Shown piece after piece: positions 1 through 64,000 of a stretch of DNA of 64,000 nucleotides; position 1 is the stretch's first letter; the number at the start of each line of letters is the position of its first letter. The notes below the pieces were generated by a model. That model saw nothing but the letters and a program-made list of their open reading frames with translations, did no database searches and was not told the origin of the DNA. Position numbers and translations under genes: made by a program. The stretch comes from an uncultured Gammaproteobacteria bacterium (GTDB taxonomy: Bacteria; Pseudomonadota; Gammaproteobacteria; GCA-001735895), in assembly GCA_964480635.1 (NCBI GenBank), contig CAYZQE010000001.1, positions 8,812 to 72,811 of the forward strand. The letters are read 5' to 3'.

Positions 1-2
1 GT

Positions 3-611
3 ATGGTGATGTCACTTATCTTGTTAGCACCTAGTTGGGGTGGCATGATTAACGGCATTATGACGTTATCGGGCAGTTGGGAAAAATTGCGCACTGACCC
101 TATTTTAAAATTCTTAGTTGTTTCCGTATCGTTCTATGGCATGGCAACTTTTGAAGGCCCTATGATGGCGATCAAAACGGTTAATGCTTTGTCTCATTAC
201 ACTGACTGGACTATTGGTCATGTTCATTCAGGTGCTTTAGGTTGGGTGGCGTTCATTTCGATTGGAGCCTTGTATTACTTATTGCCGCGTCTTTATAATC
301 GTGAAATGTACAGCACAAAACTGATTGAAATGCATTTTTGGATCGCAACAGTTGGCATTGTTTTATACATCACATCCATGTGGATCTCAGGCATCATGCA
401 AGGTTTGATGTGGAGAGCTATAAATGCCGACGGCACCTTAACCTATAGCTTTGTTGAAAGTGTTCAAGCCATGCATCCTTTTTACATTATCCGCTGGTTA
501 GGCGGTGTATTCTTTGTTGCCGGCATGTTTATTATGGCTTACAACATTTACAAAACAATTAAAGGGGCGGAACCTGCTACTGCAAATGTTCCCGTACCGG
601 CGGCTCATTAG
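3..611 (+). CDS. ccoN: cbb3-type cytochrome c oxidase subunit I (CcoN), C-terminal fragment; 5' end lies outside the window
   Basis: The ORF is open from the window edge and translates to a multi-TM, His-rich protein (HVHSGALGW). It sits immediately upstream of ccoO, ccoQ and ccoP in the canonical order. Confidence 0.85.
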
Positions 612-620
612 GAGAAGACC

Positions 621-1229
621 ATGAATTTACAAGAAAAAATTGAACAAAATATTGGTCTTTTAGCCTTCTTCACAATCTGCGTTATTAGTATTGGCGGACT
701 GACACAAATTGTGCCTCTATTTTTTCAAGAAAGCACAACGAAACCGGTAGAGGGTTTAAAGCCCTATACAGCTTTAGAGCTTACTGGACGTGATATCTAC
801 ATTCGTGAAGGCTGTGTGCAGTGCCACTCGCAAATGATTCGCCCTTTTAGAGCAGAAACAGAGCGTTATGGTCATTATTCTGTGGCGGGCGAATTTATTT
901 ATGACCGCCCTTTTCTTTGGGGTTCGAAACGAACTGGGCCTGATTTACATCGGGTTGGTGGTCTCTATTCTGACGAGTGGCATATTGTTCACTTAATCAA
1001 CCCCAGAGATGTTGTGCCTGAATCTATTATGCCCTCATACCCTTGGCTTGCTGAGAATAAAATTGATGCCAGTGACATTCAAAATAAATTGAAAGCGCTA
1101 CGCTTTTTGGGTCATCCCTATTCTGAAGAAGAAATTAAAAATGCGCCTAATGAGTTAGAGGGTAAAACAGAAATGGATGCCATGGTGACATACTTACAAT
1201 CACTCGGCACTTCTTTAAAGAAGATGTAA
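621..1229 (+). CDS. ccoO: cbb3-type cytochrome c oxidase subunit II (CcoO), mono-heme c
   Basis: It has an N-terminal TM helix and a single CVQCH heme-c motif. Its length (202 aa) and position after ccoN fit CcoO, and an RBS (GGAGAAG) precedes the start. Confidence 0.9.
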
Positions 1230-1244
1230 CCCAAGGGGAATAAA

Positions 1245-1448
1245 ATGGATAACACAACCATACAATCTATCTGGACTGTTTTAGTTTTTATCACCTTTAT
1301 TGGTATCATTTTTTGGGCCTATAGTGGTGCTAGAAAAAAAGAGTTTGATGCAGCGGCTAATTCCATCTTAGAAGAGGATGATTTACCGATGAGTCCGGCT
1401 AAAAAAACAACCTCTAATAGCGACGAAAACACCAAGGAGACAAAATAA
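1245..1448 (+). CDS. ccoQ: cbb3 oxidase small subunit CcoQ-like (67 aa, single TM)
   Basis: A small single-TM ORF lies between ccoO and ccoP. Its stop overlaps the ccoP start (TAATG). Confidence 0.6.
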   Translation: MDNTTIQSIWTVLVFITFIGIIFWAYSGARKKEFDAAANSILEEDDLPMSPAKKTTSNSDENTKETK

Positions 1449-2344
1449 TGTCTGATTTTTACAGTGGATTTTGGACCGTTTGGATTGCCATTGGTGCCTT
1501 AGGCGGCATTGGGTTTTTAATGATTTTATTAATAACAAATACAACGCAAACCATAAAGCCAGGTGAAGAAGCCAAATCAATGGGGCATAGTTGGGATGGC
1601 ATTGAGGAACTCAACAATCCTCTCCCTCTATGGTGGCTGATTATGTTTTGGCTATCTATTTTCTTTGCCCTCGGATACCTTATAGTCTATCCAGGCATCG
1701 GCAGCTACACGGGTTTCTTAAAAACAAATATCGAAGAATATAATGAAGAGATTATCTTAGCTGACGTTAAATTTAATCCAATCTTCGAAAAATATGCCGC
1801 AATCGATATTGTCACTTTATCCAAAGATGAAAAAGCGATGAGAACGGGCGGACGCTTATTTTCGAATAACTGTGCCATCTGTCATGGATCAGATGCGCGA
1901 GGCTTTAGAGGATTCCCTAATCTAACCGACAAGGCCTGGTTATTTGGCGGTCAACCTGAACAAATTAAAGCCTCGATCCTTAATGGCCGCAATGGTGTCA
2001 TGCCAGCTTGGCAAGCTATTTTAGGTGATGAGGGTGTTAAGGAGGTAACTTCTTATGTTTTAAGCTTATCTGGGCGTAAAGCACCTGCTGACGAAGTTGC
2101 CGCTGGAAAAACTAAATACGCTGCTTGTGCCGGCTGTCATTTGCCGACAGGTACTGGCATGCATGCTTTAGGTGCGCCTGACTTAACCGATAATGTTTGG
2201 TTATATGGTGCTAATCGTAAAGCCATAGAAAAATCCATAGCACTCGGACGTAAAGGTGTTATGCCCAAGTTTATGGATAAATTAGGTGAAGATAAAGCTC
2301 ATTTAGTTGCCGCTTATGTCTATAGCCTAGGCGAAAAAGAGTAA
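1448..2344 (+). CDS. ccoP: cbb3-type cytochrome c oxidase subunit III (CcoP), di-heme cytochrome c
   Basis: It has an N-terminal TM helix and two CxxCH motifs (CAICH, CAGCH). Its length (298 aa) and synteny fit CcoP. Confidence 0.9.
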   Translation: MSDFYSGFWTVWIAIGALGGIGFLMILLITNTTQTIKPGEEAKSMGHSWDGIEELNNPLPLWWLIMFWLSIFFALGYLIVYPGIGSYTGFLKTNIEEYNEEIILADVKFNPIFEKYAAIDIVTLSKDEKAMRTGGRLFSNNCAICHGSDARGFRGFPNLTDKAWLFGGQPEQIKASILNGRNGVMPAWQAILGDEGVKEVTSYVLSLSGRKAPADEVAAGKTKYAACAGCHLPTGTGMHALGAPDLTDNVWLYGANRKAIEKSIALGRKGVMPKFMDKLGEDKAHLVAAYVYSLGEKE

Positions 2345-2356
2345 GAGGAAAATGGG

Positions 2357-2635
2357 ATGGATACAAATACCAAAGACCGCAGACAAAGCCTACCTCAAAC
2401 CCAAAGAGTCATTTGTGTTTTATGGCCTTCTTTTCTAGCTGCGGGCATTCAAACCATTTTCTTTTTCGTCCTATTCGACCCTGGTATTATCTTTTATGAG
2501 TATAACATCAGTCGTTTAGGCTCTTATTCTGTCGGTTTTTTTGCTTTTTGGTTTTTTTCCATTATCCCCAGCCTATTAACACTCTATTTCGCAAAGCCTT
2601 GTAGGCCTTGCAACATTATTAAAGACGACCGCTAA
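2357..2635 (+). CDS. small hydrophobic hypothetical protein (92 aa) between ccoP and ccoG
   Basis: A good RBS (AAGAGGAAAA) sits 7 nt upstream of the ATG. The protein has two predicted TM segments. I recognise no family. Confidence 0.35.
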   Translation: MDTNTKDRRQSLPQTQRVICVLWPSFLAAGIQTIFFFVLFDPGIIFYEYNISRLGSYSVGFFAFWFFSIIPSLLTLYFAKPCRPCNIIKDDR

Positions 2636-2661
2636 TTCAACACCCCTCCTTTTTAAAGTGA

Positions 2662-4083
2662 GTGATGACAGAGAAACCAATGACTGACCTTAATAAGTCT
2701 AACAACTCCGAAGCTGAAGAAATTACACAATCTTTATACGCTAAACGAGAAAAAATCTACCCTCGTGAAGTGCACGGTATGTTCGCTGCTCTACGCGTCA
2801 GTGGCGTGTCTTTATTACTTGGGTTTTATTATATTATGCCTTGGCTTATGTGGGATGGTCGCCAAGCCATTTTATTTGACTTACCCGAACGAAAATTTTA
2901 TGTCTTGGGCATGATATTTTGGCCACAAGATTTTATTTATCTGGCATTAATGCTTGTGGTAGCCTCTTTAGTTCTGTTCTTTTTTACTGCTTTAGCCGGT
3001 CGTTTATGGTGTGGTTTTGCTTGCCCTCAAACCGTTTGGACTGAATCATTTTTATGGATTGAACGTAAAATTGAGGGCACTCGTGTTCAACAAATGAAGC
3101 TGGATAAAATGCCTTGGAACGCTAATAAAATCAGTAAAAAAGGCACTAAACATTTTCTTTGGTTAGCTTTTTCTTTATATACAGGCTTCACCTTTGTTGG
3201 TTATTTTTCACCGATTCAACAACTCAGTGTTGATTTTATTGGCTTTAACCTCGGCCCTTGGGAAACCTTTTGGATTTTCTTTTACGGTCTTGCCACCTAT
3301 GGCAATGCTGGCTGGCTACGCGAGCAAGTGTGTAAATTTATGTGCCCTTATGCCCGCTTTCAAAGCGCCATGATTGATAATGACACGCTGATTATTTCGT
3401 ACGATACAAAACGCGGCGATCCAAGAGGCTCACGCAAGAAAGACAGTGATTTTGAAGCCGAAAATTTGGGCAGCTGTATTGACTGCTCAATCTGCGTTCA
3501 GGTCTGTCCGACGGGTATAGATATACGCGATGGCTTGCAATATGATTGCATTGGCTGTGCGGCCTGTATTGATGCCTGCGATGATGTTATGGATAAGATG
3601 GGTTATCCCAAGGGCTTAATTAAATACACCACCATGAACAATATTGAAGGCAATAAAACCCAAATTTTACGCCCACGTATCATTGTCTATGGCATTATTT
3701 TAATCGCTGTTATTGTAGGTACTTTTGCTAGTATTATTGCCCGCTCACCCATAGAGTTGGATGTTATACGTGATCGTAATACTCTATTTCGTGAAACCGA
3801 TGAGGGTTTAGTTGAAAATGTATACATTGTGAAAGTTATCAATAAAGATAATCGGGCACATGAGTACTCTTTGACAGCTTCAGGTATCGAAGACATGCAA
3901 ATATTTATTTCTCGTAAACGTATTTATGCTGATTCTGGTTTAGTCGTTGAAATACCTGTGCGGCTCGTCGTAGACCCAGATATGCTTAAACAACGTAGTA
4001 GTAAAATACATTTTCACCTCAAGGCTTTGGATGCAGATTTAAGCGCTGATGAAGAAGCACGCTTTTTAGGGCCACAATTTTAA
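2662..4083 (+). CDS. ccoG: cbb3 oxidase accessory protein CcoG/FixG (polyferredoxin-like, 4Fe-4S)
   Basis: It has TM helices plus two ferredoxin-type cysteine clusters (CIDCSICVQVCP and CIGCAACIDAC). Its length (473 aa) and position fit CcoG. Confidence 0.85.
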   Translation: MMTEKPMTDLNKSNNSEAEEITQSLYAKREKIYPREVHGMFAALRVSGVSLLLGFYYIMPWLMWDGRQAILFDLPERKFYVLGMIFWPQDFIYLALMLVVASLVLFFFTALAGRLWCGFACPQTVWTESFLWIERKIEGTRVQQMKLDKMPWNANKISKKGTKHFLWLAFSLYTGFTFVGYFSPIQQLSVDFIGFNLGPWETFWIFFYGLATYGNAGWLREQVCKFMCPYARFQSAMIDNDTLIISYDTKRGDPRGSRKKDSDFEAENLGSCIDCSICVQVCPTGIDIRDGLQYDCIGCAACIDACDDVMDKMGYPKGLIKYTTMNNIEGNKTQILRPRIIVYGIILIAVIVGTFASIIARSPIELDVIRDRNTLFRETDEGLVENVYIVKVINKDNRAHEYSLTASGIEDMQIFISRKRIYADSGLVVEIPVRLVVDPDMLKQRSSKIHFHLKALDADLSADEEARFLGPQF

Positions 4084-4601
4084 TGACAACAATGAAACAA
4101 CCACATTGGGCAAAAAATCCATTGGTTTGGATGATTATTTTCTTTCCAACTGCAGCCGTTGTTGCTGGCTTTAATTTACTCTATCTCGCCATAGTGACTG
4201 ATGATGGGCTTGTCTCTGGAGACTATTACAAGGAAGGTATGGGCATTAATAAAACCATTACTCATGACCTAATTGCCATAGAAAAAAACATCAATGGCTT
4301 AATGAGCATTAATGCCAGTACTGGATCTATTCAAACACGATTTTCTAACGATATTAAGTCATCGTTAGGTAAATCATTACCGTTCGAACTCGTTCATCGT
4401 ACAATTCCGGGGTTCGATCAACAGACAACATTAAACCAAGTAGGTGATACCTTACTTTACACGGGCAACATTAATAGCTTACCCAATACAGGCGGACGAT
4501 GGCGTTGGAAAATCCAACATGACGATTGGCGTATTAGTGAACGCTTTACAACGAAAAAACAAGAGGTTATTGTTCATAGCTTCCCTAGTATTCCACAATA
4601 A
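4083..4601 (+). CDS. ccoH: FixH/CcoH-like assembly protein
   Basis: Its start is translationally coupled to the ccoG stop (TAATG). It has a single N-terminal TM helix, is 172 aa long, and sits in the FixH position. Confidence 0.6.
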   Translation: MTTMKQPHWAKNPLVWMIIFFPTAAVVAGFNLLYLAIVTDDGLVSGDYYKEGMGINKTITHDLIAIEKNINGLMSINASTGSIQTRFSNDIKSSLGKSLPFELVHRTIPGFDQQTTLNQVGDTLLYTGNINSLPNTGGRWRWKIQHDDWRISERFTTKKQEVIVHSFPSIPQ

Positions 4602-4625
4602 GTATTCTTCAATAAGTACTAGACT

Positions 4626-5345
4626 ATGTTGCATGACCTCATACTGACGGCATTTATTATGGGTTTATTTGGCTCCATTCATTGCATTGGCATGTGTGGG
4701 GGTATTATTGGTACGTTAAGCATGAGCTTATCGACCCAACTCAAACCAAAACCACGTCCTCTTTATTTATATTTACTAAATTATAATATTGGGCGCATTA
4801 TAAGTTATGTTATGGCGGGTGCTATTGTGGGTTTAATAGCAAACTTTACAATCCAACAATTACCTAATCCCCACCAATACAGCATGATAATTTCAGGGGT
4901 TTTTCTCGTTGCCTTTGGTTTATATATTAGTCAGTTGTGGATGGGGCTATCTAAGTTAGAGCAGTTTGCTGCCCCTTTTTGGCAAAAAATACAACCTCTG
5001 GCACATCAGTTTTTACCGCCTAAAACACCGCTTAGGGCTTTGCCTTTAGGTTTAGTTTGGGGTTGGCTACCCTGTGGCTTAGTGTATGCGGTATTGCCCA
5101 TTGCTTACAGTGCAAATTCTATTCAAGGCTCCATGCTTGTTATGCTTGCATTTGGTTTAGCGACTCTCCCTATGTTAATGCTCTTAGGCAGCTCTGCTCT
5201 GTACGTAAAATCGTTAATGCAAATTAAAGCCGTTAGATTAATCTTGGGTGGTTTATTAATATTATGGGGGCTTAATCAAATTTTTGGCTTATCTCAATAT
5301 CTATTCAATCAAGATCAGGCTCATCAGCAGATGATTCATCACTAA
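4626..5345 (+). CDS. TauE/SafE-like or DsbD-like polytopic membrane protein with an HCxGMCGG motif, of the type often linked to ccoS loci
   Basis: It has 6-7 predicted TM helices and an N-terminal 'SIHCIGMCGG' motif. It occupies the position where ccoI and ccoS normally follow ccoGH. Confidence 0.5.
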   Translation: MLHDLILTAFIMGLFGSIHCIGMCGGIIGTLSMSLSTQLKPKPRPLYLYLLNYNIGRIISYVMAGAIVGLIANFTIQQLPNPHQYSMIISGVFLVAFGLYISQLWMGLSKLEQFAAPFWQKIQPLAHQFLPPKTPLRALPLGLVWGWLPCGLVYAVLPIAYSANSIQGSMLVMLAFGLATLPMLMLLGSSALYVKSLMQIKAVRLILGGLLILWGLNQIFGLSQYLFNQDQAHQQMIHH

Positions 5346-5348
5346 AAA

Positions 5349-5663
5349 TTAAGGCTCAACCGTTACCATCAAAACCATATTAGGGTGAATAGCACAATTA
5401 ACTTCTACCTCGCCTGCTTTGTCGAAATCAATACCTTTTGATTCACCCGGTGGATAAGAACCTAATTCAAATGATTTTATAGCCGATAAACTATACACAT
5501 TATGAAAAAACGGGTCTTTATTGGGGAATTCGATTCGATCACCTACTTTTATTGTGATCGCCTTAATCGAAAATGCTTTTTTAAACTGAGACACTTCAAA
5601 TATTTCTGCTTGAACTGAACTTGCCAATAGCATTAAAAATAACAATTTAATAGTATGCTTCAT
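5349..5663 (-). CDS. secreted minimal cupredoxin (type-1 copper protein, amicyanin/pseudoazurin-like)
   Basis: It has a signal peptide. Candidate T1-Cu ligands are a His (FHNV) and C-A-I-H-P-N-M near the C-terminus. It lies 1 nt downstream of the MauG-like gene on the same strand. Confidence 0.6.
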   Translation of the reverse strand: MKHTIKLLFLMLLASSVQAEIFEVSQFKKAFSIKAITIKVGDRIEFPNKDPFFHNVYSLSAIKSFELGSYPPGESKGIDFDKAGEVEVNCAIHPNMVLMVTVEP

Positions 5664-5664
5664 C

Positions 5665-6699
5665 TTATCTTTTTCCTGGTAAATTGGGATATTGAAATGG
5701 CTTTTGCTGGCTTGTTAGTGCTTTCAAAAACTCAATAATTTGTGATTTTTCTTGTTTCGTTAATTCTAAATTTAAATTTATGCTGGGTGATAAATTCTTT
5801 TTCACTTGATTAGCGCCCAAATAGTGCTTCATTACACTGCTTAAATCTTTCGCTGAACCATCATGAAAATACGGCGCTCTTAGGGCAATATCTCTTAATG
5901 TAGGGGTTTTAAATGCACCATCTAACATGGCTAGGGGCACTATTTCTTTTCGCCCTAATAAATGATTCGGGCTATCGAAACTTTGTAACCCAATGTTATG
6001 AAAACCATCATCGGTAAAATTGGGTGCTTGATGACAAAGAATACATTGGGCTTTTTCAGAAAACAATTGAAACCCTGCTACTTGATTGTTTGTTAATGCG
6101 TTTTTATCACCTTTAATCCATTGATCAAATAATGAATTATCACTGAGTATTGTTCTTTCAAAAGCGGCTAATGCTTCTGCTATGGTTTTTTTACTTATTC
6201 CTCGTTCTGGGAAAAGTGATTTAAACTGACGAGAGTAAATAGGAATTGCTTTTAAATCTACAATAACCTTGGCAAATGTTTTGTTAGAATGAGCATTTAA
6301 ATTAGCCCTTGAGCCTAAAGCTGCATAAGCTTCAAATTCTAATGTTTTAGCCCGTCCATTCCATGTGAAAATAGTTTGGTAAGCAACATTAACCAATGTT
6401 TGAGTATGAACACGTGATTTTTTACCGCCTAATCTCACGGCAGTGACTAAACCATCTTCCCAGCCTTTTTCAGGAATATGGCACGACGAACAAGAGACTT
6501 TCCCAGAACTGGATAAACGTTCATCAAAAAATAATTGCTTACCAAGTGATGCAAGGGCTTTATTTTGTTCGTTATGAGACGCAACACTGGGTAATAACCA
6601 ATGTTGTAAACTGGGATGCCCCGCTTGGTAAACTTGAGAAAAAGTAGAACTTGAGTAAAAAAGTAGTCCAATAAGAAGTGCGCGTAAGATATTCTGCAT
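5665..6699 (-). CDS. di-heme cytochrome c peroxidase of the CCP/MauG family
   Basis: It has a signal peptide and two CxxCH motifs (CSSCH, CILCH). Its length is 344 aa, typical for the family. Confidence 0.75.
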   Translation of the reverse strand: MQNILRALLIGLLFYSSSTFSQVYQAGHPSLQHWLLPSVASHNEQNKALASLGKQLFFDERLSSSGKVSCSSCHIPEKGWEDGLVTAVRLGGKKSRVHTQTLVNVAYQTIFTWNGRAKTLEFEAYAALGSRANLNAHSNKTFAKVIVDLKAIPIYSRQFKSLFPERGISKKTIAEALAAFERTILSDNSLFDQWIKGDKNALTNNQVAGFQLFSEKAQCILCHQAPNFTDDGFHNIGLQSFDSPNHLLGRKEIVPLAMLDGAFKTPTLRDIALRAPYFHDGSAKDLSSVMKHYLGANQVKKNLSPSINLNLELTKQEKSQIIEFLKALTSQQKPFQYPNLPGKR

Positions 6700-6780
6700 G
6701 ACTCTTTATAGGACAAACCACTATAAAAGTCTAGGTTTATCACTAATAGAGTGCTGTTTAGAGCGATATAGTGTTAAGGC

Positions 6781-6860
6781 GACCACTGGGAACGCACGAG
6801 GAATCTGCTGTCTTTAAGTTCTAATATGAGTGTAGAGATTCTCGTTTATTCGCAGTGGTC
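6781..6860. other. long imperfect hairpin (about 80 nt) upstream of the MauG-like gene
   Basis: Outer arms gaccactg (6781-6788) and cagtggtc (6853-6860) pair. Inner arms cgaggaatc and gattctcg also pair. Confidence 0.3.
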
Positions 6861-6868
6861 AATTAAAT

Positions 6869-7090
6869 TCAAAAACCTATCAATTCTGCATGATAGCCCT
6901 GGCCAATAAGAGCGCCCAATATGTGCTGAGAGCTAATTTCTTTATAATCATAATCGACAATCATTAAATGTGGATGTTTATCCGTGCCTGTAACGGTGTT
7001 AACACCGTTTAAGGCTTCTAGGTTATGTTCGACGTCATGAAAAGCAGAAATATCTAAGTTCTCATCTATATGGACTGTGACATTACTCAT
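6869..7090 (-). CDS. hypothetical protein (73 aa counted from the internal ATG with a strong RBS)
   Basis: An AAAGGGGAATCCAATG RBS and start context lies at 7090. I recognise no family. The upstream in-frame extension to 7180 has no RBS. Confidence 0.35.
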   Translation of the reverse strand: MSNVTVHIDENLDISAFHDVEHNLEALNGVNTVTGTDKHPHLMIVDYDYKEISSQHILGALIGQGYHAELIGF

Positions 7091-7248
7091 TGGATTCCCC
7101 TTTAAACCCCTATTTAGTGGGTACAGATAAAGAATAGAGCAAGAAAATTTAATATGGTAATTAAATTTTTTTATAAGCAATTGTCGCAGATGCTTTAATT
7201 AAAATTTTAAATATTATGAGGCTTTAATAAAGACGTAAAAACAGTAGC

Positions 7249-8223
7249 TTATACAACAAACTTAGATGCTTTTGTAATGGTATGAACATCTGAATTTTCT
7301 TTGTTTGCCTGCTCACTTAAGTAACGCCGCCACTGCTTTGCACTGGGTTGACCGTGAAACAAACCGATTATATGCGGCACTATTTTTGTTAAACGCATCC
7401 CTTTCGTCATTTGGTTTTCAATATAAGGCAATATTTTGTCTAAAATATCATGCCGCGTTAAGGTGCTTTTCTCGCCATTAAACAACATTTCATCTATGTC
7501 ATTTAACATATAAGGGTTGGCATAAGGTTCACGCCCTAACATCACGCCATCACAATGCTCTAAATGTCCTTGGCATTCTGTTAATGTTTTAATGCCTCCA
7601 TTGATAATCATTTCTGTGTTTGAGAACTGTTTTTTTAAATCATAGACCCATTGATAGTTTAAAGGCGGCACATCTCTATTTTGCTTTGGGCTTAAGCCTT
7701 TAAGCCATGCTTTACGGGCATGAATAATTAACGCATCAACACCGGCATCAACTTGGCATTGAACAAAACGCTGTAATTCGTCATAGCTGTCTTGGTCATC
7801 AATACCAATGCGATGCTTTACTGTGATTGGAATGTTGACAGCGCGCTTCATCGCATCAACACATTCGGCAACAAGCTCTGGGCTTGCCATTAAACAGGCA
7901 CCAAAAAAACCAGATTGCACACGATCACTGGGGCACCCCACATTAAGATTGATTTCGTCATAACCCCATTGTTCGCATATTTTTGCGACTTCAATTAGCT
8001 CATTTATATCAGAGCCTCCCAACTGAATGGCGATGGGGTGCTCTGTTTCGTCAAAGTCGAGTAAATATGGTCGATCACCAAACAAAATTGCTTTTGTGGT
8101 TATCATTTCGGTATACATCAAAATATTCTTTGAAAATAAACGCAAAAAGTAACGCGCATGGCGATCGGTACAATCGAGCATGGGCGCGACGCTAAAACGC
8201 CGATCAACCTTATGCTTAGTCAT
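7249..8223 (-). CDS. dusA: tRNA-dihydrouridine synthase A
   Basis: The N-terminal 'FSVAPMLDCTDRHARYF' and overall TIM-barrel Dus signature match DusA. The protein is 324 aa. Confidence 0.85.
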   Translation of the reverse strand: MTKHKVDRRFSVAPMLDCTDRHARYFLRLFSKNILMYTEMITTKAILFGDRPYLLDFDETEHPIAIQLGGSDINELIEVAKICEQWGYDEINLNVGCPSDRVQSGFFGACLMASPELVAECVDAMKRAVNIPITVKHRIGIDDQDSYDELQRFVQCQVDAGVDALIIHARKAWLKGLSPKQNRDVPPLNYQWVYDLKKQFSNTEMIINGGIKTLTECQGHLEHCDGVMLGREPYANPYMLNDIDEMLFNGEKSTLTRHDILDKILPYIENQMTKGMRLTKIVPHIIGLFHGQPSAKQWRRYLSEQANKENSDVHTITKASKFVV

Positions 8224-10354
8224 TAATTCGTTTCACACTTTGAACATGATTGACTTGTAATAATTTATCCATAATCAAGCCTAAGCGAGACACATTATCT
8301 ACCTCTATGGTGATTCGAGTGGTCACTAATAACGTTTGTTGATTCGTATCTGAATTAATTCTTAATAGATTCAATTTTTCATTGCTTAACACTGAACTAA
8401 TGTCTTTAAACAGCCCTGTTCGGTCATAGGCAATAATTAATAAATCGGTTTGGTAGCTATCTTTAGTTTGTTCTGTCCAAGCAACATCAATTAAACGTTG
8501 GCGCTTTTCGTCGTCTAAGGCCAACATATTAGAACATTCGTGCTTATGAATGGTCACGCCTGCCCCTTGGGTAATATATCCAATGATACGATCACCAAAC
8601 ACTGGCTTACAGCAATTTGCTATTTGCGTTAATAAATTACCAACACCTTGAATCGACACGCCTTTGTCAGAGCCCACATCCTTTTTTGGTTTGCTAATTT
8701 TATTAATGGTTTTTTGTTCGTGTTCATCATGTTGTAAAAAACCAATAATTTGAGGGCTTGTAATATGGCCGCGACCAATTTCTGCATAAAAGGCTGATTC
8801 ATCACTCATTTTAAAATGCTTAACTAATAACTTTAAGTCAAAATGCTGAATTGAAAATTTTGTGCATTCTTTATCTAACAAATGTTTGCCGTCTAAAACA
8901 TTTTGTTCAAAGTCTTGATGATTAAACCAGTTTCTAACTTTTGAGCGTGAGCTTGTTGATTTTAAAAAACCCAAGTTTTGGTTCATCCAGTCCCTACTGG
9001 GCGCAGGTTCTTTCGTGGTGAGGATCTCGACCGTTTCAGCCATTTCTAAAGGTGTTGTTAAGGTCACGATTTTACCGTTAACCTTTGCCCCTCTGCATCT
9101 GTGCCCAATGGATGTATGAATGGCATAAGCAAAATCTAGGGCTGTCGCACCCAAAGGTAAATCAATAATTTTACCTTGAGGTGAAAACACATACACACGG
9201 CTACTGGCCAGTTCAGTGTCTAAGCCTCCCACAATGTCGCTGGCATCTTCGGCTGAATTGTCTAATAGCTCACGTAGCACCATGAGACTTTTTTCCATGC
9301 TTTCATCAAGCTTTACGCCTTCTTTATAGCGCCAATGGGATGCTATGCCAAATTCAGATTTTTCATGCATGTCATTGGTGCGAATCTGAATTTCTACTAT
9401 TTTGCCACCTTCTCCAATCACCGCCGTATGGATAGATTGATAACCATTTCCCTTTGGGTTGGCGACATAATCATCAAATTCATCGGGTATATGTTTCCAT
9501 GCGGTATGCACAATGCCTAGTACAGCATAGCAATCTGCCACTGAATCGACCAAGATACGCACGGCTCTAACATCAAACAATTGATGAAACTCTAGGTTTT
9601 TTCGCTGCATTTTACGCCAGATGCTAACAATGTGCTTTACTCGCCCAGACACATTGACTTTGATGCTTTGCTTTTTAATTAAATCAGCTAGTTCAGACGT
9701 AAATGATTGAATAAAAAACTCTCGATCAACACGCTTTTCTTCTAGTAGCTTGGCAATATGTTTGTAGGCTTGTGGGTCTAATGCTCTAAAGGCTAAGTCT
9801 TCTATTTCCCACTTTAAATGACCAATGCCTAAACGATTTGCCAGTGGTGCGAAGATATCCATCGATTCATTTGCAATGCACATTCGCACATCATAACTGC
9901 TGTGTTTTAAATGTTTTAATCGAACGACTCGATAACATAATTTGATGAGCATGACGCGTACATCATCAATAATTGCCAATAATAAACGACGTAGTTTTTC
10001 AGCTTGCTCTGGTGTCGAGTTGAAACCTTTGTCGCAACTGGTCATGTCATTTAGCTTTAAGACTCCCTGAACTAATTTTGCTACGTTATGACCAAAAAGC
10101 TGTTCGATGCTTGCTTGCTGTTCTTCTTCGCGAAAGTTTTGATCACTTAATAGGGTCGCCAAAATGGTATCTTTGTCATAGCTCAACTGTAAGATATAGG
10201 GCAATACTTCAACACCAGTGGGCAAAGATTTATCATCGGCCACTTTTTCTAAAGCCAAATCGAGTGCTTTATCTAAATCATTATCCCACGAAAGATTTTT
10301 TTCTATCAGCGCTTTTAGTTCTGACTTGTTTAAATTTACGTCACTATGCTTCAT
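8216..10354 (-). CDS. relA: GTP pyrophosphokinase, (p)ppGpp synthetase RelA
   Basis: This 712 aa RelA/SpoT-family protein has a synthetase-domain signature (QSIHTAVIGEGGKIVEIQIRT...HWRYKEG). I see no HD hydrolase motif, so I call RelA rather than SpoT. C-terminal TGS and ACT-like regions are present. Confidence 0.8.
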   Translation of the reverse strand: MKHSDVNLNKSELKALIEKNLSWDNDLDKALDLALEKVADDKSLPTGVEVLPYILQLSYDKDTILATLLSDQNFREEEQQASIEQLFGHNVAKLVQGVLKLNDMTSCDKGFNSTPEQAEKLRRLLLAIIDDVRVMLIKLCYRVVRLKHLKHSSYDVRMCIANESMDIFAPLANRLGIGHLKWEIEDLAFRALDPQAYKHIAKLLEEKRVDREFFIQSFTSELADLIKKQSIKVNVSGRVKHIVSIWRKMQRKNLEFHQLFDVRAVRILVDSVADCYAVLGIVHTAWKHIPDEFDDYVANPKGNGYQSIHTAVIGEGGKIVEIQIRTNDMHEKSEFGIASHWRYKEGVKLDESMEKSLMVLRELLDNSAEDASDIVGGLDTELASSRVYVFSPQGKIIDLPLGATALDFAYAIHTSIGHRCRGAKVNGKIVTLTTPLEMAETVEILTTKEPAPSRDWMNQNLGFLKSTSSRSKVRNWFNHQDFEQNVLDGKHLLDKECTKFSIQHFDLKLLVKHFKMSDESAFYAEIGRGHITSPQIIGFLQHDEHEQKTINKISKPKKDVGSDKGVSIQGVGNLLTQIANCCKPVFGDRIIGYITQGAGVTIHKHECSNMLALDDEKRQRLIDVAWTEQTKDSYQTDLLIIAYDRTGLFKDISSVLSNEKLNLLRINSDTNQQTLLVTTRITIEVDNVSRLGLIMDKLLQVNHVQSVKRIND

Positions 10355-12786
10355 CGTAAAAGGTGCATTGGGCTACTGTCATAGGTTTTTCTAACCGCGT
10401 ATAAGCCGGTCGCTGATAGTAGCAATATGCTACTGCCTAAACCAATCAACCAAAGCCAAGGGTTAAGGGTATAAACGATATTGAATAGAAAGTGTGACAC
10501 CGCCCATCCAGCAATGGATGCTAAGCTCGAGGCAATAAAACCAATCACTGCACCCATCAATGCAAATTCTGCTATTTGAGATTTTATAATTTGCTGGCGA
10601 GAAGCTCCAAAGCTTTTCAGTAAAGCAATTTCACTGATGCGTTGCTGTTGGCTCGCTAACACCGAAGATAACAACACGACGATACCTGCCAATAATGCAA
10701 AGATAAAAAAGAACTCTAAAGCCAATGCAGAACGATCTATTAACTGTTTGATGCGCGCCATGAGTTGGGTAATGTCTAACCAAGTGACCGATGGGAATTG
10801 CTTGTGTAATAATGCTAGTGTCTGTTTTTTATGGTCAGGCACAAACACGCTCATAATATAGGTTTGGGGTAAGTCTTGAATCTCTTCTACATGACTTAAC
10901 ACATAAAAATTGGGTTTAAAATTTTCCCATACCGCCGTTCTAATGCTGGATACGGTCACGATGAACTCTTGCCCTGCAATATCAAACTGTACCGTATCAT
11001 TTAACTTTATATTTAAAATTTCAGCCATTGATATTTCAATAGAGGCGCTACCTTTTGGTGGTGGCCACTGCCCTTCTACAATAGTATTTTCATCGGGTAA
11101 TTGCTCTGACGCACTGATTTTAAATACCCGTGATATAAAGTGCTGCGCCCTTGGGTGAGAGGTCTCTAAATCACTTAAAGCCACTTGATTAATATGAGTG
11201 ATACGTGCGCTAATTAAAGGGTATAAATTTGACGCGTCCAAACCATTGGCATCGAGTAGTTTGGTTAATTTTGGAGCTTCATGTTGTTGAATATTAATCG
11301 CAAAATAATTGGGTGTGTCATCTTTTAGCATGCCTTGCCAATCAGCAAATAAATCATCTTTTACGACGCCGACTAACAGTACTGATAATAGTGTCATCAT
11401 AAAAGCAGTCATTATAAATAAGGCATTACGTTGTTTATTTAACAACCGTGAAATAACAAACCCTCTTAACCAAAACCGAGAGCCCAACATTTTTTTTATG
11501 CTGATTAATAAAAGTTTGATCAGTAATGGTACTAATGAAACTATTAACAATATCACTATTAAACTGGCTAAACTTAGCTTCCAGTCTTGAATTAAAATAA
11601 ATAATAGCAGTGCTAAAACGGCAATAACTGAAACAAACATGCCATATTGACGAGGTTCAAATTGCCATTGCATTGAACGTAAAACGTTATTTGGGCTTGT
11701 TTTTAACAGCACGAGTATAAAAGGCACGCTAAAACCAAATAAACCAATAGCACCAAACAGCCCACCCATACCATAGGCTATTAAACCGCTGTCGGGCAGA
11801 TTATTGCTAAACCATTGCCCCAATAACCATTCGATTGGAATTTGCGAGAGCCAACCAAACAACCAACCAATAGGTAAGGCAACTAACCACACTAACCATA
11901 TTTGTTTCAGGTAATAACTGAGCAAGCTTTTTTGTGGCACGCCAAAAACACGCATAACCGCCACTTTTTTTGCTTCGAGTGATGCAATATAACGCGCTGA
12001 TAAAGCGATTGCCGACATCGAAATAACGAGCGTCATAACAATACCAAAAGCAAAAAAGTCTCTCACTCTCTCTAGAGCTACACGCATTTCTGGCCGAGCA
12101 TTTTGCAAGCTCTGAATTGATTCATCTGCACTCAGTAGGGGCGTTATCTCATCTATGAATTGCTTGATAAGCTCTGGTTTAGAGGCAAATAAAGCATAAT
12201 ACTGGACACGGCTACCTGGTAAAATTAATTCGGTTTTATCTAAATCAGCCATATGAATCATTACGCGTGGCGCTAAATTAAATAGGCTGCCTCCACGATC
12301 TGGCTCTAAACTTAATATTTTTGTTGGCTTTATGTCTAGTTGACCCAATTCGATTGTGGGCACTGTTATTAATTCTGCTATTTGTTGGTCTATCCAAAGC
12401 TCACCTTGTTTTGGGCCATGTAAACGTTTTGTCACGTCACCAAACGCTTGCTGCTTAGTTTCTAAATGACCGCGTAAAGGGTATAACGAATCGACCGCTT
12501 TTAACTCTACTAGCTGCAATCCATTTTCTGTAAAAATTGCTGTGCGTAAACTGGTTGTTGCTGCAACACTTATCCCTAGCTCTTTTGCACGTTTGATAAA
12601 CTGTGGATTAATCGGGGCGTTTGACAATACCAGTGCATCTGCGGCTAATAGTTCACTGGCTTGTAAGTCTAATAATCGACTTATTTTATCGGTAAATAAT
12701 TGGCTTGCAGTAATTATCGTAATGCTAATGACCGCTGCCACTAACATAAAAGAATAGCCTTTATATTGAGTCATTAAAGCGTTCAA
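10351..12786 (-). CDS. ybbP: FtsX-family ABC transporter permease (YbbP-like, duplicated permease domains)
   Basis: At 811 aa with two FtsX-type 4-TM modules it resembles YbbP. It is coupled to the upstream ABC ATPase by an overlapping stop and start. Confidence 0.75.
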   Translation of the reverse strand: MNALMTQYKGYSFMLVAAVISITIITASQLFTDKISRLLDLQASELLAADALVLSNAPINPQFIKRAKELGISVAATTSLRTAIFTENGLQLVELKAVDSLYPLRGHLETKQQAFGDVTKRLHGPKQGELWIDQQIAELITVPTIELGQLDIKPTKILSLEPDRGGSLFNLAPRVMIHMADLDKTELILPGSRVQYYALFASKPELIKQFIDEITPLLSADESIQSLQNARPEMRVALERVRDFFAFGIVMTLVISMSAIALSARYIASLEAKKVAVMRVFGVPQKSLLSYYLKQIWLVWLVALPIGWLFGWLSQIPIEWLLGQWFSNNLPDSGLIAYGMGGLFGAIGLFGFSVPFILVLLKTSPNNVLRSMQWQFEPRQYGMFVSVIAVLALLLFILIQDWKLSLASLIVILLIVSLVPLLIKLLLISIKKMLGSRFWLRGFVISRLLNKQRNALFIMTAFMMTLLSVLLVGVVKDDLFADWQGMLKDDTPNYFAINIQQHEAPKLTKLLDANGLDASNLYPLISARITHINQVALSDLETSHPRAQHFISRVFKISASEQLPDENTIVEGQWPPPKGSASIEISMAEILNIKLNDTVQFDIAGQEFIVTVSSIRTAVWENFKPNFYVLSHVEEIQDLPQTYIMSVFVPDHKKQTLALLHKQFPSVTWLDITQLMARIKQLIDRSALALEFFFIFALLAGIVVLLSSVLASQQQRISEIALLKSFGASRQQIIKSQIAEFALMGAVIGFIASSLASIAGWAVSHFLFNIVYTLNPWLWLIGLGSSILLLSATGLYAVRKTYDSSPMHLLR

Positions 12787-13526
12787 ATGATTCGTCCTGC
12801 TTCCATTTTTATAATACGGTCACCGCGCTGTGCTAGGCTTGTTTCATGAGTGACTAACACCAGTGCTGTACCTGAATTGTCTCTTAAATTAAACATTAAG
12901 TCTGCAATCTGTTGACCATTTTTACTGTCAAGATTGCCGGTTGGTTCATCGGCAAATAATATTTTGGGCTGCACGGCAAAGGCTCTTGCAATTGACACCC
13001 GCTGTTGCTCTCCACCCGATAAATAATCAACCATGGTGTTTGCTTTATTAAATAAACCAACCTGTTCTAAAGCCTCTAACGCCTTTTCTTTTATATGCGA
13101 CATTCCAAGCAGCTCTAGGGGTAATTGAATATTTTCTAATGCGGTTGCACCTTGAATTAATTGAAAGCTTTGAAAGACAAAGCCAACATTCCCTTTACGA
13201 ACTGCGGCGCGCTGCTCTTCATTTGCTTGTGTTATATCTTGACCGAGTAGTGTGACGCTACCTGTGTCTGCATGATCTAACCCAGCCATAATACTCAACA
13301 AACTTGTTTTACCCGAACCAGAGGCTCCTGTAATAACAACCGCTTCATGAGCACTTACTTTTAGATTAATATCGTTTAAGATAGTTAATTGACTATCCGA
13401 CGTTTTAACCGTTTTATTAACTTGCGACACGCTAATGCATTCATTTTCATTCATATCAATTGCCAGTATTTTTTTATTGTGCTTTTTAAAAACCAGTTCC
13501 GCAGCGACTCTTAACGAGCAAACCAT
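12783..13526 (-). CDS. ybbA: ABC transporter ATP-binding protein (YbbA-like); the true start is probably the internal ATG near 13454
   Basis: It carries Walker A (GASGSGKT), the signature LSGGEQQR and Walker B. The first approximately 25 codons overlap the divergent tesA and are probably not translated. Confidence 0.8.
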
Positions 13527-14058
13527 TTTAATTATGGGTGACAGTTTAAGTGCTGCCTATAACATCAAAATTCAATCCAGTTGGCCTGTTTTATTACAAA
13601 AAAGATTTAACAAGCTCAATTCTAACGTCACGCTCATCAATGCCAGTATTAGCGGTGAAACCACATTTGGGGGCAAAAACCGTATCGAAGCATTACTTAA
13701 AATGCATAACCCAAGCACTGTTATTATTCAATTAGGTGGTAATGATGGATTAAGAGGTTTAAACCTCTCTATAAGCCAACAGAATATTGTAGCCATGATA
13801 ACGCATGCTAAAAATAGCCAAAGTAAAGTACTGCTGATTGGTGTTCGCTTACCGCCAAACTTAGGCCGCCGCTATAATGAAAAGTTTCAGTCTATGTATC
13901 AAACGATTGCGACCACGGAACAAGTGCACTATTTACCTAAATTTTTAGCCCATGTTGCAGAACATAAAGAGTTGATGCAACGAGATGGCATTCACCCCGT
14001 GGCTAAGGCTCAACCCATTTTGCAAGACAAGGTATTTAAAGCGTTGCTAAAGATGTAA
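13435..14058 (+). CDS. tesA: SGNH/GDSL arylesterase / acyl-CoA thioesterase I (TesA) with a signal peptide
   Basis: It has a signal peptide followed by '[12 protein letters not shown]', the GDSL catalytic-Ser block. It lies divergent to ybbA and ybbP as in E. coli. Confidence 0.8.
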   Translation: MHSFSFISIASIFLLCFLKTSSAATLNEQTILIMGDSLSAAYNIKIQSSWPVLLQKRFNKLNSNVTLINASISGETTFGGKNRIEALLKMHNPSTVIIQLGGNDGLRGLNLSISQQNIVAMITHAKNSQSKVLLIGVRLPPNLGRRYNEKFQSMYQTIATTEQVHYLPKFLAHVAEHKELMQRDGIHPVAKAQPILQDKVFKALLKM

Positions 14059-14713
14059 TAATTGTTGGCGGAACACCCATTTTTTGGGGCCAAAGTTTTT
14101 TATTTCGATTCACCCAAATTCCTTGCCAACCTGCATTTTTAGCACCAACCATATCAATAGCGATATCATCGCCACAATAGAGGCACTCTGATGCCTCACA
14201 TTGTGCTTGCTGTGCGATCACTTCAAACATTTTTATATCTGGTTTTGTGGTTTTTACATCGGCTGCATTAATAGAATACGAAATATAGGGCGCTGCTTCT
14301 GTTTGCATCACATCAGCATTGCCATTACTAATGGTGGCTAGGGTATAGGTTTGCGATAACCGCTTTAATGCAGGGATAACATCTGAAAAATAGCTCACTG
14401 TATTGCGCCATTGCATAAAGACTTTAAAGCCCTGCTCTGCTACATCATGTGGTGAATAATGACATTGAAGCGCTAAATGGGATAAAAACTGAAGCCTCAT
14501 TGCTGATAAGTCGACCTGAAGTTCTGGGTGTTTTAATGCAAAATCATGACGTAAACCCATCATCGAAGTCATAGAGTATCGATTAGTAATTAAAGGGTAG
14601 TTATCAGATAGCCATTGATAGAGAGCGCCTTCTGCTTTAATAATCGTTGGCATACAGGGCCAAAACGTATCATCTAGGTCAAAGGCTATGAGTTTTATGG
14701 AAGATGGAATCAA
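14036..14713 (-). CDS. HAD-superfamily hydrolase
   Basis: It has HAD motif I (IAFDLDDTFW) and HAD motif IV (CLYCGDD). The protein is 225 aa. Confidence 0.55.
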   Translation of the reverse strand: MIPSSIKLIAFDLDDTFWPCMPTIIKAEGALYQWLSDNYPLITNRYSMTSMMGLRHDFALKHPELQVDLSAMRLQFLSHLALQCHYSPHDVAEQGFKVFMQWRNTVSYFSDVIPALKRLSQTYTLATISNGNADVMQTEAAPYISYSINAADVKTTKPDIKMFEVIAQQAQCEASECLYCGDDIAIDMVGAKNAGWQGIWVNRNKKLWPQKMGVPPTIITSLATL

Positions 14714-14728
14714 ATTAATTTATGTCTA

Positions 14729-15775
14729 TTATCGTTTAGACGCCAGCTCTAATATTTTTTCTGCGATGCCATGTAAAGGCATTACAAAATCAGCATGACC
14801 TCGTTTGACGCATTCACCTGGCATTCCCCACACGACACTGGTCGCTTCATCTTGAGCAATGGTAGGTGCGCCTGCTGCTCGCATTGTACCCATCGCTTCA
14901 GAACCATCAGCGCCCATACCAGTGAGCATAATACACATTGCATTTTTGCCCACATTTTTAGCCACCGAGTTAAACATCACTTCAACTGAAGGTTTATGTC
15001 GATTGACTGGATCAGTATCGAGTAATCGACAAATAAAACGAGCGCCATCTCTAATCACTTCTAAGTGCTTATCACCTGGTGCGACATAAGCATGCCCAGG
15101 TAAAATTTGCTGCCCATTTTCAGCATGGTGCACTGTCATTGATGAATTAGCATCTAAACGCTCTGAAAATGACTGACTAAAAGCAAGTGGAATATGCTGT
15201 GTGATAACAATGCCGGGGCAATTACTGGGTAACTGGCATAACACATCTTTTAAAGCCTCGGTACCGCCTGTCGACGCACCAATAGCAATGACCATATCGG
15301 TCGTTTTAAAGCTGCTTGAACTAAAGGTTGATTGGGTAGCCGCCGTACTTTTGGGTACAGCAGCATTTAACCCCCTCACTTTTGCCATCGCCGCTGTTTT
15401 AACTTTTTGTTTTATCTCAGCGGCATAAGCCAGCATTTCTTCTTTTACGTTAACCTTTGGCTTAGACACATAATCAACAGCACCTAATTCAAGTGCCTCA
15501 AGCGTTACATCAGCACCCGCTTCCGTTAAGGTAGAAACCATAACCACTGGCATCGGACGAAGTCGCATCAAATTACGTAAAAAAGTGACGCCGTCCATTT
15601 TGGGCATTTCAACATCGAGGGTTAAAACATCGGGGTTTAATTTTTTAATTTTTTCGCGTGCTACAAGCGGGTCTTGCGCCGTACCAATGACTTCAATTTC
15701 TGGATCAGACGACAATATTTCCGTCATCAACTGACGAATTAATGCTGAATCATCGACTATTAATACCTTAACCAT
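14729..15775 (-). CDS. cheB: chemotaxis response regulator protein-glutamate methylesterase CheB (REC + methylesterase)
   Basis: An N-terminal receiver ([11 protein letters not shown]...D) is fused to a methylesterase domain with a GASTGG region. The protein is 348 aa. Confidence 0.9.
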
Positions 15776-15800
15776 AAAATTCCACTTTTAAATAAATTAT

Positions 15801-16427
15801 TTACTGAAACATATCCACATCACCCGATGTATCTGATGAACTTAGTTTAGATTTATAACTCACTTCACGCTTAACAATTGTGTCGTTATGTAAATCCTTT
15901 AATTTTTTAACTCTAACTTTTCCTGTTAGAGGGTTATATAGTACCTTTCTTGGGTTTATGCCACCCACATCTTCAGCTTTTATGTCAAAACCTTCTAAAA
16001 CGATAAATGATTTAACAAAATCAATATTACTCTGACCAATATCAGTCATCGCTTGCATAATTCGAGAACCACCAAATATTTTTATTTCTAAATTTTCCTT
16101 TTTACCACCATGTTTCAGAATATCATTAATCATATGCTCCATGGCATAGTTACCATAACGAGTTGCTAAACTATCTAGCTCAGTTTTAGAGGTCCATTTT
16201 TCTTTATTCGTCAGCGGCAGTAAAAAATGATTCATTCCCCCAATACAGTTTACTGGATCACGAATACATGCCGATACACATGATCCTAAAACAGTTGTAA
16301 TGAGCTCTTTACTTTTACTCACATAATATTCACCTGGTAAAATTTTCGCAGCATAAACATCATTTCGTTTATCCCAATAACGATTTACGTGATTAAAGCC
16401 AGGCAGTATTTTAGGCAGGTCATGCAT
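15801..16427 (-). CDS. cheD: chemoreceptor glutamine deamidase CheD
   Basis: It is 208 aa and sits between cheR and cheB as in cheR-cheD-cheB (F7/Che2-type) clusters. It has a conserved Cys (GSCVSAC). Confidence 0.8.
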   Translation of the reverse strand: MHDLPKILPGFNHVNRYWDKRNDVYAAKILPGEYYVSKSKELITTVLGSCVSACIRDPVNCIGGMNHFLLPLTNKEKWTSKTELDSLATRYGNYAMEHMINDILKHGGKKENLEIKIFGGSRIMQAMTDIGQSNIDFVKSFIVLEGFDIKAEDVGGINPRKVLYNPLTGKVRVKKLKDLHNDTIVKREVSYKSKLSSSDTSGDVDMFQ

Positions 16428-16483
16428 TATTTAGTTGAATATCACATCAAAAGCTAAGCCCAACTAGGCTCAACATTTTTCGA

Positions 16484-17311
16484 CTATGATTTTTGATAGA
16501 TTGTTTTGCCAAGTAAATCATATTGTTCTGAAATACCATGTAGTGATTCTGAATGCCCCATAAGCAAATAGCCATTTTTTTTCAATTGATTATAAAAACG
16601 ACCAACTAGACTCACTTTGGTTTCTTTATCAAAATAGATCACCACATTGCGACAAAAAATCACATCCATTTTTTCATTAATCGACCAAGGCTTTAATAAA
16701 TTCATCTGGTTAAAGCGAACCAATGATTTAACTTTATCATTCATTTTAATAAAGCCAGCATTACTGCCCGCACCTTTTTTCATGTGCGTTTTAACACGTT
16801 TAGGGTCTAAACTATCAATCCGCTCTACATTATAAACGCCCGCCTTAGCCGTTTTTACGACATTAGAGTCAATATCAGTCGCATAAATTTTTATATCCCA
16901 TTGGTCAATATCTTTAATCGAATCAACTATGGTCATGGCAATTGAATACGGCTCTTCACCGGTTGAACACGCGGCTGACCATATGCGTATGCTTTTATCG
17001 TTGTTTTTTATTTTTTCAGCAACAAGAGTCTCCGCTAAAAAGTCAAAATGATGTTCTTCTCGATAAAAAGCCGTTAAATTGGTGGTGACAGCATTTACCA
17101 ATTCAATGCTCTCAGTTGCTAAGTTATTGGCTAAAAACTGGCGGTAAGCAGCAAAGTCTGGTAATTTTAATTTTCGTACTCGACGCGACAGACGAGAGTA
17201 ATACATGGTGTACTTGCCTTCATCCGAAATAATGCCTGTTTCTGTCTTAACAACTCCCCTTAAAAAATTAAAATCATCTTGAGTGAATTTAAATTCTTTA
17301 TCTTGCTCCAT
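16484..17311 (-). CDS. cheR: chemotaxis protein methyltransferase CheR
   Basis: It is 275 aa with a SAM-methyltransferase fold signature (IWSAACSTGEEPYS). Confidence 0.85.
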   Translation of the reverse strand: MEQDKEFKFTQDDFNFLRGVVKTETGIISDEGKYTMYYSRLSRRVRKLKLPDFAAYRQFLANNLATESIELVNAVTTNLTAFYREEHHFDFLAETLVAEKIKNNDKSIRIWSAACSTGEEPYSIAMTIVDSIKDIDQWDIKIYATDIDSNVVKTAKAGVYNVERIDSLDPKRVKTHMKKGAGSNAGFIKMNDKVKSLVRFNQMNLLKPWSINEKMDVIFCRNVVIYFDKETKVSLVGRFYNQLKKNGYLLMGHSESLHGISEQYDLLGKTIYQKS

Positions 17312-17313
17312 GT

Positions 17314-17877
17314 TTAAAAGAACTCGATATCGTTTTCTAAATCTTCTTTATGGGCTTCGTTGAAAGCATGAATCGCATCCCGCACATCGACACCATCCAT
17401 CACCGCTTGAAACATTTCAACTTCTTCACGCATGCTATATTTTGACTTTATTTTTTCTTGTAGCGCTTTCCATTCATAGGGGTTAAATATTTTCGACGTG
17501 TCGCCAACTAATTCTGACAACGCTTCTACGCTAGAACTTACATGCGCTAAGCGTTGGGTTAATTTATCGTAAAATTGAAAGGCAACAATAGCGCCTTGCA
17601 TTGTTTCACTTACTTTATCAGCATTATGAGCGATTGTTTTTCGTATCACTTCAGTTTCAGGTGTTGGTGGTAAATCTTCTACTGCCATTTTAATGACATT
17701 TTCATAACCGATCATGGAGGTAAAGGCATCGGTTAAATGCAGTACTGAATCATCACTTTCCCTTAATGCTATCTCAATTTGAGCGGTTGCTAAAAACAGC
17801 ATGCGAACAGTTTCTCTCACTTGGCTCCAGTCTAAATCGGGCGCTACCGCATTTGATGGCTTACTTTCACTACTCAT
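17314..17877 (-). CDS. acidic hypothetical protein (187 aa) embedded in the chemosensory operon; C-terminus ...DIEFF
   Basis: It is tightly packed between cheR and the STAS-repeat gene. It is helical and acidic, with an 'FQFYDKLTQR' segment faintly reminiscent of the CheZ active-site 'QDLTGQ'. I make no confident family assignment. Confidence 0.45.
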   Translation of the reverse strand: MSSESKPSNAVAPDLDWSQVRETVRMLFLATAQIEIALRESDDSVLHLTDAFTSMIGYENVIKMAVEDLPPTPETEVIRKTIAHNADKVSETMQGAIVAFQFYDKLTQRLAHVSSSVEALSELVGDTSKIFNPYEWKALQEKIKSKYSMREEVEMFQAVMDGVDVRDAIHAFNEAHKEDLENDIEFF

Positions 17878-17909
17878 TTTGTATCCTCATTATTATTTTT
17901 ATATCTGGC

Positions 17910-18818
17910 TTAAAAAAACCCAGAACTTCCGTCATCTGCATCTTTAGGTGGCATATTTTCTTCGAAAAAACCAAAGCAGGCTTCTTTACTTTTAGGCGCT
18001 AAAATAGGCATTCCAATCATTTCTGCCGAATCATTAATGACCGTGCTAGTACCAATCCATTTAATATGATGCCCTGTCTGACTTAATGTTTCTTTTAGGC
18101 TATATAGCAACTGTAAGCCTGCTGTATCAATCTTTATCATTTCATCTGCATTGATTATTATTTCTTCATCGGCTGAGATCAAACTGGCGATTTGATCCTT
18201 TACTTCAGCAACTGTTTTTATCGTGAGCTCTGAACCTAAATTAATCGCATCTTCTTTTGAAATATCTAATGTTTCCATATTTGTCGCCTCTAAAACGCTG
18301 TTATCGTCGTCAGTAAAAAAACCAAAGCCATCTTCTGATGAGGTGTCCTCTACTTTAGGGCTATTTAACTCTTCTGCAAAAAAACCAAAACCATCTTCTG
18401 CTGATGTATCTTCTGCTTTAGATGTGACTGGCTCTTCTTTAAAAAAACCAAAGCCATCTTCCGACGAGCTGCCCTCTTCTTTAGAACTCTTTGATTCTTC
18501 TGAAAAGAAGCCGAAACCATCTTCTGCTGATGTATCTTCCACCTTAGAGTCATTTGACTCTTCAGTAAATAAACCAAAGCCTTCACTGCCATCGGTATTC
18601 GTTACTTCCTTAACAGCCTTATTCTTAGCTTTCTTTTTTACTGTTTTCTTTACCGAATTTTTAGCCGCTTTCTTTACTATTTTCTCTGTCTTACTGACCG
18701 CTTTTTTAGGCTTTGATGTTTTTTCAGTTGGCTCATTTTTACCTTCTGACGCGTCAGGCTCTTTTAACCATGCTAAAGGATCATAGTCTAAAACTGATTT
18801 TTTTTTCTTTTTAACCAT
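17910..18818 (-). CDS. repeat-containing STAS-domain protein: polybasic K-rich N-terminus, five 21-aa acidic repeats with a core EDGFGFF, and a C-terminal STAS (anti-sigma-antagonist-like) domain
   Basis: The repeats are read directly from the translation. The STAS signature is 'DTAGLQLLYSL'. The C-terminal tail carries two more FGFF/GFF motifs. Confidence 0.6.
   Translation of the reverse strand: MVKKKKKSVLDYDPLAWLKEPDASEGKNEPTEKTSKPKKAVSKTEKIVKKAAKNSVKKTVKKKAKNKAVKEVTNTDGSEGFGLFTEESNDSKVEDTSAEDGFGFFSEESKSSKEEGSSSEDGFGFFKEEPVTSKAEDTSAEDGFGFFAEELNSPKVEDTSSEDGFGFFTDDDNSVLEATNMETLDISKEDAINLGSELTIKTVAEVKDQIASLISADEEIIINADEMIKIDTAGLQLLYSLKETLSQTGHHIKWIGTSTVINDSAEMIGMPILAPKSKEACFGFFEENMPPKDADDGSSGFF
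18306..18593. repeat. tandem 63-bp in-frame coding repeats (about 5 copies) encoding the EDGFGFF repeat units
   Basis: The DNA shows near-identical units ttcttctgaaaagaagccgaaaccatcttctgctgatgtatcttc and ttctgcaaaaaaaccaaaaccatcttctgctgatgtatcttc. The shadow ORFs on other frames are artefacts of this repeat. Confidence 0.7.
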
Positions 18819-18820
18819 GA

Positions 18821-19312
18821 TTATTCCATTTCAGCTATCGTTTCAAACTCTTCAGAATCCAACAAACGTTCGGAATCCACTAACATGACCATATGTTCTT
18901 CTTTAGTCACCATGCCAATGACATAATCAGTATTAATCTTACTCCCCAAACTCGGAGACACTTTAATTTCATCTCGAGTCACCGACAACACGTCTGACAC
19001 GGCGTCTACAACTATACCCATCATGTGACCATCCTCTTCACCCACTGTTAATACAATAATGACCGTTGTAGGGTGATATTCAATATCATTAAGATTAAAT
19101 CTAATTCTTAAATCAACAATAGGTACAATGCTGCCACGTAAATCTAAAACACCTTTAATAAAATCAGGCGTATTATGTAATTCCCGTATTTTTTCCCAAC
19201 CTCTAATTTCCTTAACCTTCAGAATATCTATTCCATAGTCTTCTTGACCTAAGGTAAAGGTTAAAAACTCTAGCCTTTCATTTAGGTTATCGGTTTGATT
19301 TTGCTCTGACAT
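18821..19312 (-). CDS. cheW: chemotaxis coupling protein CheW
   Basis: It is 163 aa with a CheW-like domain (TFTLGQEDYGIDILKVKEIRG...GVLDLRGSIVPIVDLR). Confidence 0.9.
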   Translation of the reverse strand: MSEQNQTDNLNERLEFLTFTLGQEDYGIDILKVKEIRGWEKIRELHNTPDFIKGVLDLRGSIVPIVDLRIRFNLNDIEYHPTTVIIVLTVGEEDGHMMGIVVDAVSDVLSVTRDEIKVSPSLGSKINTDYVIGMVTKEEHMVMLVDSERLLDSEEFETIAEME

Positions 19313-19318
19313 AATTTA

Positions 19319-21883
19319 CTAACCTTTTATTTTTTGCTCAATCGACGTAAGGTTTGCCACCACTTGCGTTGAGCATACAGTTACTTTGTTATATAGGTTT
19401 TCTGCGCTATCGCAATCGCCACCTTCCTTTGCATCAATAATAGCTGAAATATAGCTGTGCATTTCTTTATGCGTTTTTTCCATATCCAGCAATTCTTGAT
19501 GCTCGCCATAAACTCTTAAGCCATCGGCATACAACCATTTACCTAAATCGCAATGTCTATGTGACACGGCCTGCTCTTGTGTTAACTCTTCTTTATCATC
19601 TAGAAATTTTCTTAGTCGTTCTTTCCATGCTAAGTGCTTCGTTTTAGCTAATTTAAAGTCTAAGGTACTTGTGGCAACTGCTTTAACAATATCTGTTTTA
19701 AAGAACTGCATTTGGCCATTCATGGTATTCGACTGCTCAGACATATGTGTACTGGCTGCTGACGCTTCTTCTGCTAAAGCGGCATTTTGCTGTGTTAAAT
19801 CATCAAGGCCGGTTAGGGCTTTACTAACTTGATCAACCCCTGTTGATTGCTCGGCACTAGCCGCTGCAATTTCACCAACAATATCGCTTACTTTTTTTAC
19901 ACCTAAAACAATGTGACCTAATGTTTCACCTGATTCATTCACTAAGTCAGAACCTGCTTTCACCTTATTAACACTATCTTGAATTAACTCTTTAATTTCT
20001 TTTGCAGCGGTTGCTGAACGCTGTGCTAAATTACGCACTTCAGTTGCTACAACTGCAAAACCACGGCCTTGATCACCGGCTCTAGCAGCTTCTACACTCG
20101 CATTAAGCGCCAACAAATTAGTTTGAAAAGCAATTTCGTCAATGACGCTAATAATTTCTGCTATTTTACTACTCGATTGGTTAATCTCTTCCATCGCATT
20201 AATAGCATCAGCAACCACATGACCACCCTTATCTGCAGTGTCCCCTGCTTCTGCTGCTAATTGGTTTGCTTGCGCGGCATTACCCGCGTTTTGTTTTACT
20301 GTCGAAGTTATTTCTTCCATGCTTGCCGCCACTTCTTCTAGTGCAGTTGCTTGCTGCTCTGTACGGTTTGATAAATTATTGTTACCCGAAGCAATTTCTT
20401 GCGAGGAATTATTAATCTGATTCGATGAATCCCTAATGCCATTCACGATATCTCTTAATTTAACAATCGTCTTATTCACATTATCTTTAACTTCACCGAA
20501 CACACCATCATAAGCTCGATCAATCGTTTGCCCTAGATTACCACCAGCAACGCCTGACATAACTTGATTAACATCTGCAAAGGTTGCTTCTAACACATCC
20601 AACATTTCATTTAAGTTAACTGATAAATTTTTGAAAAAACCAACCTGGCTAGTCGCATTCAGTCGCGAACTTAAATTACCCGATTGAGCAGCAACCACTA
20701 GATGCTCAATCTCTTTTTCAAAATTACGCTCAATTGTTAAATCACGCCACTCCAAGATAGTGCCAACGCGCTGGCCATCTTGAATCACGGGACTCGAATT
20801 AATACTTAATACTCGACGACCTAATGACTTTTCTTCTGTATGACTATTTTTTAATCCATCTAATAATCGACGTTGTTTTACCGCATCATTATAAAAGATG
20901 TCTAAAGGTGTGCCCAAAAGTTTTTCGGCATTAAAGCCTGTTACTTGCTGAGAAATATCGTCAGTCGCATCTTTAAACATCGACTTAATCGTTTCATTTA
21001 AATAGATAATATTATAATTTTGATCAACTAACATAACGTTCGATCCCGCATTATCTAACGCTGATTGAATACGCTGGCCAGCTGTTGCTTTTTCACGCGC
21101 ATCCATCACATCAAAGCCTAAACGCACTTGCAATGTAAACAACCGTCTTAATAAACTACCCATATCATCTTTACGAGAAATATCAGTCCAGTTAAAATAT
21201 TCTCCTCGACTTATCTCTGATATTTTATCGTATAGATAGTCCATTGGTTTACTGATTTTTTTTACTAAAAAAATACCTAAGACCAAAAAGATAATCGCTA
21301 AACCTAACATTAGCTGAGCGACAAATATCACCTCGACCCCCCTCATCAATAGGATACTCATGAGTAACATGACGAGAGAGAAAAAACCGACTCCAATATA
21401 TTGAAGACCAACAGATGATAACGACTGAAACTTTTCTATTAACGCACCAAAGCCTGTTTTTGTTAAAGTTTCTTGGCCTGAATTAACCTGTTGATAAAGC
21501 TTTTCTGCATCGCTTATCTGTTGGTCTGTAGGTCGTGTTCTTACTGACATATACTCAACAATACTGCCATCCTGATAAATAGGCGACACATTGGCATTAA
21601 CCCAATAATAATCACCATTTTTAGCCCTATTTTTAATGGGTGCTGTCCATGGGATTTTCTTATTAAGATCATCCCATAAAGATTGAAATGCTTCTGATGG
21701 CATGTCTGGGTGTCGTACTAAATTATGATTCTTACCCATCAATTCGTCATAACTAAACCCACTAATTTCCATGAATTCTTTATTACAATAGGTAATAACC
21801 CCTTTTAAATTTGTTTTTGAAACCAAAATAGACCCTTCACGCATTTTGACTTCGTTATTCGTTACTGGCTCATTAACTTTCAT
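19319..21883 (-). CDS. methyl-accepting chemotaxis protein with an Aer-type N-terminal PAS (FAD) domain, TM hairpin, HAMP, second PAS, MA domain and a C-terminal CZB (chemoreceptor zinc-binding) domain
   Basis: The N-terminus ([33 protein letters not shown]...[16 protein letters not shown]) closely matches the E. coli Aer PAS. The MA tip is [30 protein letters not shown]. The C-terminus ([11 protein letters not shown]...H...H) is a CZB motif. Confidence 0.85.
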
Positions 21884-21908
21884 TCTTTAAATTCCTTAGA
21901 GTTAATTA

Positions 21909-24641
21909 TTAGAATTCATCCCAATCATCAGATGATTGTAAATCTATTCCTTTTTTGGCTACTGAATTTTTTGTTTCTATTTCGGGCTGCTTCTTTTCTG
22001 ACGGCTTCTTTTCTGGCTCTTCATCAAAAATCATTGGCTCATTAAAATGTACCCTTTTATTGTCTACATTTCCGCTGTCATCAATTTTAAAGAAGCTGAC
22101 ATCTTGTTGCATAATTGAAGACCGTTCTGACAAATTAATACTTGCTGCCGTCACTTCTTCCGCTAAAGTCGCATTTTGTTGAGTGAGCGTATCCATTGAT
22201 GTGATGGCAATATTGACTTCTTGAATGCCTTTTGATTGCTCTTCACTGGCTGCCGCGATTTCAGAAATAATGTCTACCACCTTTCTCACGCCAGTTTCAA
22301 TGTCAGCTAGCGATTGCCCTGAGTCATTGACAAGTTTTGACCCTGCTTCCACCTTAATAACACTATCGTTTATTAACTCTTTAATTTCTTTTGCTGCGGT
22401 TGCAGAACGTTGCGCTAAATTTCGAACTTCTGTTGCAACGACGGCAAAACCCCTGCCTTGATCACCCGCTCTTGCAGCTTCTACACTAGCATTCAGTGCT
22501 AATAAATTTGTTTGGAAAGCAATTTCATCAATCACACCGATTATGTCGGCAATCTTTGTGCTTGATTCATTAATCTGTGCCATCGCATCAATGGCATCAT
22601 GAATAACACTGCCACCCTCTTGAGCTATATGTTGGGCTTCTTTTGCTAAACCATTTGCCATTATTGAATTAGACGTATTTTCAGACACAGTTGCTGTTAA
22701 TTCAGCAATACTCGCGGCGGTTTCTTCTAAGGCTGCGGCTTGCTGCTCAGAGCGCATCGATAGATTTCCGTTACCTTCCGCGATCTCATTAGAAATTCCA
22801 TCAATCACACTGGCGCTGGTAATAATTTTTTTGGTTATTTCACGTAAATTGATGACGGTCTTAGCGGCTGCTTGCTCAACTTTGCCAAAAATGCCGACAT
22901 TGACTTCATTAACATCCTTTGTTAAATCACCTTTTGCGAGTGTTTGCATGGATTCGTTTAATGAATTTAAGGCGTTTTCGACAATGACTAATAGCTCATT
23001 AGTATTTGAGCTTAAGGTTGCAAAGAAACCTGTTTTATTAGACAAATCAATTTTAGTCGCTAAGTCACCCCCCATAGCAAGAGATACAACATTAGCAATC
23101 TCTGACTCCATAGAAATCTCTAAGGTTTTATCTTGAATTTCATAAACCTTACCAAGTAACTCTCCATCATCTGCAAAAATTTTATTTGAAGTAACCAATA
23201 AGGTATTACCCTGATATAACACTTTTTGTTTATCACATTCTTCATGCTCACTCAGAAAAACATCATGTGTTAACACACTACTTGCTGCGCCATTTTCTAG
23301 TGACAATTGATCAACTTTGTCATACAACTCTTGAGCCATGTTATTAACATAAACCACTTTATTTTTATTATCTATAACCAGAACATTCCCAGAAATGCTA
23401 TCTAATGCTGTTTTTACTCGTGCATTTTCACGTGAAATTAAACGCTCAGTATCAATACTGTCTTTCAATTCCTTTTGCATATGACCCAACGACTTGAAGA
23501 GTTGCCCAAATTCATCAGTCGATTTAACTATAATATTGTTATTTAAATTTCCTTTAGCAATTTCTTTGGCCAAACTAACCGCCCAATTTAATGAATGTGT
23601 AATCAAACGACTTAAGAACCAAGCGATCAAAAGCGCCATGACTATCACTACAACTAACACTATATAAAATTGTTTTGATTGAGCAGTGTAAATATTGTCA
23701 ACGTGTTCTTGGGCTAGCGATATGTTTTCTTTTTGACGATAAATTAATGCGTCTATTTTTTCTTTTATGCTCAGTAATAAGGGTGTGACTTGCGTTTTTA
23801 CAATGTAAGCGTCTTGACGCCATTTATCACTATTATGAAGCTCAATTAACTGACCAAAATTATTCATGAATTGTGTTTTTAAAGCTATAAATTGCTCTAA
23901 AGAGTCTGATTGATCTAAAGTTAATAAGTCATCATCATTTTGTAGTACCAACAACCTTTCGACCATAGCATCAACATTGCTGCTATATAACTTAATATTA
24001 TCAATAGCCGCGGGGGCTTTGAAGGCTAAAAATAAACGTAATTCAGTCATCACACTGGCCCAGCTATACCTTAATTTATGAATTAAAGTTATCACCTCTT
24101 TTCGCTCTTCAATGTATTCTTCTTCGTCTTCAGAGCTTAGCATTTGCCCTAATAACTGTAACAGCTCCCTATTTAAAGGGTTAATTTTTTCTTGGGCAAA
24201 GCCCACTGCCAAAATATTGAGATTATTGTCTTTCGATAAGGCCAACAACCTGGGTTTAATTTTTTGAATGGCCTCAACGTCAACGGCTATTTTATTGATT
24301 AATTCGACAGATTGTTGATCAGCCGCTATTGCCTTTTCTTTTTTTAGTGACTTCATGGTGATCGTGATACGGTTTAAACCCACCACAAAACTTTGTTCTT
24401 TATCCGCATCACCGGTCAGTAAATAAATACCCATCGCTCCAAAAACAGCTTCTATTTGGGCATTTAAAAGGCCTGCTTTTTCGACAGCCACTTGATTTTC
24501 AGTAGACACTGTTTGAAAGGTTTCATACACCAAATTTAAACTATTATTAGAACTGACGGCTTTTAGCACAAAAATACTAACGACCACCATAAAGCCTAAA
24601 GAAATTTTATATCGGATTGATAAATTATTAAAAAATTGCAT
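21909..24641 (-). CDS. methyl-accepting chemotaxis protein (910 aa): periplasmic sensor domain, HAMP, PAS, MA domain, and a C-terminal DDWDEF pentapeptide-like tail
   Basis: Two TM helices flank an approximately 300-aa periplasmic region. The MA tip is conserved. The protein ends in ...SSDDWDEF. Confidence 0.85.
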   Translation of the reverse strand: MQFFNNLSIRYKISLGFMVVVSIFVLKAVSSNNSLNLVYETFQTVSTENQVAVEKAGLLNAQIEAVFGAMGIYLLTGDADKEQSFVVGLNRITITMKSLKKEKAIAADQQSVELINKIAVDVEAIQKIKPRLLALSKDNNLNILAVGFAQEKINPLNRELLQLLGQMLSSEDEEEYIEERKEVITLIHKLRYSWASVMTELRLFLAFKAPAAIDNIKLYSSNVDAMVERLLVLQNDDDLLTLDQSDSLEQFIALKTQFMNNFGQLIELHNSDKWRQDAYIVKTQVTPLLLSIKEKIDALIYRQKENISLAQEHVDNIYTAQSKQFYIVLVVVIVMALLIAWFLSRLITHSLNWAVSLAKEIAKGNLNNNIIVKSTDEFGQLFKSLGHMQKELKDSIDTERLISRENARVKTALDSISGNVLVIDNKNKVVYVNNMAQELYDKVDQLSLENGAASSVLTHDVFLSEHEECDKQKVLYQGNTLLVTSNKIFADDGELLGKVYEIQDKTLEISMESEIANVVSLAMGGDLATKIDLSNKTGFFATLSSNTNELLVIVENALNSLNESMQTLAKGDLTKDVNEVNVGIFGKVEQAAAKTVINLREITKKIITSASVIDGISNEIAEGNGNLSMRSEQQAAALEETAASIAELTATVSENTSNSIMANGLAKEAQHIAQEGGSVIHDAIDAMAQINESSTKIADIIGVIDEIAFQTNLLALNASVEAARAGDQGRGFAVVATEVRNLAQRSATAAKEIKELINDSVIKVEAGSKLVNDSGQSLADIETGVRKVVDIISEIAAASEEQSKGIQEVNIAITSMDTLTQQNATLAEEVTAASINLSERSSIMQQDVSFFKIDDSGNVDNKRVHFNEPMIFDEEPEKKPSEKKQPEIETKNSVAKKGIDLQSSDDWDEF

Positions 24642-24674
24642 GAATTAAATCTCTCTCATCCTACTTATTATGAC

Positions 24675-27389
24675 TTAAAATTCTTCCCATTCATCAGCCG
24701 CAGGAGCAGATGGCTCTGGTATCGCTACTGGTGACGAAGTGGGCTTTGATTCACTAGAGGGTGCCTCTTTTTTCAGAGCAGAAGGTGCTTTTAAACTAGT
24801 CTGCGCATCAGATTCAGTTAATTTAAAGTACGTCATTTGCTCTAACATATCATTGGCTCCCTGTGTCATATTGACACTGGCTGCCGATGTTTCTTCTGCT
24901 AACGCTGCATTTTGTTGCGTCATCTCATCCATACTGGCTACCGCAGTATTCGCTTGTTCAATACCCGCTGTTTGCTCTTCACTGGCTGCTGCAATTTCGC
25001 CGACAATATCGCCTACTTTTTTAATGCCTTGAACAATTTCATCCAATGTTTCACCTGATTCATTCACCAAAGAAGAACCAATTTCTACTTTTTTAACACT
25101 ATCTTGAATGAGTTCTTTAATCTCTTTTGCAGCAGTTGCTGAACGTTGCGCTAAATTTCTAACCTCGGTTGCCACAACAGCAAAGCCTCTACCTTGCTCA
25201 CCAGCGCGGGCAGCCTCAACACTCGCATTAAGGGCTAATAGATTAGTTTGGAAGGCAATTTCATCAATCACTCCAATAATTTCTGCAATTTTGTTACTTG
25301 AACTATTGATTTCAGTCATCGCCTTAATCGCGCCTTCTACAACATCACCACCTTTATTGGCAACTTCTCTTGCCGATGCTGCTAAAATATTAGCTTGTTG
25401 TGCGTTATCTGAATTTTGCTTTACGATTGAGGTCAATTCTTCCATGCTGGCAGCGGTTTCTTCAAGAGCACTGGCTTGCTGATCTGTACGACCTGAAAGA
25501 CTATTATTACCCGAGGCTATTTCTGTTGATGCATTGGTCAAATCTGACGTAGAACTGCGTATTTCTCCAATCACTCGGGCAAATTGAACAATGGTTTCAT
25601 TCACATGATCGCTGACCTCGCCAAATGTTCCGCCATAATTATTTTCTATGTGTTTGGTTAAGTCACCGTGAGACAGTGCTGACATGACATTTTTAATGTC
25701 ATCTAATGTATTAGAAATTTCGGCAACCATGTCATTAATACCTTCACTTAAATTAAGGAAGAAACCTGATTTGCCTTGAGTTGCAATGCGTTGATCTAAA
25801 TCACCAGATTTAGCGGCGACTACTATTTGTTCGATTTCTTTTTCGACATTAACTTCTATTGTTCTATCTTCCCATTCCACTACGGTACCAATACGCTCAC
25901 CGTCATCACTCACAACAGGGTTCGCAATAAATCGCATATTATGACCGCCAACAAGAAAATCAGCTTCATGACGCGACTCTAACATTTTAACCAAGCCTCT
26001 TTGGTAACTTGACTCTTTATTAAAAATATCCATATTTGAGCCAACCAAGCTATCAACTGAAAATGCGGGTAAATCTTTAACAATACCTTCTTCTGCATTT
26101 CTAAACATAGAAATAGCAGCATCGTTCATATAAATAATGTCATTTTTTTGATTCACGAGCATGACATTTGCGCTGACATTATCGAGAGCCTGTCTAATAC
26201 GTGAATTCTCTCGACTAATGACCGCATCACTTTCAATGCGCTCTTTAAGGCCTGTTTGCATCGTCTTTAACGAGCCCAACATATTACCCAATTCATCCGT
26301 ACTATTGACGGTGATAGCCCCTGTTAAATCACCCTTAGCTATTTTTTGTACCATATTTAATGCACTAGCAACCGACTCTCTAATGCCTTTTTGGACGATA
26401 TAACCTAAAAACAATGTAATCAGAATTGAAAAAATAGACACTAATGCCGCTGAAATCAATGTCGAGCTTGCTGTATCGCCCATTTCTTTTGATTTATTAA
26501 TTAATGATGTCGTTAAGCTATCTGCAACTTTATTTAATAAATTGATTTTTCCAGTTTGCTGCTGAACCCATTCATCTGGCTCTATGCCAAAAGCACCGTA
26601 ATCTGATGCTTCAAAGGCCTTAGCCCTCATTGCGGCCGTTTTATCAACATATTCACCAACCATTGTGGCGATATAAAGTTCTTTTTGTTGAGCGCTTGCC
26701 AACGAAAGGTAAACGCTTTCATAAACATTTTGCCCGTTGACCGCATTATTAAAATCTGAAAAATTAGCACCTACAAATTGATCGTTTTTAAACACTTGGG
26801 CAAGCACTTTACGCTCTGTAATGGCTAAACTTTTTATGTGTAAAAAATTAGAATAAGATGCCGAAATAATCGCGGCTTCTTTACTGGGGCTCATGGCGGG
26901 TAATAAGCCAATCACATCAAGTAAACTTGAGCTCAGTTGCTTATAAAATGCTGCCGCTTTATTGCGTTTTAATTTTTTATTGTTAATAGCGCTGCGCTTA
27001 TCGTCAATAGTTGCTAACATTTCTTGAGAGCTAGCAACTTGTGCGCTAAAGACATCCGTTACTGCATTATTATCTATGTCATTTAAGGCACCTTTTAGAT
27101 TACTAATGGCTTTATTAGTGTTGCCTCGAGCATTCTCTATTTCTTCGCCAAACTTTTTACCTCTGGCTCTTTGGTACTTTTCGGTAATATTTTTTTCAAT
27201 AACCAATACATCCAATAGCTTATTCGTTGCAATAGCCATTTCAATTAAATTGCTCATCGCCGCAGCTTCTGACGCTGTGTTTTGTGCATTTAGAAACTGT
27301 TTACCCGAAAAAAATACTAAGCTAACTAATGGAATGATTAACATCAATCCTAGTTTTTTACCCAATTTCATATTATTAATTAAATTCAC
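24675..27389 (-). CDS. methyl-accepting chemotaxis protein (904 aa): large periplasmic sensor (NIT-like?), HAMP, PAS, MA domain, and a C-terminal ADEWEEF tail
   Basis: Its architecture resembles the preceding MCP. It ends in ...PAADEWEEF, which resembles the GWEEF CheR-tethering pentapeptide of Pseudomonas McpB/Aer2. Confidence 0.85.
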   Translation of the reverse strand: MNLINNMKLGKKLGLMLIIPLVSLVFFSGKQFLNAQNTASEAAAMSNLIEMAIATNKLLDVLVIEKNITEKYQRARGKKFGEEIENARGNTNKAISNLKGALNDIDNNAVTDVFSAQVASSQEMLATIDDKRSAINNKKLKRNKAAAFYKQLSSSLLDVIGLLPAMSPSKEAAIISASYSNFLHIKSLAITERKVLAQVFKNDQFVGANFSDFNNAVNGQNVYESVYLSLASAQQKELYIATMVGEYVDKTAAMRAKAFEASDYGAFGIEPDEWVQQQTGKINLLNKVADSLTTSLINKSKEMGDTASSTLISAALVSIFSILITLFLGYIVQKGIRESVASALNMVQKIAKGDLTGAITVNSTDELGNMLGSLKTMQTGLKERIESDAVISRENSRIRQALDNVSANVMLVNQKNDIIYMNDAAISMFRNAEEGIVKDLPAFSVDSLVGSNMDIFNKESSYQRGLVKMLESRHEADFLVGGHNMRFIANPVVSDDGERIGTVVEWEDRTIEVNVEKEIEQIVVAAKSGDLDQRIATQGKSGFFLNLSEGINDMVAEISNTLDDIKNVMSALSHGDLTKHIENNYGGTFGEVSDHVNETIVQFARVIGEIRSSTSDLTNASTEIASGNNSLSGRTDQQASALEETAASMEELTSIVKQNSDNAQQANILAASAREVANKGGDVVEGAIKAMTEINSSSNKIAEIIGVIDEIAFQTNLLALNASVEAARAGEQGRGFAVVATEVRNLAQRSATAAKEIKELIQDSVKKVEIGSSLVNESGETLDEIVQGIKKVGDIVGEIAAASEEQTAGIEQANTAVASMDEMTQQNAALAEETSAASVNMTQGANDMLEQMTYFKLTESDAQTSLKAPSALKKEAPSSESKPTSSPVAIPEPSAPAADEWEEF

Positions 27390-27449
27390 TCTTCCACCTT
27401 TCTTACTTTAAGTTTTTACTTTTTTGTATTATATTTTCATGACTGAGTT

Positions 27450-27959
27450 CTATTCTTCTTCTATCTCAACAACTTCATCATATAAATCAGGTGATTTTAA
27501 AAATTCAACGGCATCAAACAGCATGACCATTTGTCCATCTGAATCAGCTAGACCCTTTATAAAGTCAACATCAATACGGTCTGAAAACTCTGGAGTTTTT
27601 CTTATTTTACTTTTTTCAGCATTCAGAACATCTGAAACAGCATCAACAACAATACCTGCAATACGCTCTTTTTCTTGAACTTCGCCTCGCAAAATAATTA
27701 AGACTGTTGTTGCTTCATAAGTCACATGCTCACAATGGCTTTTCATTCTCATATCAACGATGGGGACTGCTGTACCACGCAAATTAAGAACGCCTTTGAT
27801 ATATTTTGGTGTATTAGGAACTCGGGCTACCGACTCCCATCCTCTTATTTCTTGAACACTCAGTAATTTAACACCATATATTGACTCACCAACTGTATAG
27901 GTTAGATATTGTTCAAAGTCTTCATTTTGAGATAAATCCTGGGTTGCTTCTTCACTCAT
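27450..27959 (-). CDS. cheW: chemotaxis coupling protein CheW
   Basis: It is 169 aa with a CheW-like domain. Confidence 0.9.
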   Translation of the reverse strand: MSEEATQDLSQNEDFEQYLTYTVGESIYGVKLLSVQEIRGWESVARVPNTPKYIKGVLNLRGTAVPIVDMRMKSHCEHVTYEATTVLIILRGEVQEKERIAGIVVDAVSDVLNAEKSKIRKTPEFSDRIDVDFIKGLADSDGQMVMLFDAVEFLKSPDLYDEVVEIEEE

Positions 27960-27961
27960 TG

Positions 27962-30076
27962 TTATGCCGCCACATCAGTTTTATCGCTCTTCTTTTCAAG
28001 CTTTTTGTTCAGAGTTAAAATCCCGGGCATATCGATAATAAGCGCGACAGAACCATCACCTAAAATAGTGGCCCCTGAAAAACCTTCTATTTTTTTGTAA
28101 TTACTTTCTAATGATTTGATCACCACTTGCTGCTGCCCTAGTAATTCATCAACAAACAAACCTACGTGTTTGTTTTCAACTTCAACAACTACCAATAGCC
28201 CATCTTTTAGATCAACAGGTTTTTCTAGTTCAACACCAAAAATGTCATGCAGCTTTATAATGGGGACGTATTCTTCTCGTAGCTTGAATGTTTCTCCCTG
28301 CCCCCCAACCATATTGACCATATCAGGTTGTATTTGGATTGACTCTACAATTGAAATAATAGGGATAATGTAATTTTCATTACCAACAGAGACTGTTTGT
28401 CCATCGACAATTGCTAGGGTTAATGGCAAACGAATTCGCATTGTACTGCCTTTTCCTAACGCTGAATCAATCTCGATTGAGCCCCCAAGCTCTAAGATAT
28501 TTCGACGAACCACATCCATGCCAACACCACGGCCAGACACATCACTAACAACCGCAGCTGTTGAGAAGCCCGGCAAGAAAATCAATTCAAATATTTGACG
28601 ATCAGTTAAAATATCACCTTCGATAATAAGCCCCTTTTCGACTCCTTTTTTATATAAAACATCCTTATCCATACCTTTACCATCATCGATAATTTCGATA
28701 ACAATATTACCGCCTTGGTGATAGGCATTTAAATTTATTGTTCCTAACTCTTCTTTACCTGCTGCCACACGATCTTCTGGCATTTCAATACCATGATCTA
28801 AACTGTTACGCACAAGATGTACGAGAGGGTCACCAATTTTTTCAATAACTGTCTTGTCTACTTCAGTTGCCTCACCCGAAAGAATCAATTCTATCTTCTT
28901 GCCCATTTTTCCTGATAAATCACGAACCAAACGTGGAAAACGTGAAAAGGTAAAACTAATCGGCATCATTCGAACTTGCATCACGCTTTCTTGCAGCTCA
29001 CGTGAATTACGCTCTAACTGCATCAAACCATCGCGTAAACGGTCTATTTCAGCGACATCAATTGATCCTCTTTCTTCAATGTTTTCACCAATTAAACCTA
29101 GCATTGATTGAGTAATCACTAACTCACCCACCATATTGATCAAAGCATCAATTTTATCGGTATCTACTCTTATAGAGGCATTAGCTTGAGCTGCTGGTTT
29201 TTTACTTCCTCTTCGGTCATTCTTACGGCGATCACCACCTTTGGCCTTTTCACTGTCTGCACTATCACCATCTCTTCTTTGAGGAATGGGTAATTGTGAC
29301 TTTTCTGCCGGCTTCACCCCATCTGCTTGTGCATTGCCATCTTGTAATGCAATAATTTCTAAATCACAAAGGTCTTCAACCCAAGCAAAAATCTCACTGA
29401 GCACATCTTTATCTGCATCCGTTATTATTTTCAATTCCCAACTGATATAACTTTGTTCAGCATCGAGCATTTCAAAGGGCGGTATCGCATTTAAATCTGT
29501 TGTCAGCTCTACTTCACCTAGTGATGAAAGCTCTCTTATTAATGGTAATGGATCATTACCCGTATGAAAAATATCGCTGTTTGGCTTAAACTTTATCAAC
29601 CAACCTTGGCCAGGCGAGTCACCTGCCGTTACGGCTTTAGTAGGAGCGTTTGTTTCTTCTTTAGCCGCTAAATTTTCGCCAGCAGCTTCATTACCCAGTT
29701 CTTTTTCGAGCATTGCTTTATGCTCTTTAACACGTGCTTCGTCTGGGTCATCGCCTTCTTGCGCGGCTTCTAGCATTTCTCTTAAACAGTCGGTTGACTT
29801 TAATAGAAGGTCTGAATTTGCAACAGTAACATCACGCTTACCATCTCGCATTTCATCAAGAAGCGTTTCCATGACATGGGTAAACGAAGCGACTTCCATA
29901 AAGCCGAAAGTACCCGAACCACCCTTTATAGAATGAGCGGCTCTAAAAACACTATTAATAACCTCAGAATCAGCTTCACCTGGCTCTAAATCCATTAATC
30001 CGGTTTCCATAATTTCGATGCCTTCGAAACTTTCTTCAAAAAACACCTGATGAAACTGAGCCATATCTATCGACAT
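27962..30076 (-). CDS. cheA: chemotaxis histidine kinase CheA (P1-P5)
   Basis: It has a P1 HPt (FRAAHSIKGGSGTFGF), P3 dimerisation (IRVDTDKIDALINMVGELV), a P4 HATPase with G1/G2 boxes, and a P5 CheW-like domain. Confidence 0.9.
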   Translation of the reverse strand: MSIDMAQFHQVFFEESFEGIEIMETGLMDLEPGEADSEVINSVFRAAHSIKGGSGTFGFMEVASFTHVMETLLDEMRDGKRDVTVANSDLLLKSTDCLREMLEAAQEGDDPDEARVKEHKAMLEKELGNEAAGENLAAKEETNAPTKAVTAGDSPGQGWLIKFKPNSDIFHTGNDPLPLIRELSSLGEVELTTDLNAIPPFEMLDAEQSYISWELKIITDADKDVLSEIFAWVEDLCDLEIIALQDGNAQADGVKPAEKSQLPIPQRRDGDSADSEKAKGGDRRKNDRRGSKKPAAQANASIRVDTDKIDALINMVGELVITQSMLGLIGENIEERGSIDVAEIDRLRDGLMQLERNSRELQESVMQVRMMPISFTFSRFPRLVRDLSGKMGKKIELILSGEATEVDKTVIEKIGDPLVHLVRNSLDHGIEMPEDRVAAGKEELGTINLNAYHQGGNIVIEIIDDGKGMDKDVLYKKGVEKGLIIEGDILTDRQIFELIFLPGFSTAAVVSDVSGRGVGMDVVRRNILELGGSIEIDSALGKGSTMRIRLPLTLAIVDGQTVSVGNENYIIPIISIVESIQIQPDMVNMVGGQGETFKLREEYVPIIKLHDIFGVELEKPVDLKDGLLVVVEVENKHVGLFVDELLGQQQVVIKSLESNYKKIEGFSGATILGDGSVALIIDMPGILTLNKKLEKKSDKTDVAA

Positions 30077-30274
30077 GCTTTATACCCTCTATTTTTATTT
30101 GCTTTTATCATTATTTTTTTAGGCATGACTTGCGTAATGCATTGAAACTTTCATTATTTATAGAACAAATGCGAGATTTTGCACAAATTTAATTAGTCTT
30201 TTTATCGACAGATCAACTTTTATCTGTAGAAAAAGTTATAATTTAATTTTTCTAATCTAATTTTTAAAATCAGT

Positions 30275-31474
30275 ATGCAAAAGCACAGTGTAAAAATAGG
30301 TAATATTTTTGTTGGTGGGAATCATCCCGTCATGATCCAATCAATGACCAATACAGATACTGCTGACATTAATAAAACAGTAGAGCAAATTAAAGCTTTA
30401 GCTGATGCGGGTTCTGAATGCGTGCGGGTGACGGTTAACAACAATGAATCTGCTGCTGCCATACGTCCTATTAAAGAAAAGCTGTTACAACAAAATTACA
30501 CCACACCTATCATTGGTGACTTTCATTTCAATGGACATAAATTATTAAAAAAATATCCTGAGTGCGCTGAGTTTTTAGATAAATACAGGATCAACCCAGG
30601 CAATGTTGGCAAAGGAAAAAAAAGAGACTCTCAATTTCATGAAATGATTGAAACTGCTTGTCAATTTAATAAACCTGTCCGCATTGGGGTCAACTGGGGG
30701 AGTTTAGACCAATCCCTTTTAGCGAATCTTCTGGATACTAACTCTGCTTTAAAAATACCGAAACCTTTAACCGACATCAATAAAATTGCGGTTATTCAAT
30801 CAGCCCTTGAGAGTGCAAAAATGGCTGAACATATTGGTTTAGGTAAGGATCAGATTATTATTAGTTGCAAAATGAGCCGAGTGCCTGACTTAATTGATGT
30901 GTATGAAAAATTAAACGCCCAATGTGACTATGCCTTACATTTAGGTTTAACTGAGGCGGGCATGGGCAGTAAAGGCATCGTATCTTCTACTGCTGCACTG
31001 TCTATTTTACTCAGGCAAAACATAGGTAACACGATTAGAATCTCGTTAACACCTGAACCTGGTGAAGCCCGAACAAAAGAAGTGCAAGTGGCTCAAGAGA
31101 TATTACAATCACTCGATTTACGATCGTTCACACCGAGTGTTGTTTCATGCCCCGGTTGTGGTCGAACGAGCAGTGAGTATTTTCAAGTGCTTGCTAAAGA
31201 TATTCAGCAACAGCTCAACGACAATATGTCTAGCTGGAAATACAGCCATCCAGGTGTCGAAAAAATGAACGTGGCGATTATGGGCTGCGTTGTTAATGGC
31301 CCAGGTGAAAGCAAACATGCCAATATTGGCATTAGCCTACCGGGAAATGGAGAGCTACCTGTCGCACCTGTTTATGAGGATGGTAAAAAAACAGTCACCT
31401 TAAAAGGTGACTCAATTGCTAATGAGTTTATGCAGTTAGTTGAAAATTATGTCGCTCGAACTTATTCGCAATAA
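30275..31474 (+). CDS. ispG: 4-hydroxy-3-methylbut-2-enyl diphosphate synthase (IspG/GcpE)
   Basis: Conserved IspG blocks are [49 protein letters not shown] and YEDG. It is on the opposite strand to all flanking signalling genes. Confidence 0.85.
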
Positions 31475-31506
31475 TTAAGCGACAGATTGTATTGCTTTGA
31501 ATATTT

Positions 31507-31812
31507 TTAAAGGATATTCAAAATCTCACAAGCCACTTCAAATTTAATAGGCACTGATCCTTCAATAGGAATAGAGCGAATAACAGATGCTCTTGCTTCC
31601 ATAGGCGGCGTAATCGAATTAACAGGCGTCAACTTCACCAATAATTCTGACTTAGGCTCAAACTCATCTTCTAACTCTAATAAAAAACCTTTCGCGCTTA
31701 AATTTTTAACACCACCTTCACCTGATCGACTATCTGCCTCACAGCAATACGTCATGACACATTCAATGGCCATCCTTTGGAAGTCGCGTTTTTCATCATA
31801 ATTATGATCCAT
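31507..31812 (-). CDS. single-domain PilZ protein (c-di-GMP binding)
   Basis: It has the RxxxR motif (RDFQRM) and the D/NxSxxG motif (NLSAKGF). It is 101 aa. Confidence 0.6.
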   Translation of the reverse strand: MDHNYDEKRDFQRMAIECVMTYCCEADSRSGEGGVKNLSAKGFLLELEDEFEPKSELLVKLTPVNSITPPMEARASVIRSIPIEGSVPIKFEVACEILNIL

Positions 31813-31827
31813 AAAATTTCCCCTCAG

Positions 31828-32142
31828 TTAAATTTTAAATAATTTACCAAAGTTGGCAACGTCTAATATTTTTTTAACATCTACGGATGTATTAACAATA
31901 TCAACTTTAGAGCTTTCCCCACCTGCATGTTCTCTCAGTAATAAAAGCATACCTAAAGCGGAGCTATCTAAATATTCAGTCGCCGACAGATCGACAACAT
32001 AATGCACACCATTCCCATCTGTTTCATCATATGATGTTCTAAATTCATCATATAACTGAAAGTCAAACTTACCTGATACTGATATTGTTACTTTTTTACC
32101 GCCATCTGCGATCGTACTATTTATTGCCATCAATGACTCCAT
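31828..32142 (-). CDS. STAS-domain protein (SpoIIAA-like anti-sigma factor antagonist)
   Basis: It is 104 aa and carries the conserved phosphorylatable-Ser region 'VDLSATEYLDSSALGMLL'. Confidence 0.7.
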   Translation of the reverse strand: MESLMAINSTIADGGKKVTISVSGKFDFQLYDEFRTSYDETDGNGVHYVVDLSATEYLDSSALGMLLLLREHAGGESSKVDIVNTSVDVKKILDVANFGKLFKI

Positions 32143-32200
32143 TACAATTTAATTTTTAATTTTTAATGCTTAATGTATAGCAGCTATTTCAGTTACTGCC

Positions 32201-32245
32201 ATAATTTTTAAACTTTTTAAACTTTTTAAACTTTTTAAACTTTAA
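32201..32245. repeat. 9-bp tandem repeat (taaactttt, about 4.5 copies) in the MCP-like/STAS intergenic region
   Basis: It is read directly from the sequence at 32201-32245, immediately 3' of the MCP-like stop and upstream of the STAS gene. Confidence 0.7.
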
Positions 32246-32249
32246 TTCC

Positions 32250-33458
32250 TTAAAATAATTCTATTTCACCTTCTTCCATCGAACTCTGTCCAACTGCCTT
32301 GTTAATAGGCGTAGACCATTCTTGCTTTAATACTTCTATGCTAGATTTAAATTCATTTAAAACTAATAAGGTATCTAGATCATTTACATTTGTATTTTCT
32401 TGTAACACATTCATTTGAGACTTTAAGTTTTGTACGAGATCATGCAAACGATTCACATGTTCGCCGCTATATTGAACAACTTGAGAAACGACATCTTCAA
32501 ATTGTAATGACAGTATAGCCACGCCGACTGATTTATTAATATCATCTGTTACTGCTGAAATTTTCTTTAGTTCCTCAGCTACATGTTCATCGTATCGACC
32601 AATATCATCTAACATTGAATCTACTCTATCTTTTGAAGATATTGTCTCTGTCATATCTCGAGACGCCATAGCCGTTACTAACGCTTTAGCCTCAGAAATA
32701 CCTGCTTTAGATTTAACAATAACAGTGCGTATCTTTTCACTAAAGTCATTTGAGTTTTTAGACAGATTACGTACTTCATCAGCAACAACAGCAAAGCCTC
32801 GACCCGCCTCACCCGCTCTAGCCGCTTCAATCGCTGCATTTAATGCCAATAAATTAGTTTGTTGGGCAATTTTACTCACATCATCAAGCAGCTTAAACGC
32901 CTGATCCATTTCTTTAGCAATATCATCAATGGTGTAAACCATTTTCATACTGCTTTGGCTGGTGGATAACAGCATTTGAATAAAGTGCTGCAATAGCTGA
33001 TTGGTCTCATCAACAAAACCACGCATATTAAAACTACCATTATCTTCATCTGGCTCAACCATGCCTAGAACTAGAGCGCCTTGAAGCTGGCTAAACTGAT
33101 TTAAATCTGTAAAGCTCCCGCCTAACTTACCCGTGGCATCAAGAACAACCGTATTAATTTGAGTGAGTGAATCTTTAATCTCATTTGTTTGACCTTCAAC
33201 TAAGCTGTTTAAACCCAACAATAAATCAAATAGTTCTTTAATAACGACACTATGAACTTGATCTGAAGATTCAATATCACTTAGTTTCTCTTCTTCAGTA
33301 TTAAGACCCAATAGAACACCTATAAATGCCACTAGGAGCAAACCATCTAAAAGTTCAAACGAACTTAGTAAACGAATAATAATAATGCTAAATACAGTCA
33401 CTGCACTGATTGCCAATAAACGATGTTTTAGCACAAATTGTTTTGTTAATAATTTCAT
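32250..33458 (-). CDS. membrane-anchored MCP-like signalling protein (two N-terminal TM helices with essentially no periplasmic domain, plus an MA domain)
   Basis: It has the conserved MA hairpin tip [37 protein letters not shown]. It is 402 aa and ends ...EEGEIELF. Confidence 0.75.
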
Positions 33459-34228
33459 TATGCCGTTACCATCGTACGGTGATTTAACAAATCATCCGCT
33501 AATTTGGCATAATCTAAGGCACCATTACTGCGAGGTTTATATTCAAAAATTGTTTGCCCAAAACTAGGACTTTCTGCCACGGGGGCGCATTCTCTCACTG
33601 GTGTCGCCAAAACTTGATTAGGAAAGTAACTCATTAATTTATCTTTAATTTCATTTGATAATCGACGCCTTACAGTGAAACGAGTAATAGCCACCCAAAT
33701 TTTAAGCGTTTTACCCATGTAGCTTTCTGTGCTTTTTATTGTTTTTAATAATTGAGATAAGCCATGTAATGCCAGATAATCACTAGACACAGGGATGACT
33801 ATTTCATCAGCAGCGAATAAGGCATTAAAGTTAAGCAAGCCTGAGGTTGGTGGGCAATCAAAAATAATAAAATCATATTGAGTACGAATACCTTCGAGTG
33901 CTTGCTGCAATAACTTGGCTTGAGAAGCACCCTTTGCTGATAACTTTTCAACCTCGGTTAATCTATATCCTGAAGGAATTAAGTCTAGGTTTTTTCGCAC
34001 CGTAACAATACTATCAACAATATCATCACCATCTAAAAACACATCGTCTATGCCAGCATTTTCGGGGTCTGTTTCACCTAAACTTACAGACAAATGGGAC
34101 TGAGGATCAAGATCAATGGCCAACACCTTATGGCCTTTAAGCGCGAATGAATAGGATAAATTAGAAGCAGTTGTTGTTTTTCCTACACCGCCTTTATTAT
34201 TTAAGACGGCTATGACACGAGTTTCCAT
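33458..34228 (-). CDS. ParA/MinD-family P-loop ATPase
   Basis: It has a deviant Walker A ([16 protein letters not shown]). It is 256 aa and overlaps the downstream MCP-like start. Confidence 0.8.
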
Positions 34229-34255
34229 GTGAATACTACACCATTTTATTTAAAA

Positions 34256-34618
34256 CTAACCCAAAGCGCGTTTTATCACTGACAGCAATTGGTCCGGATT
34301 AAAAGGCTTTACAATCCAACCAGTAGCTCCGGCATTTTTACCTGCCATTTTCTTATCTGCAGCTGATTCGGTTGTAAGCATTAATAAAGGAGTGAATTTA
34401 AAACTAGGTAGCTTTCTTAACTCTGCGATAAGAGATATACCATCCATATTTGGCATGTTTACATCCGTTATCACTAGATCAAAACTCTTTGTTTTCGCAA
34501 TATTTAATGCGACCAACCCATCTTCGGCATCAGTCACATCATAACCAGCACTTTTTAATGTAAATGAAACCATTTGTCTCATTGATGCTGAATCATCAAC
34601 AGCTAAAATTGTAGCCAT
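34256..34618 (-). CDS. single-domain response regulator (CheY-like receiver)
   Basis: It is 120 aa with a REC domain. Its residues include DD (ILAVDDS), the phospho-acceptor D (LVITDVNMP) and the T/K pair. Confidence 0.8.
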   Translation of the reverse strand: MATILAVDDSASMRQMVSFTLKSAGYDVTDAEDGLVALNIAKTKSFDLVITDVNMPNMDGISLIAELRKLPSFKFTPLLMLTTESAADKKMAGKNAGATGWIVKPFNPDQLLSVIKRALG

Positions 34619-34787
34619 TCTTCACTCCTAAATATTATATTAAATTATTGTTTAGCGACCTATCTTAAGCTGCCTTTTTCTTCTTCAATGAAGTATAGCG
34701 GCATATTTAAAAAATTCTTTAAAATATTAAAGATTAAATTGTATTGAATTTTAAATATGACAATTTATGACACATTGTAAAAGTATT

Positions 34788-35783
34788 TTAACCGACAATA
34801 ATTCTGTTTTTTCCCGCTTTTTTCGCCTTATAGAGCGCTTTATCTGCGCGTTTAAATGACCTCTTAAAATCATCTCCAGCCAAGACCATCGTCACACCAA
34901 TACTCACACTGATTTCAATACTTGGATCACAATCAGGTAAGGTTAAATTATCAATGCCTAATCTCACTCGCTCTGCCACGTCTAACGCACCTTGCATATC
35001 CGTTTGAGGTAACGCACTGACGAATTCATCCCCCCCATAACGATAGAGTAAATCTGTATTTCTCACCGCTTCTTGTAAAACAACCCCAACATCTTGCAGC
35101 ACTCGATCTCCGGCATCATGGCCGCATAAATCATTGATAACTTTAAATCCATCTAAATCCATAACCATCATTGCCATAGAGTGTTCATGCCTTTTTACTA
35201 AGCCAATTTCTCTTGGCAAGAACTTTTCCATTGCCGTACGATTTCCTAAATGTGTCAGTGGATCGACATAAGCAGATTTTAGAGCTGTCTGATACATCAA
35301 TGCGTTTTTTACTGGATATACTAAACCACACAGATAATCTTCAAACTCACAGACTTCATTAGTCGAAAATCGACTATTTCGATAGATCGTTATTTCACCT
35401 AATAACTGCTCGCGTAATGTAATGCGATAATGCAAGCTAAACCGATCGACATTCCCCATGCTCACTGGTGCATCAACCCTCTCTGAAATAAACCGATAGG
35501 CATTATGGGGAATTAAATTCTGGATTTCACCCGAAAAAGAGCTGATCACATCAGTGATTTCTAAAGTTCGTGATAGCAAATCAGACAATTGTAGTATTTT
35601 TATAAACTTTTTATCACTGGTTACAAGTTCACTTTTACGCGAGTCTAAAGCAATAACTTGAGCATTTCGTGATTTGCTTGTCACATTTAATATCGTCGGT
35701 GTATTCATAAGCTCTATACCTAAATTCAATAATATCTTTAAACATGCGAAAGTCATGCCAATAAAAAAATCATAGGGAATCAA
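34788..35783 (-). CDS. GGDEF-domain diguanylate cyclase with an uncharacterised N-terminal sensory region
   Basis: It has a 'RYGGDEF' active-site motif. The N-terminal start is uncertain because an internal ATG is possible. Confidence 0.8.
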   Translation of the reverse strand: MIPYDFFIGMTFACLKILLNLGIELMNTPTILNVTSKSRNAQVIALDSRKSELVTSDKKFIKILQLSDLLSRTLEITDVISSFSGEIQNLIPHNAYRFISERVDAPVSMGNVDRFSLHYRITLREQLLGEITIYRNSRFSTNEVCEFEDYLCGLVYPVKNALMYQTALKSAYVDPLTHLGNRTAMEKFLPREIGLVKRHEHSMAMMVMDLDGFKVINDLCGHDAGDRVLQDVGVVLQEAVRNTDLLYRYGGDEFVSALPQTDMQGALDVAERVRLGIDNLTLPDCDPSIEISVSIGVTMVLAGDDFKRSFKRADKALYKAKKAGKNRIIVG

Positions 35784-35986
35784 TGAGTTACAAAAATAAA
35801 TATAATCACACTCAATAAACAGTCATGTTTTTGACTAAAAATAGGTGCTTTTATCGGAATTTGTAAAATATTTAAGAAAAAAAGGAATGTACATGTTTTT
35901 TAGTCAATTTATTGGCTCATAAAATTAGCCCTTACTTTAGTCTCCTCTAAGGTTTATATTAACTATGATGATTAAGCGGAAATATT

Positions 35987-37639
35987 TTGCCCACCATGGA
36001 AATTAAGGCCACAAACACTGCCACCTTGAATTCTAAAACTGTTCATAAGCTACAAGATTTACTCATTAAGTTTGAACACAATTTATTTAAAGCAATTATT
36101 AGCGCTAAAGTTAGCAATGAAACATTTGTCATCAATAGCAAGGCAGGTTCATTACAAATTAGCAGCAAACTTAATCTACAAATTGGCGATGAACTCACAT
36201 TAAATGTTAAGCTCGATAAAGCGTCACAGACTTTGTCTTTAAATATTTCTAAAATTGAGCGCCCTGTTGTTAAAACCCAGAATCTACAAACTTTAAACGC
36301 AACGCCGATCACTATTAGTCATAAAAATGATATAAAGCAGTTACCCCATACTCAAGAGCACTTCGTTGCGAAGATTATCAGTATCGATAAAAAACATATT
36401 TATCTTCAAGATTTAAAAGGACAAAATTTTTCGGTAACGAAAGCAAACCTTAGTCATCTTTCATCTAATTTTCAAAAAGGTGAGCACGCCATCATCAAGT
36501 GGACATCCCCCGAAAAGGCAGAAATTCGGCCTATCGTTAAAGAGCATTTATTACACCAAGTCCAACGTCAATTATTACCTCAGCAAACAAGCAACCAACA
36601 AACTCATCAACGTTTAACCCAAGCCGCCTTTAAGCTATTTCAGGCCATCAATAACGAGATCATAAGCAAGAACAACGCATCGACAACATCTGCTGCTTCA
36701 GTCCACGCCAAACCAACCGAGAGACAGGCACCTTTGGCTATACTTAAGGCTCAACAAACGCATAGTACTGTAAAAGAAAATATCGATGTGAAGCTTGGCA
36801 ACCTCAAAGAAGCTATAAAACCAAGCCCATCAGTTGCACCACAGGTTTCAAAACCAAGCAATAGTAACAACGTCATTATTAAGCATACTCAAGATACTAT
36901 TGAGACCATTAAAATTGATTTACAACGTCTTTTAACGACACATAAAATCACACCCAATCTACTTAAGTCAGAGACTATTCTAAAGCTTCTAACTGACTTA
37001 AATATCATTAGTAAATCAATCCTCCATGACTCAAGCAATAAAACATTTATTCACAAATTATCTCTTATTACCCAGTCTATCGACCTTGTTTTAAATGCAT
37101 CAGACGATATGAAAAAGGGCGCCAAGCAAAATAGTAACGATGAATTATTGAGTGAACTATTAAAAACAACTTTAAAGGATGCTAAACAAACGATTGAATT
37201 GACTATTCATAAAATGCTTTTTCAAACGGCTTCATCCAAATTAAACCAAGAAATAAACTCTTCATTATTAATCAATACCCAAATTCCTTTTGAAATAGAC
37301 AAAAAAACGAAAGATATCGCTTTAAAAATCAAACAACATAAAAATGATAGCCATGATAAAGAGGATACTTGGGAAATTCATTTATCCTTAGAAATGGGTT
37401 TATTAGGATTAATTAGCACAAAGATTATCCTTAAAGATAGTTTAGATGTCTCTGTTACCTTTTGGGCTGAACTGTATAAAACCAAACAACTCATCGATGA
37501 AAAAAAGAATGTTTTTCATCGGCAAATGACTAAAGCTGGGTTTAACTTAAGTCACATCAATATATTTCTTGGAAAAAAAATTGATGAGGTGCCACCTATT
37601 CAAATTAGCGACAAACAATTTATTGATATCAATGTCTAA
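35987..37639 (+). CDS. Q/T/K-rich protein, possibly a flagellar hook-length control (FliK)-like protein
   Basis: It is 550 aa and low-complexity. I recall similar 'FliK-like' genes paired with FlhB-C-like genes next to cheW in Vibrio and Shewanella. I cannot confirm the family from the sequence alone. Confidence 0.35.
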   Translation: MPTMEIKATNTATLNSKTVHKLQDLLIKFEHNLFKAIISAKVSNETFVINSKAGSLQISSKLNLQIGDELTLNVKLDKASQTLSLNISKIERPVVKTQNLQTLNATPITISHKNDIKQLPHTQEHFVAKIISIDKKHIYLQDLKGQNFSVTKANLSHLSSNFQKGEHAIIKWTSPEKAEIRPIVKEHLLHQVQRQLLPQQTSNQQTHQRLTQAAFKLFQAINNEIISKNNASTTSAASVHAKPTERQAPLAILKAQQTHSTVKENIDVKLGNLKEAIKPSPSVAPQVSKPSNSNNVIIKHTQDTIETIKIDLQRLLTTHKITPNLLKSETILKLLTDLNIISKSILHDSSNKTFIHKLSLITQSIDLVLNASDDMKKGAKQNSNDELLSELLKTTLKDAKQTIELTIHKMLFQTASSKLNQEINSSLLINTQIPFEIDKKTKDIALKIKQHKNDSHDKEDTWEIHLSLEMGLLGLISTKIILKDSLDVSVTFWAELYKTKQLIDEKKNVFHRQMTKAGFNLSHINIFLGKKIDEVPPIQISDKQFIDINV

Positions 37640-37934
37640 TTCAAATTCATCGACCAAACAAAATTTTGCCATTGCATTAAGTTACGATGGCGATGCCCCA
37701 CCTATCGTCACTGCGACTGGTCAAAATGATACTGCGGAAGAAATTTTAAAGCTTGCCGAAGAGGCTGATGTACCCATTTTTGAAGATCATGAATTGGCTA
37801 CTTTATTAAATGACCTAGAATTGGGCGAGCATATCCCAAAACCACTTTATAGGATCATTGCTGAAATACTGAGCTTTGCTTATATGCTCTCAGGAAAACA
37901 TAAAAGCTTTATGGACAAACTGAAGCGCCCATAG
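37632..37934 (+). CDS. FlhB C-terminal-domain-like protein (EscU/YscU/FlhB_C family paralogue)
   Basis: 'KQNFAIALSYDGDAPPIVTATGQND...IPKPLYRIIAEIL' aligns with this window's FlhB C-terminus 'NPTHFAVALQYNPDNMAVPKVLAKGKD...IPAHLFFAVAQIL'. The start at 37632 overlaps the upstream ORF by 8 nt. Confidence 0.7.
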   Translation: MSNSNSSTKQNFAIALSYDGDAPPIVTATGQNDTAEEILKLAEEADVPIFEDHELATLLNDLELGEHIPKPLYRIIAEILSFAYMLSGKHKSFMDKLKRP

Positions 37935-38063
37935 CTCAATGATTGGGCTATGTTAAGGAGACACTGATTAAGTGTTTATTTCAAGAAAAGCAATGAGCTG
38001 ATTAAGGTCAAATCATTGTCGGCTAGACTAATACTGTTCACCCTAAGCCTTATCTTAAAATAA

Positions 38064-38540
38064 TTAAAACCCTGACATATCGCCCCATTCGGATTCAGAT
38101 AGTAGTTTATTTAAATCAACCAAAATTAATAATTGCTCTCCTCTGCTAACAACACCATCAATATACTTAGAGGTGTCATCATTACCAACATTAGGAGCCG
38201 TTTCAATTTCTGAGCGTTTAATATCGACAACTTCAGCAACGCTGTCTACCAATATGCCTATCGTATGTGTACTAGCCTCTATAACGATGATACGTGAAAG
38301 ATCATCATCCTCTTTAGACATTAAACCAAAACGAGTACGTGCATCGATAACACTGACCACATTACCACGTAAATTAATAATGCCAATCACATAATGTGGT
38401 GCACCAGGAACTGGTGCTACTTCTGTTTCTCGCAGTACTTCTTGCACTTGCATAACATTAATGCCGTAAATCTCACCTTCTAAGGTAAAAGTCACACATT
38501 GAAAATCGTCTTTTGTATCATCGTTGTCTTGTTGAGCCAT
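38064..38540 (-). CDS. cheW: chemotaxis coupling protein CheW (flagellar cluster)
   Basis: It is 158 aa with a CheW-like domain. Confidence 0.9.
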   Translation of the reverse strand: MAQQDNDDTKDDFQCVTFTLEGEIYGINVMQVQEVLRETEVAPVPGAPHYVIGIINLRGNVVSVIDARTRFGLMSKEDDDLSRIIVIEASTHTIGILVDSVAEVVDIKRSEIETAPNVGNDDTSKYIDGVVSRGEQLLILVDLNKLLSESEWGDMSGF

Positions 38541-38574
38541 TTAATGCCTCCAAAGTTTATTGTTGTAATTAAAA

Positions 38575-38622
38575 CTCTTTGCGTAAAACTAAATTTCAAG
38601 CGTTTTAGCTTTATGCAAAGAG
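38575..38622. other. hairpin in the parP-cheW intergenic region / cheW 5' leader
   Basis: The arms ctctttgc and gcaaagag flank an approximately 30-nt loop. Confidence 0.4.
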
Positions 38623-38646
38623 TTCATCTAATAAGCGATATTTAAT

Positions 38647-38673
38647 ATATCGGCAAAACTACCTATAAATTAA
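38647..38673 (-). promoter_or_regulatory. candidate sigma-28 (FliA) promoter upstream of cheW
   Basis: The minus strand reads ttaattta-N11-gccgatat, compared with the TAAAGTTT-N11-GCCGATAA consensus. The -10 matches 7 of 8 positions and the -35 is weak. Confidence 0.25.
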
Positions 38674-38729
38674 GCACATTTTAAAAAAAATGCTTAATTA
38701 TTTTCTATTTCTTTTAAAAATCATAACTA

Positions 38730-39482
38730 TTAGTCAGTCATTCTTTCAATATCATCTGTTTTTATAAGTTTTTTTCGAATGGCTTCGGGGTTTAATACCA
38801 GTGCTAACGTTTTTTTTATCGTCCCTAAAGACAAGCGATCCTTCTCTCCTGTATGCCATTTAATATCATCTTCATTTAACGTCACTACGTCCAATAATTC
38901 ATCACAAGAAATAGCCCAGTCATTATCTTTAAAAACTAATAAATGACTTGGGTTAAAGTCATCATTATCCTTGCCTTGTACTATACCCATTAATAATGCC
39001 GCCGTATCAGCCACGCGCACATTACTATCCCTATGTTTCAATAAGCCTTTAAAATAATTAGGGCTATACGGTAATTGAGTTAAGCGATTGCCAAAAGGCA
39101 CAACGCTACCCATTCGTATTAAGGGAATAGAGAGTAAATGCCCTTTCACTTTAAACATTAGGCACTGAACTGGGAAGTTTAACTCTTCTTTTAGTGTTCG
39201 TTCTTGAGCTTTCTTTTTTTGTAGCTTTATTGATGTCTTTTCTAATTCAGTCTCATTGTCATTAACCGATACTTCTGCCGTAATAACAACATCATCTTTA
39301 GTCAACTGCTTTAACGCCGTTAAAGGCGTCTCTAAAACATGAATATTATGGTTTTCATTATTGGCAACAAATTTAACATTTGGCTCGGCAACCGGTTCTG
39401 TCGCCTCTTGTAATAAATGATCAAGATAGCTTTCTACCGCTGTGTTAGCATCAAGCAATTTGCTGGGTTTTATTTTTTTCAT
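38730..39482 (-). CDS. parP: ParP-like protein (C-terminal CheW-like domain) of the ParC/ParP chemotaxis-array positioning system
   Basis: It is 250 aa with a CheW-like C-terminal region. It lies between the ParA-like parC and cheW, as in Vibrio cluster II. Confidence 0.55.
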   Translation of the reverse strand: MKKIKPSKLLDANTAVESYLDHLLQEATEPVAEPNVKFVANNENHNIHVLETPLTALKQLTKDDVVITAEVSVNDNETELEKTSIKLQKKKAQERTLKEELNFPVQCLMFKVKGHLLSIPLIRMGSVVPFGNRLTQLPYSPNYFKGLLKHRDSNVRVADTAALLMGIVQGKDNDDFNPSHLLVFKDNDWAISCDELLDVVTLNEDDIKWHTGEKDRLSLGTIKKTLALVLNPEAIRKKLIKTDDIERMTD

Positions 39483-40260
39483 CTTCTGTTCGCTGCTGTA
39501 TGCCTAATAAAAAATCAAGCAATTGACGGTACGCAATACTACCTCGCGCTTTAGGGTCATACATAGATAATGGCTTGCCAACCTTGCTTGCGTCTCTAAA
39601 TTTTGTATCTATTGGAATGACAGAACCCCATACATTAAAACGATATAGCTCTTTCATTTGCTTTAATGCATCAATAGATGCTCTGGTTCTTTTATCGTAC
39701 ATGGTTGGGATAATCATATAAGGCGTTTTAGTATGCAATGATTTTTCAACCATCTCTAAAGTATGAGTCATACGCTCTAAACCTTTTAACGATAAGAAGT
39801 CTGTTTGCGCTGGAATTAATAACTGATCGCAAGCAGCTAAGGCATTAATCATTAAAATACCTAACATAGGCGGGCAATCAATCACACAATAAGCAAAACG
39901 TGATGAGACCGCTTTTATTGCCTTAGCAACAACTAAACCCTTACCCTGCCCTACGCCCATTTGGCGATCTAAGGTCGCTAATGCAGTCGATGCCGCAAAT
40001 AAATAGGTGTTTTTAATATTCGTTGGTAGTAACAATTTTGCGATATCAACTTGGGATTCAGTTGGGTTTGCAAACAGATTATAAATCCCTGTTTCCATAT
40101 CATCTGGATCATATCCTAAATAACTTGTTAACGAGCCATGAGGATCTAAATCAACCAATAAGGTTCGTTCATCGCCTTGGCATAAATGCCCCGCTAATGT
40201 AACAGCAGTCGTTGTTTTACCAACACCACCTTTTTGATTGATAATTGCCCAAGTTTTCAT
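39451..40260 (-). CDS. parC: ParA-family ATPase ParC-like (chemotaxis array positioning)
   Basis: It has a deviant Walker A ([17 protein letters not shown]). It is 269 aa and sits between cheA and parP. Confidence 0.7.
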   Translation of the reverse strand: MKTWAIINQKGGVGKTTTAVTLAGHLCQGDERTLLVDLDPHGSLTSYLGYDPDDMETGIYNLFANPTESQVDIAKLLLPTNIKNTYLFAASTALATLDRQMGVGQGKGLVVAKAIKAVSSRFAYCVIDCPPMLGILMINALAACDQLLIPAQTDFLSLKGLERMTHTLEMVEKSLHTKTPYMIIPTMYDKRTRASIDALKQMKELYRFNVWGSVIPIDTKFRDASKVGKPLSMYDPKARGSIAYRQLLDFLLGIQQRTEDEKNKTQQIA

Positions 40261-40342
40261 AATTTTTAATCAAATAACAAATCATTATTAAGGGAACCTC
40301 TGACTAAGTCCATAATTTTTATCTAAGCCAAATTTTACTCAG

Positions 40343-40498
40343 CTAGGCGTAGCATTGCAACGTCATCTAGATACCGTAAGATGCTAGAACGACGTTGAGT
40401 GAAATTTGGCAACGACCCGAAGGGCGAGTTATCAAGCCACTCTCTCCGTCGTTCCAACTTTCACTAAGGACTCGTCATTAGCTTCAAGTTGCGCCTAG
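40343..40498. other. structured non-coding element (about 155 nt) bounded by inverted repeats ctaggcg / cgcctag with nested internal hairpins; candidate REP/MITE-like element or small RNA
   Basis: The pairs read from the sequence are ctaggcg...gcaac with gttgcgcctag, caacgtc with gacgttg, tctag with ctaga, and gaacgacg with cgtcgttc. No ORF is present. Confidence 0.45.
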
Positions 40499-40550
40499 GA
40501 TAGAATGGCTTGATAGATCGTAAAAGTTTATGGAGTTAATCAGGATCTCC

Positions 40551-42608
40551 TTAAGTGTAAACTTTCAATAAGCCAGGGACATCTAAAATGATAGCAATGT
40601 TACCATCACCTGTAATTGTTGAACCGGCAAGCCCTGGTAATCCATGCAGCATCGCACCTAAAGGTTTGATAACGACTTCTTCTTGACCAATAACTTGATC
40701 TACAACAAACCCGACGGATGAACTCCCCACTTGAACCATAATCACCTGAGGGTCTCCCTCATATTCAAGATGAGTTTCATTCTTCCCTAACAACCATTTT
40801 CTTAAATAGAAAATAGGTGGCGCTTTACCTCGATTAAGCACCACTTCTTTACCATCTATAATACTCGTTTTTTTAGAGCTTAATTCAAAAATTTCATTGA
40901 CGATAGACAAAGGTAATGCAAATTTACGATCCCCTAGCTGAACCATTAATGTAGGTAAAATAGCTAATGTTAATGGGACTTTTATCGTTAAAACAGTGCC
41001 TTTACCAAGAGCAGATTCAATATCAATGGTGCCATTTAATTGAGTAATCTTAGTTTTAACAACATCCATACCCACGCCACGACCAGAGACATCTGATATC
41101 GCTTCTTTTGTGGACAAGCCGGGCAAGAAGATAAGGTCAAAACAGCCTTTATCGTCTAGGCGTGAGGCCGTTTCAGCATCCATTAAACCTTTCTCAATCA
41201 CTTTATTACGCAACACTTCAGGATCCATCCCAGCGCCATCATCGGTGATTGATAAAAGGATATGATCACCTTCTTGTTTAGCCGCTAAAATAACCTTTCC
41301 TTCTTGAGATTTTCCTGCTTTTTCGCGTATCGAAGGAATTTCAACGCCATGGTCAACTGAATTTCTAACTAGATGTACTAATGGATCGGCTAATGCCTCG
41401 ACTAAATTTTTATCTAAATCGGTTTCTTCACCAACCAATTCTAAACTAATTTCTTTTTTTAAGGTTCTTGCCAAGTCACGAACCACTCGAGGAAAACGAC
41501 CAAACACTTTTTTAACGGGTTGCATTCGTGTTTTCATGACCGCCGTTTGTAAATCAGCGGTAACAACATCTAAGTTTGATATTGCTTTATGAACGCGCTC
41601 ATCATCAATCGTTGCTCTTAATGTCGTCAAGCGATTACGTGCCAGCACGAGCTCTCCAACTAAATTCATAATGTCATCAAGCCGAGCAGTATCGACACGA
41701 ACAGTTGTTTCACCTTTTAACGCACCAGAAGGTTCTTTTTTAGCCGGTGCTACTTTAGCTTTAATGGCTGGTTTCTTGATTACTGGATTAGGTTTCTTTT
41801 CAACTGGAGCAGCTTTGGCTGCCTCTTTAGCCTTTAGGGCTGGGCCTTTTCCAGCCCCATGCATATCATCAAGTAAACTTTCAAATTCGTCAGATGACAT
41901 TGCATCACCTGAATTTTCTGGCGGAGGTGTTGCAGTTGGTTTTTTTGCAGTGCTCTCGACCGAAGATTTTGGCGCTGTACCCTTGCCATGAATATCATCT
42001 AATAGTGATTCAAATTCATCATCAGATATATCGTTACCTTGAGCGGGCGCTGGAGTTTCTTTAACTACTGGTGCGCCGGCTGATCCATGCAGAGCATCTA
42101 AAAGCGATTCAAATTCATCATCAGATATATCATCCCCACCACCAACATGTTCGACAACTGGCGGTGCTGTCGCTTCTGACTCTTGCGCAGCAGTAGCGTC
42201 GGGCTCTGCAGGGGCATCACCTGGGGTCTGCATATCAATTAATTCTTGTAATAGCGCAGGGTCGGCTGGCGTAGGGTCTTCACCAGAGCGAATTTCCCCA
42301 AACATTTTAGTCACCTCATCCAAGACGCGTAAAAACGCATCCATTTTTTCGCTGTCTAAAGTAATCTCATTATTACGCAATAAATTGAAAACATCTTCAG
42401 ATTTATGGCATACCTCAACCAAGCTGGTTAAGGCTAAAAAACTGCCACCACCTTTTATTGTATGAAATCCTCTAAAGATCGTATTTAGCAAATCAGCATC
42501 ATCAGGAGATTGCTCTAAATCAACCAATTGCTCATTTAGCTCTTCTAAAATCTCACCTGCTTCAACTAAAAAGTCTTGCAGAATTTCATCTTCTAGATCT
42601 ATTGCCAT
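40551..42608 (-). CDS. cheA: chemotaxis histidine kinase CheA (flagellar cluster); the P2 region is replaced by three repeats of a FliM-N-terminus-like peptide and a KPAA-rich basic linker
   Basis: It has a P1 HPt (FRGFHTIKGGGSF), P3 (VRVDTARLDDIMNLVGELV), P4 and P5. The linker repeats are DISDDEFESLLDALHG, DISDDEFESLLDDIHG and AMSSDEFESLLDDMHG. Confidence 0.9.
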   Translation of the reverse strand: MAIDLEDEILQDFLVEAGEILEELNEQLVDLEQSPDDADLLNTIFRGFHTIKGGGSFLALTSLVEVCHKSEDVFNLLRNNEITLDSEKMDAFLRVLDEVTKMFGEIRSGEDPTPADPALLQELIDMQTPGDAPAEPDATAAQESEATAPPVVEHVGGGDDISDDEFESLLDALHGSAGAPVVKETPAPAQGNDISDDEFESLLDDIHGKGTAPKSSVESTAKKPTATPPPENSGDAMSSDEFESLLDDMHGAGKGPALKAKEAAKAAPVEKKPNPVIKKPAIKAKVAPAKKEPSGALKGETTVRVDTARLDDIMNLVGELVLARNRLTTLRATIDDERVHKAISNLDVVTADLQTAVMKTRMQPVKKVFGRFPRVVRDLARTLKKEISLELVGEETDLDKNLVEALADPLVHLVRNSVDHGVEIPSIREKAGKSQEGKVILAAKQEGDHILLSITDDGAGMDPEVLRNKVIEKGLMDAETASRLDDKGCFDLIFLPGLSTKEAISDVSGRGVGMDVVKTKITQLNGTIDIESALGKGTVLTIKVPLTLAILPTLMVQLGDRKFALPLSIVNEIFELSSKKTSIIDGKEVVLNRGKAPPIFYLRKWLLGKNETHLEYEGDPQVIMVQVGSSSVGFVVDQVIGQEEVVIKPLGAMLHGLPGLAGSTITGDGNIAIILDVPGLLKVYT

Positions 42609-42633
42609 TTTACTAACCTTTTACCCTATTTTT

Positions 42634-43380
42634 TTAAAAACCCAGACTTGCTAATAAATCATCAACATCATCTTGATTTGTTGCTACATCGTCTTTACTC
42701 GCTGATGGTAACTGTGGACCATGCGCCTTAGTACCATCTTTCGGCTGATCTTTAGAATCCTTTAGCTTTGCACCAGAAATAGCGACTAATCTGACTAATT
42801 TTTCTTCGACTTCCTTAACCATGGTAATGACTTGTTTAATCATTTGCCCCGTTAAGTCCTGATAATCTTGAGCCAACATGATTTCAGTCATGGATTGATT
42901 GATTTTTGCAGTCTCATTAGGAATAGAAGTCAAAAATTCATCAATGTCGTCACTTAGAACAACAAACTCTTCTTTTGATAGCTCTCTATTACGAAATTGC
43001 TCCCAACGATTTTTAATCTTACTGGCATGATCAGAAAAATTTCCGACAACGGTCATTGTTTCTTCAGCGCCATTCATTGTTTTGTGGGCGGCTTCGTTGG
43101 TTTTTTCGACAATAAAATTTAATCGCTCTGTCGCATCGGGTATTTCATTTTCGGCTAATTCTGCCACTCGATCATCGTCGCTAAAAGCATTTATCGATTC
43201 GTGTATTTCACGCGTTAATTTTCCTAGTTCTTGAAATAAAGACGACTCTCTTAACGTCGTTAACTCACCGACCAAACGATTGACTTCATCAGTATCTTTT
43301 TTATCAATGGCTTTATTCAAGCCTTGAATACGCTCTAAATAATCATCACTTAAAAAATCATCACTGGATTCCGTATTCAT
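42634..43380 (-). CDS. cheZ: CheY-P phosphatase CheZ
   Basis: It has the active-site region '[16 protein letters not shown]' and the C-terminal CheY-binding tail '...[10 protein letters not shown]'. It is 248 aa. Confidence 0.85.
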
Positions 43381-43763
43381 CCATCTATCCTCTCAAATAT
43401 TTTTTCTATTTTTTCTTTAAGAGTGATGGCAGTGAACGGCTTCACAACATATCCGTTTACGCCTGCTTGTGCGGCTTCAATAATTTGTTCACGCTTAGCC
43501 TCTGCTGTAACCAACAAAATTGGCATTGTAGAAAGCTTATCGTCAGCCCTTACTTTTTTTAACAACGTCAAGCCATCCATACCAGGCATATTCCAATCAG
43601 TGACTAAAAAATCATAGTTTCCTGATTGTAATAAAGGCCATGCCGTTTGCCCATCATCAGCTTCTGATGTGTTATTGAACCCCAAATCACGTAGAAGATT
43701 CTTTATGATTCGGCGCATTGTCGAAAAATCATCAACAATTAGTATCTTCATATTTTTATTCAT
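43377..43763 (-). CDS. cheY: chemotaxis response regulator CheY (the start is probably the internal Met, [12 protein letters not shown])
   Basis: Its REC domain carries [12 protein letters not shown]...D...[11 protein letters not shown]...K. Its stop overlaps the cheZ start. Confidence 0.9.
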
Positions 43764-43814
43764 GCAACCTCCATAGCATTGCATTGTGTTTTACAGCAAC
43801 TGCGCTAAATTAAC

Positions 43815-43841
43815 TTAACGGCAGTTTTTGCAAAGAGTTAA
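43815..43841 (-). promoter_or_regulatory. candidate sigma-28 promoter upstream of cheY-cheZ-cheA
   Basis: The minus strand reads ttaactct-N11-gccgttaa. The -10 matches GCCGATAA at 7 of 8 positions. It lies about 50 nt upstream of the cheY start. Confidence 0.25.
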
Positions 43842-44099
43842 ATTATTTTTTTAATAAACCTTTTTTATTAAACCAATTACTTGGTTTTCAACCCTAAGAA
43901 TAGACTATAAATTTTATTTTGCAGAAGGAATCTTGAATCATAGCCATAATTTTTTATGGCGCCAAATAATCAATTACTCAGCATCTTTTATGGCGTTATT
44001 AAGAGAAGGGTAAATACAAAAAAGATATTGAAATCATTCTTAATTAGTTATGACATAGTAAGCTAATAAGCCATTTATTCCGTTATAAAGCGTTATAAA

Positions 44100-44825
44100 T
44101 TATTCTTCACTCCAGTGGCTCATTCTTGATTTTATTCGCAATAAAGCTTGGCCATGAATTTGACAAACTCGAGACTCACTAATATCTAACACGCTTCCAA
44201 TTTCACGTAAATTTAACTCTTCATCATAGTACAATGACATCACCATTTGTTCGCGATCAGGCAAGGCCTTAATGACATCAGCTAATGAGCTTTGAAAGCT
44301 TTGTTTGCTGACAGATTCAAAAGGCGTTGGGCTAGAATCCGTTGCCTTTATAACGGCATGATCGTCGTCATCCATGGTATCAATACTAAATATTTTCGAC
44401 GTCGTTGAATCAACTAATATCTTGTGATACTCACTCAGTTCCATCCCCAAATATTCGGCAACTTCGGCATCTTTTGCATCTTCACCTGATTTATTTTCTA
44501 TCTCTTTGATGGCCAGAGCGACTTCTCTGGACTTTCTATGAACGGAACGTGGCGTCCAATCTAAACGACGTATTTCATCAATCATTGCCCCTCGAATGCG
44601 AATACTGGCGAAGGTTTCAAAGCTAGCACCGTGACCCATTGCATAATTGCTAGAGGCTTCTAATAGGCCTAGCATTCCCGCTTGAATTAAATCATCGATT
44701 TGAATATTAGGAGGGAGTCGATTTATTAGGTGAAATGCGATTCTTTTAACCAAAGCAACATGTTCTGTCACCAGATTGTTGCTAGCAAGCTGTTCCACTT
44801 GTGCATACATCGCATGACCATTCAT
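44100..44825 (-). CDS. fliA: flagellar sigma factor FliA (sigma-28); the start is assigned to the Met whose ATG overlaps the flhG stop by 1 nt
   Basis: Regions 2 and 4 match E. coli FliA (DDLIQAGMLGLLEA...IRGAMIDEIRRLDWTPRSV...LYYDEELNLREIGSVLDISESRVCQIH). Confidence 0.85.
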   Translation of the reverse strand: MNGHAMYAQVEQLASNNLVTEHVALVKRIAFHLINRLPPNIQIDDLIQAGMLGLLEASSNYAMGHGASFETFASIRIRGAMIDEIRRLDWTPRSVHRKSREVALAIKEIENKSGEDAKDAEVAEYLGMELSEYHKILVDSTTSKIFSIDTMDDDDHAVIKATDSSPTPFESVSKQSFQSSLADVIKALPDREQMVMSLYYDEELNLREIGSVLDISESRVCQIHGQALLRIKSRMSHWSEE

Positions 44826-45688
44826 TAGCTCTGCCCTCCGCTCTGGCTGTTGTAATTGATCAGCCTCTCGATAAAAAACTCCAGATGTCCTTCTATCGTT
44901 TTTGGCACCACCCATTTCTGTGCTTTCTTCGCTATCTGGCGAAATGCCATCGATGAGGGACTTCGGGGGTAGATGTCTGTTACACACTTTTGTTTTTGCA
45001 CCGCTTTTTTAAGGTATTCGTCATAAGGTATAGCACCCATATAATCTAATGCAACTTCTAGATATTTATCAGAGACTTTAGCAAGCTTCATATACAGCTC
45101 TCTGCCCTGCTGCATAGTTTGTGCTTGATTGGCTAAAACATGCATACGCTGGATACCAAAGTCTTTGTTCAACACTTTAATCATGGCATAGGCATCAGTA
45201 ATTGAAGCCGGCTCATCGCAGACCACAACTATCACTTCTTTAGCCGCACGAACAAAACTAATAACCGCATCGTTTAAACCCGCCGCTGTATCGACAATTA
45301 AGGTATCAACTGGTCGTGTTAATTCTGAAAACGCTTGAATAATACCCATGTTTTGTGCCGGCGTAAGCTCTGCCATTTTGCGTACGCCTGAAGACGCGGG
45401 GATAATACTGATGCCCGCAGGTCCAGAAAGAATAATATCGTCTAAGCTGCATTCACCGTCTAAAACGTGCAATAAATTTTGTTTGGGTGACAAGCCTAAT
45501 AAAATATCTAAATTAGCAAGTCCCATATCGGCATCCATGACCAACACATTTTCACCCGCTTGAGACAAACTCACTGCTAGGTTTAAACTAACATTGCTTT
45601 TTCCCACCCCACCTTTACCGCTGGTTACCGCAATAACACGAACTGGTTTTGGCTTATTCATACTTCTAATACCTTGAGCCTGATCCAT
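44825..45688 (-). CDS. flhG: flagellar number regulator FlhG (MinD-like ATPase, FleN)
   Basis: It has a deviant Walker A (VTSGKGGVGKSNVS). It is 287 aa and sits between flhF and fliA. Confidence 0.8.
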   Translation of the reverse strand: MDQAQGIRSMNKPKPVRVIAVTSGKGGVGKSNVSLNLAVSLSQAGENVLVMDADMGLANLDILLGLSPKQNLLHVLDGECSLDDIILSGPAGISIIPASSGVRKMAELTPAQNMGIIQAFSELTRPVDTLIVDTAAGLNDAVISFVRAAKEVIVVVCDEPASITDAYAMIKVLNKDFGIQRMHVLANQAQTMQQGRELYMKLAKVSDKYLEVALDYMGAIPYDEYLKKAVQKQKCVTDIYPRSPSSMAFRQIAKKAQKWVVPKTIEGHLEFFIERLINYNSQSGGQS

Positions 45689-45741
45689 AATTTATCTTTT
45701 AGTTTTAGTGACTATCATAATTATTTATTGCTTGTAAATCC

Positions 45742-47391
45742 CTAAGCTCCAAATGAAACAATTTTATTGAATCTCATGGCCATTGTTTCAGCATTCGGTG
45801 TTTCTTTATATTGCTGCATCAGCGCCACAGCTTTACTAATTAAACGATGACTTTTAGCCACTTCTAAGTCTTCTGGTACTTGCTGCCCAAGGCCGCAAAA
45901 ATTAATGGGTAACTGATGCCTTATTGATGTGGTTATTACCCCACCTAAACTTGCTGCCTCATCTAGTTTAGTCACGATTGACCCCGCTAACCGAACTTTT
46001 TCAAAGTTTTTTATGGTTTGATTAAGTGCTGCCAATTGCGTATTCGCCGACAACACTAATAAAGGCTGAATATCAGGCGAACCTTTATGTAAAGTATGAA
46101 ATTGCTCTGACAAACGCATGTCGTTTTGGCTCACGCCCGCTGTATCAATCAGCACGAGTTTTTTATCCGTTAACATCGCTAAACAGTCTGATAGCTCTTC
46201 ACTGCTGTTTGCAGTTAATAAGGGGATTTGCAATAATTTTGCATATTGCTGTAATTGTTCTTGTGCACCAATTCTAAAATTATCTGTCGAAATCAAGGCC
46301 ACTGAACGCTTACCATGCACATGTGCAAAACGCGCTGCTATTTTTGCAATGGTGGTTGTCTTGCCGACACCCGTCGAGCCAACTAAGGCAAATATTCCAC
46401 CTTTATCTAAAAGATCATTATGATTAATGGGTAATAATTTTGCTAATAAACCTATGGCATGACGCCACATTAATTGAGGGTCTTCACTGCTTAAATCCAT
46501 TTGGTTTATCACCCGTTCACAAATATCAGAACCCAGCCCTAATTCAGTTAACAAATTAAGCAACACAGAATGAACGGGGTGACGCTGTTTATACTTATCC
46601 CAATCCAAAGAAGTAAGCTGGCATTGCATCAATTGACGCATGTTTCTCATTTCTTCTTTCATTTCATCAAGTACTGGCTGCATCTGATCTTTAAAATCAC
46701 TTGAATTACCCGATGACTGCTGACTCACTGCTTCATGAGCATTGTTTTTAAGTGATGAGGCTTGATGAACCGCTTCACTTTCCATTTGAGGTTTATGAAA
46801 ACGGCTATCATCTTCCGCTTTAAGCGCGGTTTTGCCGACACTATTAACGCTGCCTTGAGGAGAGTCTGATAAATGTGATTGCAAATCTTTAATTGAATTC
46901 AATAAGCTTTCGGCATGAGCCTTACCATCAAAGGCTAATGTCTCATCTTTTATGACAGGCGTATCAGATTGCCAATCGAATGATGTTTTTACCGAAGATT
47001 TGGATTGATGAAGCGCTTTTTTTGTCGCAGATAAAGCCACTGGTTTACTAACCTTATGCCCCTCAGAAACATTAATCTCACCAAACACAGGTTCTTGCCT
47101 ATCTGATATCTCTGCGTTAGTAATAGAGATGGATGGATTGGTTTTTATGCGGTTTTCAGGCACTAAAGATACGGGCGTATCGTTTTGTAATTTTGTTTGT
47201 TTGCGCTTAATAGCGGCTTGTGCCGCTAATTCTGCATTTATTTGCGCTTGGTCATAATCAATTGCTGAAATAATTTCGACGCCGCCAGGTACTTTATTAT
47301 TCCCTAAAATCACTGCATCATCGCCTTGTTCTAATTTGACGATATTCAGTGCCTCCCGCATAGTGGGCGCAAACGTTCTTTTAATTTTCAT
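45742..47391 (-). CDS. flhF: flagellar biosynthesis GTPase FlhF (SRP-type)
   Basis: It has a C-terminal SRP-GTPase domain (LVGSTGVGKTTTIAKIAA, DTAG). It is 549 aa and follows flhA. Confidence 0.8.
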   Translation of the reverse strand: MKIKRTFAPTMREALNIVKLEQGDDAVILGNNKVPGGVEIISAIDYDQAQINAELAAQAAIKRKQTKLQNDTPVSLVPENRIKTNPSISITNAEISDRQEPVFGEINVSEGHKVSKPVALSATKKALHQSKSSVKTSFDWQSDTPVIKDETLAFDGKAHAESLLNSIKDLQSHLSDSPQGSVNSVGKTALKAEDDSRFHKPQMESEAVHQASSLKNNAHEAVSQQSSGNSSDFKDQMQPVLDEMKEEMRNMRQLMQCQLTSLDWDKYKQRHPVHSVLLNLLTELGLGSDICERVINQMDLSSEDPQLMWRHAIGLLAKLLPINHNDLLDKGGIFALVGSTGVGKTTTIAKIAARFAHVHGKRSVALISTDNFRIGAQEQLQQYAKLLQIPLLTANSSEELSDCLAMLTDKKLVLIDTAGVSQNDMRLSEQFHTLHKGSPDIQPLLVLSANTQLAALNQTIKNFEKVRLAGSIVTKLDEAASLGGVITTSIRHQLPINFCGLGQQVPEDLEVAKSHRLISKAVALMQQYKETPNAETMAMRFNKIVSFGA

Positions 47392-47565
47392 ATCTCATCT
47401 CTTTATTAAGGAGCCTCTGATTAAGTTAATAAAATTTGAGCGCAGAAAAAACTGTCGCTATTTTCGTCGAAATGAGCCGTAATAGTCACTCTATTGCTGC
47501 GATTTTCGGTGAAAATATCGGCAGTTTTAGCAAGTTCAAAATTATTGAGCTTGTTCAGAGACTCC

Positions 47566-49680
47566 TTAAGTCTTGCTACCCCCTTGAACTCCAGCTTGAG
47601 GGTTGCCAACACTGGCTATGACCTTAATTTGCTTATCTTCTGGTATCTCTTCATAACTCAAAATATGCAAGCCTTGAATACCATGCCTTAACATGCGAGC
47701 CAAAAAGGTGCGTAATGCTTGAGACACTAACAACACGGCTGGTTCGCCTTTGGCTTGCTGCTTTTGCGTCGCTTCATTCAATGAGCTATGCAATAACTGA
47801 GCAATGCCAGGCTCTAAAGCCATGGCGACACCATCAGTGCCTTGAATATTCTTTTGCAATAACTGTTCCAATGTTGGGTGAAGCGTCATAATAGATAGCT
47901 CTGAAGCCATTCCAAAGATGTTTTGAACAATTTGACGCCCTAAATTGACGCGTACAAATGACGTTAAAATGGCAGGTTCTTGACTTTTATTGCCCTGCTC
48001 TGCCAAAGATTCGGCGATAGAGCGCAAATCTCTAATGGACACCTGCTCTTGTAATAAATTTTGAAACACCTTAACAATGACATTCAGCGCTAAAGGCTTA
48101 GGCGTGAGCTCTTCAACTAATTTTGGCGCGGTGCGCTTAAGCACGTCCATTAATTTTTGCACTTCTTCATGGCCTATTAATTCATGCGCATTATCTTGTA
48201 ACATTTGGCTTAAATGGGTTGCAATAACGGTGGAGGCATCCACCACGGTGTAACCCATCACTTGGGCTTGATCTCTTAAAGCAGGATCAATCCAAACCGC
48301 ATCTAAACCAAAGGCAGGATCTTTGGTGGGAATGCCATTTAGCTCGCCATAGACTGTGCCTGGGTTTATGGCCATGTCTTGCCCAGGTTGTATTTCAGCT
48401 TCGCCCATCGGTACGCCTAACAAACTTAAACGATAGGTATTGGCAGGCAAATCTAAATTATCTCGAATATGCACGGACTGAACTAAAAACCCCAGTTCTT
48501 GTGACAACTTTTTACGCACTCCTTTAATGCGCGTCATTAACTCGCCGCCTTGTTTTTTATCCACCAATGAAATTAAGCCATAGCCTACTTCTAAACCAAT
48601 CATGTCCACAGTTTCAACATCATCCCAACTGAGCTCTTTTTGCCCAGGCTCAACGGGTAAGACTTCGGCTTGTTTCACTTCTGTTTCTTGAAGCACGGCT
48701 TGTTTATTTTTTTGCACCACCGACCAAGCTACAGCACCTGCAATAGCCGCAATGGTTAAGAATGAAAACGTTGGCATACCTGGGATAATACCCATAAAAG
48801 CAATAATGCTTGCCGCCACAATGATTGACCTTGGGTCTTTAAACATTTGCGTAAACACTTGTGATGACATTTTTTCTGATGCTGAAACGCGGGTCACGAT
48901 AATCGCAGTAGCCACTGATAAAATAAGCGATGGTATTTGCGCAACTAAACCATCACCAATGGTTAGGATGGTATAGTTTTCTACCGCTACCGACATGCTT
49001 AGGTCGTGCTGTAACATACCAATAGCGATGCCACCGATAATATTGATGAATAAAATTAAGATGCCTGCAATCGCATCACCACGAACAAACTTACTCGCGC
49101 CATCCATCGAGCCATAAAAATCAGCTTCTTGGGCAACTTCTGTACGACGCAACCTGGCTTCGTCTTGGGTGCATAAACCGGCATTTAAATCGGCATCTAT
49201 AGCCATTTGTTTGCCGGGCATGGCATCTAAGGTAAACCGCGCGCTAACTTCTGAGACACGCCCTGCACCTTTTGTAACCACCACAAAGTTAATAATAACT
49301 AAGATCGCAAACACCACTAAACCTACTGCGTAATTACCACCAATAACAAAACCACCAAACGCTTCGATGACCTTGCCAGCGGCTGCTCCACCGGTATGGC
49401 CTTCTAGCAAAACAACTCGCGTTGAGGCAATGTTTAGCGCTAAACGCAACAGGGTCGCAATTAATATAATGGTTGGGAAAACCGTAAAGTCGAGTGGCCT
49501 TAAGGCATACACAGACACTAACAACACCACCAAACTAAAAGCAATATTGAAGGTGAAAAACAAATCTAATAACAATGGTGGCATGGGTAGCACCACCATT
49601 GATAGCATCACAATTAATAACAGTGGCGCTCCCAAGCCGGCAAACTTTATATTTTTTAATTGCTCTAATGCATTACCCAT
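47566..49680 (-). CDS. flhA: flagellar type III export apparatus protein FlhA
   Basis: It is 704 aa with an N-terminal 8-TM domain plus a cytoplasmic domain, which is the typical FlhA architecture. Confidence 0.9.
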   Translation of the reverse strand: MGNALEQLKNIKFAGLGAPLLLIVMLSMVVLPMPPLLLDLFFTFNIAFSLVVLLVSVYALRPLDFTVFPTIILIATLLRLALNIASTRVVLLEGHTGGAAAGKVIEAFGGFVIGGNYAVGLVVFAILVIINFVVVTKGAGRVSEVSARFTLDAMPGKQMAIDADLNAGLCTQDEARLRRTEVAQEADFYGSMDGASKFVRGDAIAGILILFINIIGGIAIGMLQHDLSMSVAVENYTILTIGDGLVAQIPSLILSVATAIIVTRVSASEKMSSQVFTQMFKDPRSIIVAASIIAFMGIIPGMPTFSFLTIAAIAGAVAWSVVQKNKQAVLQETEVKQAEVLPVEPGQKELSWDDVETVDMIGLEVGYGLISLVDKKQGGELMTRIKGVRKKLSQELGFLVQSVHIRDNLDLPANTYRLSLLGVPMGEAEIQPGQDMAINPGTVYGELNGIPTKDPAFGLDAVWIDPALRDQAQVMGYTVVDASTVIATHLSQMLQDNAHELIGHEEVQKLMDVLKRTAPKLVEELTPKPLALNVIVKVFQNLLQEQVSIRDLRSIAESLAEQGNKSQEPAILTSFVRVNLGRQIVQNIFGMASELSIMTLHPTLEQLLQKNIQGTDGVAMALEPGIAQLLHSSLNEATQKQQAKGEPAVLLVSQALRTFLARMLRHGIQGLHILSYEEIPEDKQIKVIASVGNPQAGVQGGSKT

Positions 49681-49682
49681 GT

Positions 49683-50810
49683 TTATTTCTCTTCTTCTGG
49701 AGGTATGTAAGGATCAGGACGTTTCGGCATTGGTAAGCCTTGTTCTTTGACCGTGCGTAATTGAAAGACAAAGGCTAAAATTTGTGCGACTGCAAAAAAT
49801 AAATGTGCTGGAATTTCTTGTTGAATGTCACAACTGGCAAACAAAGCTCTTGCTAGTGGTGGTGCTTCAAATATTTCAATATCGTTTTCTTTGGCAATTT
49901 CTCTTATGCGCAAAGCAATTAAATCTTTACCTTTGGCGAGTACTTTTGGTACCGCCATATTGTCTGGGTTATATTGTAAAGCAACGGCAAAATGAGTTGG
50001 GTTGGTAATAATAACGTCGGCTTGCGGCACATCTTCCATCATCCGTTTTTGCGCCATTTCTTGCTGTAATTGTCTAATTTTAGATTTAATTTCAGGTTTC
50101 CCTTCGGTATTTTTCATTTCATCTCGCACTTCTTGCAAAGTCATTTTTAATTCTTTGATATGTTGAAACACTTGAAAAGGCACATCAATGGCGGCAATAA
50201 GAATTAAGCCCGTCGATAAAATTAAAAAGCTATAAACAAACAACCAAGCTCCATGCACCATGGCTTCGTCAAATGACTCTCGCCCTAAATTAATCAAGTC
50301 TTGATGAAACAAAATGTAGATGATGTAAGCAGCCATCGCAACAACAAACACCTTGCCAATGGCTTTCAATAACTCCATTAAAGCTTTGACAGAAAACATA
50401 CGTTTTATGCCAGCCGCAGGGTTAATACGGCTAAACTTTGGTGTAATTTGGTCTGAACTCATAATCCACCCGCCTAGCAAAGCAGGTGTAAAAATAGCGA
50501 CTATAGCCATGAGCATTAAAAATGGCGTAATGGCCCATAATGCCGAAAATAGCGCCTCGCCAAATCGAGTGACCATAATATCTGGCGCCATCAATTCTTC
50601 ACGTGTAAGCGTCCAGCCCTGCTTCATCATTTCGCTTAGATCTTCGATCATTTTTTGACCGAACATAATAAAACCAATAGCACCAAACACCATAATAGTC
50701 ATCGCATTAAGTTCTTTTGAACGCGGAACTTGCCCTTTGTCACGAGCATCTTTTAGCTTTTTTTCGGTGGGTTCTTGGTCTTTTTCTTGTCCGCTTTCGC
50801 TTTCAGCCAT
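49683..50810 (-). CDS. flhB: flagellar export switch protein FlhB
   Basis: It is 375 aa with 4 TM helices and the NPTH autocleavage site (ITNPTHFAVAL). Confidence 0.9.
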   Translation of the reverse strand: MAESESGQEKDQEPTEKKLKDARDKGQVPRSKELNAMTIMVFGAIGFIMFGQKMIEDLSEMMKQGWTLTREELMAPDIMVTRFGEALFSALWAITPFLMLMAIVAIFTPALLGGWIMSSDQITPKFSRINPAAGIKRMFSVKALMELLKAIGKVFVVAMAAYIIYILFHQDLINLGRESFDEAMVHGAWLFVYSFLILSTGLILIAAIDVPFQVFQHIKELKMTLQEVRDEMKNTEGKPEIKSKIRQLQQEMAQKRMMEDVPQADVIITNPTHFAVALQYNPDNMAVPKVLAKGKDLIALRIREIAKENDIEIFEAPPLARALFASCDIQQEIPAHLFFAVAQILAFVFQLRTVKEQGLPMPKRPDPYIPPEEEK

Positions 50811-51628
50811 TAGGGAGCTCCTCCCCCTATGCCCACCCCTATCGCAGCAGGGGGGCTTATCTGCGCTATTGCCTGGCTCACTTGCATGGCATCAAACAAC
50901 ATGCGACTAAAGTGATCTGGAAAAGTAGGCATAATTAACATAACGATTACAAAGCCCATAAAAATGGTCACTGGGAAACCCACCGAAAAGATATTAAGTT
51001 GCGGTGCCGCTCGTGTCATAACACCCATGGCTAGGGTTAACACTAAAATTGATATGAGGGCAGGAATAGCCAACCAAATCGCCCCGACAAACATCGTTGA
51101 ACCCCAACTGACAATGGCCCAAAAACTATCTCGTGAAATGCCTATTTCGGCAATAGGCAGAGTCGTAAAACTATTCACTAATAACTGAATTAACATCAAA
51201 TGCCCCCCTAATGACAAAAACAACAAGGTGCCCATTATGAGAAAAAACTGAGATAAAACAGGCACACTCACTCCATTTTGAGGGTCTATCATGGTGGCAA
51301 AACCTAAACCCATACCCATTGAAATAGCCTCACCTGCAATTAATAATGCGCCCATTACCAGCTGTAAAATAAACCCCATGGCAATGCCAATAAGCACTTG
51401 CTGCACTGAAATTAATAAGCCACTTAGCGATAAAGGCTCTACTGCGGGTACTTCAGGAATTAAGGGGAATACTAATATGGTGATCGCCATTGACAGTAAA
51501 ACACGAACTCTGGTTGGCACGAGTCTCGTACCCAACACTGGGATAGCCATTAACATGGCGCTGATGCGCATAAATGGCCAAAGTAACGACCCCACAAAAG
51601 CAGTCGCTTCTGCAGCAGAAATTTCCAT
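50810..51628 (-). CDS. fliR: flagellar export protein FliR
   Basis: It is a 272-aa polytopic membrane protein positioned between fliQ and flhB. Confidence 0.8.
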   Translation of the reverse strand: MEISAAEATAFVGSLLWPFMRISAMLMAIPVLGTRLVPTRVRVLLSMAITILVFPLIPEVPAVEPLSLSGLLISVQQVLIGIAMGFILQLVMGALLIAGEAISMGMGLGFATMIDPQNGVSVPVLSQFFLIMGTLLFLSLGGHLMLIQLLVNSFTTLPIAEIGISRDSFWAIVSWGSTMFVGAIWLAIPALISILVLTLAMGVMTRAAPQLNIFSVGFPVTIFMGFVIVMLIMPTFPDHFSRMLFDAMQVSQAIAQISPPAAIGVGIGGGAP

Positions 51629-51897
51629 TAGCCGATAAGCCCTGGAATGTTAAGATAAAGTTCGCGCGTATAATTAACCAGTAAATCTAACATCCATGGC
51701 CCTGCTACCATTAAAGCGATGACTAAAATAAATAACTTAGGGATAAAGCTTAAGGTCATTTCGTTGATTTGAGTGGCTGCTTGAAACATACCCACTGTTA
51801 AGCCAATTACCAATGCAGAGATAAGCATTGGTGCCGCTAACAACACTACAATGTAGAGCGCCTGCTGCGAAAGATCAATAATGGTGTCTTCATTCAT
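51628..51897 (-). CDS. fliQ: flagellar export protein FliQ
   Basis: It is 89 aa with 2 TM helices, positioned after fliP. Confidence 0.85.
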   Translation of the reverse strand: MNEDTIIDLSQQALYIVVLLAAPMLISALVIGLTVGMFQAATQINEMTLSFIPKLFILVIALMVAGPWMLDLLVNYTRELYLNIPGLIG

Positions 51898-51906
51898 TTT
51901 TAAGCC

Positions 51907-52722
51907 TTATGTTGCGACTAAAAAACTGGTAGCGAGCATGCCCATTATTAATGCCCATCCATCCACCAGTACAAACAGCATTAATTTAAACGGTAATGAA
52001 ATCATCATGGGTGACAGCATCATCATACCCATCGACATTAAGACACTGGCGACCACCAAATCTATAATAACAAAAGGCACGAACACCAAAAAACCAATTT
52101 GAAAGGCCGTTTTTAACTCACTGGTGACAAAAGCAGGCATTAATAAGGTAAAAGGTGTGTCTTCTGGTGATTGAATATGCTCTACGCCTGCGATATCGGC
52201 AAACATTCGAATATCGGTCTCACGCGTTTGCGCTAGCATAAATGTTTTAATTGGCCCTGAGCCTTTTTCTATGGCTTGAAATACACTGAGTTCTTGTTCC
52301 AAATAAGGCTGTACCGCTACTTCATTTATTTCTTGAAAAACGGGGGTCATAATAAAAAGGGTTAAAAACAACGCCAAACCTAAAATGATTTGATTCGACG
52401 GTGTTTGGGCGGTACCTATGGCTTGGCGTAAAATACCCAAAACAATGACAATTCGAGTGAACGAGGTCATCATTAGTAACATCGCAGGCAATAAGGTCAA
52501 CACCGTCATTAACGCAATAATTTCTATGGTGACGCTATAGCTTTGTCCATCGGCTGCGCCGCCTTGAACCGTAATAGCAGGGATACCGGTATTAGCGACT
52601 TGAGCAAAAGCATCTATGCCAATCAGTGACAAACCCAAAATGGTCACTATTTTTAAAAATAATGGCTTAATCATTAATTTTACCACCGTCTGCTTTTTTA
52701 TTTTTAAGCGCTTGTTTATCAA
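51907..52722 (-). CDS. fliP: flagellar export protein FliP
   Basis: It is 271 aa with a signal peptide and 4 TM helices. Confidence 0.9.
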
Positions 52723-53110
52723 TTAGGCTATTAAACTTTGATTTAAACGATACGTTCGTCGAATTAGACGTATCAACGGGTGTTTTTAAACTGTGTAATT
52801 TAGATATTTTTCCAGGCGATAATGCAATTAATAGCTGCTCATCTCCCACTTGAATTAATGCGATTCGGTCTCGTGAGCCAACCGATAAGGTGGATATTAT
52901 TTTTATCAATCCTTGGCTTTGATGAGGGATAACGTTAAAACGCTTTACCATCCATGCTAGTAAAAAAATAATACCAACGACTAAGCCTAACGATAACAAA
53001 AGTTTCGTTATGTAGTCACCGGTTAGTGGCCCAGTCACTGTTTTATCAGTTGCCGCATTAACGCTGGCTGATAAGTAAAAACAAAAAAATAAAACGGCTT
53101 TTATTTTCAT
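52667..53110 (-). CDS. fliO: flagellar protein FliO
   Basis: It is a 147-aa single-TM protein between fliN and fliP. Its 3' end overlaps the fliP start as is common. Confidence 0.5.
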
Positions 53111-53532
53111 TATTTTAAATTTTTAATACGTTCTGCTGGGCTAATAACATCGGTTAAGCGAATGCCAAATTTTTCATTAACCACCACCACTTCGCCATGG
53201 GCAACTAAGGTATTGTTGACCAATACATCCATTGGCTCACCTGCTAATCGATCAAGTTCTACGACTGAGCCTTGATTGAGTTGCAATAGATTGCGAATAC
53301 TAATTTTAGTACGACCTATTTCCATGGCTACGGTAACAGGTATGTCTAAAATCACATCTAACTTAGCATCACCCGTTGTAAACTCGCCGCCAGAGTCTGA
53401 TAACTCATCCATTTCTGCTACTTCAGGTTCATCTCGAGAAGGCGGCCCATCTACATCTTCCTGTTCTTCCATTGCAGCGGCCCATTCATCGGCCATCGCA
53501 TCTTGGTCTACATTTTCGTCTTCATCACTCAT
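53110..53532 (-). CDS. fliN: flagellar motor switch protein FliN
   Basis: It is 140 aa with an acidic N-terminus and a C-terminal SpoA-type domain (LVNNTLVAHGEVVVVNEKFGIRLTDVI). Confidence 0.85.
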   Translation of the reverse strand: MSDEDENVDQDAMADEWAAAMEEQEDVDGPPSRDEPEVAEMDELSDSGGEFTTGDAKLDVILDIPVTVAMEIGRTKISIRNLLQLNQGSVVELDRLAGEPMDVLVNNTLVAHGEVVVVNEKFGIRLTDVISPAERIKNLK

Positions 53533-53544
53533 TCGTTTTTCCTC

Positions 53545-54603
53545 TTATTTTTTCTTGCGGCTTTTAGCAATATCACTGGATGAGGCTCTATTTCCTTTTA
53601 AGGCTGCTGTAATTTCCTTATTCTCCATATCAAACAGCTCAATTATTTCGGTGACAGATATTGCTGCCTTATCATTATGCTGACCATACTTGCCCCTTAA
53701 TACCGGCATTTCTTCTGCTAGTAATAGAACACTTTCTGGCATATCAAAAGGGATGATGTCGCCTTCTTTTAAATCAACTAAGTCTGAAAACTTCATTTCT
53801 TTTTCACCCAGCAAAGCCGACACTTCGACTTTGGCGTGCATTAATTCTTCACGTAATAAAATAGCCCAACGCTCATCAGCCTCACCAAGGTCGCTCTGTA
53901 CGCCAGCATCTAGCATTGTTCTAATGGGTTCTATCATTGAATAAGGTAAAACAAAGTGGATGTCACCACCGCCACCATCCAGCTCGATATGAAAGCTTGA
54001 AACCACAATAACTTCTGAAGGGCTAACGATATTAGCCATATGGGGATTCACTTCATGACTGTGGTAAGAGAAATCAACGCTCATTACTGGCATCCAAGCT
54101 TTGACCATGTCGTCAAAAATCATATGCACGACTTTTTCTATGACTCGAAGTTCAGTATGAGTAAATTCTCGACCTTCTATTTTGGCGTGAATCGAACCAT
54201 CACCACCAAAAAAATTATCGACGATAATAAACACAAGCTTAGGATCCATCATCACTAAACCCGTACCGCTTAAAGGCTTCATCTTCATTAAGCTTAAGCT
54301 GGTAGGCACGAACAAACTGTGAATATATTCTGAAAACTTAACCATCTGAATACCATTCACCGAGAGTTCGGCTGTTTTACGCAACATATCAAAAACACTG
54401 ACACGAAAATAACGAGCAAAACGCTCATTGATCATTTCAAGGGTCGGTAAACGTCCTCTAACGATCCGTTCTTGATTATTAAAATCAAAACTTCTGGCCT
54501 CACCATCTTCAACTTCATCTTCAGACGTGGTATCAACCGCACCGTCATCGACACCATGCAATAAGGCATCAACTTCATCTTGGCTTAAAATATCAGTGCT
54601 CAT
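53545..54603 (-). CDS. fliM: flagellar motor switch protein FliM
   Basis: It has the N-terminal CheY-P binding peptide 'ILSQDEVDALLHGV'. It is 352 aa. Confidence 0.9.
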   Translation of the reverse strand: MSTDILSQDEVDALLHGVDDGAVDTTSEDEVEDGEARSFDFNNQERIVRGRLPTLEMINERFARYFRVSVFDMLRKTAELSVNGIQMVKFSEYIHSLFVPTSLSLMKMKPLSGTGLVMMDPKLVFIIVDNFFGGDGSIHAKIEGREFTHTELRVIEKVVHMIFDDMVKAWMPVMSVDFSYHSHEVNPHMANIVSPSEVIVVSSFHIELDGGGGDIHFVLPYSMIEPIRTMLDAGVQSDLGEADERWAILLREELMHAKVEVSALLGEKEMKFSDLVDLKEGDIIPFDMPESVLLLAEEMPVLRGKYGQHNDKAAISVTEIIELFDMENKEITAALKGNRASSSDIAKSRKKK

Positions 54604-54639
54604 TTCCTACTCATTTTGTTTTTATAATATTTATCTTGC

Positions 54640-55155
54640 TTACTGCATAACAAAGTCAGTAAAGAAAATATTTTCAACTTCTCCACCACTGCCATACTTA
54701 TCGATAACATCTTGTACCGTTTCAAGCACTTGTTGTTGTAATTTAGCCTTACCTTCTGACGTGCGTAAATCGGCTGATTTTTGTAACCCAAACATGGTGA
54801 ATAGATTATTTTTAATCAACGGCATATGCGTTGTTAGCTCTTCCCCTACTTCGTCGGAATAGGTTAAAATTTGTATACCCACCTGTAAGAAACCAACGGG
54901 ATCATTTGGGTCTAAATTAACCGTAAAGGCCGGTTTAATTTCAATATAAACAGGGTCTCCTTTAGGTTCGACTTCAACCACTTCTTCTGTAGCGGCGTCT
55001 GAAGCATCTTCATCACCCCCCATTAAAAACAGGGTAGCACCAACGGCAATGCCAATTAATAACACGGCGCCACCGATGATCATCATCATTTTTTTCTTAC
55101 CGCCACTACCTTCTTCGCCGTCTTCAGCTTCTTCGGTTTTTTGTTCTTTAGCCAT
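54640..55155 (-). CDS. fliL: flagellar basal-body-associated protein FliL
   Basis: It is a 171-aa single-TM protein with a basic N-terminus, first in the fliLMNOPQR order. Confidence 0.7.
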   Translation of the reverse strand: MAKEQKTEEAEDGEEGSGGKKKMMMIIGGAVLLIGIAVGATLFLMGGDEDASDAATEEVVEVEPKGDPVYIEIKPAFTVNLDPNDPVGFLQVGIQILTYSDEVGEELTTHMPLIKNNLFTMFGLQKSADLRTSEGKAKLQQQVLETVQDVIDKYGSGGEVENIFFTDFVMQ

Positions 55156-55230
55156 TTTTGTTTCCTCTTTTGCTCAATATGATAAATCAGACACGTTTGA
55201 GCTTAGTTTTATTATATAAAGTTTTGTTAA

Positions 55231-55246
55231 GCAGATTGCATGCCAA
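55231..55246 (-). promoter_or_regulatory. candidate sigma-54 promoter for the fliL operon
   Basis: The minus strand reads TTGGCATGCAATCTGCTT, with GG and GC separated by 10 nt as in TGGCAC-N5-TTGCA. It lies about 80 nt upstream of the fliL start. Confidence 0.3.
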
Positions 55247-55346
55247 TAAATAAAACAAAGTAATTTCAAACACTTAGGCTTATTAATTAGAATGATTTTA
55301 GGGTTTGTCAATAAAAGAGCGCTAATTTCGACAAAATAATGACGTT

Positions 55347-55661
55347 TTAAGAAAGATACGTACAATAGTAGTCCGTGATGCTAAAAATCTTTAGTTGAAA
55401 TTTAGAGTTAGCCGCAACAGTAAATGATTCTCCACCTTTAACCGCAAGCCAATCTGTCGCATTTGGCAACATCACCTCTAATTCACCCGATAAAATTTCC
55501 ATGATTTCTTTTTCGGCTGTACCGAACTCATACTCACCCGGCATCATCACACCTAAAGATTGCTTTGAACCATCGGCTAAAACAAAACTGCGGCTGGTGA
55601 CTTTGCCGTCAAAATAGCTGTTAACTTCTTTTGTTAATGTTACATTTTTTATTTCTGACAT
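55347..55661 (-). CDS. ppnP: pyrimidine/purine nucleoside phosphorylase PpnP (YaiE, DUF1255 cupin)
   Basis: 'NSYFDGKVTSRSF...GVMMPGEYEFGTAEKEIMEILSGELEVMLPNATDW...FQLKI...DYYCTYL' aligns closely with E. coli YaiE. Confidence 0.8.
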   Translation of the reverse strand: MSEIKNVTLTKEVNSYFDGKVTSRSFVLADGSKQSLGVMMPGEYEFGTAEKEIMEILSGELEVMLPNATDWLAVKGGESFTVAANSKFQLKIFSITDYYCTYLS

Positions 55662-55695
55662 ATCTTTTCTCTCTAGTTGTAAGCGATAGCCTCAA

Positions 55696-56940
55696 TCACT
55701 GCCATAAGCGTTCAATTTCTGCTTTTAATATAGCAATACCTTTTTTAATTTGTGCTTCACTTTGCACAATATTCATTCGAATACATTCGTGCTGATGCTC
55801 ATCATCGTCATTTCTGCCGGGATAAAAATATTCACCGGGCACAACAAGCAGACCTTTTTCCTTAAGACGTTGATATAGCTCTGTGGTACTTATCCCTAAT
55901 GACTTAAAACGTAACCACACAAAAATTGCACCTTCTGGCTGATGAATACTAAAACGTTCATCCGAAATGGCTGATTTTAATAAAGACACAATTAAGTCCA
56001 CCTTTTGCTGATAAAAAGGTTTAATCGTGTTTTGACATAAATCATCTAGCACATCGGTTTTTATCATTTGAGTGACTATTGAAGCGCCAATACCAACTGG
56101 TGACAAACTATGATTTGCAGTGATATTGGACAAGGTTTTTATAATTTCTTCTTGGGCAATCACAATACCGGTTCGCACTCCAGGTAAGCCCAGTTTAGAT
56201 AAGCTCATACACACAATCGTATTGCTATTCCAAAAGGGCTGAATCTGGCTAAACACAATACTAGGAAACGGCGTACCGTAAGCATTGTCTATCAACAAAG
56301 GTAATTTATATTGCCTAGCTAAGGCATCTAACCTTTTTATTTCATCGTCACTCAACACATTACCACTCGGGTTTGTCGGTCGAGACACGGTCATTAAACC
56401 AATCGTTTCATCTAAGGGTAAGTGATCAAAATCGACATGATATTTAAAAAAACCATTTGCTTTCTCTTCAATCAAGGCGGGATGACCAATAAGTTGATCA
56501 CCTCTAATACCGACATCACTATAGCCAAGATATTCAGGTGTTAATGGCAGCAATACCTTTTTATTAATCCCTTGCGAATTTTCGCCTGAGAACATGTTAA
56601 ACAGTGAAAAAAATGAATTTTGGCTGCCTTGAGTCAAGGCAATATTTTTTCGTGATAACGTCCATCCAAATTTACTTTGAAAATAATCAACTAAAGCATC
56701 TAAGAAAGAATCTTTTCCTTGTGGCCCATCATAGTTAGCAATAGCATTCATCAATTCACCAGAATTCAATTGCTGCTGCAAAATACTATTAACTTCTATT
56801 TGTACCTGTTTTATCGCTGCGGGGTTACCGCCACCTAACATGACGACATCTTCTCGTAAGAGACCTTCATTGAGATCATCCATTAATTGAGTAATGCCAG
56901 AAAAACGATTAAATCGGTCGCCAAAATTTGAATAGTTCAT
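55696..56940 (-). CDS. avtA: valine-pyruvate aminotransferase AvtA (PLP-dependent)
   Basis: It aligns with E. coli AvtA along its full length from memory (FGDRFNRFSGITQLMDDLNEGL...MLGGGNPA...NYDGPQGK...VSRPTNPSGNV...CMSLSKLGLPGVRTGI...). It is 414 aa. Confidence 0.8.
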   Translation of the reverse strand: MNYSNFGDRFNRFSGITQLMDDLNEGLLREDVVMLGGGNPAAIKQVQIEVNSILQQQLNSGELMNAIANYDGPQGKDSFLDALVDYFQSKFGWTLSRKNIALTQGSQNSFFSLFNMFSGENSQGINKKVLLPLTPEYLGYSDVGIRGDQLIGHPALIEEKANGFFKYHVDFDHLPLDETIGLMTVSRPTNPSGNVLSDDEIKRLDALARQYKLPLLIDNAYGTPFPSIVFSQIQPFWNSNTIVCMSLSKLGLPGVRTGIVIAQEEIIKTLSNITANHSLSPVGIGASIVTQMIKTDVLDDLCQNTIKPFYQQKVDLIVSLLKSAISDERFSIHQPEGAIFVWLRFKSLGISTTELYQRLKEKGLLVVPGEYFYPGRNDDDEHQHECIRMNIVQSEAQIKKGIAILKAEIERLWQ

Positions 56941-57449
56941 AGTATAGAAGGGTCTCTAAAACCTTATTAAAAAACAAAAATTTAAAATAACTAAAGCATT
57001 CTCTGGATAAGTCTAGTCATCAACCCAGTGCTTAATGCAACGCTCAATAAAATGTACCGTTTTCATTATTTTATGATACAAAGAACCGTCATAATATTTC
57101 TAACTAACGACCAACTTTTTTAATCTAAGCTTAGGGGCATACTATAAAAAACAATGTTGCAATAACATAAAGAACATCTTCACCCCATATAAAATAATGA
57201 TTGCCTAGATATAGTGAATCCTTTTAAAAAGAATGGCTTATCAAACATACGTAAAAGAATTAATCATTCATTGACAAATTCAATCAAACTTTAATGGAGC
57301 TTTAATGAGCCTACGACTTTAGTCTAATGCGGTTTTAAGTAGGCTAAAAGATTTAATTTTGCACTGTTGCAATCTAAATCCAGAGTGTTACATTGCCTGT
57401 CATAGTGAAAGAAGCTATATCTAAAAAATTATATTTCAGAGGAATATCA

Positions 57450-58457
57450 ATGAATAAATTAACAACTACTATTGCTTTAGGCGCTGCCCTAGCAATTTCT
57501 GTAACAACTGCATCTGCTGACACGTTAAGTGAAGTTAAAAAGAAAGGCTACGTCCAATGTGGCGTTAGTACTGGTTTAGGCGGCTTTTCTAGCGCTGATG
57601 CCAAAGGTAACTGGCAAGGTATGGACGTTGATGTTTGCCGTTCAGTTGCTGCCGCTGTACTAGGCGATGCTAATGCCGTTAAATTCACACCGTTAACAGC
57701 TAAAGAGCGTTTCACTGCTTTACAGTCTGGCGAAATTGACATTCTTTCTCGTAACACGACTTGGACTTTAACGCGTGATGCATCACTTGGCTTAAACTTT
57801 GCTGGTGTTAACTACTATGATGGTCAAGGCTTCATGGTGACTAAATCTTTAGGTGTTAAATCTGCATTAGAATTAGACGGCGCTGCTGTTTGTATTCAAG
57901 CGGGTACTACATCTGAATTGAACCTTGCTGATTATTTTGGCGAGCATGGCATGAAGTATAAAGCAGTTACTTATGATTCATCTGATGCAACTATCAAAGG
58001 TTTTGAAGCCGGTCGTTGTGACATGTTGACATCTGATCAATCTCAGCTTTATTCTCTACGTATCAAATTAAAGAACCCTGGTTCTGCCATGGTACTTCCA
58101 GAAGTTATTTCTAAAGAGCCTTTAGGTCCTGTTGTTGCTCAAGGCGATGACAAATGGTTTAACATTGTTAAATGGTCTCATAACGCTATGTTAAACGCTG
58201 AAGAGCTTGGCTTAACATCTGCTAACGTTGATAGCATGATGTCTAGCAAAAACCCTGCAATCGCTCGTATGTTAAGCGGTCAAGGCGAAAAGCTTGGTTT
58301 ACATGATAGCTGGTCTTACAACATCATCAAGCAAGTGGGCAACTACGGCGAATCTTTCGAGCGCAACGTAGGCATGGATTCACCTCTTAAAATTTCACGC
58401 GGCTTAAACGCATTGTGGAACAAAGGCGGCTTAATGTACGCACCACCTATTCGTTAA
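57450..58457 (+). CDS. general L-amino-acid ABC transporter periplasmic substrate-binding protein (AapJ/BztA/YhdW family)
   Basis: It has a signal peptide (MNKLTTTIALGAALAISVTTASA) and a type-3 SBP fold, and is 336 aa. An AGAGGA RBS precedes the ATG at 57450. Confidence 0.75.
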   Translation: MNKLTTTIALGAALAISVTTASADTLSEVKKKGYVQCGVSTGLGGFSSADAKGNWQGMDVDVCRSVAAAVLGDANAVKFTPLTAKERFTALQSGEIDILSRNTTWTLTRDASLGLNFAGVNYYDGQGFMVTKSLGVKSALELDGAAVCIQAGTTSELNLADYFGEHGMKYKAVTYDSSDATIKGFEAGRCDMLTSDQSQLYSLRIKLKNPGSAMVLPEVISKEPLGPVVAQGDDKWFNIVKWSHNAMLNAEELGLTSANVDSMMSSKNPAIARMLSGQGEKLGLHDSWSYNIIKQVGNYGESFERNVGMDSPLKISRGLNALWNKGGLMYAPPIR

Positions 58458-58470
58458 TTCGAATTTAAGA

Positions 58471-58500
58471 AAGGGGCATAATTTATGCCCCTTTTTTTCT
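58471..58500 (+). terminator. rho-independent terminator after the substrate-binding protein gene
   Basis: The stem aaggggcata / tatgcccctt has a 3-nt loop and is followed by TTTTTTT. Confidence 0.6.
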
Positions 58501-58622
58501 TTATTTATCCAGTATTTTTTTTACTATAAGACAAATACTGAATAAATAACAATAATAGAAACGACTTAGTTTGCTTTATTCTAACCATTAAGTCATACAA
58601 TAATTATAAATTGGAGTACACA

Positions 58623-59810
58623 ATGTCTGATCTAGAAAGCGGACTAAAACCGTCTAAACCCCCCATTTGGAATGACCCAAAATATAGAGCTCTATTCTTT
58701 CAAATACTCTTAGTCGTGGGTTTAGGCTACTTTTTAATTTCCATCGTCAGTAACACTTTAAATAATATGGAAGCCCGTGGTATTTCTACTGGTTTTGCAT
58801 TTCTGTCTGAAGTTGCTGGTTTTGGTATTTTACAATCACTGATAGAGTTCAACGAAACATCTACCTATGGCCGAACCTTCTTAGTCGGCTTATTAAATAC
58901 CCTTTTAATCGCTGGTTTAGGTATCTTTTTTGCGACTATTATTGGTTTTGTTATGGGTATCGCCCGATTATCTCAAAACTGGCTAATTTCTAAAGTTGCA
59001 ACTGTCTATATAGAAATCTTTAGAAACATACCGTTATTACTACAGATTTTCTTTTGGTATTTTGCTGTATTAGGTGCTTTACCAACCGTTAGAGATAGTA
59101 TTTCATTAGGCGCAGGCATCGAATTTAACAACCGTGGCTTGTATATGCCTGGGCCTGTCCCCGAAGATGGTTTTGCCTTAGTTTTATGGCTCTTTATCAT
59201 CGGCATTATTGCGACAGTATTTTTAAGTAAATGGGCCTCTAAGCGCCAAGAAAAAACGGGGCAGCAATTTCCAGTTTTCTTAACCAGTTTAGGCCTTATT
59301 TTCGTCATACCTTTTATCGTTTTTTTAAGCATAGGCGCTCCACTCAGTTGGGACTATCCTGAATTAGGTCGTTTTAATATTGAAGGTGGCATATCCATTA
59401 TCCCTGAGCTATTAGCCTTATTAATCGCATTAACTATTTACACAGGTACTTACATTGCTGAAACTGTGCGCGGTGGCATTAATGCTGTTAATCATGGTCA
59501 AACAGAAGCGGCTTTATCCCTAGGTATGACGCAGGGACAAACCATGCGTTTAATTATTATCCCCCAAGCTATGCGCGTTATTATTCCACCATTAACCAGC
59601 CAGTACTTAAACTTAGCAAAAAATTCTTCACTTGCAACCGCTATTGGTTATCCCGATATCGTCGCAGTGTTCATGGGTACTACACTAAATCAGACCGGTC
59701 AAGCCGTGGAAATAACAATAATGACCATGGCCGTTTATTTAACCATTAGCTTAAGCATTTCAATGTTTATGAATTGGTTTAATGCCCGCGTCGCTTTGGT
59801 AGAGAGATAG
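58623..59810 (+). CDS. amino-acid ABC transporter permease (AapQ/BztB/YhdX family)
   Basis: It is a polytopic membrane protein with an EAA-like loop, and a GGAG RBS precedes the second ATG. Confidence 0.7.
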   Translation: MSDLESGLKPSKPPIWNDPKYRALFFQILLVVGLGYFLISIVSNTLNNMEARGISTGFAFLSEVAGFGILQSLIEFNETSTYGRTFLVGLLNTLLIAGLGIFFATIIGFVMGIARLSQNWLISKVATVYIEIFRNIPLLLQIFFWYFAVLGALPTVRDSISLGAGIEFNNRGLYMPGPVPEDGFALVLWLFIIGIIATVFLSKWASKRQEKTGQQFPVFLTSLGLIFVIPFIVFLSIGAPLSWDYPELGRFNIEGGISIIPELLALLIALTIYTGTYIAETVRGGINAVNHGQTEAALSLGMTQGQTMRLIIIPQAMRVIIPPLTSQYLNLAKNSSLATAIGYPDIVAVFMGTTLNQTGQAVEITIMTMAVYLTISLSISMFMNWFNARVALVER

Positions 59811-59820
59811 GAATACAATA

Positions 59821-60936
59821 ATGACAACGACTACAGAAACTTACGAGCCTGGCTCACACCCGGATTTACCAGCCCCAACTAATACCACTGGATTCATTGC
59901 ATGGTTACGCAAAAACTTATTTGCTACTTATGTTGATACCATCTTTACGCTGTTTATATCGTACTTAATTTATTTATACATGCCCCCTTTAATTGAATGG
60001 CTATTTGTTGATGCCGTTTGGACTGGCGCTACAAGAGATGTTTGTGATGTTGAAGGTGCTGGCGCTTGTTGGGCATTTGTCGATAATCGCATGAACCAGT
60101 TTATGTATGGCTTTTATCCTGAAGAACTATTATGGCGCCCCGATTCGGCAGGCCTTTTATTTATCGCTTTAATGATCCCATTATTCATTAAGTCTTTTAA
60201 ATATAAGTTTTATTTAGGTGCGTTTATCTTAATTATTTACCCCATCATTGCTTACATTTTAATTCATGGTGGTTCGTTTGGCTTAGAAATCGTAGAGACT
60301 AATAAATGGGGTGGCTTAATGCTGACACTCATTTTGTCAGCTGTTGGTATTGTCGCTGCATTGCCATTGGGCATTATGTTTGCACTAGGTAGACGCTCTG
60401 AAATGCCTATTGTTAAATCAGTGTCTGTTATTTATATTGAATTTTGGCGCGGTGTCCCATTAATTACCGTACTGTTCATGTCATCGGTTATGTTACCTTT
60501 ATTTTTTGCCGAAGGAACAAGCTTTGATAAGCTATTACGCGCCATGATCGGCCTTATTTTATTTCAAACTGCTTATATGGCCGAAGTTATTCGAGGTGGT
60601 TTACAGGCCATACCAAAAGGTCAATATGAAGCGGCTCAAGCACTGGGCTTAAGCTACTGGAAAACCATGCTCCTCATTATTTTACCGCAGGCACTAAAAT
60701 TAGTGATTCCTGGCATAGTCAATACCTTTATCTCACTCTTTAAAGATACAACATTGGTATTAATTATCGGTTTATTTGATTTACTCGCTATTATTCAGCA
60801 AGCTAATTCGGATACATCATGGCTAGGCTTTGATACAGAAGGTTATGTGTTTGCTGCCTTTGTCTTTTGGATTTTTTGCTTTGGAATGTCTCGTTATTCC
60901 ATTTCTTTAGAAGAAAAATTACATACGGGTCATTAA
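59821..60936 (+). CDS. amino-acid ABC transporter permease (AapM/BztC/YhdY family)
   Basis: It is a polytopic membrane protein and the second permease of the operon. Confidence 0.7.
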   Translation: MTTTTETYEPGSHPDLPAPTNTTGFIAWLRKNLFATYVDTIFTLFISYLIYLYMPPLIEWLFVDAVWTGATRDVCDVEGAGACWAFVDNRMNQFMYGFYPEELLWRPDSAGLLFIALMIPLFIKSFKYKFYLGAFILIIYPIIAYILIHGGSFGLEIVETNKWGGLMLTLILSAVGIVAALPLGIMFALGRRSEMPIVKSVSVIYIEFWRGVPLITVLFMSSVMLPLFFAEGTSFDKLLRAMIGLILFQTAYMAEVIRGGLQAIPKGQYEAAQALGLSYWKTMLLIILPQALKLVIPGIVNTFISLFKDTTLVLIIGLFDLLAIIQQANSDTSWLGFDTEGYVFAAFVFWIFCFGMSRYSISLEEKLHTGH

Positions 60937-60998
60937 GAAGACACTGAACGCTAATCTCATGCTTATTTTTATAAGAATAATAAATACAGGAAATCACT

Positions 60999-61748
60999 AT
61001 GTCAGATAACAATGAAAACGTTATAGAAATGAACGGCGTCCATAAATGGTATGGCAACTTTCACGTCCTAAAAGACATTAACCTTAAAGTAAAAAAAGGT
61101 GAGCGGATTGTTGTTTGTGGCCCTTCTGGATCTGGCAAATCAACTCTTATTCGTTGTATCAACCACCTTGAAGAGCATCAAAAAGGACAGATTATCGTTG
61201 ATGGCATCGAGATTAATCAAGATTTAAAAAAGATTGAGCAAGTCAGAAAAGAAGCGGGCATGGTGTTTCAACACTTTAACTTGTTCCCTCATTTAACCAT
61301 TTTAGAAAATCTTGTCTTAGCCCCTATTTGGGTTAGAAAAATGCCTCGTAAAGAAGCAGAAGAATTAGCTATGCGCTATTTAGAGCGTGTTAAAATTCCT
61401 GAGCAAGCACACAAATTTCCTGGGCAAATGTCGGGTGGACAACAGCAACGTGTGGCTATTGCGCGAAGCTTATGCATGAACCCAAAGGTTATGCTATTTG
61501 ATGAGCCTACATCAGCACTTGATCCTGAAATGATATCTGAAGTACTGGATGTAATGGTAGGCTTAGCTGAAGAAGGCATGACCATGATTTGTGTAACCCA
61601 CGAAATGGGTTTTGCTAAACGTGTTGCTGATAGTGTTATTTTTATGGATCAGGGTGAAATTATTGAATGTAACAACCCCAATGATTTCTTTAATAATCCA
61701 CAAAATGAACGTACTCAGTTATTTTTGAGTCAAATCATCCAGCATTAA
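60999..61748 (+). CDS. amino-acid ABC transporter ATP-binding protein (AapP/YhdZ family)
   Basis: It has Walker A (GPSGSGKST), a Q-loop, the signature ([13 protein letters not shown]), Walker B ([10 protein letters not shown]) and an H-loop. Confidence 0.85.
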
Positions 61749-61761
61749 ATTGATTAAAAGA

Positions 61762-61855
61762 TACCGGAGTCAAACACGCACCATTTTAACGTCACTCCTT
61801 TTATAACTAATACGACTAAACTGTTGTTAGTTATAGTGTTCGATTGACTCCGGTA
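61762..61855. repeat. 12-bp perfect inverted repeat (taccggagtcaa ... ttgactccggta) separated by about 70 nt with a nested inner inverted repeat (ataactaa / ttagttat), in the convergent intergenic region
   Basis: It is read directly from the sequence. It lies between the converging ABC ATPase gene and the MocR gene. Confidence 0.5.
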
Positions 61856-61931
61856 GCGTTAATACATTTAGTTCTAAACAATATCTCCTTCGGGTTTTTG
61901 CATACTTTGTCAAAACTCTTAGGGGATATTG

Positions 61932-63374
61932 TTACTTCAAAGCATTAACAATAGCGGCTAAATCTTCAATTGCTTGCTCATTTTTTTCTGTCCAAGGAAA
62001 GCCACAATTAATTCGAATATAGTTTTTATACTTCCGAGTTGCTGAAAACAAAATTCCCGGCGTAATGCCAATATTTATTTTCATTGCTTCATCAAAAACA
62101 TCAATACAATTAATACCTCTTGGCATTTCTACCCACAACACAAAACCACCTTGTGGATTACTAATACGCGTCCCTTCGGGAAAGGACTTTGCAATCATAA
62201 AACGTCCTTTTTCAACTTGCTCTCTAAACGCTTTGCGTAAACGAACCAAATGACGTTCGTACTCACCCGATGCTAAAAACTCTGCCATAGCCATCTGCAA
62301 TAAGGATGCAGTCGCAGAAAAGGTAGCTTGCTTCCATTCCAGCAATTTATCAAAATATTGCCCCGGCAATACCCAACCCACTCGATAACCTGGCGCTAAG
62401 GTTTTAGAAAATGATGAACAACTTAATACTAAACCTTTTTTATCATAGTTTTTTGCAATGGTTGGTCGACTCCCTGAAAAATACACATCACCGTACACAT
62501 CATCCTCAATTAATGGCACATCATAAGATGACAACAATTCGACCATTTCTTTTTTCTTAGCATCTGGCATTAACGAGCCTGTTGGATTATTAAAATTAGT
62601 CACCGTTAACACGGCCCTAATATCCATAGTCTCTAAGGCATCGGCTAATGACTCTAAAACAATACCTGTTTCTGGGTCTGTTTCAATTTCTAATGCCATC
62701 ATGCCCATACGTTCAATCATACGCAGCACCGCAAAATAAGTGGGAGTTTCAATGGCTATAATATCACCCCGCTTTGCGACCACTTGAAGGCTTAACGATA
62801 AGGCCTCTGTCGCACCACTGGTCGTAATCACTTCATCAGGGCTTACTGAAATGCCAATATTTTGATATTGCATGGCAATTTGCTCACGTAGACGTTTATG
62901 TCCGGGTGGAAAACAATAATCTAATGCTGCTTTTGGAAACCGTGCTGCAACACGATTAGTTGCTCTAATTAACCCTTTAAACGGCATTAAATCGATAGAA
63001 GGTTTAGCCGCTCCAAAGGGAATAACACTAGGGTCATTAGCCATTTCGAATACTTCTTCAAATATTTTCCCAAACTTAACCTTACGCGGTGCGGATGAAT
63101 GAGGTTTGCATTTAGGAATTTTGATCGAGGTATCAAGCGTGGCACTGACATAAAAACCAGACTGCGGTTTCGCCTTTAACACGCCCTGCGTTTCTAAACT
63201 TAAATACGCTTGATTAACCGTCGTAATGCTGACTTTCAGTTGCTTACTTAATTTTCTTAATGAAGGGGCTTTATCACCTGGTTTTAAAGTACCTTTCTCA
63301 ATCAAATCTCCAATATATTTTGATACCTGATCGTAAAGAAAGCTTTCAGAATTTGTATTTAAAGAAACTGACAT
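61932..63374 (-). CDS. MocR/GabR-type transcriptional regulator (GntR HTH + aminotransferase class I/II domain)
   Basis: It has an N-terminal GntR-type wHTH (LPSLRKLSKQLKVSITTVNQAYLSLETQG) and a C-terminal PLP-aminotransferase-like domain. It is 480 aa. Confidence 0.8.
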   Translation of the reverse strand: MSVSLNTNSESFLYDQVSKYIGDLIEKGTLKPGDKAPSLRKLSKQLKVSITTVNQAYLSLETQGVLKAKPQSGFYVSATLDTSIKIPKCKPHSSAPRKVKFGKIFEEVFEMANDPSVIPFGAAKPSIDLMPFKGLIRATNRVAARFPKAALDYCFPPGHKRLREQIAMQYQNIGISVSPDEVITTSGATEALSLSLQVVAKRGDIIAIETPTYFAVLRMIERMGMMALEIETDPETGIVLESLADALETMDIRAVLTVTNFNNPTGSLMPDAKKKEMVELLSSYDVPLIEDDVYGDVYFSGSRPTIAKNYDKKGLVLSCSSFSKTLAPGYRVGWVLPGQYFDKLLEWKQATFSATASLLQMAMAEFLASGEYERHLVRLRKAFREQVEKGRFMIAKSFPEGTRISNPQGGFVLWVEMPRGINCIDVFDEAMKINIGITPGILFSATRKYKNYIRINCGFPWTEKNEQAIEDLAAIVNALK

Positions 63375-63632
63375 GACGCACCCTTAATTGTGTATGTAAC
63401 ATTTAAAGTTTTTAGCAACTGTCACTCTATCAGTTATAGAGTGATTAACCTATTTTATGCACAGTCCCGAATCCTCAGATAGAAATGTGAAAAGAGTGTA
63501 ATCGCTTGATGTGCATAGTGAAACGAAAAACTTCGAGGTCACCTTATTGGTGATAAGAAGATTTTTGGTTTTGCTAGGTGCATTAAGAGGTTGCGATATT
63601 TTTATGTTCTATATCTGAGGATTTGGGACAAT

Positions 63633-64000
63633 CTATTTATAGACTTTTTTATCTACGCCGTGCTTTTGCATTTTGTCGTACAGTGTTTTGCGAGGAATAT
63701 CTAGAATATCCATCGTGGTTTTTAATACCCCGCCAGACTTTACCAAAGCTTCTTCAATCATAGCCTTTTCAAAAGCATCGGTATGTTCAGCAAGACTCAT
63801 GGGCGCGCATGGCTTTAGCCCTTTACCGTCTATTTTCAAACCGCAATCATCGCCTAATAGCACATGCCTTTCTGCTACATTTCTAAGCTCTCGTACATTG
63901 CCTGGCCAGTTAAAACTCATTAACATTTGGTTTGCATTATCTGGAATAACGGGCGCTTCTTTGCCATAACGCGAAGCCGCTATTAACAAAAAGTGTTGAA
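63633..64000 (-). CDS. C-terminal part of a sigma-54-dependent enhancer-binding protein (AAA+ end + Fis-type HTH); the gene continues beyond the window
   Basis: It has the 'NWPGNVRELRNVAERHVLL' GAFTGA-region signature of NtrC-family activators plus a C-terminal HTH. Confidence 0.6.
   Translation of the reverse strand, partial: QHFLLIAASRYGKEAPVIPDNANQMLMSFNWPGNVRELRNVAERHVLLGDDCGLKIDGKGLKPCAPMSLAEHTDAFEKAMIEEALVKSGGVLKTTMDILDIPRKTLYDKMQKHGVDKKVYK

Follow-up and report, generated by a model that had tools for sequence, protein, structure and literature searches.

Does a chemosensory cluster whose cheA has no response regulator gene beside it still form a complete signalling system, and does the cheY that lies beyond the neighbouring ispG belong to it? 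The question arises in a 64-kb stretch of DNA from an uncultured gammaproteobacterium (the window). ORF calls and Pfam matches confirm the layout given in a preliminary description of positions 14729-30076, minus strand: cheA-cheW-MCP-MCP-MCP-cheW-(STAS protein)-(187-aa acidic protein)-cheR-cheD-cheB (Table 1). They also bear out its remark that cheA has no adjacent regulator: no REC gene flanks cheA in the 64-kb window, and the nearest single-domain REC protein is the CheY encoded 4.2 kb away at 34256-34618, past ispG. The whole window holds three REC domains, in this CheY, in an F6 CheY (43377-43784) and in CheB, the product of its sole cheB. We consider it quite probable that the locus is one ancestral-type ("stage 1"-like) F7 system, re-sorted into two minus-strand operons around an inverted ispG. 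This kind of F7 system is already known; the re-sorting is seen in one uncultured gammaproteobacterial lineage.

Table 1. Genes of the two predicted operons and the intervening ispG, ordered by position in the window.
Feature	Position	Strand	Length	Basis	Remarks
cheB, methylesterase	14729-15775	-	348 aa	Pfam	with REC domain
cheD, deamidase	15801-16427	-	208 aa	Pfam CheD 5.6e-27
cheR, methyltransferase	16484-17311	-	275 aa	Pfam CheR + CheR_N
187-aa acidic protein	17314-17877	-	187 aa	ORF call	unannotated family
STAS protein	17910-18818	-	302 aa	Pfam STAS_2, residues 192-270
cheW, second coupling protein (CheW2)	18821-19312	-	163 aa	Pfam CheW 3.6e-35
MCP3, Aer2-like 36H receptor	19319-21883	-		Pfam
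MCP2, transmembrane 36H receptor	21909-24641	-		Pfam; Tar alignment	HAMP-PAS-HAMP_2-MCPsignal, C-terminal DWDEF
MCP1, transmembrane 36H receptor	24675-27389	-		Pfam; Tar alignment	NIT-HAMP-PAS-HAMP_2-MCPsignal, C-terminal EWEEF
cheW, first coupling protein	27450-27959	-	169 aa	Pfam CheW 2.4e-29
cheA, F7-type histidine kinase	27962-30076	-	704 aa	Pfam Hpt, H-kinase_dim, HATPase_c, CheW
ispG	30275-31474	+		GcpE 2.5e-115	housekeeping isoprenoid gene
Single-domain PilZ protein	31507-31812	-	101 aa	PilZ 2.2e-7	RxxxR and NxSxxG motifs
Small STAS protein	31828-32142	-	104 aa	STAS_2 5.7e-11	anti-sigma-antagonist type, DSSALG motif
McpA-like receptor	32250-33458	-	402 aa	MCPsignal 3.4e-30
ParA-like ATPase	33458-34228	-	256 aa	AAA_31 1.9e-51	deviant Walker A
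F7 CheY, displaced response regulator	34256-34618	-	120 aa	REC 4.1e-28
GGDEF diguanylate cyclase	34788-35783	-		GGDEF 2.9e-44	GGDEF intact, RxxD I-site

The first operon, read from 30076 to 14729, would supply the array and the adaptation machinery. The array would comprise CheA (607 bits with the NCBIfam E. coli-type CheA model), two CheW proteins and three 36H receptors, with a NIT sensor, an unassigned periplasmic sensor and a PAS/CZB Aer2-like arrangement, respectively; CheR, CheD, CheB and two accessory proteins would make up the remainder. All three receptors carry a strong MCPsignal match in Pfam (E about 1e-53 to 1e-56), and they are classed as 36H because they align with Tar free of indels. 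Pfam assigned no family to the periplasmic domain of MCP2. MCP3 has an N-terminal PAS domain, a transmembrane hairpin, a second PAS domain, HAMP_2, MCPsignal and a C-terminal CZB domain. The receptors had been described as pentapeptide-bearing, which holds for two of the three, with xWxxF tails (EWEEF in MCP1, DWDEF in MCP2), but not for MCP3, which ends in its CZB domain. CheR would dock on these two tails, and CheB probably would too.

To assess the class of the system, we compared its proteins with those of E. coli and with the F6 set encoded in the window. CheA aligns with E. coli CheA from end to end at 41% identity (486 bits); with the F6 CheA, good alignment is confined to the C-terminal half (293 bits). 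The first CheW is 40% identical to E. coli CheW and 28% to F6 CheW, CheW2 is 53% and 33% identical, respectively, and CheB shares 53% identity with its E. coli counterpart. The best solved match of CheR is Salmonella CheR (1AF7/1BC5, 198 bits, versus 133 bits for 5Y4R). By these comparisons CheA, CheW, CheR and CheB are nearer to E. coli than to the F6 set. The CheY beyond ispG, which has the DD, D52, T82 and K103 residues, finds its best solved match in the 120-aa V. cholerae CheY4 (133 bits versus ~80 for E. coli CheY) and is 35% identical to the F6 CheY. One related locus, L060, is that of Methylotuvimicrobium buryatense; its 11 genes are laid out as in the published F7 cluster of M. alcaliphilum, and its CheA is 58% identical to that of the window. 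We assign the system, on sequence affinity, to class F7, ancestral "stage 1" type. The resemblance to F7, Che2 and cluster III noted at the outset is thus upheld by the E. coli identities, the 36H receptors and the CheY4 match.

Beyond ispG lies a module of PilZ, STAS, 402-aa receptor, ParA-like ATPase, CheY and GGDEF genes, predicted to form a second minus-strand operon running from the GGDEF gene at 35783 through CheY, ParA, the McpA-like receptor and STAS to PilZ at 31507. The preliminary description had listed a GGDEF/ParA/STAS/PilZ module here; its content is seen, but the list omitted the MCPsignal protein at 32250-33458. This receptor has a transmembrane hairpin without a periplasmic domain and a non-36H signalling domain, with indels relative to Tar in the alignment. 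Its C-terminal GEIELF matches the published McpA tails EIELF, DIELF and EVELF, that of SO_2117 included. The intervening gene, divergent from cheA, scores 454 bits with the NCBIfam ispG equivalog (cutoff 345).

Comparison with related loci shows how the two gene sets are connected. Upstream sequence was usable in 77 related loci. In 68 of them cheY lies directly upstream of cheA and the cluster is single and contiguous, in the order cheY-cheA-cheW-MCP-cheW-ParA-STAS-(187-aa gene)-cheR-cheD-cheB-McpA-STAS. The eight closest loci have the split layout of the window, with divergent ispG upstream of cheA (the sequence of a ninth close relative ends before its gene upstream of cheA), as do the closer relatives L083, L085, L088 and L090. 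The position and orientation of ispG are the same in L001, L002, L004-L009, L085 and L088. The split layout is fixed throughout the clade of closest relatives, and ispG is a spacer between two halves of the system rather than a functional part of it. CheA shares 55-70% identity with the CheA of 80 related loci. The distal CheY shares 67-81% with the CheY encoded beside cheA in the 68 relatives, and identities to the contiguous loci are 38-51% for the in-cluster ParA, 33-42% for McpA and 39-53% for the STAS gene after McpA. The window's CheY, ParA, McpA and small STAS are orthologues of single-cluster genes in more distant relatives. A cheY adjoining cheA in relatives had been named as grounds for rejecting a split; such a gene is literally present, but it is the orthologue of the distal CheY, and the result therefore supports the split rather than refuting it.

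The suggested division of one ancestral locus thus stands, though not as a simple insertion of ispG. ParA is in the cluster in 43 of 45 contiguous loci and in none of seven split loci, and McpA follows cheB in 35/40 contiguous but 0/5 split loci. The rearrangement was more extensive: ParA left the middle of the cluster and McpA-STAS its end, both joining cheY. The GGDEF protein has full-length orthologues (51-59% identity) in split-type loci alone, where they are encoded immediately before CheY; in other lineages, the GGDEF genes that lie close to an F7 cheY have just the catalytic domain in common with it, except in L032. Among the related loci compared, a PilZ gene after STAS is likewise confined to split-type loci. 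Both genes look like clade-specific additions. The true start of the GGDEF gene is probably the ATG at 35708 (306 aa).

The contiguous order also shows that the two extra genes of the first operon, previously called non-canonical, are no oddities of the window, as the STAS and 187-aa genes recur across this cluster type. The 187-aa protein has no Pfam or NCBIfam match, but belongs to a family with >1060 homologues and 1267 clusters at 50% identity, marked by an invariant QF-D-xxx-Q motif and a C-terminal DIEFF tail; a Zoogloea homologue, an orphan adjoining murB, illustrates that members sometimes lie outside che clusters. The AlphaFold2 model of the 187-aa protein (pLDDT 79) shows a long helical hairpin, and the C-terminal peptide is disordered. 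The protein could be a CheZ-like phosphatase for the F7 CheY, whose hairpin dimer would place Q108, from the motif D104-xxx-Q108, in the active site of CheY and whose acidic tail would tether CheY as that of CheZ does. Like CheZ (PF04344), it is acidic, with D-xxx-Q on the second helix of a long hairpin and a final Phe on an acidic C-terminal peptide. Q101, D104 and Q108 are invariant in 124 family representatives, an initial hhalign comparison with one CheZ sequence aligned precisely the catalytic motif, and F7 clusters are reported without cheZ (PMC7184735). We nevertheless regard a phosphatase as unlikely: the Pfam CheZ model matches none of the 32 members compared, even with E allowed to reach 10, and against an alignment of 62 CheZ sequences the profile-profile score is 14.8, off the motif and within the noise (controls 9-22); no sequence or profile similarity to CheZ is detectable. 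McpA receptors share this motif and tail, and the family shows detectable relatedness to them (hhalign against spliced McpA, 95% probability, E 5.6e-8), a kinship also backed by hmmsearch specificity. We favour reading the protein as a "headless" and soluble relative of receptors of the McpA type, corresponding to stalk and tail; it probably competes for, or recruits, a binder of the McpA [DE][IV]ELF tail.

CheA would phosphorylate both CheB and the displaced CheY, the latter pairing being suggested by orthology alone. If the displaced CheY and McpA, having moved beside the F6/flagellar cluster, instead now served the F6 kinase (40551-42608), the split would be a re-wiring, beyond rearrangement. 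In the window, as in L090, ~2.3 kb separate the second operon from the F6 cheW, the F6 cluster here has no cheB of its own, and in S. oneidensis, as reportedly also in V. cholerae and P. aeruginosa, receptors of the McpA type become part of F6 arrays (PMC9855816). However, the F6 cluster retains a CheY-CheZ pair whose CheY shares 64% identity with that of E. coli, the displaced CheY shows no visible signal of divergence from F7 CheYs, and the F7 CheA aligns with E. coli CheA throughout, also in the stretch that joins the Hpt domain to the dimerisation domain; we judge such a re-wiring to be quite unlikely. Least probable is that two unrelated systems are neighbours, with the GGDEF/REC/ParA/MCP/STAS/PilZ genes an independent c-di-GMP module and an F7 kinase that lacks a dedicated CheY and signals to CheB only; the oppositely transcribed ispG between the sets and the absence of GGDEF and PilZ from F7 clusters elsewhere would fit, but synteny already contradicts it, CheY, ParA, McpA and STAS each being orthologous to single-cluster genes of the 68 relatives, and the match to V. 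cholerae F7 CheY4 also speaks against it.

A single, re-sorted F7 system is best compared with the ancestral "stage 1" clusters of M. alcaliphilum (MEALZ_2869-2879) and V. cholerae (cluster III, VCA1088-1096), as outlined in the main text of Ortega et al. 2020 (PMC7184735). Shared with these are F7-type CheA, CheW, CheR, CheD and CheB, two cheW genes, Aer2-like 36H receptors with pentapeptide tails, a McpA-like receptor with a [DE][IV]ELF tail, anti-sigma-antagonist STAS genes and coexistence with a full F6/flagellar cluster. The CheY is likewise of 120 aa and nearest to CheY4, and MCP3 has the layout described for the M. alcaliphilum F7 Aer2-like receptor. In contrast, the window has cheY apart from cheA, an inverted ispG splitting the cluster, ParA, McpA and STAS in the operon of cheY, and three receptors, two with periplasmic sensor domains; it lacks a serine phosphatase or anti-sigma-kinase gene, and GGDEF and PilZ are added. 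That main text, as searched, makes no mention of a ParA-like gene, and its stage 1 gene list includes no counterpart of the 187-aa gene. Stage 2 clusters, P. aeruginosa Che2 (PA0173-PA0180) and S. oneidensis Che1 (SO_2117-2126), share the cheR-cheD-cheB block, a 36H Aer2/McpB receptor whose pentapeptide tethers CheR2 and CheB2, an McpA whose conserved tail is not a pentapeptide and, in Shewanella, a link to STAS partner switching (CrsA/CrsR). They are contiguous, however, cheY adjoining cheA, and have only one cheW, whereas the window has the two-cheW, stage 1 arrangement. The published descriptions of stage 2 clusters that we compared mention no ParA-like gene, GFF-repeat STAS protein or 187-aa counterpart.

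The ParA-like ATPase recalls the array-positioning systems ParC/ParP (Vibrio and Pseudomonas F6) and PpfA/TlpT (Rhodobacter sphaeroides), and by this analogy we infer a positioning function, although it is only 27% identical to the window's F6 ParC. As in those systems, relatives of the window encode a ParA-like ATPase with a deviant Walker A inside the che cluster; the very next gene is partner-like, its product having a basic N-terminal peptide, and is here of the 302-aa STAS type. This protein had been described as a STAS repeat, but it has one STAS domain; its repeats are acidic 21-aa units, each with GFGFF, encoded by a 63-bp tandem DNA repeat of 4.3 copies. A basic N-terminus with a DYDPLAW motif, followed by a Lys-rich stretch, and a C-terminal GFF complete it, and these features were traced as family features in 45 homologues. 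We propose the 302-aa protein as a candidate ParA partner or array adaptor, its basic N-terminus acting with ParA to position the array, although the putative partner has a STAS domain rather than a CheW-like or MCP domain. The case for ParA partnership is limited to gene adjacency or overlap, the basic motif and one lineage (L060/L065), which has neither ParA nor the motif.

Gene adjacency in this one clade, the sole basis for a c-di-GMP link, suggests that output may have shifted to c-di-GMP through the active-looking GGDEF enzyme and canonical PilZ protein. A CrsR-like or REC-HATPase_c_2 gene is absent from the window and the clade loci, and such a CrsR-like partner could sit elsewhere in the genome. 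In relatives, output would be tied to STAS and a REC-PP2C-anti-sigma-kinase partner switch: L089 has a CrsR-like REC-SpoIIE-HATPase_c_2 gene after STAS, and L060 a REC-HATPase_c_2 gene in the same place.

Comparison of gene order across relatives indicates that the ancestral locus was a single contiguous che cluster and that the clade to which the window belongs re-sorted it. A CheA scan with one genome per species gave 80 loci, in which ORFs were called and labelled by BLASTP against the window proteins, and the gene directly upstream of cheA was tallied wherever the flanking sequence reached 600 bp (77 loci). In 68 of these it is cheY, in eight a divergently oriented ispG, and one further locus is unresolved. 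The cheA-adjacent CheYs are orthologues of the CheY that in the window lies beyond ispG (67–81% identity), which bears out the proposal, made in the preliminary description, that one ancestral locus was split. The loci with ispG are the eight closest usable ones: among the nine closest relatives (L001-L009, Gammaproteobacteria MAGs with CheA 64–70% identical), eight have the window layout, while in L003 the sequence upstream of cheA is too short to tell. This split layout runs GGDEF, CheY, ParA, McpA-like receptor, STAS, PilZ and inverted ispG, followed by an operon of cheA, cheW, 0–2 MCPs, cheW, a longer STAS protein (302 aa in the window, hereafter the 302-aa STAS protein), the gene for an acidic 187-aa protein, cheR, cheD, cheB and a HAD hydrolase. 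Four closer relatives that came to light by way of the 187-aa protein and of CheZ (L083, L085, L088, L090) agree with it.

Relatives at a greater distance (Sedimenticola, Chromatiales, tubeworm symbionts and many Methylococcales; CheA 55–62% identical) carry instead a single contiguous cluster in the order CheY, cheA, cheW, MCP(s), cheW, ParA, 302-aa STAS protein homologue, (187-aa gene), cheR, cheD, cheB, McpA-like receptor and STAS. The simplest alternative, an insertion of ispG between cheY and cheA, is ruled out because ParA and the McpA-STAS pair have also been relocated to join cheY: ParA lies between cheW and cheR, with the 302-aa STAS protein homologue directly after it, in 43 of 45 contiguous-type loci and in none of seven split-type loci, and McpA follows cheB in 35 of 40 versus none of five. 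We therefore favor a rearrangement of the whole locus, in which the lineage separated an array-and-adaptation operon from an operon of CheY, ParA, McpA and STAS and added GGDEF and PilZ to the second. A consequence for annotation is that the absence of cheY from a che cluster may simply reflect re-sorting of its genes.

Gene coordinates and identities in the window were obtained by ORF calling and Pfam and NCBIfam scans (see table). The genes of the preliminary description were all recovered in place and on the minus strand, and no REC gene lies beside cheA, whose divergent neighbor is ispG, with CheY 4.2 kb off. The gene described there as a STAS repeat encodes just one STAS domain, and what is repeated is a 21-aa acidic unit that contains GFGFF in each copy; the module beyond ispG comprises not only the GGDEF, ParA, STAS, PilZ and CheY genes that had been named but also a 402-aa MCPsignal protein that had been missed.

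Genes of the split F7 locus in the window, with coordinates, strand and distinguishing features
Gene	Coordinates	Strand	Features or basis
cheB	14729-15775	minus	
cheD	15801-16427	minus	
cheR	16484-17311	minus	
187-aa acidic protein	17314-17877	minus	no family match
STAS protein	17910-18818	minus	302 aa
cheW (CheW2)	18821-19312	minus	
MCP3	19319-21883	minus	PAS, TM hairpin, PAS, HAMP_2, MCPsignal, CZB; without pentapeptide
MCP2	21909-24641	minus	C-terminal DWDEF
MCP1	24675-27389	minus	NIT-HAMP-PAS-HAMP_2-MCPsignal; C-terminal EWEEF
cheW (first)	27450-27959	minus	ORF and Pfam/NCBIfam
cheA	27962-30076	minus	ORF and Pfam/NCBIfam
ispG	30275-31474	plus	bona fide; divergent from cheA
PilZ	31507-31812	minus	
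small STAS protein	31828-32142	minus	104 aa
MCPsignal protein (McpA-like)	32250-33458	minus	402 aa
ParA-like ATPase	33458-34228	minus	
CheY	34256-34618	minus	120 aa
GGDEF protein	34788-35783	minus	

Based on identities, bit scores, receptor alignments and gene layout, we assign the system to the F7 chemosensory class, ancestral stage 1. A complete flagellar/F6 set (flhA, flhF, flhG, fliA, cheY, cheZ, cheA, parC, parP and cheW) occupies positions 49680 to 38064 of the window and thus serves as an internal reference. CheA, CheW, CheR and CheB group with F7 references rather than with F6, in line with the F7-like label of the preliminary description. Along its whole length the F7 CheA shares 41% identity with E. 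coli CheA (486 bits), whereas it matches the F6 CheA of the window with 293 bits and well in the C-terminal half only; it is 58% identical to CheA of the Methylotuvimicrobium buryatense cluster (L060). CheW2 has 53% identity with E. coli CheW versus 33% with the F6 CheW, CheB is 53% identical to its E. coli counterpart, and the best solved relative of CheR is the pentapeptide-binding CheR of Salmonella (198 bits versus 133 for 5Y4R). Identity to E. coli CheY is 64% for the F6 CheY and 42% for the distal F7 CheY, which fits the description of E. coli by Ortega et al. (PMC7184735), in which the core is F7 and CheY derives from F6. The distal CheY, which as translated has the full set of phospho-acceptor residues, finds its best solved relative in the 120-aa V. 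cholerae CheY4 (4H60/4HNR; 133 bits versus ~80 for E. coli CheY).

The receptors agree with this assignment. MCP1-MCP3 align with Tar and Tap over the whole signalling domain with zero indels and therefore belong to the 36H class, unlike the 402-aa receptor, which gives no indel-free alignment; two window receptors end in pentapeptides of the form x-[HFYW]-xx-[HFYW] (EWEEF and DWDEF). Among the features of a stage-1 F7 cluster, two cheW genes and the cheR-cheD-cheB block are present, as is an mcpA-like receptor with an anti-sigma-factor antagonist gene behind it, but this McpA-STAS pair has moved to the cheY operon, and cheY immediately upstream of cheA is absent. The 11-gene layout of the stage-1 cluster of M. 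alcaliphilum is reproduced by that of M. buryatense, including its published Aer2-like receptor (PAS/2TM/HAMP/PAS/HAMP). The window thus holds a known kind of system, ancestral F7, in a new arrangement and with clade-specific c-di-GMP genes; what is said of its mechanism beyond orthology is inferred.

In the relocated module, the 402-aa receptor has a transmembrane hairpin at its N-terminus, no periplasmic domain and the tail GEIELF, the McpA tail signature of Supplementary Table 12 of PMC7184735, where S. oneidensis SO_2117 is an McpA receptor with an EIELF tail; McpA-type receptors have been reported to join F6 arrays (PMC9855816). In contiguous-type locus L089 a REC-SpoIIE-HATPase_c_2 gene comes next after McpA and STAS, and in M. 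buryatense this place is taken by a gene with a HATPase_c_2 match and a response-regulator-like N-terminus; both are partner-switch genes that resemble Shewanella CrsR. A tblastn search of the window and of 12 clade loci with the L089 protein gave REC matches only and no CrsR-like gene. The position after STAS, where a serine phosphatase or anti-sigma-kinase gene would stand, is taken in the window by PilZ, whose translation carries both motifs (RxxxR as RDFQR and [DN]xSxxG as NLSAKG) in addition to the Pfam match. At the other end of the module, CheY is preceded by a GGDEF gene, with full-length orthologues in the clade only, whose product matches Pfam and reads as an intact GGDEF with an RxxD I-site (RNTD, five residues, GGDEF). 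Since GGDEF and PilZ stand at the two ends of the CheY operon and no CrsR-like gene was found there, it is reasonable to infer from this gene adjacency a possible output shift toward c-di-GMP in the clade. The mechanically called GGDEF ORF starts at TTG and encodes 331 aa. Alignment with the clade orthologues, each of them ~305 aa long, begins at its residue 26, which makes the ATG at 35708 the probable true start.

GGDEF genes also lie 0.5–2.6 kb upstream of F7 cheY in contiguous-type loci L016, L026, L027, L032, L053, L060 and L065. An ancient GGDEF-cheY linkage is not established by these, as they share the catalytic domain alone with the window GGDEF, with the possible exception of L032, where similarity extends beyond it; F7 cheY and diguanylate cyclases may be in a recurrent, loose association.

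The two genes described as 'extra' are both present, but they are not peculiar to this locus: the 302-aa STAS protein and the 187-aa family recur in related clusters, as does the ParA-like ATPase, and we found no discussion of the ATPase, of STAS proteins with GFF tails or of the 187-aa family in the F7 literature searched. The ATPase has a deviant Walker A motif (KGGVGKT), matches AAA_31 at 1.9e-51 and is 27% identical to the ParC of the window. Homologues of the 302-aa STAS protein directly follow it in most contiguous clusters, with overlapping or abutting genes at the junctions examined (one shared base in L072 and L089, a four-base overlap in L016). In these homologues a basic N-terminus leads into a [YHF]DPL[AS]W-like motif; the proteins also have an acidic linker, a single STAS domain and, in many, a C-terminal GFF. 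The ParA-less loci L060 and L065 have a homologue that lacks the N-terminal motif, and count as one event because they are closely related. Based on gene adjacency and motif logic, the 302-aa STAS protein may be a partner of ParA or an array adaptor. Most GFF copies in the clade match the x-[HFYW]-xx-[HFYW] pattern published for tethers. The copies number 2–7 in the clade and seven in the window, a range that suggests expansion and contraction of the GFGFF repeat, which in the window is a 63-bp tandem repeat of 4.3 copies (18310-18581; 81% matches as a 126-bp unit).

The 187-aa protein belongs to a family of more than 1060 homologues (1267 clusters at 50% identity) that is annotated as hypothetical only and has no match among the Pfam and NCBIfam models. 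In the structure predicted by AlphaFold2 (pLDDT 79), helices 13-67 and 73-125 form a long hairpin, accompanied by short helices and a disordered tail. All 124 representatives have Q101, D104 and Q108, and 120 of them also keep the C-terminal F187. Our first suspicion, a CheZ-like phosphatase by homology, found no support, with none of 32 members matching PF04344 (CheZ) even when E was allowed to reach 10, and an hhalign score of 14.8 (probability 0.3%) between the 124-sequence family profile and a 62-sequence CheZ profile. A CheZ-like catalytic role is brought to mind by the D-xxx-Q (D104, Q108) on the hairpin and by the disordered tail of the predicted model, but McpA receptors have the same features, and we consider such a role unlikely.

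Profile comparison points instead to a relationship between the family and McpA. Both have an SF..L helix, an LQF-D...Q helix and an [DE][IV]E[LF]F tail. Against full-length McpA, hhalign gives a probability of 48% (E 1.8e-4), and after in-silico removal of the kinase-control tip of McpA (residues 136-294; splice points picked from eight trial combinations), 95% (E 5.6e-8); control scores are 9–17 for shuffled columns, 16.5 for reversed profiles, ~22 for Aer2/Tar-like receptors and 14.8 for CheZ. In an hmmsearch of 4170 locus ORFs, the next-best matches listed after the true members (>15) are all McpA-like. As it has no MCPsignal match and no hydrophobic segment, and thus neither tip nor membrane anchor, the 187-aa protein is not itself a receptor; our reading is that it would be a soluble, 'headless' relative of McpA that shares the partner of the McpA tail. 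Its gene is absent from the Methylomonas and Methylotuvimicrobium clusters. In the Zoogloea MAGs L086 and L087, a 54%-identical homologue (10001-10567) is an orphan that comes right after murB, and the surrounding 10 kb are free of che genes, so the family is not restricted to che clusters.

The neighboring F6 cluster has no cheB between cheA and parC (gap 40261-40550), a position that cheB occupies in Vibrio and Pseudomonas. The F7 cheB, cheR and cheD are the sole copies within the 64 kb, and the clade relative L090 has the same cheB gap in its F6 cluster. Both arrays might share the F7 adaptation enzymes; alternatively, F6 copies might be encoded elsewhere. The stretch 35987-37934, which lies between F6 cheW and the GGDEF-CheY operon, contains in inverted orientation a FliK-like gene with a Flg_hook domain and, after it, a short ORF; the L090 counterpart of the short ORF has an FlhB-type Bac_export_2 match, and the arrangement is the same in L004-L006, L008 and L090.

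These observations can be joined in a wider reading, which we regard as speculative and rather unlikely to hold as a whole. In this clade the ancestral F7 pathway would have traded a STAS/PP2C/anti-sigma partner-switch output for c-di-GMP, through the GGDEF and PilZ genes of the CheY operon, and its locus would have become physically docked onto the F6/flagellar locus, where the F6 set lacks a cheB. The 187-aa family would form a new class of soluble 'headless receptor' that mimics the McpA stalk and [DE][IV]ELF tail and so regulates a shared partner (CheY-P, CheD, CheB or CheR), while the multiplied GFGFF motifs of the 302-aa STAS protein would act as multivalent tethers of the pentapeptide kind. 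Apart from this reading, the separation into two operons, with a diguanylate cyclase and a PilZ receptor joined to the second, offers a testable hint as to which components act together and to the possible output of F7 systems such as Vibrio cluster III, Pseudomonas Che2 and Shewanella Che1.

A scan of 14000-33900 for promoters and terminators was uninformative, since counts were at the shuffled expectation. Sigma-28-like -10 elements occur upstream of cheA (GTCGATAA, ~30200) and of GGDEF (TCCGATAA, ~35850), both at non-canonical spacing to a TAAA -35 element. The 56 nt that separate cheR from cheD contain, on the coding strand, a hairpin with a 9-bp stem followed by a T-run (16453-16474), which could be an internal attenuator or RNA-processing site. 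The HAD-family hydrolase gene (14036-14713) starts 15 nt past the cheB stop on the same strand; because this position is kept in clade relatives (L004, L005, L083, L085 and L088), the gene may be co-transcribed with the che operon.

Follow-up and report, generated by a model that had tools for sequence, protein, structure and literature searches.

A conserved N-terminal peptide and gene linkage mark a STAS protein of an F7-type chemosensory cluster as a candidate partner of a ParA-like ATPase

The arrays of the ancestral F7 chemosensory systems of Gammaproteobacteria are distinct, and both their function and their cell biology are largely unknown (PMC7184735). STAS genes are listed for F7 clusters in the same paper, which mentions neither a ParA-like ATPase nor the protein described here. 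In the 64-kb stretch of DNA analysed in this study (hereafter the window), a STAS gene in such a cluster encodes a protein of 302 aa with one small folded domain, and this raises the question of which role a largely disordered, motif-rich STAS protein may play in a chemosensory operon. The gene and the parts of its product are as follows.

17910 to 18818, minus strand: whole gene of the 302-aa STAS protein (ORF list; identical gene called in an independent assembly)
18759 to 18818, minus strand: basic N-terminus with the invariant DPLAWL peptide MVKKKKKSVLDYDPLAWLKE, residues 1-20, proposed ParA-binding/activating peptide
18603 to 18758, minus strand: Lys-rich, histone-H1-like disordered tract, residues 21-72 (composition: 18 Lys, net charge +12; pLDDT 46-51)
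18291 to 18602, minus strand: five 21-aa acidic repeats with G-F-G-(F/L)-F cores, residues 73-176 (63-bp tandem repeats)
18003 to 18266, minus strand: STAS domain with a SpoIIAA/RsbV-like fold, residues ~185-272 (Pfam, AlphaFold2, Foldseek)
17913 to 18002, minus strand: disordered tail, residues 273-302, with CFGFF and the C-terminal SSGFF-COOH (translation)

The ORF begins with ATG, and the same gene is present with 0 nucleotide differences in an independent assembly, so that it is not an assembly artefact. AlphaFold2 predicts the N-terminal two thirds of the protein to be disordered (~200 residues of the 302 are predicted as such), with pLDDT values of ~45-64 outside the STAS domain and its flanking blocks. 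The disorder check proposed in an earlier, sequence-only reading of this DNA thus came out as expected there, and the Lys-rich N-terminal segment noted in that reading is borne out by the composition of residues 21-72. The STAS domain that it had named is likewise recognized, by two Pfam models above their gathering scores over residues 192-270 (STAS_2, E=6.7e-9 and 36.2 bits at a cut-off of 29.2; STAS, 23.9 bits at a cut-off of 22.6) and by its predicted fold: the block-mean pLDDT is 87-95 for residues 191-270 (72 and 70 for the flanks, residues 181-190 and 271-280), and a Foldseek comparison with the PDB places SpoIIAA and RsbV best, at an rmsd of ~2.1-2.2 Å over 77 residues with a probability of 1.00 (best matches 1thn_B, 6m36_B and 4hyl_A). 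Literature searches on the motifs (DPLAWL, GFGFF and variants) together with STAS, ParA or chemotaxis returned no paper describing the 302-aa protein, in agreement with the earlier remark that no characterised chemotaxis component of this architecture was known to the reader. The gene is real and conserved, and its product, an accessory protein of an F7-type chemosensory operon, has apparently not been described before.

The STAS gene starts 2 nt downstream of the second cheW of the cluster, a gene order that is conserved in all loci. On its 3' side follow the gene of a 187-aa protein and then cheR, cheD and cheB. The surrounding genes considered here are listed below.

14729 to 15775, minus strand: cheB (Pfam)
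15801 to 16427, minus strand: cheD (Pfam)
16484 to 17311, minus strand: cheR (Pfam)
17314 to 17877, minus strand: conserved 187-aa protein ending in DIEFF, directly downstream of the STAS gene (>1000 homologues, no Pfam family)
18821 to 19312, minus strand: cheW, second of the cluster, directly upstream of the STAS gene (Pfam CheW, E=3.6e-35)
within 19319 to 30076, minus strand: two PAS/HAMP receptors ending in DEWEEF and DDWDEF, and one PAS-MCP-CZB receptor
27450 to 27959, minus strand: other copy of cheW (cluster segment 19319 to 30076)
27962 to 30076, minus strand: cheA (same segment)
31507 to 31812, minus strand: PilZ gene
31828 to 32142, minus strand: small STAS gene
32250 to 33458, minus strand: McpA-like small MCP, ending in EIELF
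33458 to 34228, minus strand: ParA-like (ParA/MinD family) ATPase, proposed cognate (Pfam AAA_31, CbiA, MipZ, ParA)
34256 to 34618, minus strand: cheY (cluster segment 31507 to 34618)
38730 to 39482: F6 ParP-like gene, in the same window
39451 to 40260: F6 ParC-like gene, in the same window

The F7 gene content comprises cheY, cheA, two cheW, cheR, cheD, cheB, the McpA-like receptor and the STAS gene, as well as an Aer2-like PAS/HAMP receptor with a pentapeptide, and the F7 class assignment rests on the comparison of this gene content with the description in PMC7184735. The content agrees with that description, as does the F7-like operon context that had been claimed from the letters alone, and the endings given earlier for the neighbouring MCPs (DEWEEF and DDWDEF) and for the adjacent hypothetical protein (DIEFF, the 187-aa protein) were confirmed from the translations.

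The first clue to the function of the STAS protein is its genetic linkage to a ParA-like ATPase. In 24 of 24 loci of more distant relatives (L023-L046), the gene directly upstream of STAS is parA-like; many of these loci come from a few related metagenome samples, so that they do not represent 24 independent events. Where genes were called for such loci (L023, L024, L026 and L027), the parA stop overlaps the STAS start in all four, and the pair is found in two layouts, namely, cheW-parA-STAS-cheR-cheD-cheB and cheY-cheA-parA-STAS-hyp-MCP. The ParA of the cluster in the window shares 47-51% identity with the products of the parA genes beside STAS in L023-L027 and only 27% with the F6 ParC-like protein of the window; judged from these identities, it is the ortholog of the ATPase that adjoins the STAS gene in the distant loci, its gene having moved beside cheY. 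In the clade of the window, parA belongs to the same cluster and is non-adjacent in all six loci of which the upstream part is visible (the window, L010-L012, L021 and L022); in the window it lies ~15 kb upstream of the STAS gene, after cheY. Its stop and the start of the gene for the McpA-like small MCP overlap there (33458), an arrangement that recalls ppfA-tlpT, so that in the lineage of the window this MCP could take the place of the STAS protein as partner or act beside it. Two Sedimenticolaceae loci (L015 and L016) carry a bare STAS protein of ~113 aa in the same position, without the DPLAWL peptide and without the aromatic motif, and no parA was found within 10 kb in either of them.

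The second clue is the N-terminus itself. Its consensus consists of basic residues followed by (V/L)(L/I)(D/G)(Y/H)DPLAW(L/M) and is nearly invariant, with D13, P14, L15, W17 and L18 unchanged in 42 homologues, which makes it the most conserved part of the protein outside the STAS domain. A DPLAWL-type motif was found in 140 of 179 family matches at a median position of 13, with ~3 Lys/Arg within the 14 residues ahead of it. The published rule for partners of ParA/MinD ATPases is that they act via an N-terminal peptide that is short, disordered and positively charged (PMC7993993, PMC10241942), and the segment MVKKKKKSVLDYDPLAWL matches this description in being short, conserved, positively charged and predicted to be disordered, with a short helix predicted by AlphaFold2 at residues 16-18. 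The invariant DPLAWL peptide and the linkage to a ParA-like ATPase, together the strongest functional clue, were overlooked in the sequence-only reading.

What was observed directly, i.e., the architecture, the conservation of both the N-terminal and the aromatic motif, the STAS fold and the parA-STAS gene linkage, is best accommodated if the STAS protein is the cognate adaptor or ATPase-activating partner of the ParA-like ATPase of the cluster, rather than primarily a decoy; we put the probability of this at roughly 0.6. Since the relatives lie almost always directly behind a ParA-type ATPase gene, the protein is most likely an adaptor that links the array to the ATPase, and the same conclusion is favoured by the orthology of the ATPase, by the conserved N-terminal peptide, and by the joint absence of DPLAWL, the aromatic motif and parA in L015 and L016. 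We infer all binding events and the ATPase stimulation in the following scheme. In a first step, the lysines and VLDYDPLAWL at the extreme N-terminus would bind the ATP-bound ParA-like dimer and stimulate its ATPase activity, as do the basic or aliphatic N-terminal peptides of ParB, MinE, PomX, McdB and TlpT. The N-terminal peptide also matches the finding for ParB, whose motif of aliphatic and basic residues adopts a helical form on entering a hydrophobic pocket of the ParA dimer (PMC12462528). In a second step, the STAS domain, as the folded module, may anchor the protein in the array, by analogy with CheS probably via CheA or CheW. In a third, the acidic x-[FYW]-G-[FL]-F motifs in the disordered region could add multivalent, low-affinity contacts, the candidate partners being CheR/CheB via the pentapeptide pocket, some other array protein, or further copies of the protein itself. 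Lastly, the Lys-rich tract may also make non-specific contacts with the nucleoid. As a net result, a ParA gradient would assemble, position and hand down the F7 array.

Array docking by a STAS domain has a precedent, as CheS of Sinorhizobium meliloti, a STAS-only chemotaxis protein, binds CheA as an accessory factor (PMC12654446). CheS of S. meliloti and Agrobacterium is likewise encoded in a chemotaxis operon, but it is a bare, alphaproteobacterial STAS domain of ~100 aa without a ParA link, disorder or motifs, whereas the protein of the window has 302 aa, with ~185 disordered N-terminal residues and a tail of 30 residues; the likeness is that of a shared fold. One family member, P0042, is a natural in-frame CheW-STAS fusion, which lends weak support to array attachment. 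As Rosetta-stone evidence this fusion was rejected, since it could be an indel error: it occurs on a single 2-kb contig, its in-frame junction spans 5 codons, and a TGA lies out of frame nearby.

A close counterpart in overall layout is ParP, in which an N-terminal ATPase-interacting region is connected by a disordered linker to a C-terminal module for insertion into the array (PMC5706961). ParP, the partner of ParC in the F6 arrays of Vibrio and Pseudomonas, likewise shares its chemotaxis cluster with the gene of a ParA-like ATPase. However, the array module of ParP is CheW-like, while the 302-aa protein has a STAS domain and no CheW match in Pfam; ParP lacks aromatic repeats, its sequence similarity to the STAS protein ends at the basic N-terminus, and its ATPase belongs to another ParA subfamily than that of the cluster (27% identity). 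TlpT (with PpfA in Rhodobacter sphaeroides), ParB, MinE, PomX and McdB share with the STAS protein a basic, disordered N-terminal peptide and use the remainder for cargo, but none of these partners has a STAS domain, a DPLAWL core or x-Φ-G-Φ-F repeats. In McdB, cargo is in addition bound by means of an aromatic residue at the C-terminus. For the Lys-rich tract, a possible model by analogy is the basic, disordered N-terminal tail of FrzCD of Myxococcus xanthus, which binds the nucleoid non-specifically and recruits signalling complexes (PMC5716589); FrzCD is a receptor, however, and the Lys-rich tract is lineage-specific.

Some observations run against a ParA-partner role: parA is non-adjacent in the clade of the window, the DPLAWL core is acidic and aromatic as opposed to the Arg/Lys-centred core of ParB, and the aromatic repeats, i.e., the feature that was originally flagged, are not explained by the model. 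If the parA-STAS module proves to be conserved, it would identify the means by which F7 arrays are positioned and inherited, add a STAS-based type to the short list of ParA/MinD partners, and give an enigmatic STAS protein of chemosensory operons its first concrete role. As both short motifs are sharply defined and easily mutated, the hypotheses are directly testable, and cultivable methanotrophs offer a natural test ground, given that a Methylomonas metagenome contig (L026) carries an adjacent parA-STAS pair.

The aromatic repeats require a closer look. Their motifs start at residues 80, 101, 122, 143 and 164, i.e., at a spacing of exactly 21 aa, so that the number and spacing of the five acidic repeats described earlier hold, whereas the core E-D-G-F-G-F-F ascribed to each of them is present in four only, the first one reading SEGFGLF. 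The 63-bp tandem DNA repeats reported for this region were retrieved by Tandem Repeats Finder (period 63, 4.3 copies, 18313-18581), and the two further FGFF/GFF motifs assigned to the tail are CFGFF and SSGFF. Within the 64-kb window, [FYW]G[FYW]F was matched five times in the six-frame set of ORFs of at least 100 aa, each time in the STAS gene, which is more than chance. Across the family the motif follows the profile [ED][ED][DE]x[GA]-[FYW]-G-[FL]-F-x-[DE], in which the search pattern itself fixes Gly at position 3 and Phe at position 5; the motif is kept in relatives of 27-67% identity, and internal copies are followed by Asp/Glu. The homologue check that had been suggested thus gave a divided answer, with a conserved aromatic core and a repeat number that varies from 0 to 6. 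A C-terminus of the form [FYW]G[FL]F-COOH was found in 79 of the 179 family proteins examined; most relatives of the core clade end in G[FY]GFF-COOH, and an independent W-G-L-F variant occurs in another clade. In many family members the aromatic motif is absent altogether, although the gene retains its place beside cheR. In the stand-alone AlphaFold2 model, the motifs (pLDDT ~45-51) are not docked on the protein's own STAS domain. The peptide DDGSWGLFGDDE stands together with EDGFGFFSEE, DQGFGFF-COOH and DDGSSGFF-COOH in the set of aromatic-motif peptides.

These copies may mimic the C-terminal pentapeptide of receptors, in which case the protein would serve as a multivalent tether or decoy and thereby concentrate or sequester CheR and/or CheB, either as an array-bound docking platform in trans or as a buffer of free enzyme. 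Such a role can coexist with that of a ParA partner, and we consider it rather unlikely. In its favour, the STAS gene lies two genes upstream of cheR, 79 family members terminate in a motif of the G[FY]GFF-COOH type, and the Asp/Glu after the internal copies could imitate a terminal carboxylate. The CheR of the cluster carries a Gly-rich loop, KGAGSNAG, which we take to be typical of pentapeptide-dependent CheRs. The clusters of L010-L012 and L021 contain no receptor with an xWxxF ending, so that the STAS protein is the sole carrier of such an ending there. Furthermore, the F7 proteins CheR2 and CheB2 of Pseudomonas aeruginosa are pentapeptide binders that recognize GWEEF (PMC7698151). The rule for such pentapeptides is xZxxZ, with Z being F, W or Y, with acidic flanks and a flexible linker, and with Trp dominating at position 2 (PMC7390727); GFGFF, GYGFF and DWGLF satisfy it, including the acidic flanks and the flexible linker. 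The STAS protein offers this flexible, disordered context; having no MCP signalling domain in Pfam, it is not a chemoreceptor. The receptor tethers (NWETF, GWEEF) likewise consist of an acidic-aromatic five-residue motif on a flexible linker (PMC7390727, PMC7184735), but the motif of the STAS protein sits on a non-receptor, is mostly internal and repeated, and has Gly invariably at position 3.

Against tethering stands, first, the residue at position 2, which is mostly Phe/Tyr in the STAS family rather than the Trp that is dominant in real pentapeptides. At the C-terminus of the window protein (S-S-G-F-F) it is Ser, so that the rule fails there, and the AAGFF of Methylomonas-type members also lacks the aromatic residue that is critical for CheR binding; the internal copies satisfy the residue rule, but not the terminal position. 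Secondly, an AlphaFold2 model of the full protein fused to CheR predicted CheR itself with a pLDDT of ~90 and the repeats with 33-40 and no strand; this model was run without a positive control and on an alignment of the fusion and 91 CheR homologues, which provides no depth for the peptide part, and it is weak negative evidence with regard to docking. Thirdly, no complementarity between STAS repeats and receptor pentapeptides was found: xWxxF receptors occur with or without repeats, and the presence of the motif does not offset the absence of receptor pentapeptides. Many members without the aromatic motif, moreover, still adjoin cheR. The role of decoy or scaffold for the adaptation enzymes put forward in the sequence-only reading is accordingly possible but unsupported, given the undocked fusion model and the C-terminus. 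Should the repeats bind CheR or CheB after all, the concept of the pentapeptide tether would reach beyond receptors.

Both functions might also be united in one scaffold, in which a ParA-activating peptide and trans-acting, pentapeptide-like sites would position the F7 array and recruit or buffer CheR/CheB or another reader of 'Φ-F-COOH' endings. The same reader would then also serve the McpA-like receptor (EIELF) and the 187-aa protein (DIEFF). We regard this combination as unlikely; if true, it would be the first case of CheR/CheB-type tethers that were displaced from receptors onto a positioning adaptor.

It is improbable that the protein acts mainly as a condensate scaffold, in which a positive block beside a negative block with Phe 'stickers' would drive phase separation and concentrate the F7 proteins. 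The ~200 predicted disordered residues and the strong charge blocks fit this idea (net +12 for residues 21-72; net -24 for residues 73-176, the acidic block, which contains 14 Phe), and McdB, another ParA partner, is reported to phase-separate. However, the Lys-rich block is absent in roughly one third of the homologues and lies on the opposite side of the DPLAWL peptide in other clades (Lys+Arg over the first 80 residues range from 5 to 30 among homologues), so that the charge pattern is not conserved, and many members lack the aromatic repeats.

Quite improbable, too, is a function as partner-switching anti-sigma-factor antagonist, in which phosphorylation and dephosphorylation of Thr232 and sequestration of an anti-sigma kinase would lead from chemosensory output to transcription. 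SpoIIAA and RsbV are the nearest structures, and in our own alignment of the D-[ST]-x-G motif Thr232 is aligned with Ser58 of SpoIIAA; the position is occupied by Ser/Thr in 81 of 86 core members. Stage-1 F7 clusters have, in addition, been reported with anti-sigma antagonists and a serine phosphatase (PMC7184735). Among the distant members, however, the acceptor position is Ser/Thr in 41 of 69 (59%) and Gly or Ala in 25, and neither an RsbW/SpoIIAB-type kinase nor a PP2C phosphatase was found among the Pfam-scanned ORFs of the window, i.e., those outside the flagellar/F6 genes at ~43.4-55.2 kb. For the partner-switch control suggested earlier for the STAS domain, no candidate kinase or phosphatase thus emerged from these ORFs. 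MlaB-type STAS proteins share the D-[ST]-x-G motif and are not known to have a phosphorylation switch. The fold and the Ser/Thr at the acceptor position are common to SpoIIAA/RsbV and the 302-aa protein, but the latter is two thirds disordered and motif-rich, with a chemosensory, ParA-linked context, and a partner switch would leave its N-terminal peptide, its repeats and the ParA linkage unaccounted for.

Finally, the notion that the repeats are functionless products of slippage, to which the copy number of 0 to 6 and the tandem arrangement at the DNA level with its additional 126-bp period might point, can hardly be correct and is largely refuted by the sequence conservation: the four core residues are kept at only 27-40% protein identity while the spacers vary freely, and the real signals, beyond the two residues fixed by the search pattern, are the Asp/Glu flanks, the exact C-terminal placement in 79 proteins and the W-G-L-F variant, so that the motif is a selected short linear motif and not neutral low complexity. 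The 126-bp period (81% matches) suggests a recent two-unit duplication, and the nucleotide identity among repeats 2-5 is 65-79%.

With respect to the 187-aa neighbour, little or no variation is seen among its homologues in the QFYDKLTQ motif and in the C-terminal D[DE][IV]E[FLM]F. No Pfam match was obtained, and a profile search of the PDB gave one weak match, to a designed coiled coil (E=8e-4), and nothing else below 0.3. A CheZ-like phosphatase was considered since QFYDKLTQ resembles the D-x-x-x-Q of CheZ, yet the profile-profile probability against the CheZ of the window is 0.1, and this reading is not supported. A role as obligate reader of the aromatic motif was likewise rejected, since clusters that lack the 187-aa gene (L004 and L025) also encode motif-bearing proteins. 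Its homologue in Zoogloea is an orphan that is encoded outside any che cluster.

A ParA/MinD ATPase works with a cognate partner, whose gene typically follows that of the ATPase directly. Every feature of such a partner that can be checked in sequence was found in the STAS protein, the product of a gene inside the F7-like chemosensory cluster, which is why it is read here as the probable adaptor or other partner of the ParA-like ATPase of the F7 system (probability about 0.6).

Genes in and next to the F7-like cluster (window coordinates)
17314-17877, minus strand: 187-aa ORF, 32 nt downstream of the STAS gene and followed by cheR, cheD and cheB
17910-18818, minus strand: STAS gene, ORF of 302 aa
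Upstream of the STAS gene: CheW gene, its stop 2 nt ahead of the STAS-gene start
19319-21883, minus strand: third receptor, combining PAS domains with an MCP signalling domain and, at the C-terminus, a zinc-binding CZB domain
30275-31474, plus strand: ispG (GcpE), in opposite orientation inside the cluster, flanked by the PilZ gene and cheA
31507-31812, minus strand: PilZ-domain protein, kept in loci L021 and L022
32250-34228, minus strand: ParA-like gene and McpA-like small MCP, parA stop and MCP start overlapping at 33458
34788-35783, minus strand: GGDEF diguanylate cyclase, directly upstream of cheY, kept in L021

In all 24 loci of distant family members (L023-L027 and 19 metagenome loci), the gene directly upstream of the STAS gene encodes a ParA-like ATPase, and its stop runs into the start of the STAS gene in 4/4 of those with called genes (L023, L024, L026, L027); overlapping genes for parC and its partner have been described (PMC10241942). 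The pairing occurs in two layouts, namely, I) cheW-parA-STAS-cheR-cheD-cheB, and II) cheY-cheA-parA-STAS-hyp-MCP. The ParA of the window's own cluster (33458-34228) shares 47-51% identity with the ParAs of the distant loci, versus 27% with the F6 ParC-like ATPase of the window, and is therefore their ortholog, moved to a place behind cheY. In two Sedimenticolaceae loci, the equivalent position is taken by a bare STAS protein of ~113 aa with neither the N-terminal DPLAWL peptide nor the aromatic motif of the family, and no parA was found within 10 kb of it. In the window's clade, the overlap of parA with the McpA-like MCP gene recalls ppfA-tlpT of Rhodobacter sphaeroides; the N-terminus of this MCP is basic, then hydrophobic, and the protein may be an alternative or additional ATPase partner in this lineage. 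Despite that overlap, the STAS proteins of the clade still have an invariant N-terminal peptide. An F6-type flagellar chemotaxis cluster, which also holds cheW, adjoins the F7-like one, so that the window contains two ParA-like/partner pairs.

Genes of the F6-type cluster (38064-43784, minus strand)
38730-39482, minus strand: ParP-like protein
39451-40260, minus strand: ParC-like ATPase
40551-42608, minus strand: 685-aa ORF, presumably cheA
42634-43380, minus strand: cheZ (Pfam 1.2e-68)
43377-43784, minus strand: 135-aa ORF, presumably cheY

The N-terminus of the ParP-like protein, MKKIKPSKLLDAN, loosely resembles MVKKKKKSVLDYD.

The window protein is of blocky composition. Residues 1-20 (MVKKKKKSVLDYDPLAWLKE) are followed by a segment with 18 Lys and a net charge of +12 (residues 21-72) and by a block with a net charge of -24 (residues 73-176), which holds five repeats spaced exactly 21 residues apart, one SEGFGLF and then four EDGFGFF. 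At the DNA level, Tandem Repeats Finder reported a 63-bp period of 4.3 copies (18313-18581) as well as a 126-bp period with 81% matches. The tail contains CFGFF and ends in SSGFF. No other ORF of at least 100 aa, in any of the window's six frames, contains [FYW]G[FYW]F. The gene recurs without a single difference in an independent assembly, hence the array is not an assembly artefact. Residues 192-270 form the STAS domain, with both the STAS_2 and STAS models of Pfam exceeding the gathering score. Block-mean pLDDT was 87-95 for residues 191-270 (AlphaFold2, 42-sequence alignment) and ~45-64 outside the domain, except for two flanking blocks at 72 and 70; residues 16-18 were modelled as a three-residue helix, and no docking of the aromatic motifs onto the protein's own STAS domain was seen in the model. 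The top PDB matches of the domain (Foldseek) were SpoIIAA, RsbV and other anti-sigma antagonists, with MlaB lower. What the sequence-only reading had described, i.e., a Lys-rich tract, acidic repeats and a STAS domain within a chemosensory operon, is thus borne out by composition, the 63-bp repeats, gene order, Pfam and fold. An identical gene was called on a Logan contig (L047, 2494-3402). By exact-sequence look-up, the 302-aa protein is missing from the protein collection, though its neighbours P0050 and P0299 are in the index; the probable cause is a gap in the indexing, with no biological meaning.

A word-indexed search yielded 49 homologues; when 1.84 billion representatives were searched in full with a profile, 55 matches had E<=1e-30 and 458 had E<=1e-10. 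All close homologues have a basic N-terminal stretch and then VLDYDPLAWL, with D13, P14, L15, W17 and L18 invariant, followed by a linker that varies in length and composition (5 to 30 Lys+Arg in the first 80 residues). Most carry one to five acidic [FY]GFF copies ahead of the STAS domain (none in P0040, P0041, P0043 and P0049), and nearly all end in G[FY]GFF-COOH after it, the window's closest clade ending in SSGFF. Across 179 family matches, the N-terminal peptide (K-rich)-[VL][LI][DG][YH]DPLAW[LM]-x-[ED] was present in 140, at a median position of 13, and those lacking it are mostly fragments or bare STAS proteins. The aromatic motif, with the internal profile [ED][ED][DE]x[GA]-[FYW]-G-[FL]-F-x-[DE][DE], forms the exact protein end in 79 of the 179 and is far less widespread than the peptide. 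Some of the more distant members have three to six copies of a W-G-L-F variant (e.g., DDGSWGLFGDDE); others lack the motif or have terminal AAGFF alone. The family is defined at its core by the N-terminal peptide and the STAS domain. The repeats are accordingly a short linear motif under selection whose valency varies, with 0 to 6 copies per protein.

In the W-G-L-F clade (L028-L036), a long Lys-rich tract precedes LGHDPLAWI, which lies up to ~50 residues from the N-terminus, so the peptide need not occupy the very N-terminus; in the window protein, unlike this clade, the tract follows the peptide. In a single protein (P0042; L018, 211-1500), encoded on a 2-kb metagenome contig, CheW is joined in frame to a family member. 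The junction reads ...MALQ-LRVKN-MVKKSARKK... and contains an out-of-frame TGA, so that the case is either a genuine CheW-STAS fusion or a one-base indel.

As a proposed ATPase partner, the STAS protein resembles ParP, TlpT, McdB and PomX, and as a proposed STAS accessory of a chemosensory array it resembles CheS; it has no CheW-like or MCP domain and is not a bare STAS protein, which places it outside all five families. CheS, which consists of a STAS domain only, binds CheA (PMC12654446), and by analogy the STAS domain of the present protein would be the likely array-binding module. For the Lys-rich tract, which is lineage-specific and lies on the other side of DPLAWL in other clades, nucleoid binding like that of the basic FrzCD tail is possible (PMC5716589). 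The literature searched contained neither motif and no parA-STAS module. STAS genes are listed in the main paper on how F7 clusters evolved, but the ATPase and the present gene are absent from it (PMC7184735). The protein would be a STAS-based ParA partner that bears multivalent aromatic motifs.

The interpretation given in the sequence-only reading is supported in part. It suggested that the protein may be a decoy or scaffold for CheR and CheB; a pentapeptide-type tether role of the repeats is compatible with a ParA partner. The repeats fit the receptor-pentapeptide rule xZxxZ, in which the aromatic positions 2 and 5 are critical and acidic residues occur elsewhere (PMC7390727, PMC7184735), and CheR2 and CheB2 of the P. 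aeruginosa F7 system bind such a peptide (PMC7698151); together these keep the idea alive. The tether role is nevertheless unlikely: the position-2 aromatic is missing from the C-terminus of the window protein (SSGFF) and from the AAGFF clade, xWxxF receptors occur alike in clusters with and without repeats, and many family members have no repeats at all. A fusion of CheR with the whole protein weakly points the same way (CheR pLDDT ~90, every repeat 33-40 and no secondary structure; AlphaFold2, judged without coordinates and with neither a positive control nor alignment depth for the peptide part). The STAS domain might conceivably act as a partner-switching antagonist, but nothing favours this. 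Thr232 aligns with the phospho-serine of SpoIIAA, at a position occupied by Ser or Thr in 94% of core-family members but in only 59% of distant ones. Pfam found no RsbW/SpoIIAB-type kinase or PP2C phosphatase among the window ORFs tested, which lie outside the flagellar and F6 genes at ~43.4-55.2 kb.

Endings of the Φ-F-COOH type, after acidic residues or Gly, occur on three cluster proteins: GFF on the STAS protein, D[IV]E[FL]F on the 187-aa protein and EIELF on the McpA-like receptor. As the corresponding McpA ending was bound by no P. aeruginosa CheR (Ortega et al., PMC7184735), one shared reader of these endings is conceivable. The 187-aa family (>1000 proteins, no Pfam model) has an invariant AFQFYDKLTQ and an almost invariant D[DE][IV]E[FLM]F-COOH, of the same kind as the receptor endings EIELF and EIEMF. 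The likeness of its motif to the CheZ active site has no statistical support (hhalign probability 0.1). In Zoogloea, a homologue is encoded away from any che cluster. The third receptor lacks the pentapeptide that is present in its two neighbour receptors.

The order cheW-STAS-(187-aa protein)-cheR-cheD-cheB is kept in 14/17 genome loci retrieved and in contigs L021 and L022; L013, L014 and L017 hold a different STAS gene adjoining cheY-cheA. Nearly all locus records are uncultured Gammaproteobacteria MAGs, the exceptions being two Sedimenticolaceae and three named 'bacterium', Proteobacteria or Pseudomonadota. In the fully gene-called L021 and L022, the synteny of the window's clade takes in FliK, GGDEF, cheY, parA-like, McpA-like MCP, small STAS, PilZ and inverted ispG, then cheA, cheW, optional receptors, cheW, the STAS gene, the 187-aa protein, cheR, cheD, cheB and housekeeping flanks, and L010-L012 have an identical cheY-to-cheB order. 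Since ispG is also called in L021 and L022, with gaps of matching size in L004, L006 and L010-L012, it belongs to the conserved make-up of the locus. The PilZ and GGDEF genes suggest that, in this F7-like system, a c-di-GMP link takes the place of the serine phosphatase that stage-1 F7 clusters are described to have (PMC7184735).

Follow-up and report, generated by a model that had tools for sequence, protein, structure and literature searches.

The receptor gene and its che cluster

The analysed window is a 64,000-nucleotide stretch of DNA from an uncultured Gammaproteobacteria bacterium, whose genome has a GC content of approximately 38%, and it contains on the reverse strand the gene of an 854-residue receptor surrounded by che genes. 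The receptor gene is preceded by an AAGGA ribosome-binding site located about 9 nt upstream of the ATG, and a protein identical to its product is present in a public collection (P0001). The genes of the locus, with the methods by which they were assigned, are as follows:

14729..19312 (-): downstream genes for CheW, a repeat-rich STAS protein, a conserved 187-aa protein of no assigned function, CheR, CheD and CheB (Pfam, NCBIfam)
19319..21883 (-): whole receptor gene, ATG start, 854 aa plus stop codon (ORF list)
21909..27389 (-): two tandem paralogous receptors of 910 aa and 904 aa, the latter with a NIT sensor, ending in DDWDEF and DEWEEF (Pfam)
27450..30076 (-): upstream genes for CheA (704 aa) and CheW (Pfam)
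30275-31474 (+): ispG, splitting the che cluster in two
31507..34618 (-): detached part of the cluster with CheY, a ParA-like ATPase, a McpA-like 402-aa receptor, STAS and PilZ (Pfam)
34256-34618 (-): CheY gene

The two tandem paralogues are 44% and 53% identical to the receptor over residues 183/197-729 and have the HAMP-PAS-diHAMP-MA core in common with it, while CheA is matched nearly end to end by the NCBIfam E. coli-type CheA model (607 bits). A FliK-like gene is also found near the che cluster. Relatives with 47-61% identity to the receptor lie in the same kind of cluster (loci L082-L084), with the same downstream gene order in L083 and L084 and with the ~190-aa gene missing from L082. 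The layout split in the manner seen with ispG is found again in L084, and in L082 and L083 the cluster is contiguous. The order of CheA, CheW, three receptors, CheW, STAS, the ~190-aa gene, CheR, CheD and CheB fits that of stage-1 F7 clusters (PMC7184735), of whose published layout the Ser-phosphatase gene was not found in the cluster. Judged from this gene order and from the E. coli-like scores of CheA, CheW and CheR, rather than from phylogeny, the cluster can be regarded as stage-1-like and of the F7 type.

Domain organisation of the receptor

Within the receptor gene, the following domains were delimited, all on the reverse strand:

21479..21871 (-): Aer-type PAS, residues 5-135, predicted FAD-binding (ungapped alignment to 8DIK and full-length 31cj)
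21407..21478 (-): F1 linker, residues 136-159 (inside the full-length Aer alignment, residues 7-257)
21260..21406 (-): membrane hairpin, residues 160-208, two hydrophobic segments and the turn 'RGVE' (Kyte-Doolittle scan; alignment to the Aer hairpin)
21098..21259 (-): HAMP1, residues 209-262, Aer-type (31cj Aer HAMP alignment up to residue 257; alignment to the HAMP that Pfam detects in each paralogue)
20711..21091 (-): Aer2-type PAS (PAS2), residues 265-391 (3VOL, E 4e-43; 4HI4, E 2e-22)
20444..20710 (-): di-HAMP, residues 392-480, equivalent to Aer2 HAMP4/5 (3VOL alignment; Pfam HAMP_2, 414-473)
19679..20443 (-): signalling (MA) domain, class 36H, residues 481-735 (MCPsignal, 189 bits; Tsr alignment)
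19331..19672 (-): CZB domain, residues 738-851 (Pfam CZB; NCBIfam DgcZ model; AF2 model)

A Pfam profile scan supports each of the domains that a preliminary description had named in this open reading frame, with matches to PAS_9/PAS_3/PAS at residues 19-114 (E 1e-17 to 3e-14), PAS_4/PAS_8 at residues 270-386, HAMP_2 at residues 414-473, MCPsignal at residues 541-696 (189 bits) and CZB at residues 750-816, the last with 46.8 bits (gathering score 29.4) over profile positions 1-64 of 64. As the domain matches reach E values of 1e-12 to 1e-56, chance is ruled out. The membrane hairpin, the HAMP, the second PAS and the MA domain are all recovered by Pfam, hydropathy or alignments, and the two motifs quoted in that description, of 27 and 11 protein letters, are found in the receptor. 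On the basis of these alignments, the receptor is assigned a complete Aer input module (PAS-F1-hairpin-HAMP, residues 7-257) followed by an Aer2 core (PAS-diHAMP-36H) and then by CZB.

The 'residue for residue' likeness to the Aer PAS that had been noted for the N-terminus holds well, since the alignment of residues 7-139 to E. coli Aer (PDB 8DIK, 31cj; E ~1e-38) contains no gaps and shows 46% identity over residues 7-136, and the full-length Aer alignment spans residues 7-257 (E 3e-44). Based on the FAD-contact residues of Aer listed in PMC9668731, the predicted contacts in the receptor are G28, H53, R57, H58, D60, L69, W70, N85 and R115. H53, R57, W70, N85 and R115, and also H58 and D60, are the same as in Aer, M69 of Aer corresponds to L in the receptor, and position 28 is natively Gly, the FAD-stabilising variant. 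Among 120 relatives, G28, H53, R57, H58, N85 and R115 are identical in all, W70 in 119 and D60 in 117. The FAD-binding residues assumed earlier are hence present in an intact pocket, and the PAS is predicted to bind FAD. The Kyte-Doolittle scan places the hairpin at residues ~160-208, and as its two segments are joined by only a 4-residue turn, 'RGVE', a periplasmic domain is absent.

The second PAS and the HAMPs following it match P. aeruginosa Aer2, with E 4e-43 over ~207 residues for PDB 3VOL and E 2e-22 for 4HI4, and by this likeness constitute an Aer2-type module. Y331 (20891-20893) sits at the position of H234, named as the heme ligand of PaAer2 in a 2026 review, so that 'DIFY' is found in the receptor where PaAer2 has 'DVFH'. 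This His is kept in 109 of the 120 closest relatives, and Tyr is present in the 8 members of the receptor's own clade. W379, D381 and T383 (D381-x-T383) of PAS2 are kept in the receptor and conserved in 118-119 of 120 relatives. For PaAer2, we take the corresponding numbering to be W283, L264 and the D-x-T junction, which is consistent with counting along the 3VOL alignment. An O2-stabilising role has been described for this Trp of Aer2 (PMC9855816).

The MA domain aligns over 254 residues without indels to residues 261-515 of E. coli Tsr, which places it in class 36H, and the NCBIfam Tar model covers 298 receptor residues on 298 model positions. A motif scan predicts methylation-consensus sites at residues 512, 519 and 701. 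HAMP and MA domains are obligate dimers, and their packing in a monomeric full-length model would be unreliable. At the C-terminus the receptor ends in ...EQKIKG, and the x-[HFYW]-x2-[HFYW] pentapeptide is absent there. Such a pentapeptide is found in 96 of 130 Aer2-like members, and tether-less Aer2-like receptors occur only beside tethered ones (PMC7184735), a co-occurrence rule that the receptor fits, as both tandem paralogues end with the pentapeptide.

The C-terminal CZB domain, proposed in the preliminary description, is supported by the Pfam score above the gathering value, by the NCBIfam DgcZ model (E 2e-7) and by a 3His/1Cys site with the predicted zinc ligands H750 (19634-19636), C778 (19550-19552), H805 (19469-19471) and H809 (19457-19459). 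The motif CDLGKWLY of the receptor fits CX(L/F)GXW(Y/L), which together with the 3His/1Cys site serves as a criterion for CZB domains (PMC8262984), and neither the four ligands nor the motif vary in any of the 87 CZB-bearing relatives. An AF2 model of the domain is a four-helix bundle with block pLDDT values of 86-97, for which the rank-1 PDB match in Foldseek is the DgcZ CZB 3T9O_B (prob 0.99, 114 columns), at a weak E of 0.12 and with other four-helix bundles scoring similarly. The family CZB profile reached only E 0.17 against the 3T9O sequence, and phmmer with the CZB alone against PDB sequences returned nothing relevant.

A widespread receptor family and its probable function

The receptor layout belongs to a widespread family in ancestral "F7" clusters and is no one-off chimera. 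Aer and CZB signatures occur together in 84 of the closest 120 database clusters (90% identity), and the top 150 clusters at 50% identity include 13 with Aer, Aer2 and CZB, 90 with Aer and Aer2, and 8 with Aer2 and CZB. The MAG labels of the relatives are Gammaproteobacteria, Chromatiaceae/Chromatiales, Methylococcaceae and Thiolapillus. No CZB-bearing receptor was present among the 80 listed named-genome loci that match the generic MA pattern DEIAFQTN, a set that includes neither the source genome nor the close relatives and gives no gauge of taxonomic spread. Membrane-bound CZB receptors with PAS/Cache have already been catalogued (PMC8262984, PMC7390727), in surveys that give 'PAS/Cache' as a general category without distinguishing modules of the Aer or Aer2 type. 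Thus, the domain list of the earlier reading stands, but the combination of an Aer PAS with CZB can no longer be called unusual nor CZB a domain of soluble receptors only, and what had been overlooked is the Aer2 nature of the second PAS, with Tyr for its heme-ligand His, and the place of the gene among three tandem paralogues in an F7-type cluster. The Aer/Aer2 hybrid nature of many F7 'Aer2-like' receptors, with CZB in a subset of them, appears to be undescribed in the searchable literature.

Taken with the gene context, the receptor is probably a copy of a widespread 'Aer2-like' 36H family of ancestral-type (stage 1-like) F7 clusters, in which an Aer input module, an Aer2 core and CZB are combined. 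Its most likely function would be that of a flavin-redox and zinc/oxidant sensor acting on the cluster's own CheA. As to cofactor binding, signal path and output, we infer that the flavin would report how oxidised or reduced the respiratory chain and the cytoplasm are and would thereby alter the packing of the PAS against HAMP1, as in Aer. Since HAMP1 leads into an Aer2-type PAS and not into a kinase-control bundle, the signal would have to run in line, as in Aer2, from PAS2 through the conserved D-x-T junction and the di-HAMP to the 36H bundle, which would control CheA/CheW of its own cluster. A CZB dimer would be located at the C-terminal end of the bundle, adjoining the methylation-helix cap, and probably biases the same bundle, depending on zinc occupancy or on whether the zinc-bound cysteine is oxidised. 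CheR, CheD and CheB would be expected to bring about adaptation. CZB occupies the place of the CheR/CheB-tethering pentapeptide of the paralogues.

In the receptor itself, the pattern of substitutions suggests that PAS2 is most likely a degenerate relay without a His-ligated heme, leaving two inputs, and most family members, which keep the His, would be three-input sensors (FAD, heme/O2, Zn). In the receptor clade, 9 of 38 conserved PAS2 positions are changed, the equivalents of P237, H239 and R286 among them, as compared to 2 of 56, 1 of 13 and 1 of 133 in the other modules, and PAS2 is only 47-73% identical within the clade against 73-79% for the whole proteins. The two neighbouring paralogues have Asn and Leu at the heme-ligand site. 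Among the residues that replace the His, Tyr is the most frequent (18 of 275 proteins); it has multiple origins, and the domains that carry it show faster evolution. A separate Tyr-type subfamily with a new ligand was considered and rejected, because beyond the Tyr itself no signature is common to these domains, with mean identities of 0.37 among Tyr-type domains, 0.36 between Tyr and His types and 0.54 among His-type domains. Tyr is able to ligate heme in other proteins, so that the loss of heme from PAS2 is a presumption. That PAS2 of the clade is still an active sensor, which either binds heme via Tyr331 or has a different ligand and so maintains three inputs, would accord with the retention of W379 and the D-x-T junction and with the recurrence of Tyr in several lineages, which could reflect a selected alternative ligand; against the changed positions, the missing Tyr-group signature, the divergence within the clade and the replacements in the paralogues it is nevertheless improbable. 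A different doubt concerns the CZB, which instead of sensing might play a structural part in zinc-stabilised dimerisation, in localisation or in the organisation of arrays, or might provide docking in place of the missing pentapeptide. It stands where the two paralogues carry an xWxxF tail, polar localisation of H. pylori TlpD requires an intact C-terminus according to a 2026 report (PMC13001251), and close relatives of 730-747 aa (59-63% identical to the receptor) are without any CZB, which is thus dispensable for the core function. However, a ~900-aa class has CZB and a terminal pentapeptide together, in the MA-CZB-pentapeptide order also catalogued in PMC7390727, so that CZB is not simply a tether substitute, and the invariant reactive Cys and motif are features used for sensing in TlpD and DgcZ (PMC8262984), which makes a purely structural role rather unlikely.

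Regarding output, a rare chimera for energy taxis that directs swimming by flagella and combines Aer-style aerotaxis with oxidant/metal taxis through CZB could be imagined from the complete Aer-type input module with its intact FAD pocket, from the CheY and FliK-like genes close by and from the taxis to HOCl, oxidants and O2 that CZB receptors mediate in Helicobacter and Salmonella (PMC8262984; bioRxiv 10.64898/2026.07.03.735341). Yet the layout is not rare, as the above counts demonstrate, and the cluster is stage-1-like F7, whereas the F7-type clusters studied in V. cholerae, P. aeruginosa and S. oneidensis form separate tall arrays with links to stress and RpoS, and F6 runs the motor (PMC7184735, PMC9855816). 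Overproduction of Aer2so also leaves swimming of S. oneidensis unchanged (PMC9855816). Since the F7/Che2-type output is not flagellar taxis in the species studied, 'energy taxis' is not a safe inference, and such a role for the receptor is improbable as well.

For the family as a whole, it can be put forward only tentatively, as an idea somewhat more doubtful than not, that it constitutes the principal receptor of ancestral F7 arrays, in which one polypeptide integrates flavin (respiratory redox), heme (O2) and CZB zinc (oxidants/extracellular redox potential). If true, oxygen and redox stress would be identified as the long-unknown input of ancestral F7/Che2-type systems, CZB domains fused repeatedly to two established O2/redox sensors would give independent comparative support to the 2026 proposal of CZB as a redox/aerotaxis sensor, and the receptor clade, in which the heme ligand is lost and PAS2 is in decay, would represent a natural two-input derivative. 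As each module is well studied and a receptor of this topology is already known from the imaging of an F7 array, no new kind of system is involved. The domain fusion nevertheless ties CZB to oxygen and redox sensing and suggests to which signals ancestral F7 (Che2 / cluster III / Che1) systems may respond. It also provides a natural example in which to study how PAS signalling of the lateral (Aer-type) and the in-line (Aer2-type) kind is combined within one receptor, with the His-to-Tyr clade as a ready comparison of receptors with and without heme input.

Comparison with known receptors

The PAS-TM-HAMP-PAS-HAMP-HAMP-MCP topology of the receptor is the same as that of Methylomicrobium alcaliphilum MEALZ_2872, the 'Aer2-like' receptor of a stage-1 F7 array (Ortega et al. 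2020, PMC7184735), which is encoded by the fourth gene of an 11-gene F7 cluster and comprises an N-terminal PAS, two short membrane segments, HAMP, PAS, two HAMPs and MCPsignal of class 36H. In that work the N-terminal PAS is not called Aer/FAD-type and CZB is not mentioned, with a model that ends at residue 738. In L082, the genes next to a family member of the Methylococcaceae type are ordered as in the MEALZ_2872 cluster. Identity between the published MEALZ_2872 fragment and the ~900-aa class (Aer motif, CZB, pentapeptide) amounts to 57%, from which MEALZ_2872 may be presumed to carry CZB; a homolog search with this fragment returned short fragments only. The receptor differs from MEALZ_2872 in having Tyr where the latter keeps the heme-ligand His ('DSFH'), in missing the pentapeptide and in the two extra paralogues alongside.

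With H. pylori TlpD, S. enterica McpA and the CZB subgroup of membrane-bound chemoreceptors (Perkins et al. 2021, PMC8262984), the receptor has in common a CZB placed after the signalling domain, the 3His/1Cys site and the CX(L/F)GXW(Y/L) motif. TlpD and McpA are soluble and without flavin or heme PAS, whereas the receptor is membrane-anchored with an Aer-type PAS.

E. coli Aer and the receptor have in common the PAS, the F1 linker, the hairpin, the HAMP and a 36H signalling domain. In Aer the HAMP leads directly onto the kinase-control bundle, whereas in the receptor an Aer2-type PAS and di-HAMP (residues 265-480) are inserted in between. The Aer PAS contacts HAMP AS-2 and the methylation-helix cap (PMC13232288), and because PAS2 and di-HAMP intervene, the latter contact cannot be the same in the receptor; lateral signalling onto HAMP1 alone is consequently an extrapolation. 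Unlike Aer, which is without adaptive methylation (PMC13232288) and without CZB, the receptor has CZB, the three consensus methylation sites and adjoining CheR/CheD/CheB genes.

The Aer2 receptors, represented by P. aeruginosa Aer2/McpB (PDB 3VOL, 4HI4) and by Aer2 of Vibrio and Shewanella, contain the same core of PAS, HAMP4/5 and 36H as the receptor, along with the Trp, the D-x-T junction and the CheA-CheW-receptor-CheR-CheD-CheB context. However, these receptors are soluble, have N-terminal HAMPs or an additional heme-PAS, bind heme via H234 and end in the pentapeptide, whereas the receptor is distinguished by its membrane anchor via the Aer module, by Y331 and by its CZB end.

Modular organization of the receptor

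The open reading frame proposed in the preliminary description is real and its coordinates agree exactly with the ORF list. A ribosome-binding site (AAGGA) lies about 9 nt 5' of the ATG, intergenic gaps of 25 nt and 6 nt flank the gene, the GC content of the window is about 38%, and each of the domains named earlier is backed by Pfam:

19319..21883, minus strand: receptor gene, ATG start, 854 aa
Residues 19-114: PAS_9, PAS_3 and PAS (Pfam E 1e-17 to 3e-14)
Residues 270-386: PAS_4 and PAS_8 (Pfam E 2e-8 and 5e-8)
Residues 414-473: HAMP_2 (Pfam E 7.5e-8)
Residues 541-696: MCPsignal (Pfam 189 bits)
Residues 750-816: CZB (Pfam 46.8 bits against a gathering score of 29.4)

Hydropathy reveals two membrane segments (approximately residues 160-208) joined by a four-residue turn, and hence a receptor without a periplasmic domain. 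Residues 7-139 align gap-free with E. coli Aer (PDB 8DIK, full-length 31cj; E ~1e-38), with 46% identity over residues 7-136 and identical residue numbering, and with a longer query the match to full-length Aer extends over residues 7-257 (E 3e-44), spanning PAS, F1 linker, membrane hairpin and HAMP. As judged from sequence, the N-terminus is thus a complete Aer input module. In Aer, FAD is contacted by H53, R57, M69, W70, N85 and R115, and the S28G substitution is stabilising (PMC9668731, the 8DIK paper). The receptor contains H53, R57, L69, W70, N85 and R115 with a native G28, plus H58 and D60; the alignment of the 120 closest clusters shows no variation at G28, H53, R57, H58, N85 or R115, with W70 kept in 119 and D60 in 117. 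Since the FAD-contact residues are present in the receptor and its relatives, the assignment of an Aer-type PAS withstands the objection that such residues might be missing.

Residues ~270-478 align nearly gap-free to the PAS-heme domain and HAMP4/5 of Pseudomonas aeruginosa Aer2 (4HI4, E 2e-22; 3VOL, E 4e-43), which identifies the second PAS of the preliminary description as an Aer2 module. The signalling domain can be aligned with residues 261-515 of E. coli Tsr across 254 residues without a single indel and therefore belongs to class 36H; its alignment with the class 44H Thermotoga receptor 2CH7 shows a length mismatch (216 vs 244 residues). Three methylation-consensus sites are located at 512, 519 and 701.

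At the C-terminus, the predicted zinc ligands H750, C778, H805 and H809 and the motif CDLGKWLY, conforming to CX(L/F)GXW(Y/L), correspond to the 3His/1Cys ligand set and motif by which Perkins et al. identify CZB domains (PMC8262984). The four ligands are invariant in 87/87 CZB-bearing relatives, and the NCBIfam DgcZ model matches residues 735-850 (E 2e-7). A single-sequence search of PDB with the CZB domain yielded no relevant match, and a family profile retrieved 3T9O weakly from PDB sequences (E 0.17). An AF2 model of residues 700-854, based on a 20-sequence alignment, folds into a four-helix bundle (block pLDDT 86-97) after a disordered linker. Among PDB folds the model matches the DgcZ CZB 3T9O_B best (probability 0.99, 114/120 residues aligned, E 0.12, with other four-helix bundles scoring close behind). 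The earlier CZB assignment is upheld by the Pfam score, the ligands and motif and the DgcZ model, and by sequence criteria the domain stands as a bona fide CZB with a predicted zinc site. Given the Aer, Aer2 and CZB homologies, the receptor strings together three modules: Aer input, Aer2 core and CZB domain.

Heme-ligand position of the Aer2-type PAS

P. aeruginosa Aer2 (PaAer2) binds b-type heme via H234 (PMC13401364). Counting along the 3VOL alignment places Y331 of the receptor at this position ('DIFY' vs 'DVFH'). Among 120 relatives the equivalent residue is His in 109, Tyr in 8 (the receptor and its nearest relatives, P0001-P0008, hereafter the Tyr clade) and Leu in 3, and among 275 retrieved proteins with an Aer2-like PAS it is His in 217 and Tyr in 18. 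By the same count along 3VOL, PaAer2 W283 and D285-x-T287 correspond to W379 and D381-x-T383, and this Trp, Asp and Thr are conserved in 118-119 of the 120 relatives.

Divergence of the Tyr clade, counted at positions at least 90% conserved in relatives with the heme-ligand His; identity is to the nearest His-bearing relatives
Aer PAS: 2/56 positions altered; 71-74% identity
Aer2-like PAS: 9/38 altered; 41-44% identity
HAMP4/5: 1/13 altered; 60-66% identity
MA domain: 1/133 altered; 75-78% identity

The altered positions in the Aer2-like PAS include the equivalents of P237, H239 and R286. Tyrosine at the ligand position arose in at least five separate groups, the Tyr-type domains share no common signature, and mean identity of this PAS among Tyr-type domains (0.37) is close to that between Tyr- and His-type domains (0.36) and below the 0.54 seen among His-type domains. 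The divergence in the Tyr clade probably reflects relaxed constraint after loss of His-ligated heme, alongside which ligation of heme by the tyrosine itself is conceivable. With relaxed constraint as the preferred reading, the domain probably still acts as a relay, because its fold and coupling junction are retained.

Chemosensory cluster in the window

The receptor gene lies in a chemosensory cluster assigned by gene order and E. coli-like CheA/CheW/CheR scores to class F7, whose minus-strand order is CheA, CheW, NIT-sensor receptor, second paralogue, the receptor under study, CheW, STAS protein, 187-aa protein, CheR, CheD and CheB. CheY, a ParA-like ATPase, a 402-aa McpA-like receptor, STAS and PilZ are encoded just upstream of CheA, with ispG between.

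27962-30076, minus strand: CheA, first of the cluster
21909-27389, minus strand: two paralogous receptors with the Aer2-like core
17910-18818, minus strand: STAS protein, 302 aa, adjoining the CheW gene next to the receptor (repeats 18313-18581)
17314-17877, minus strand: 187-aa protein, flanked by the STAS and CheR genes
30275-34618: split region, ispG on the plus strand parting CheA from the CheY/ParA-like/McpA-like/STAS/PilZ block

The three receptors share the core over residues 197-729 (53% and 44% identity) and differ solely in the N-terminal sensor and the C-terminal tail. One paralogue has a periplasmic NIT (nitrate/nitrite) sensor, and the ~340-aa N-terminal region of the other has no Pfam match. 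Both terminate in an xWxxF pentapeptide, which the receptor under study lacks. They carry Asn and Leu at the H234-equivalent position, so all three F7 receptors possess a His-less Aer2-type PAS.

Receptors 47-61% identical reside in the same cluster type at three other loci (L082, L083, L084), in an order that runs CheY, CheA, CheW, receptor, CheW, (ParA), STAS, (unknown ~190-aa gene) and, further on, CheR, CheD and CheB. L084, encoding the 61% identical receptor, has the same split with PilZ and ispG included, and thus the split is ancestral to this lineage. Past the CheY-PilZ block lie genes for a GGDEF protein (34788-35783) and for a FliK-like protein (35987-37639).

The 187-aa protein gave no credible match (Pfam sub-threshold only, NCBIfam none); a gene without Pfam match occupies its slot in L083 (192 aa) and L084 (183 aa), making the protein a candidate for a conserved, as yet uncharacterised part of F7 clusters. 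The 302-aa STAS protein has a Lys-rich N-terminus followed by ~4.3 tandem copies of a 63-bp (21-aa) repeat, each with an acidic stretch and then 'EDGFGFF'; 'CFGFFEE' follows the STAS domain, and the C-terminal end reads '...SSGFF'. 'GFGFF' fits the CheR/CheB-tether pattern x-[HFYW]-x2-[HFYW] of Ortega et al. (PMC7184735), and this protein could be a multivalent tether in a cluster whose receptor under study is without a pentapeptide. The STAS gene in the equivalent slot of L082-L084 encodes 133-257 aa, and the extension is hence variable. A 187-aa antisense ORF (18223-18786, plus strand) wholly within the repeat region was rejected as a gene, its repetitive 'KKPKPSS' translation marking it as a by-product of the repeats.

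Family distribution, signalling and relation to known receptors

The layout was initially regarded as unusual, which is not borne out: RHPDMP at about residue 57 and the CZB motif occur together in 84 of the best 120 clusters (90% identity), and a further 32 have the Aer PAS without CZB. The 84 fall into four length classes: ~855 aa, including this receptor; ~900 aa, where CZB is followed by a linker and a terminal EWEEF-type (xWxxF) pentapeptide; ~1005 aa, with an extra Aer2-type PAS as in P0068 and L083; and ~1175 aa. Relatives of ~730-747 aa without CZB are 59-63% identical. All relatives derive from Gammaproteobacteria MAGs (Chromatiaceae/Chromatiales, Methylococcaceae, Thiolapillus).

Modules in the best 150 of 1.84 billion representatives (50% identity), all of which were searched
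Aer + Aer2, no CZB: 90
Aer2 only: 37
Aer + Aer2 + CZB: 13
Aer2 + CZB, no Aer: 8
Aer only: 2

From this split, the Aer/Aer2 hybrid is a large family with CZB as a labile appendage on a subset. As relatives such as P0066, P0083-P0090 and P0133-P0139 show, CZB and tether are gained and lost independently inside one common, uncharacterised receptor family, of which the receptor is one member and not a unique chimera.

What the modules are, the conservation of their cofactor and metal ligands, the 36H class, the methylation sites and the place in the cluster are directly established; beyond these, a signalling route may be proposed by analogy. Flavin redox state would alter PAS packing on the Aer-type HAMP (residues 209-262), as in Aer (PMC13232288); since this HAMP leads to the second PAS and not to the kinase-control bundle, Aer's contact between PAS and methylation-helix cap cannot be the same. 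The signal would then travel in line through the second PAS, the D-x-T junction and the di-HAMP (residues 392-480), as proposed for Aer2 (PMC13401364). The CZB domain, attached to the C-terminal end of the bundle by a flexible linker of ~15 residues, would adjoin the cap and could bias bundle stability depending on whether zinc is bound or the Cys is oxidised (PMC8262984). According to a proposal in a July 2026 preprint, CZB domains sense zinc availability as it varies with redox state, and in Salmonella they mediate aerotaxis (bioRxiv 10.64898/2026.07.03.735341). The earlier label of energy taxis is not safe to assume, because stage-1/2 F7 systems in studied species do not control the flagellar motor and are tied to stress or RpoS pathways (PMC7184735, PMC9855816).

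Membrane-bound CZB receptors with PAS/Cache sensors (PMC8262984) and ~72 receptors in MA-CZB-pentapeptide order (PMC7390727) are already in published surveys. In the literature searched, no paper links Aer2 or F7 receptors to CZB and Aer/Aer2 hybrids are not described as such; a 2026 aerotaxis review mentions neither (PMC13401364). The cluster order matches what Ortega et al. 2020 describe as 'stage 1' F7 (PMC7184735), and the receptor topology is exactly that published for Methylomicrobium alcaliphilum MEALZ_2872, namely PAS, two short membrane segments, HAMP, PAS, HAMP, HAMP and MCPsignal, a receptor forming tall membrane-associated arrays (PMC7184735). That paper leaves zinc or CZB unmentioned, its model ending at residue 738 (PMC7184735); the published fragment, as compared here in place of the full sequence, is 57% identical to the ~900-aa class with Aer, CZB and pentapeptide. 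Pentapeptide-less Aer2-like receptors occur only in genomes with another, pentapeptide-bearing one (PMC7184735), a rule that the window fits with one tether-less receptor and tethered paralogues. Five features support membership in the Aer2-like F7 family: a PAS and a di-HAMP homologous to those of Aer2, the Trp together with the D-x-T junction, the 36H class and the cluster context. The absence of two others, the heme-ligand His and the pentapeptide, speaks against it. The receptor is chiefly valuable for the lead it gives on the signals that ancestral F7 systems sense, and for comparative evidence in favour of CZB domains having a redox role. At its input end it works like Aer, but the inserted module and the methylation sites mean that as a whole it is no Aer-type receptor.
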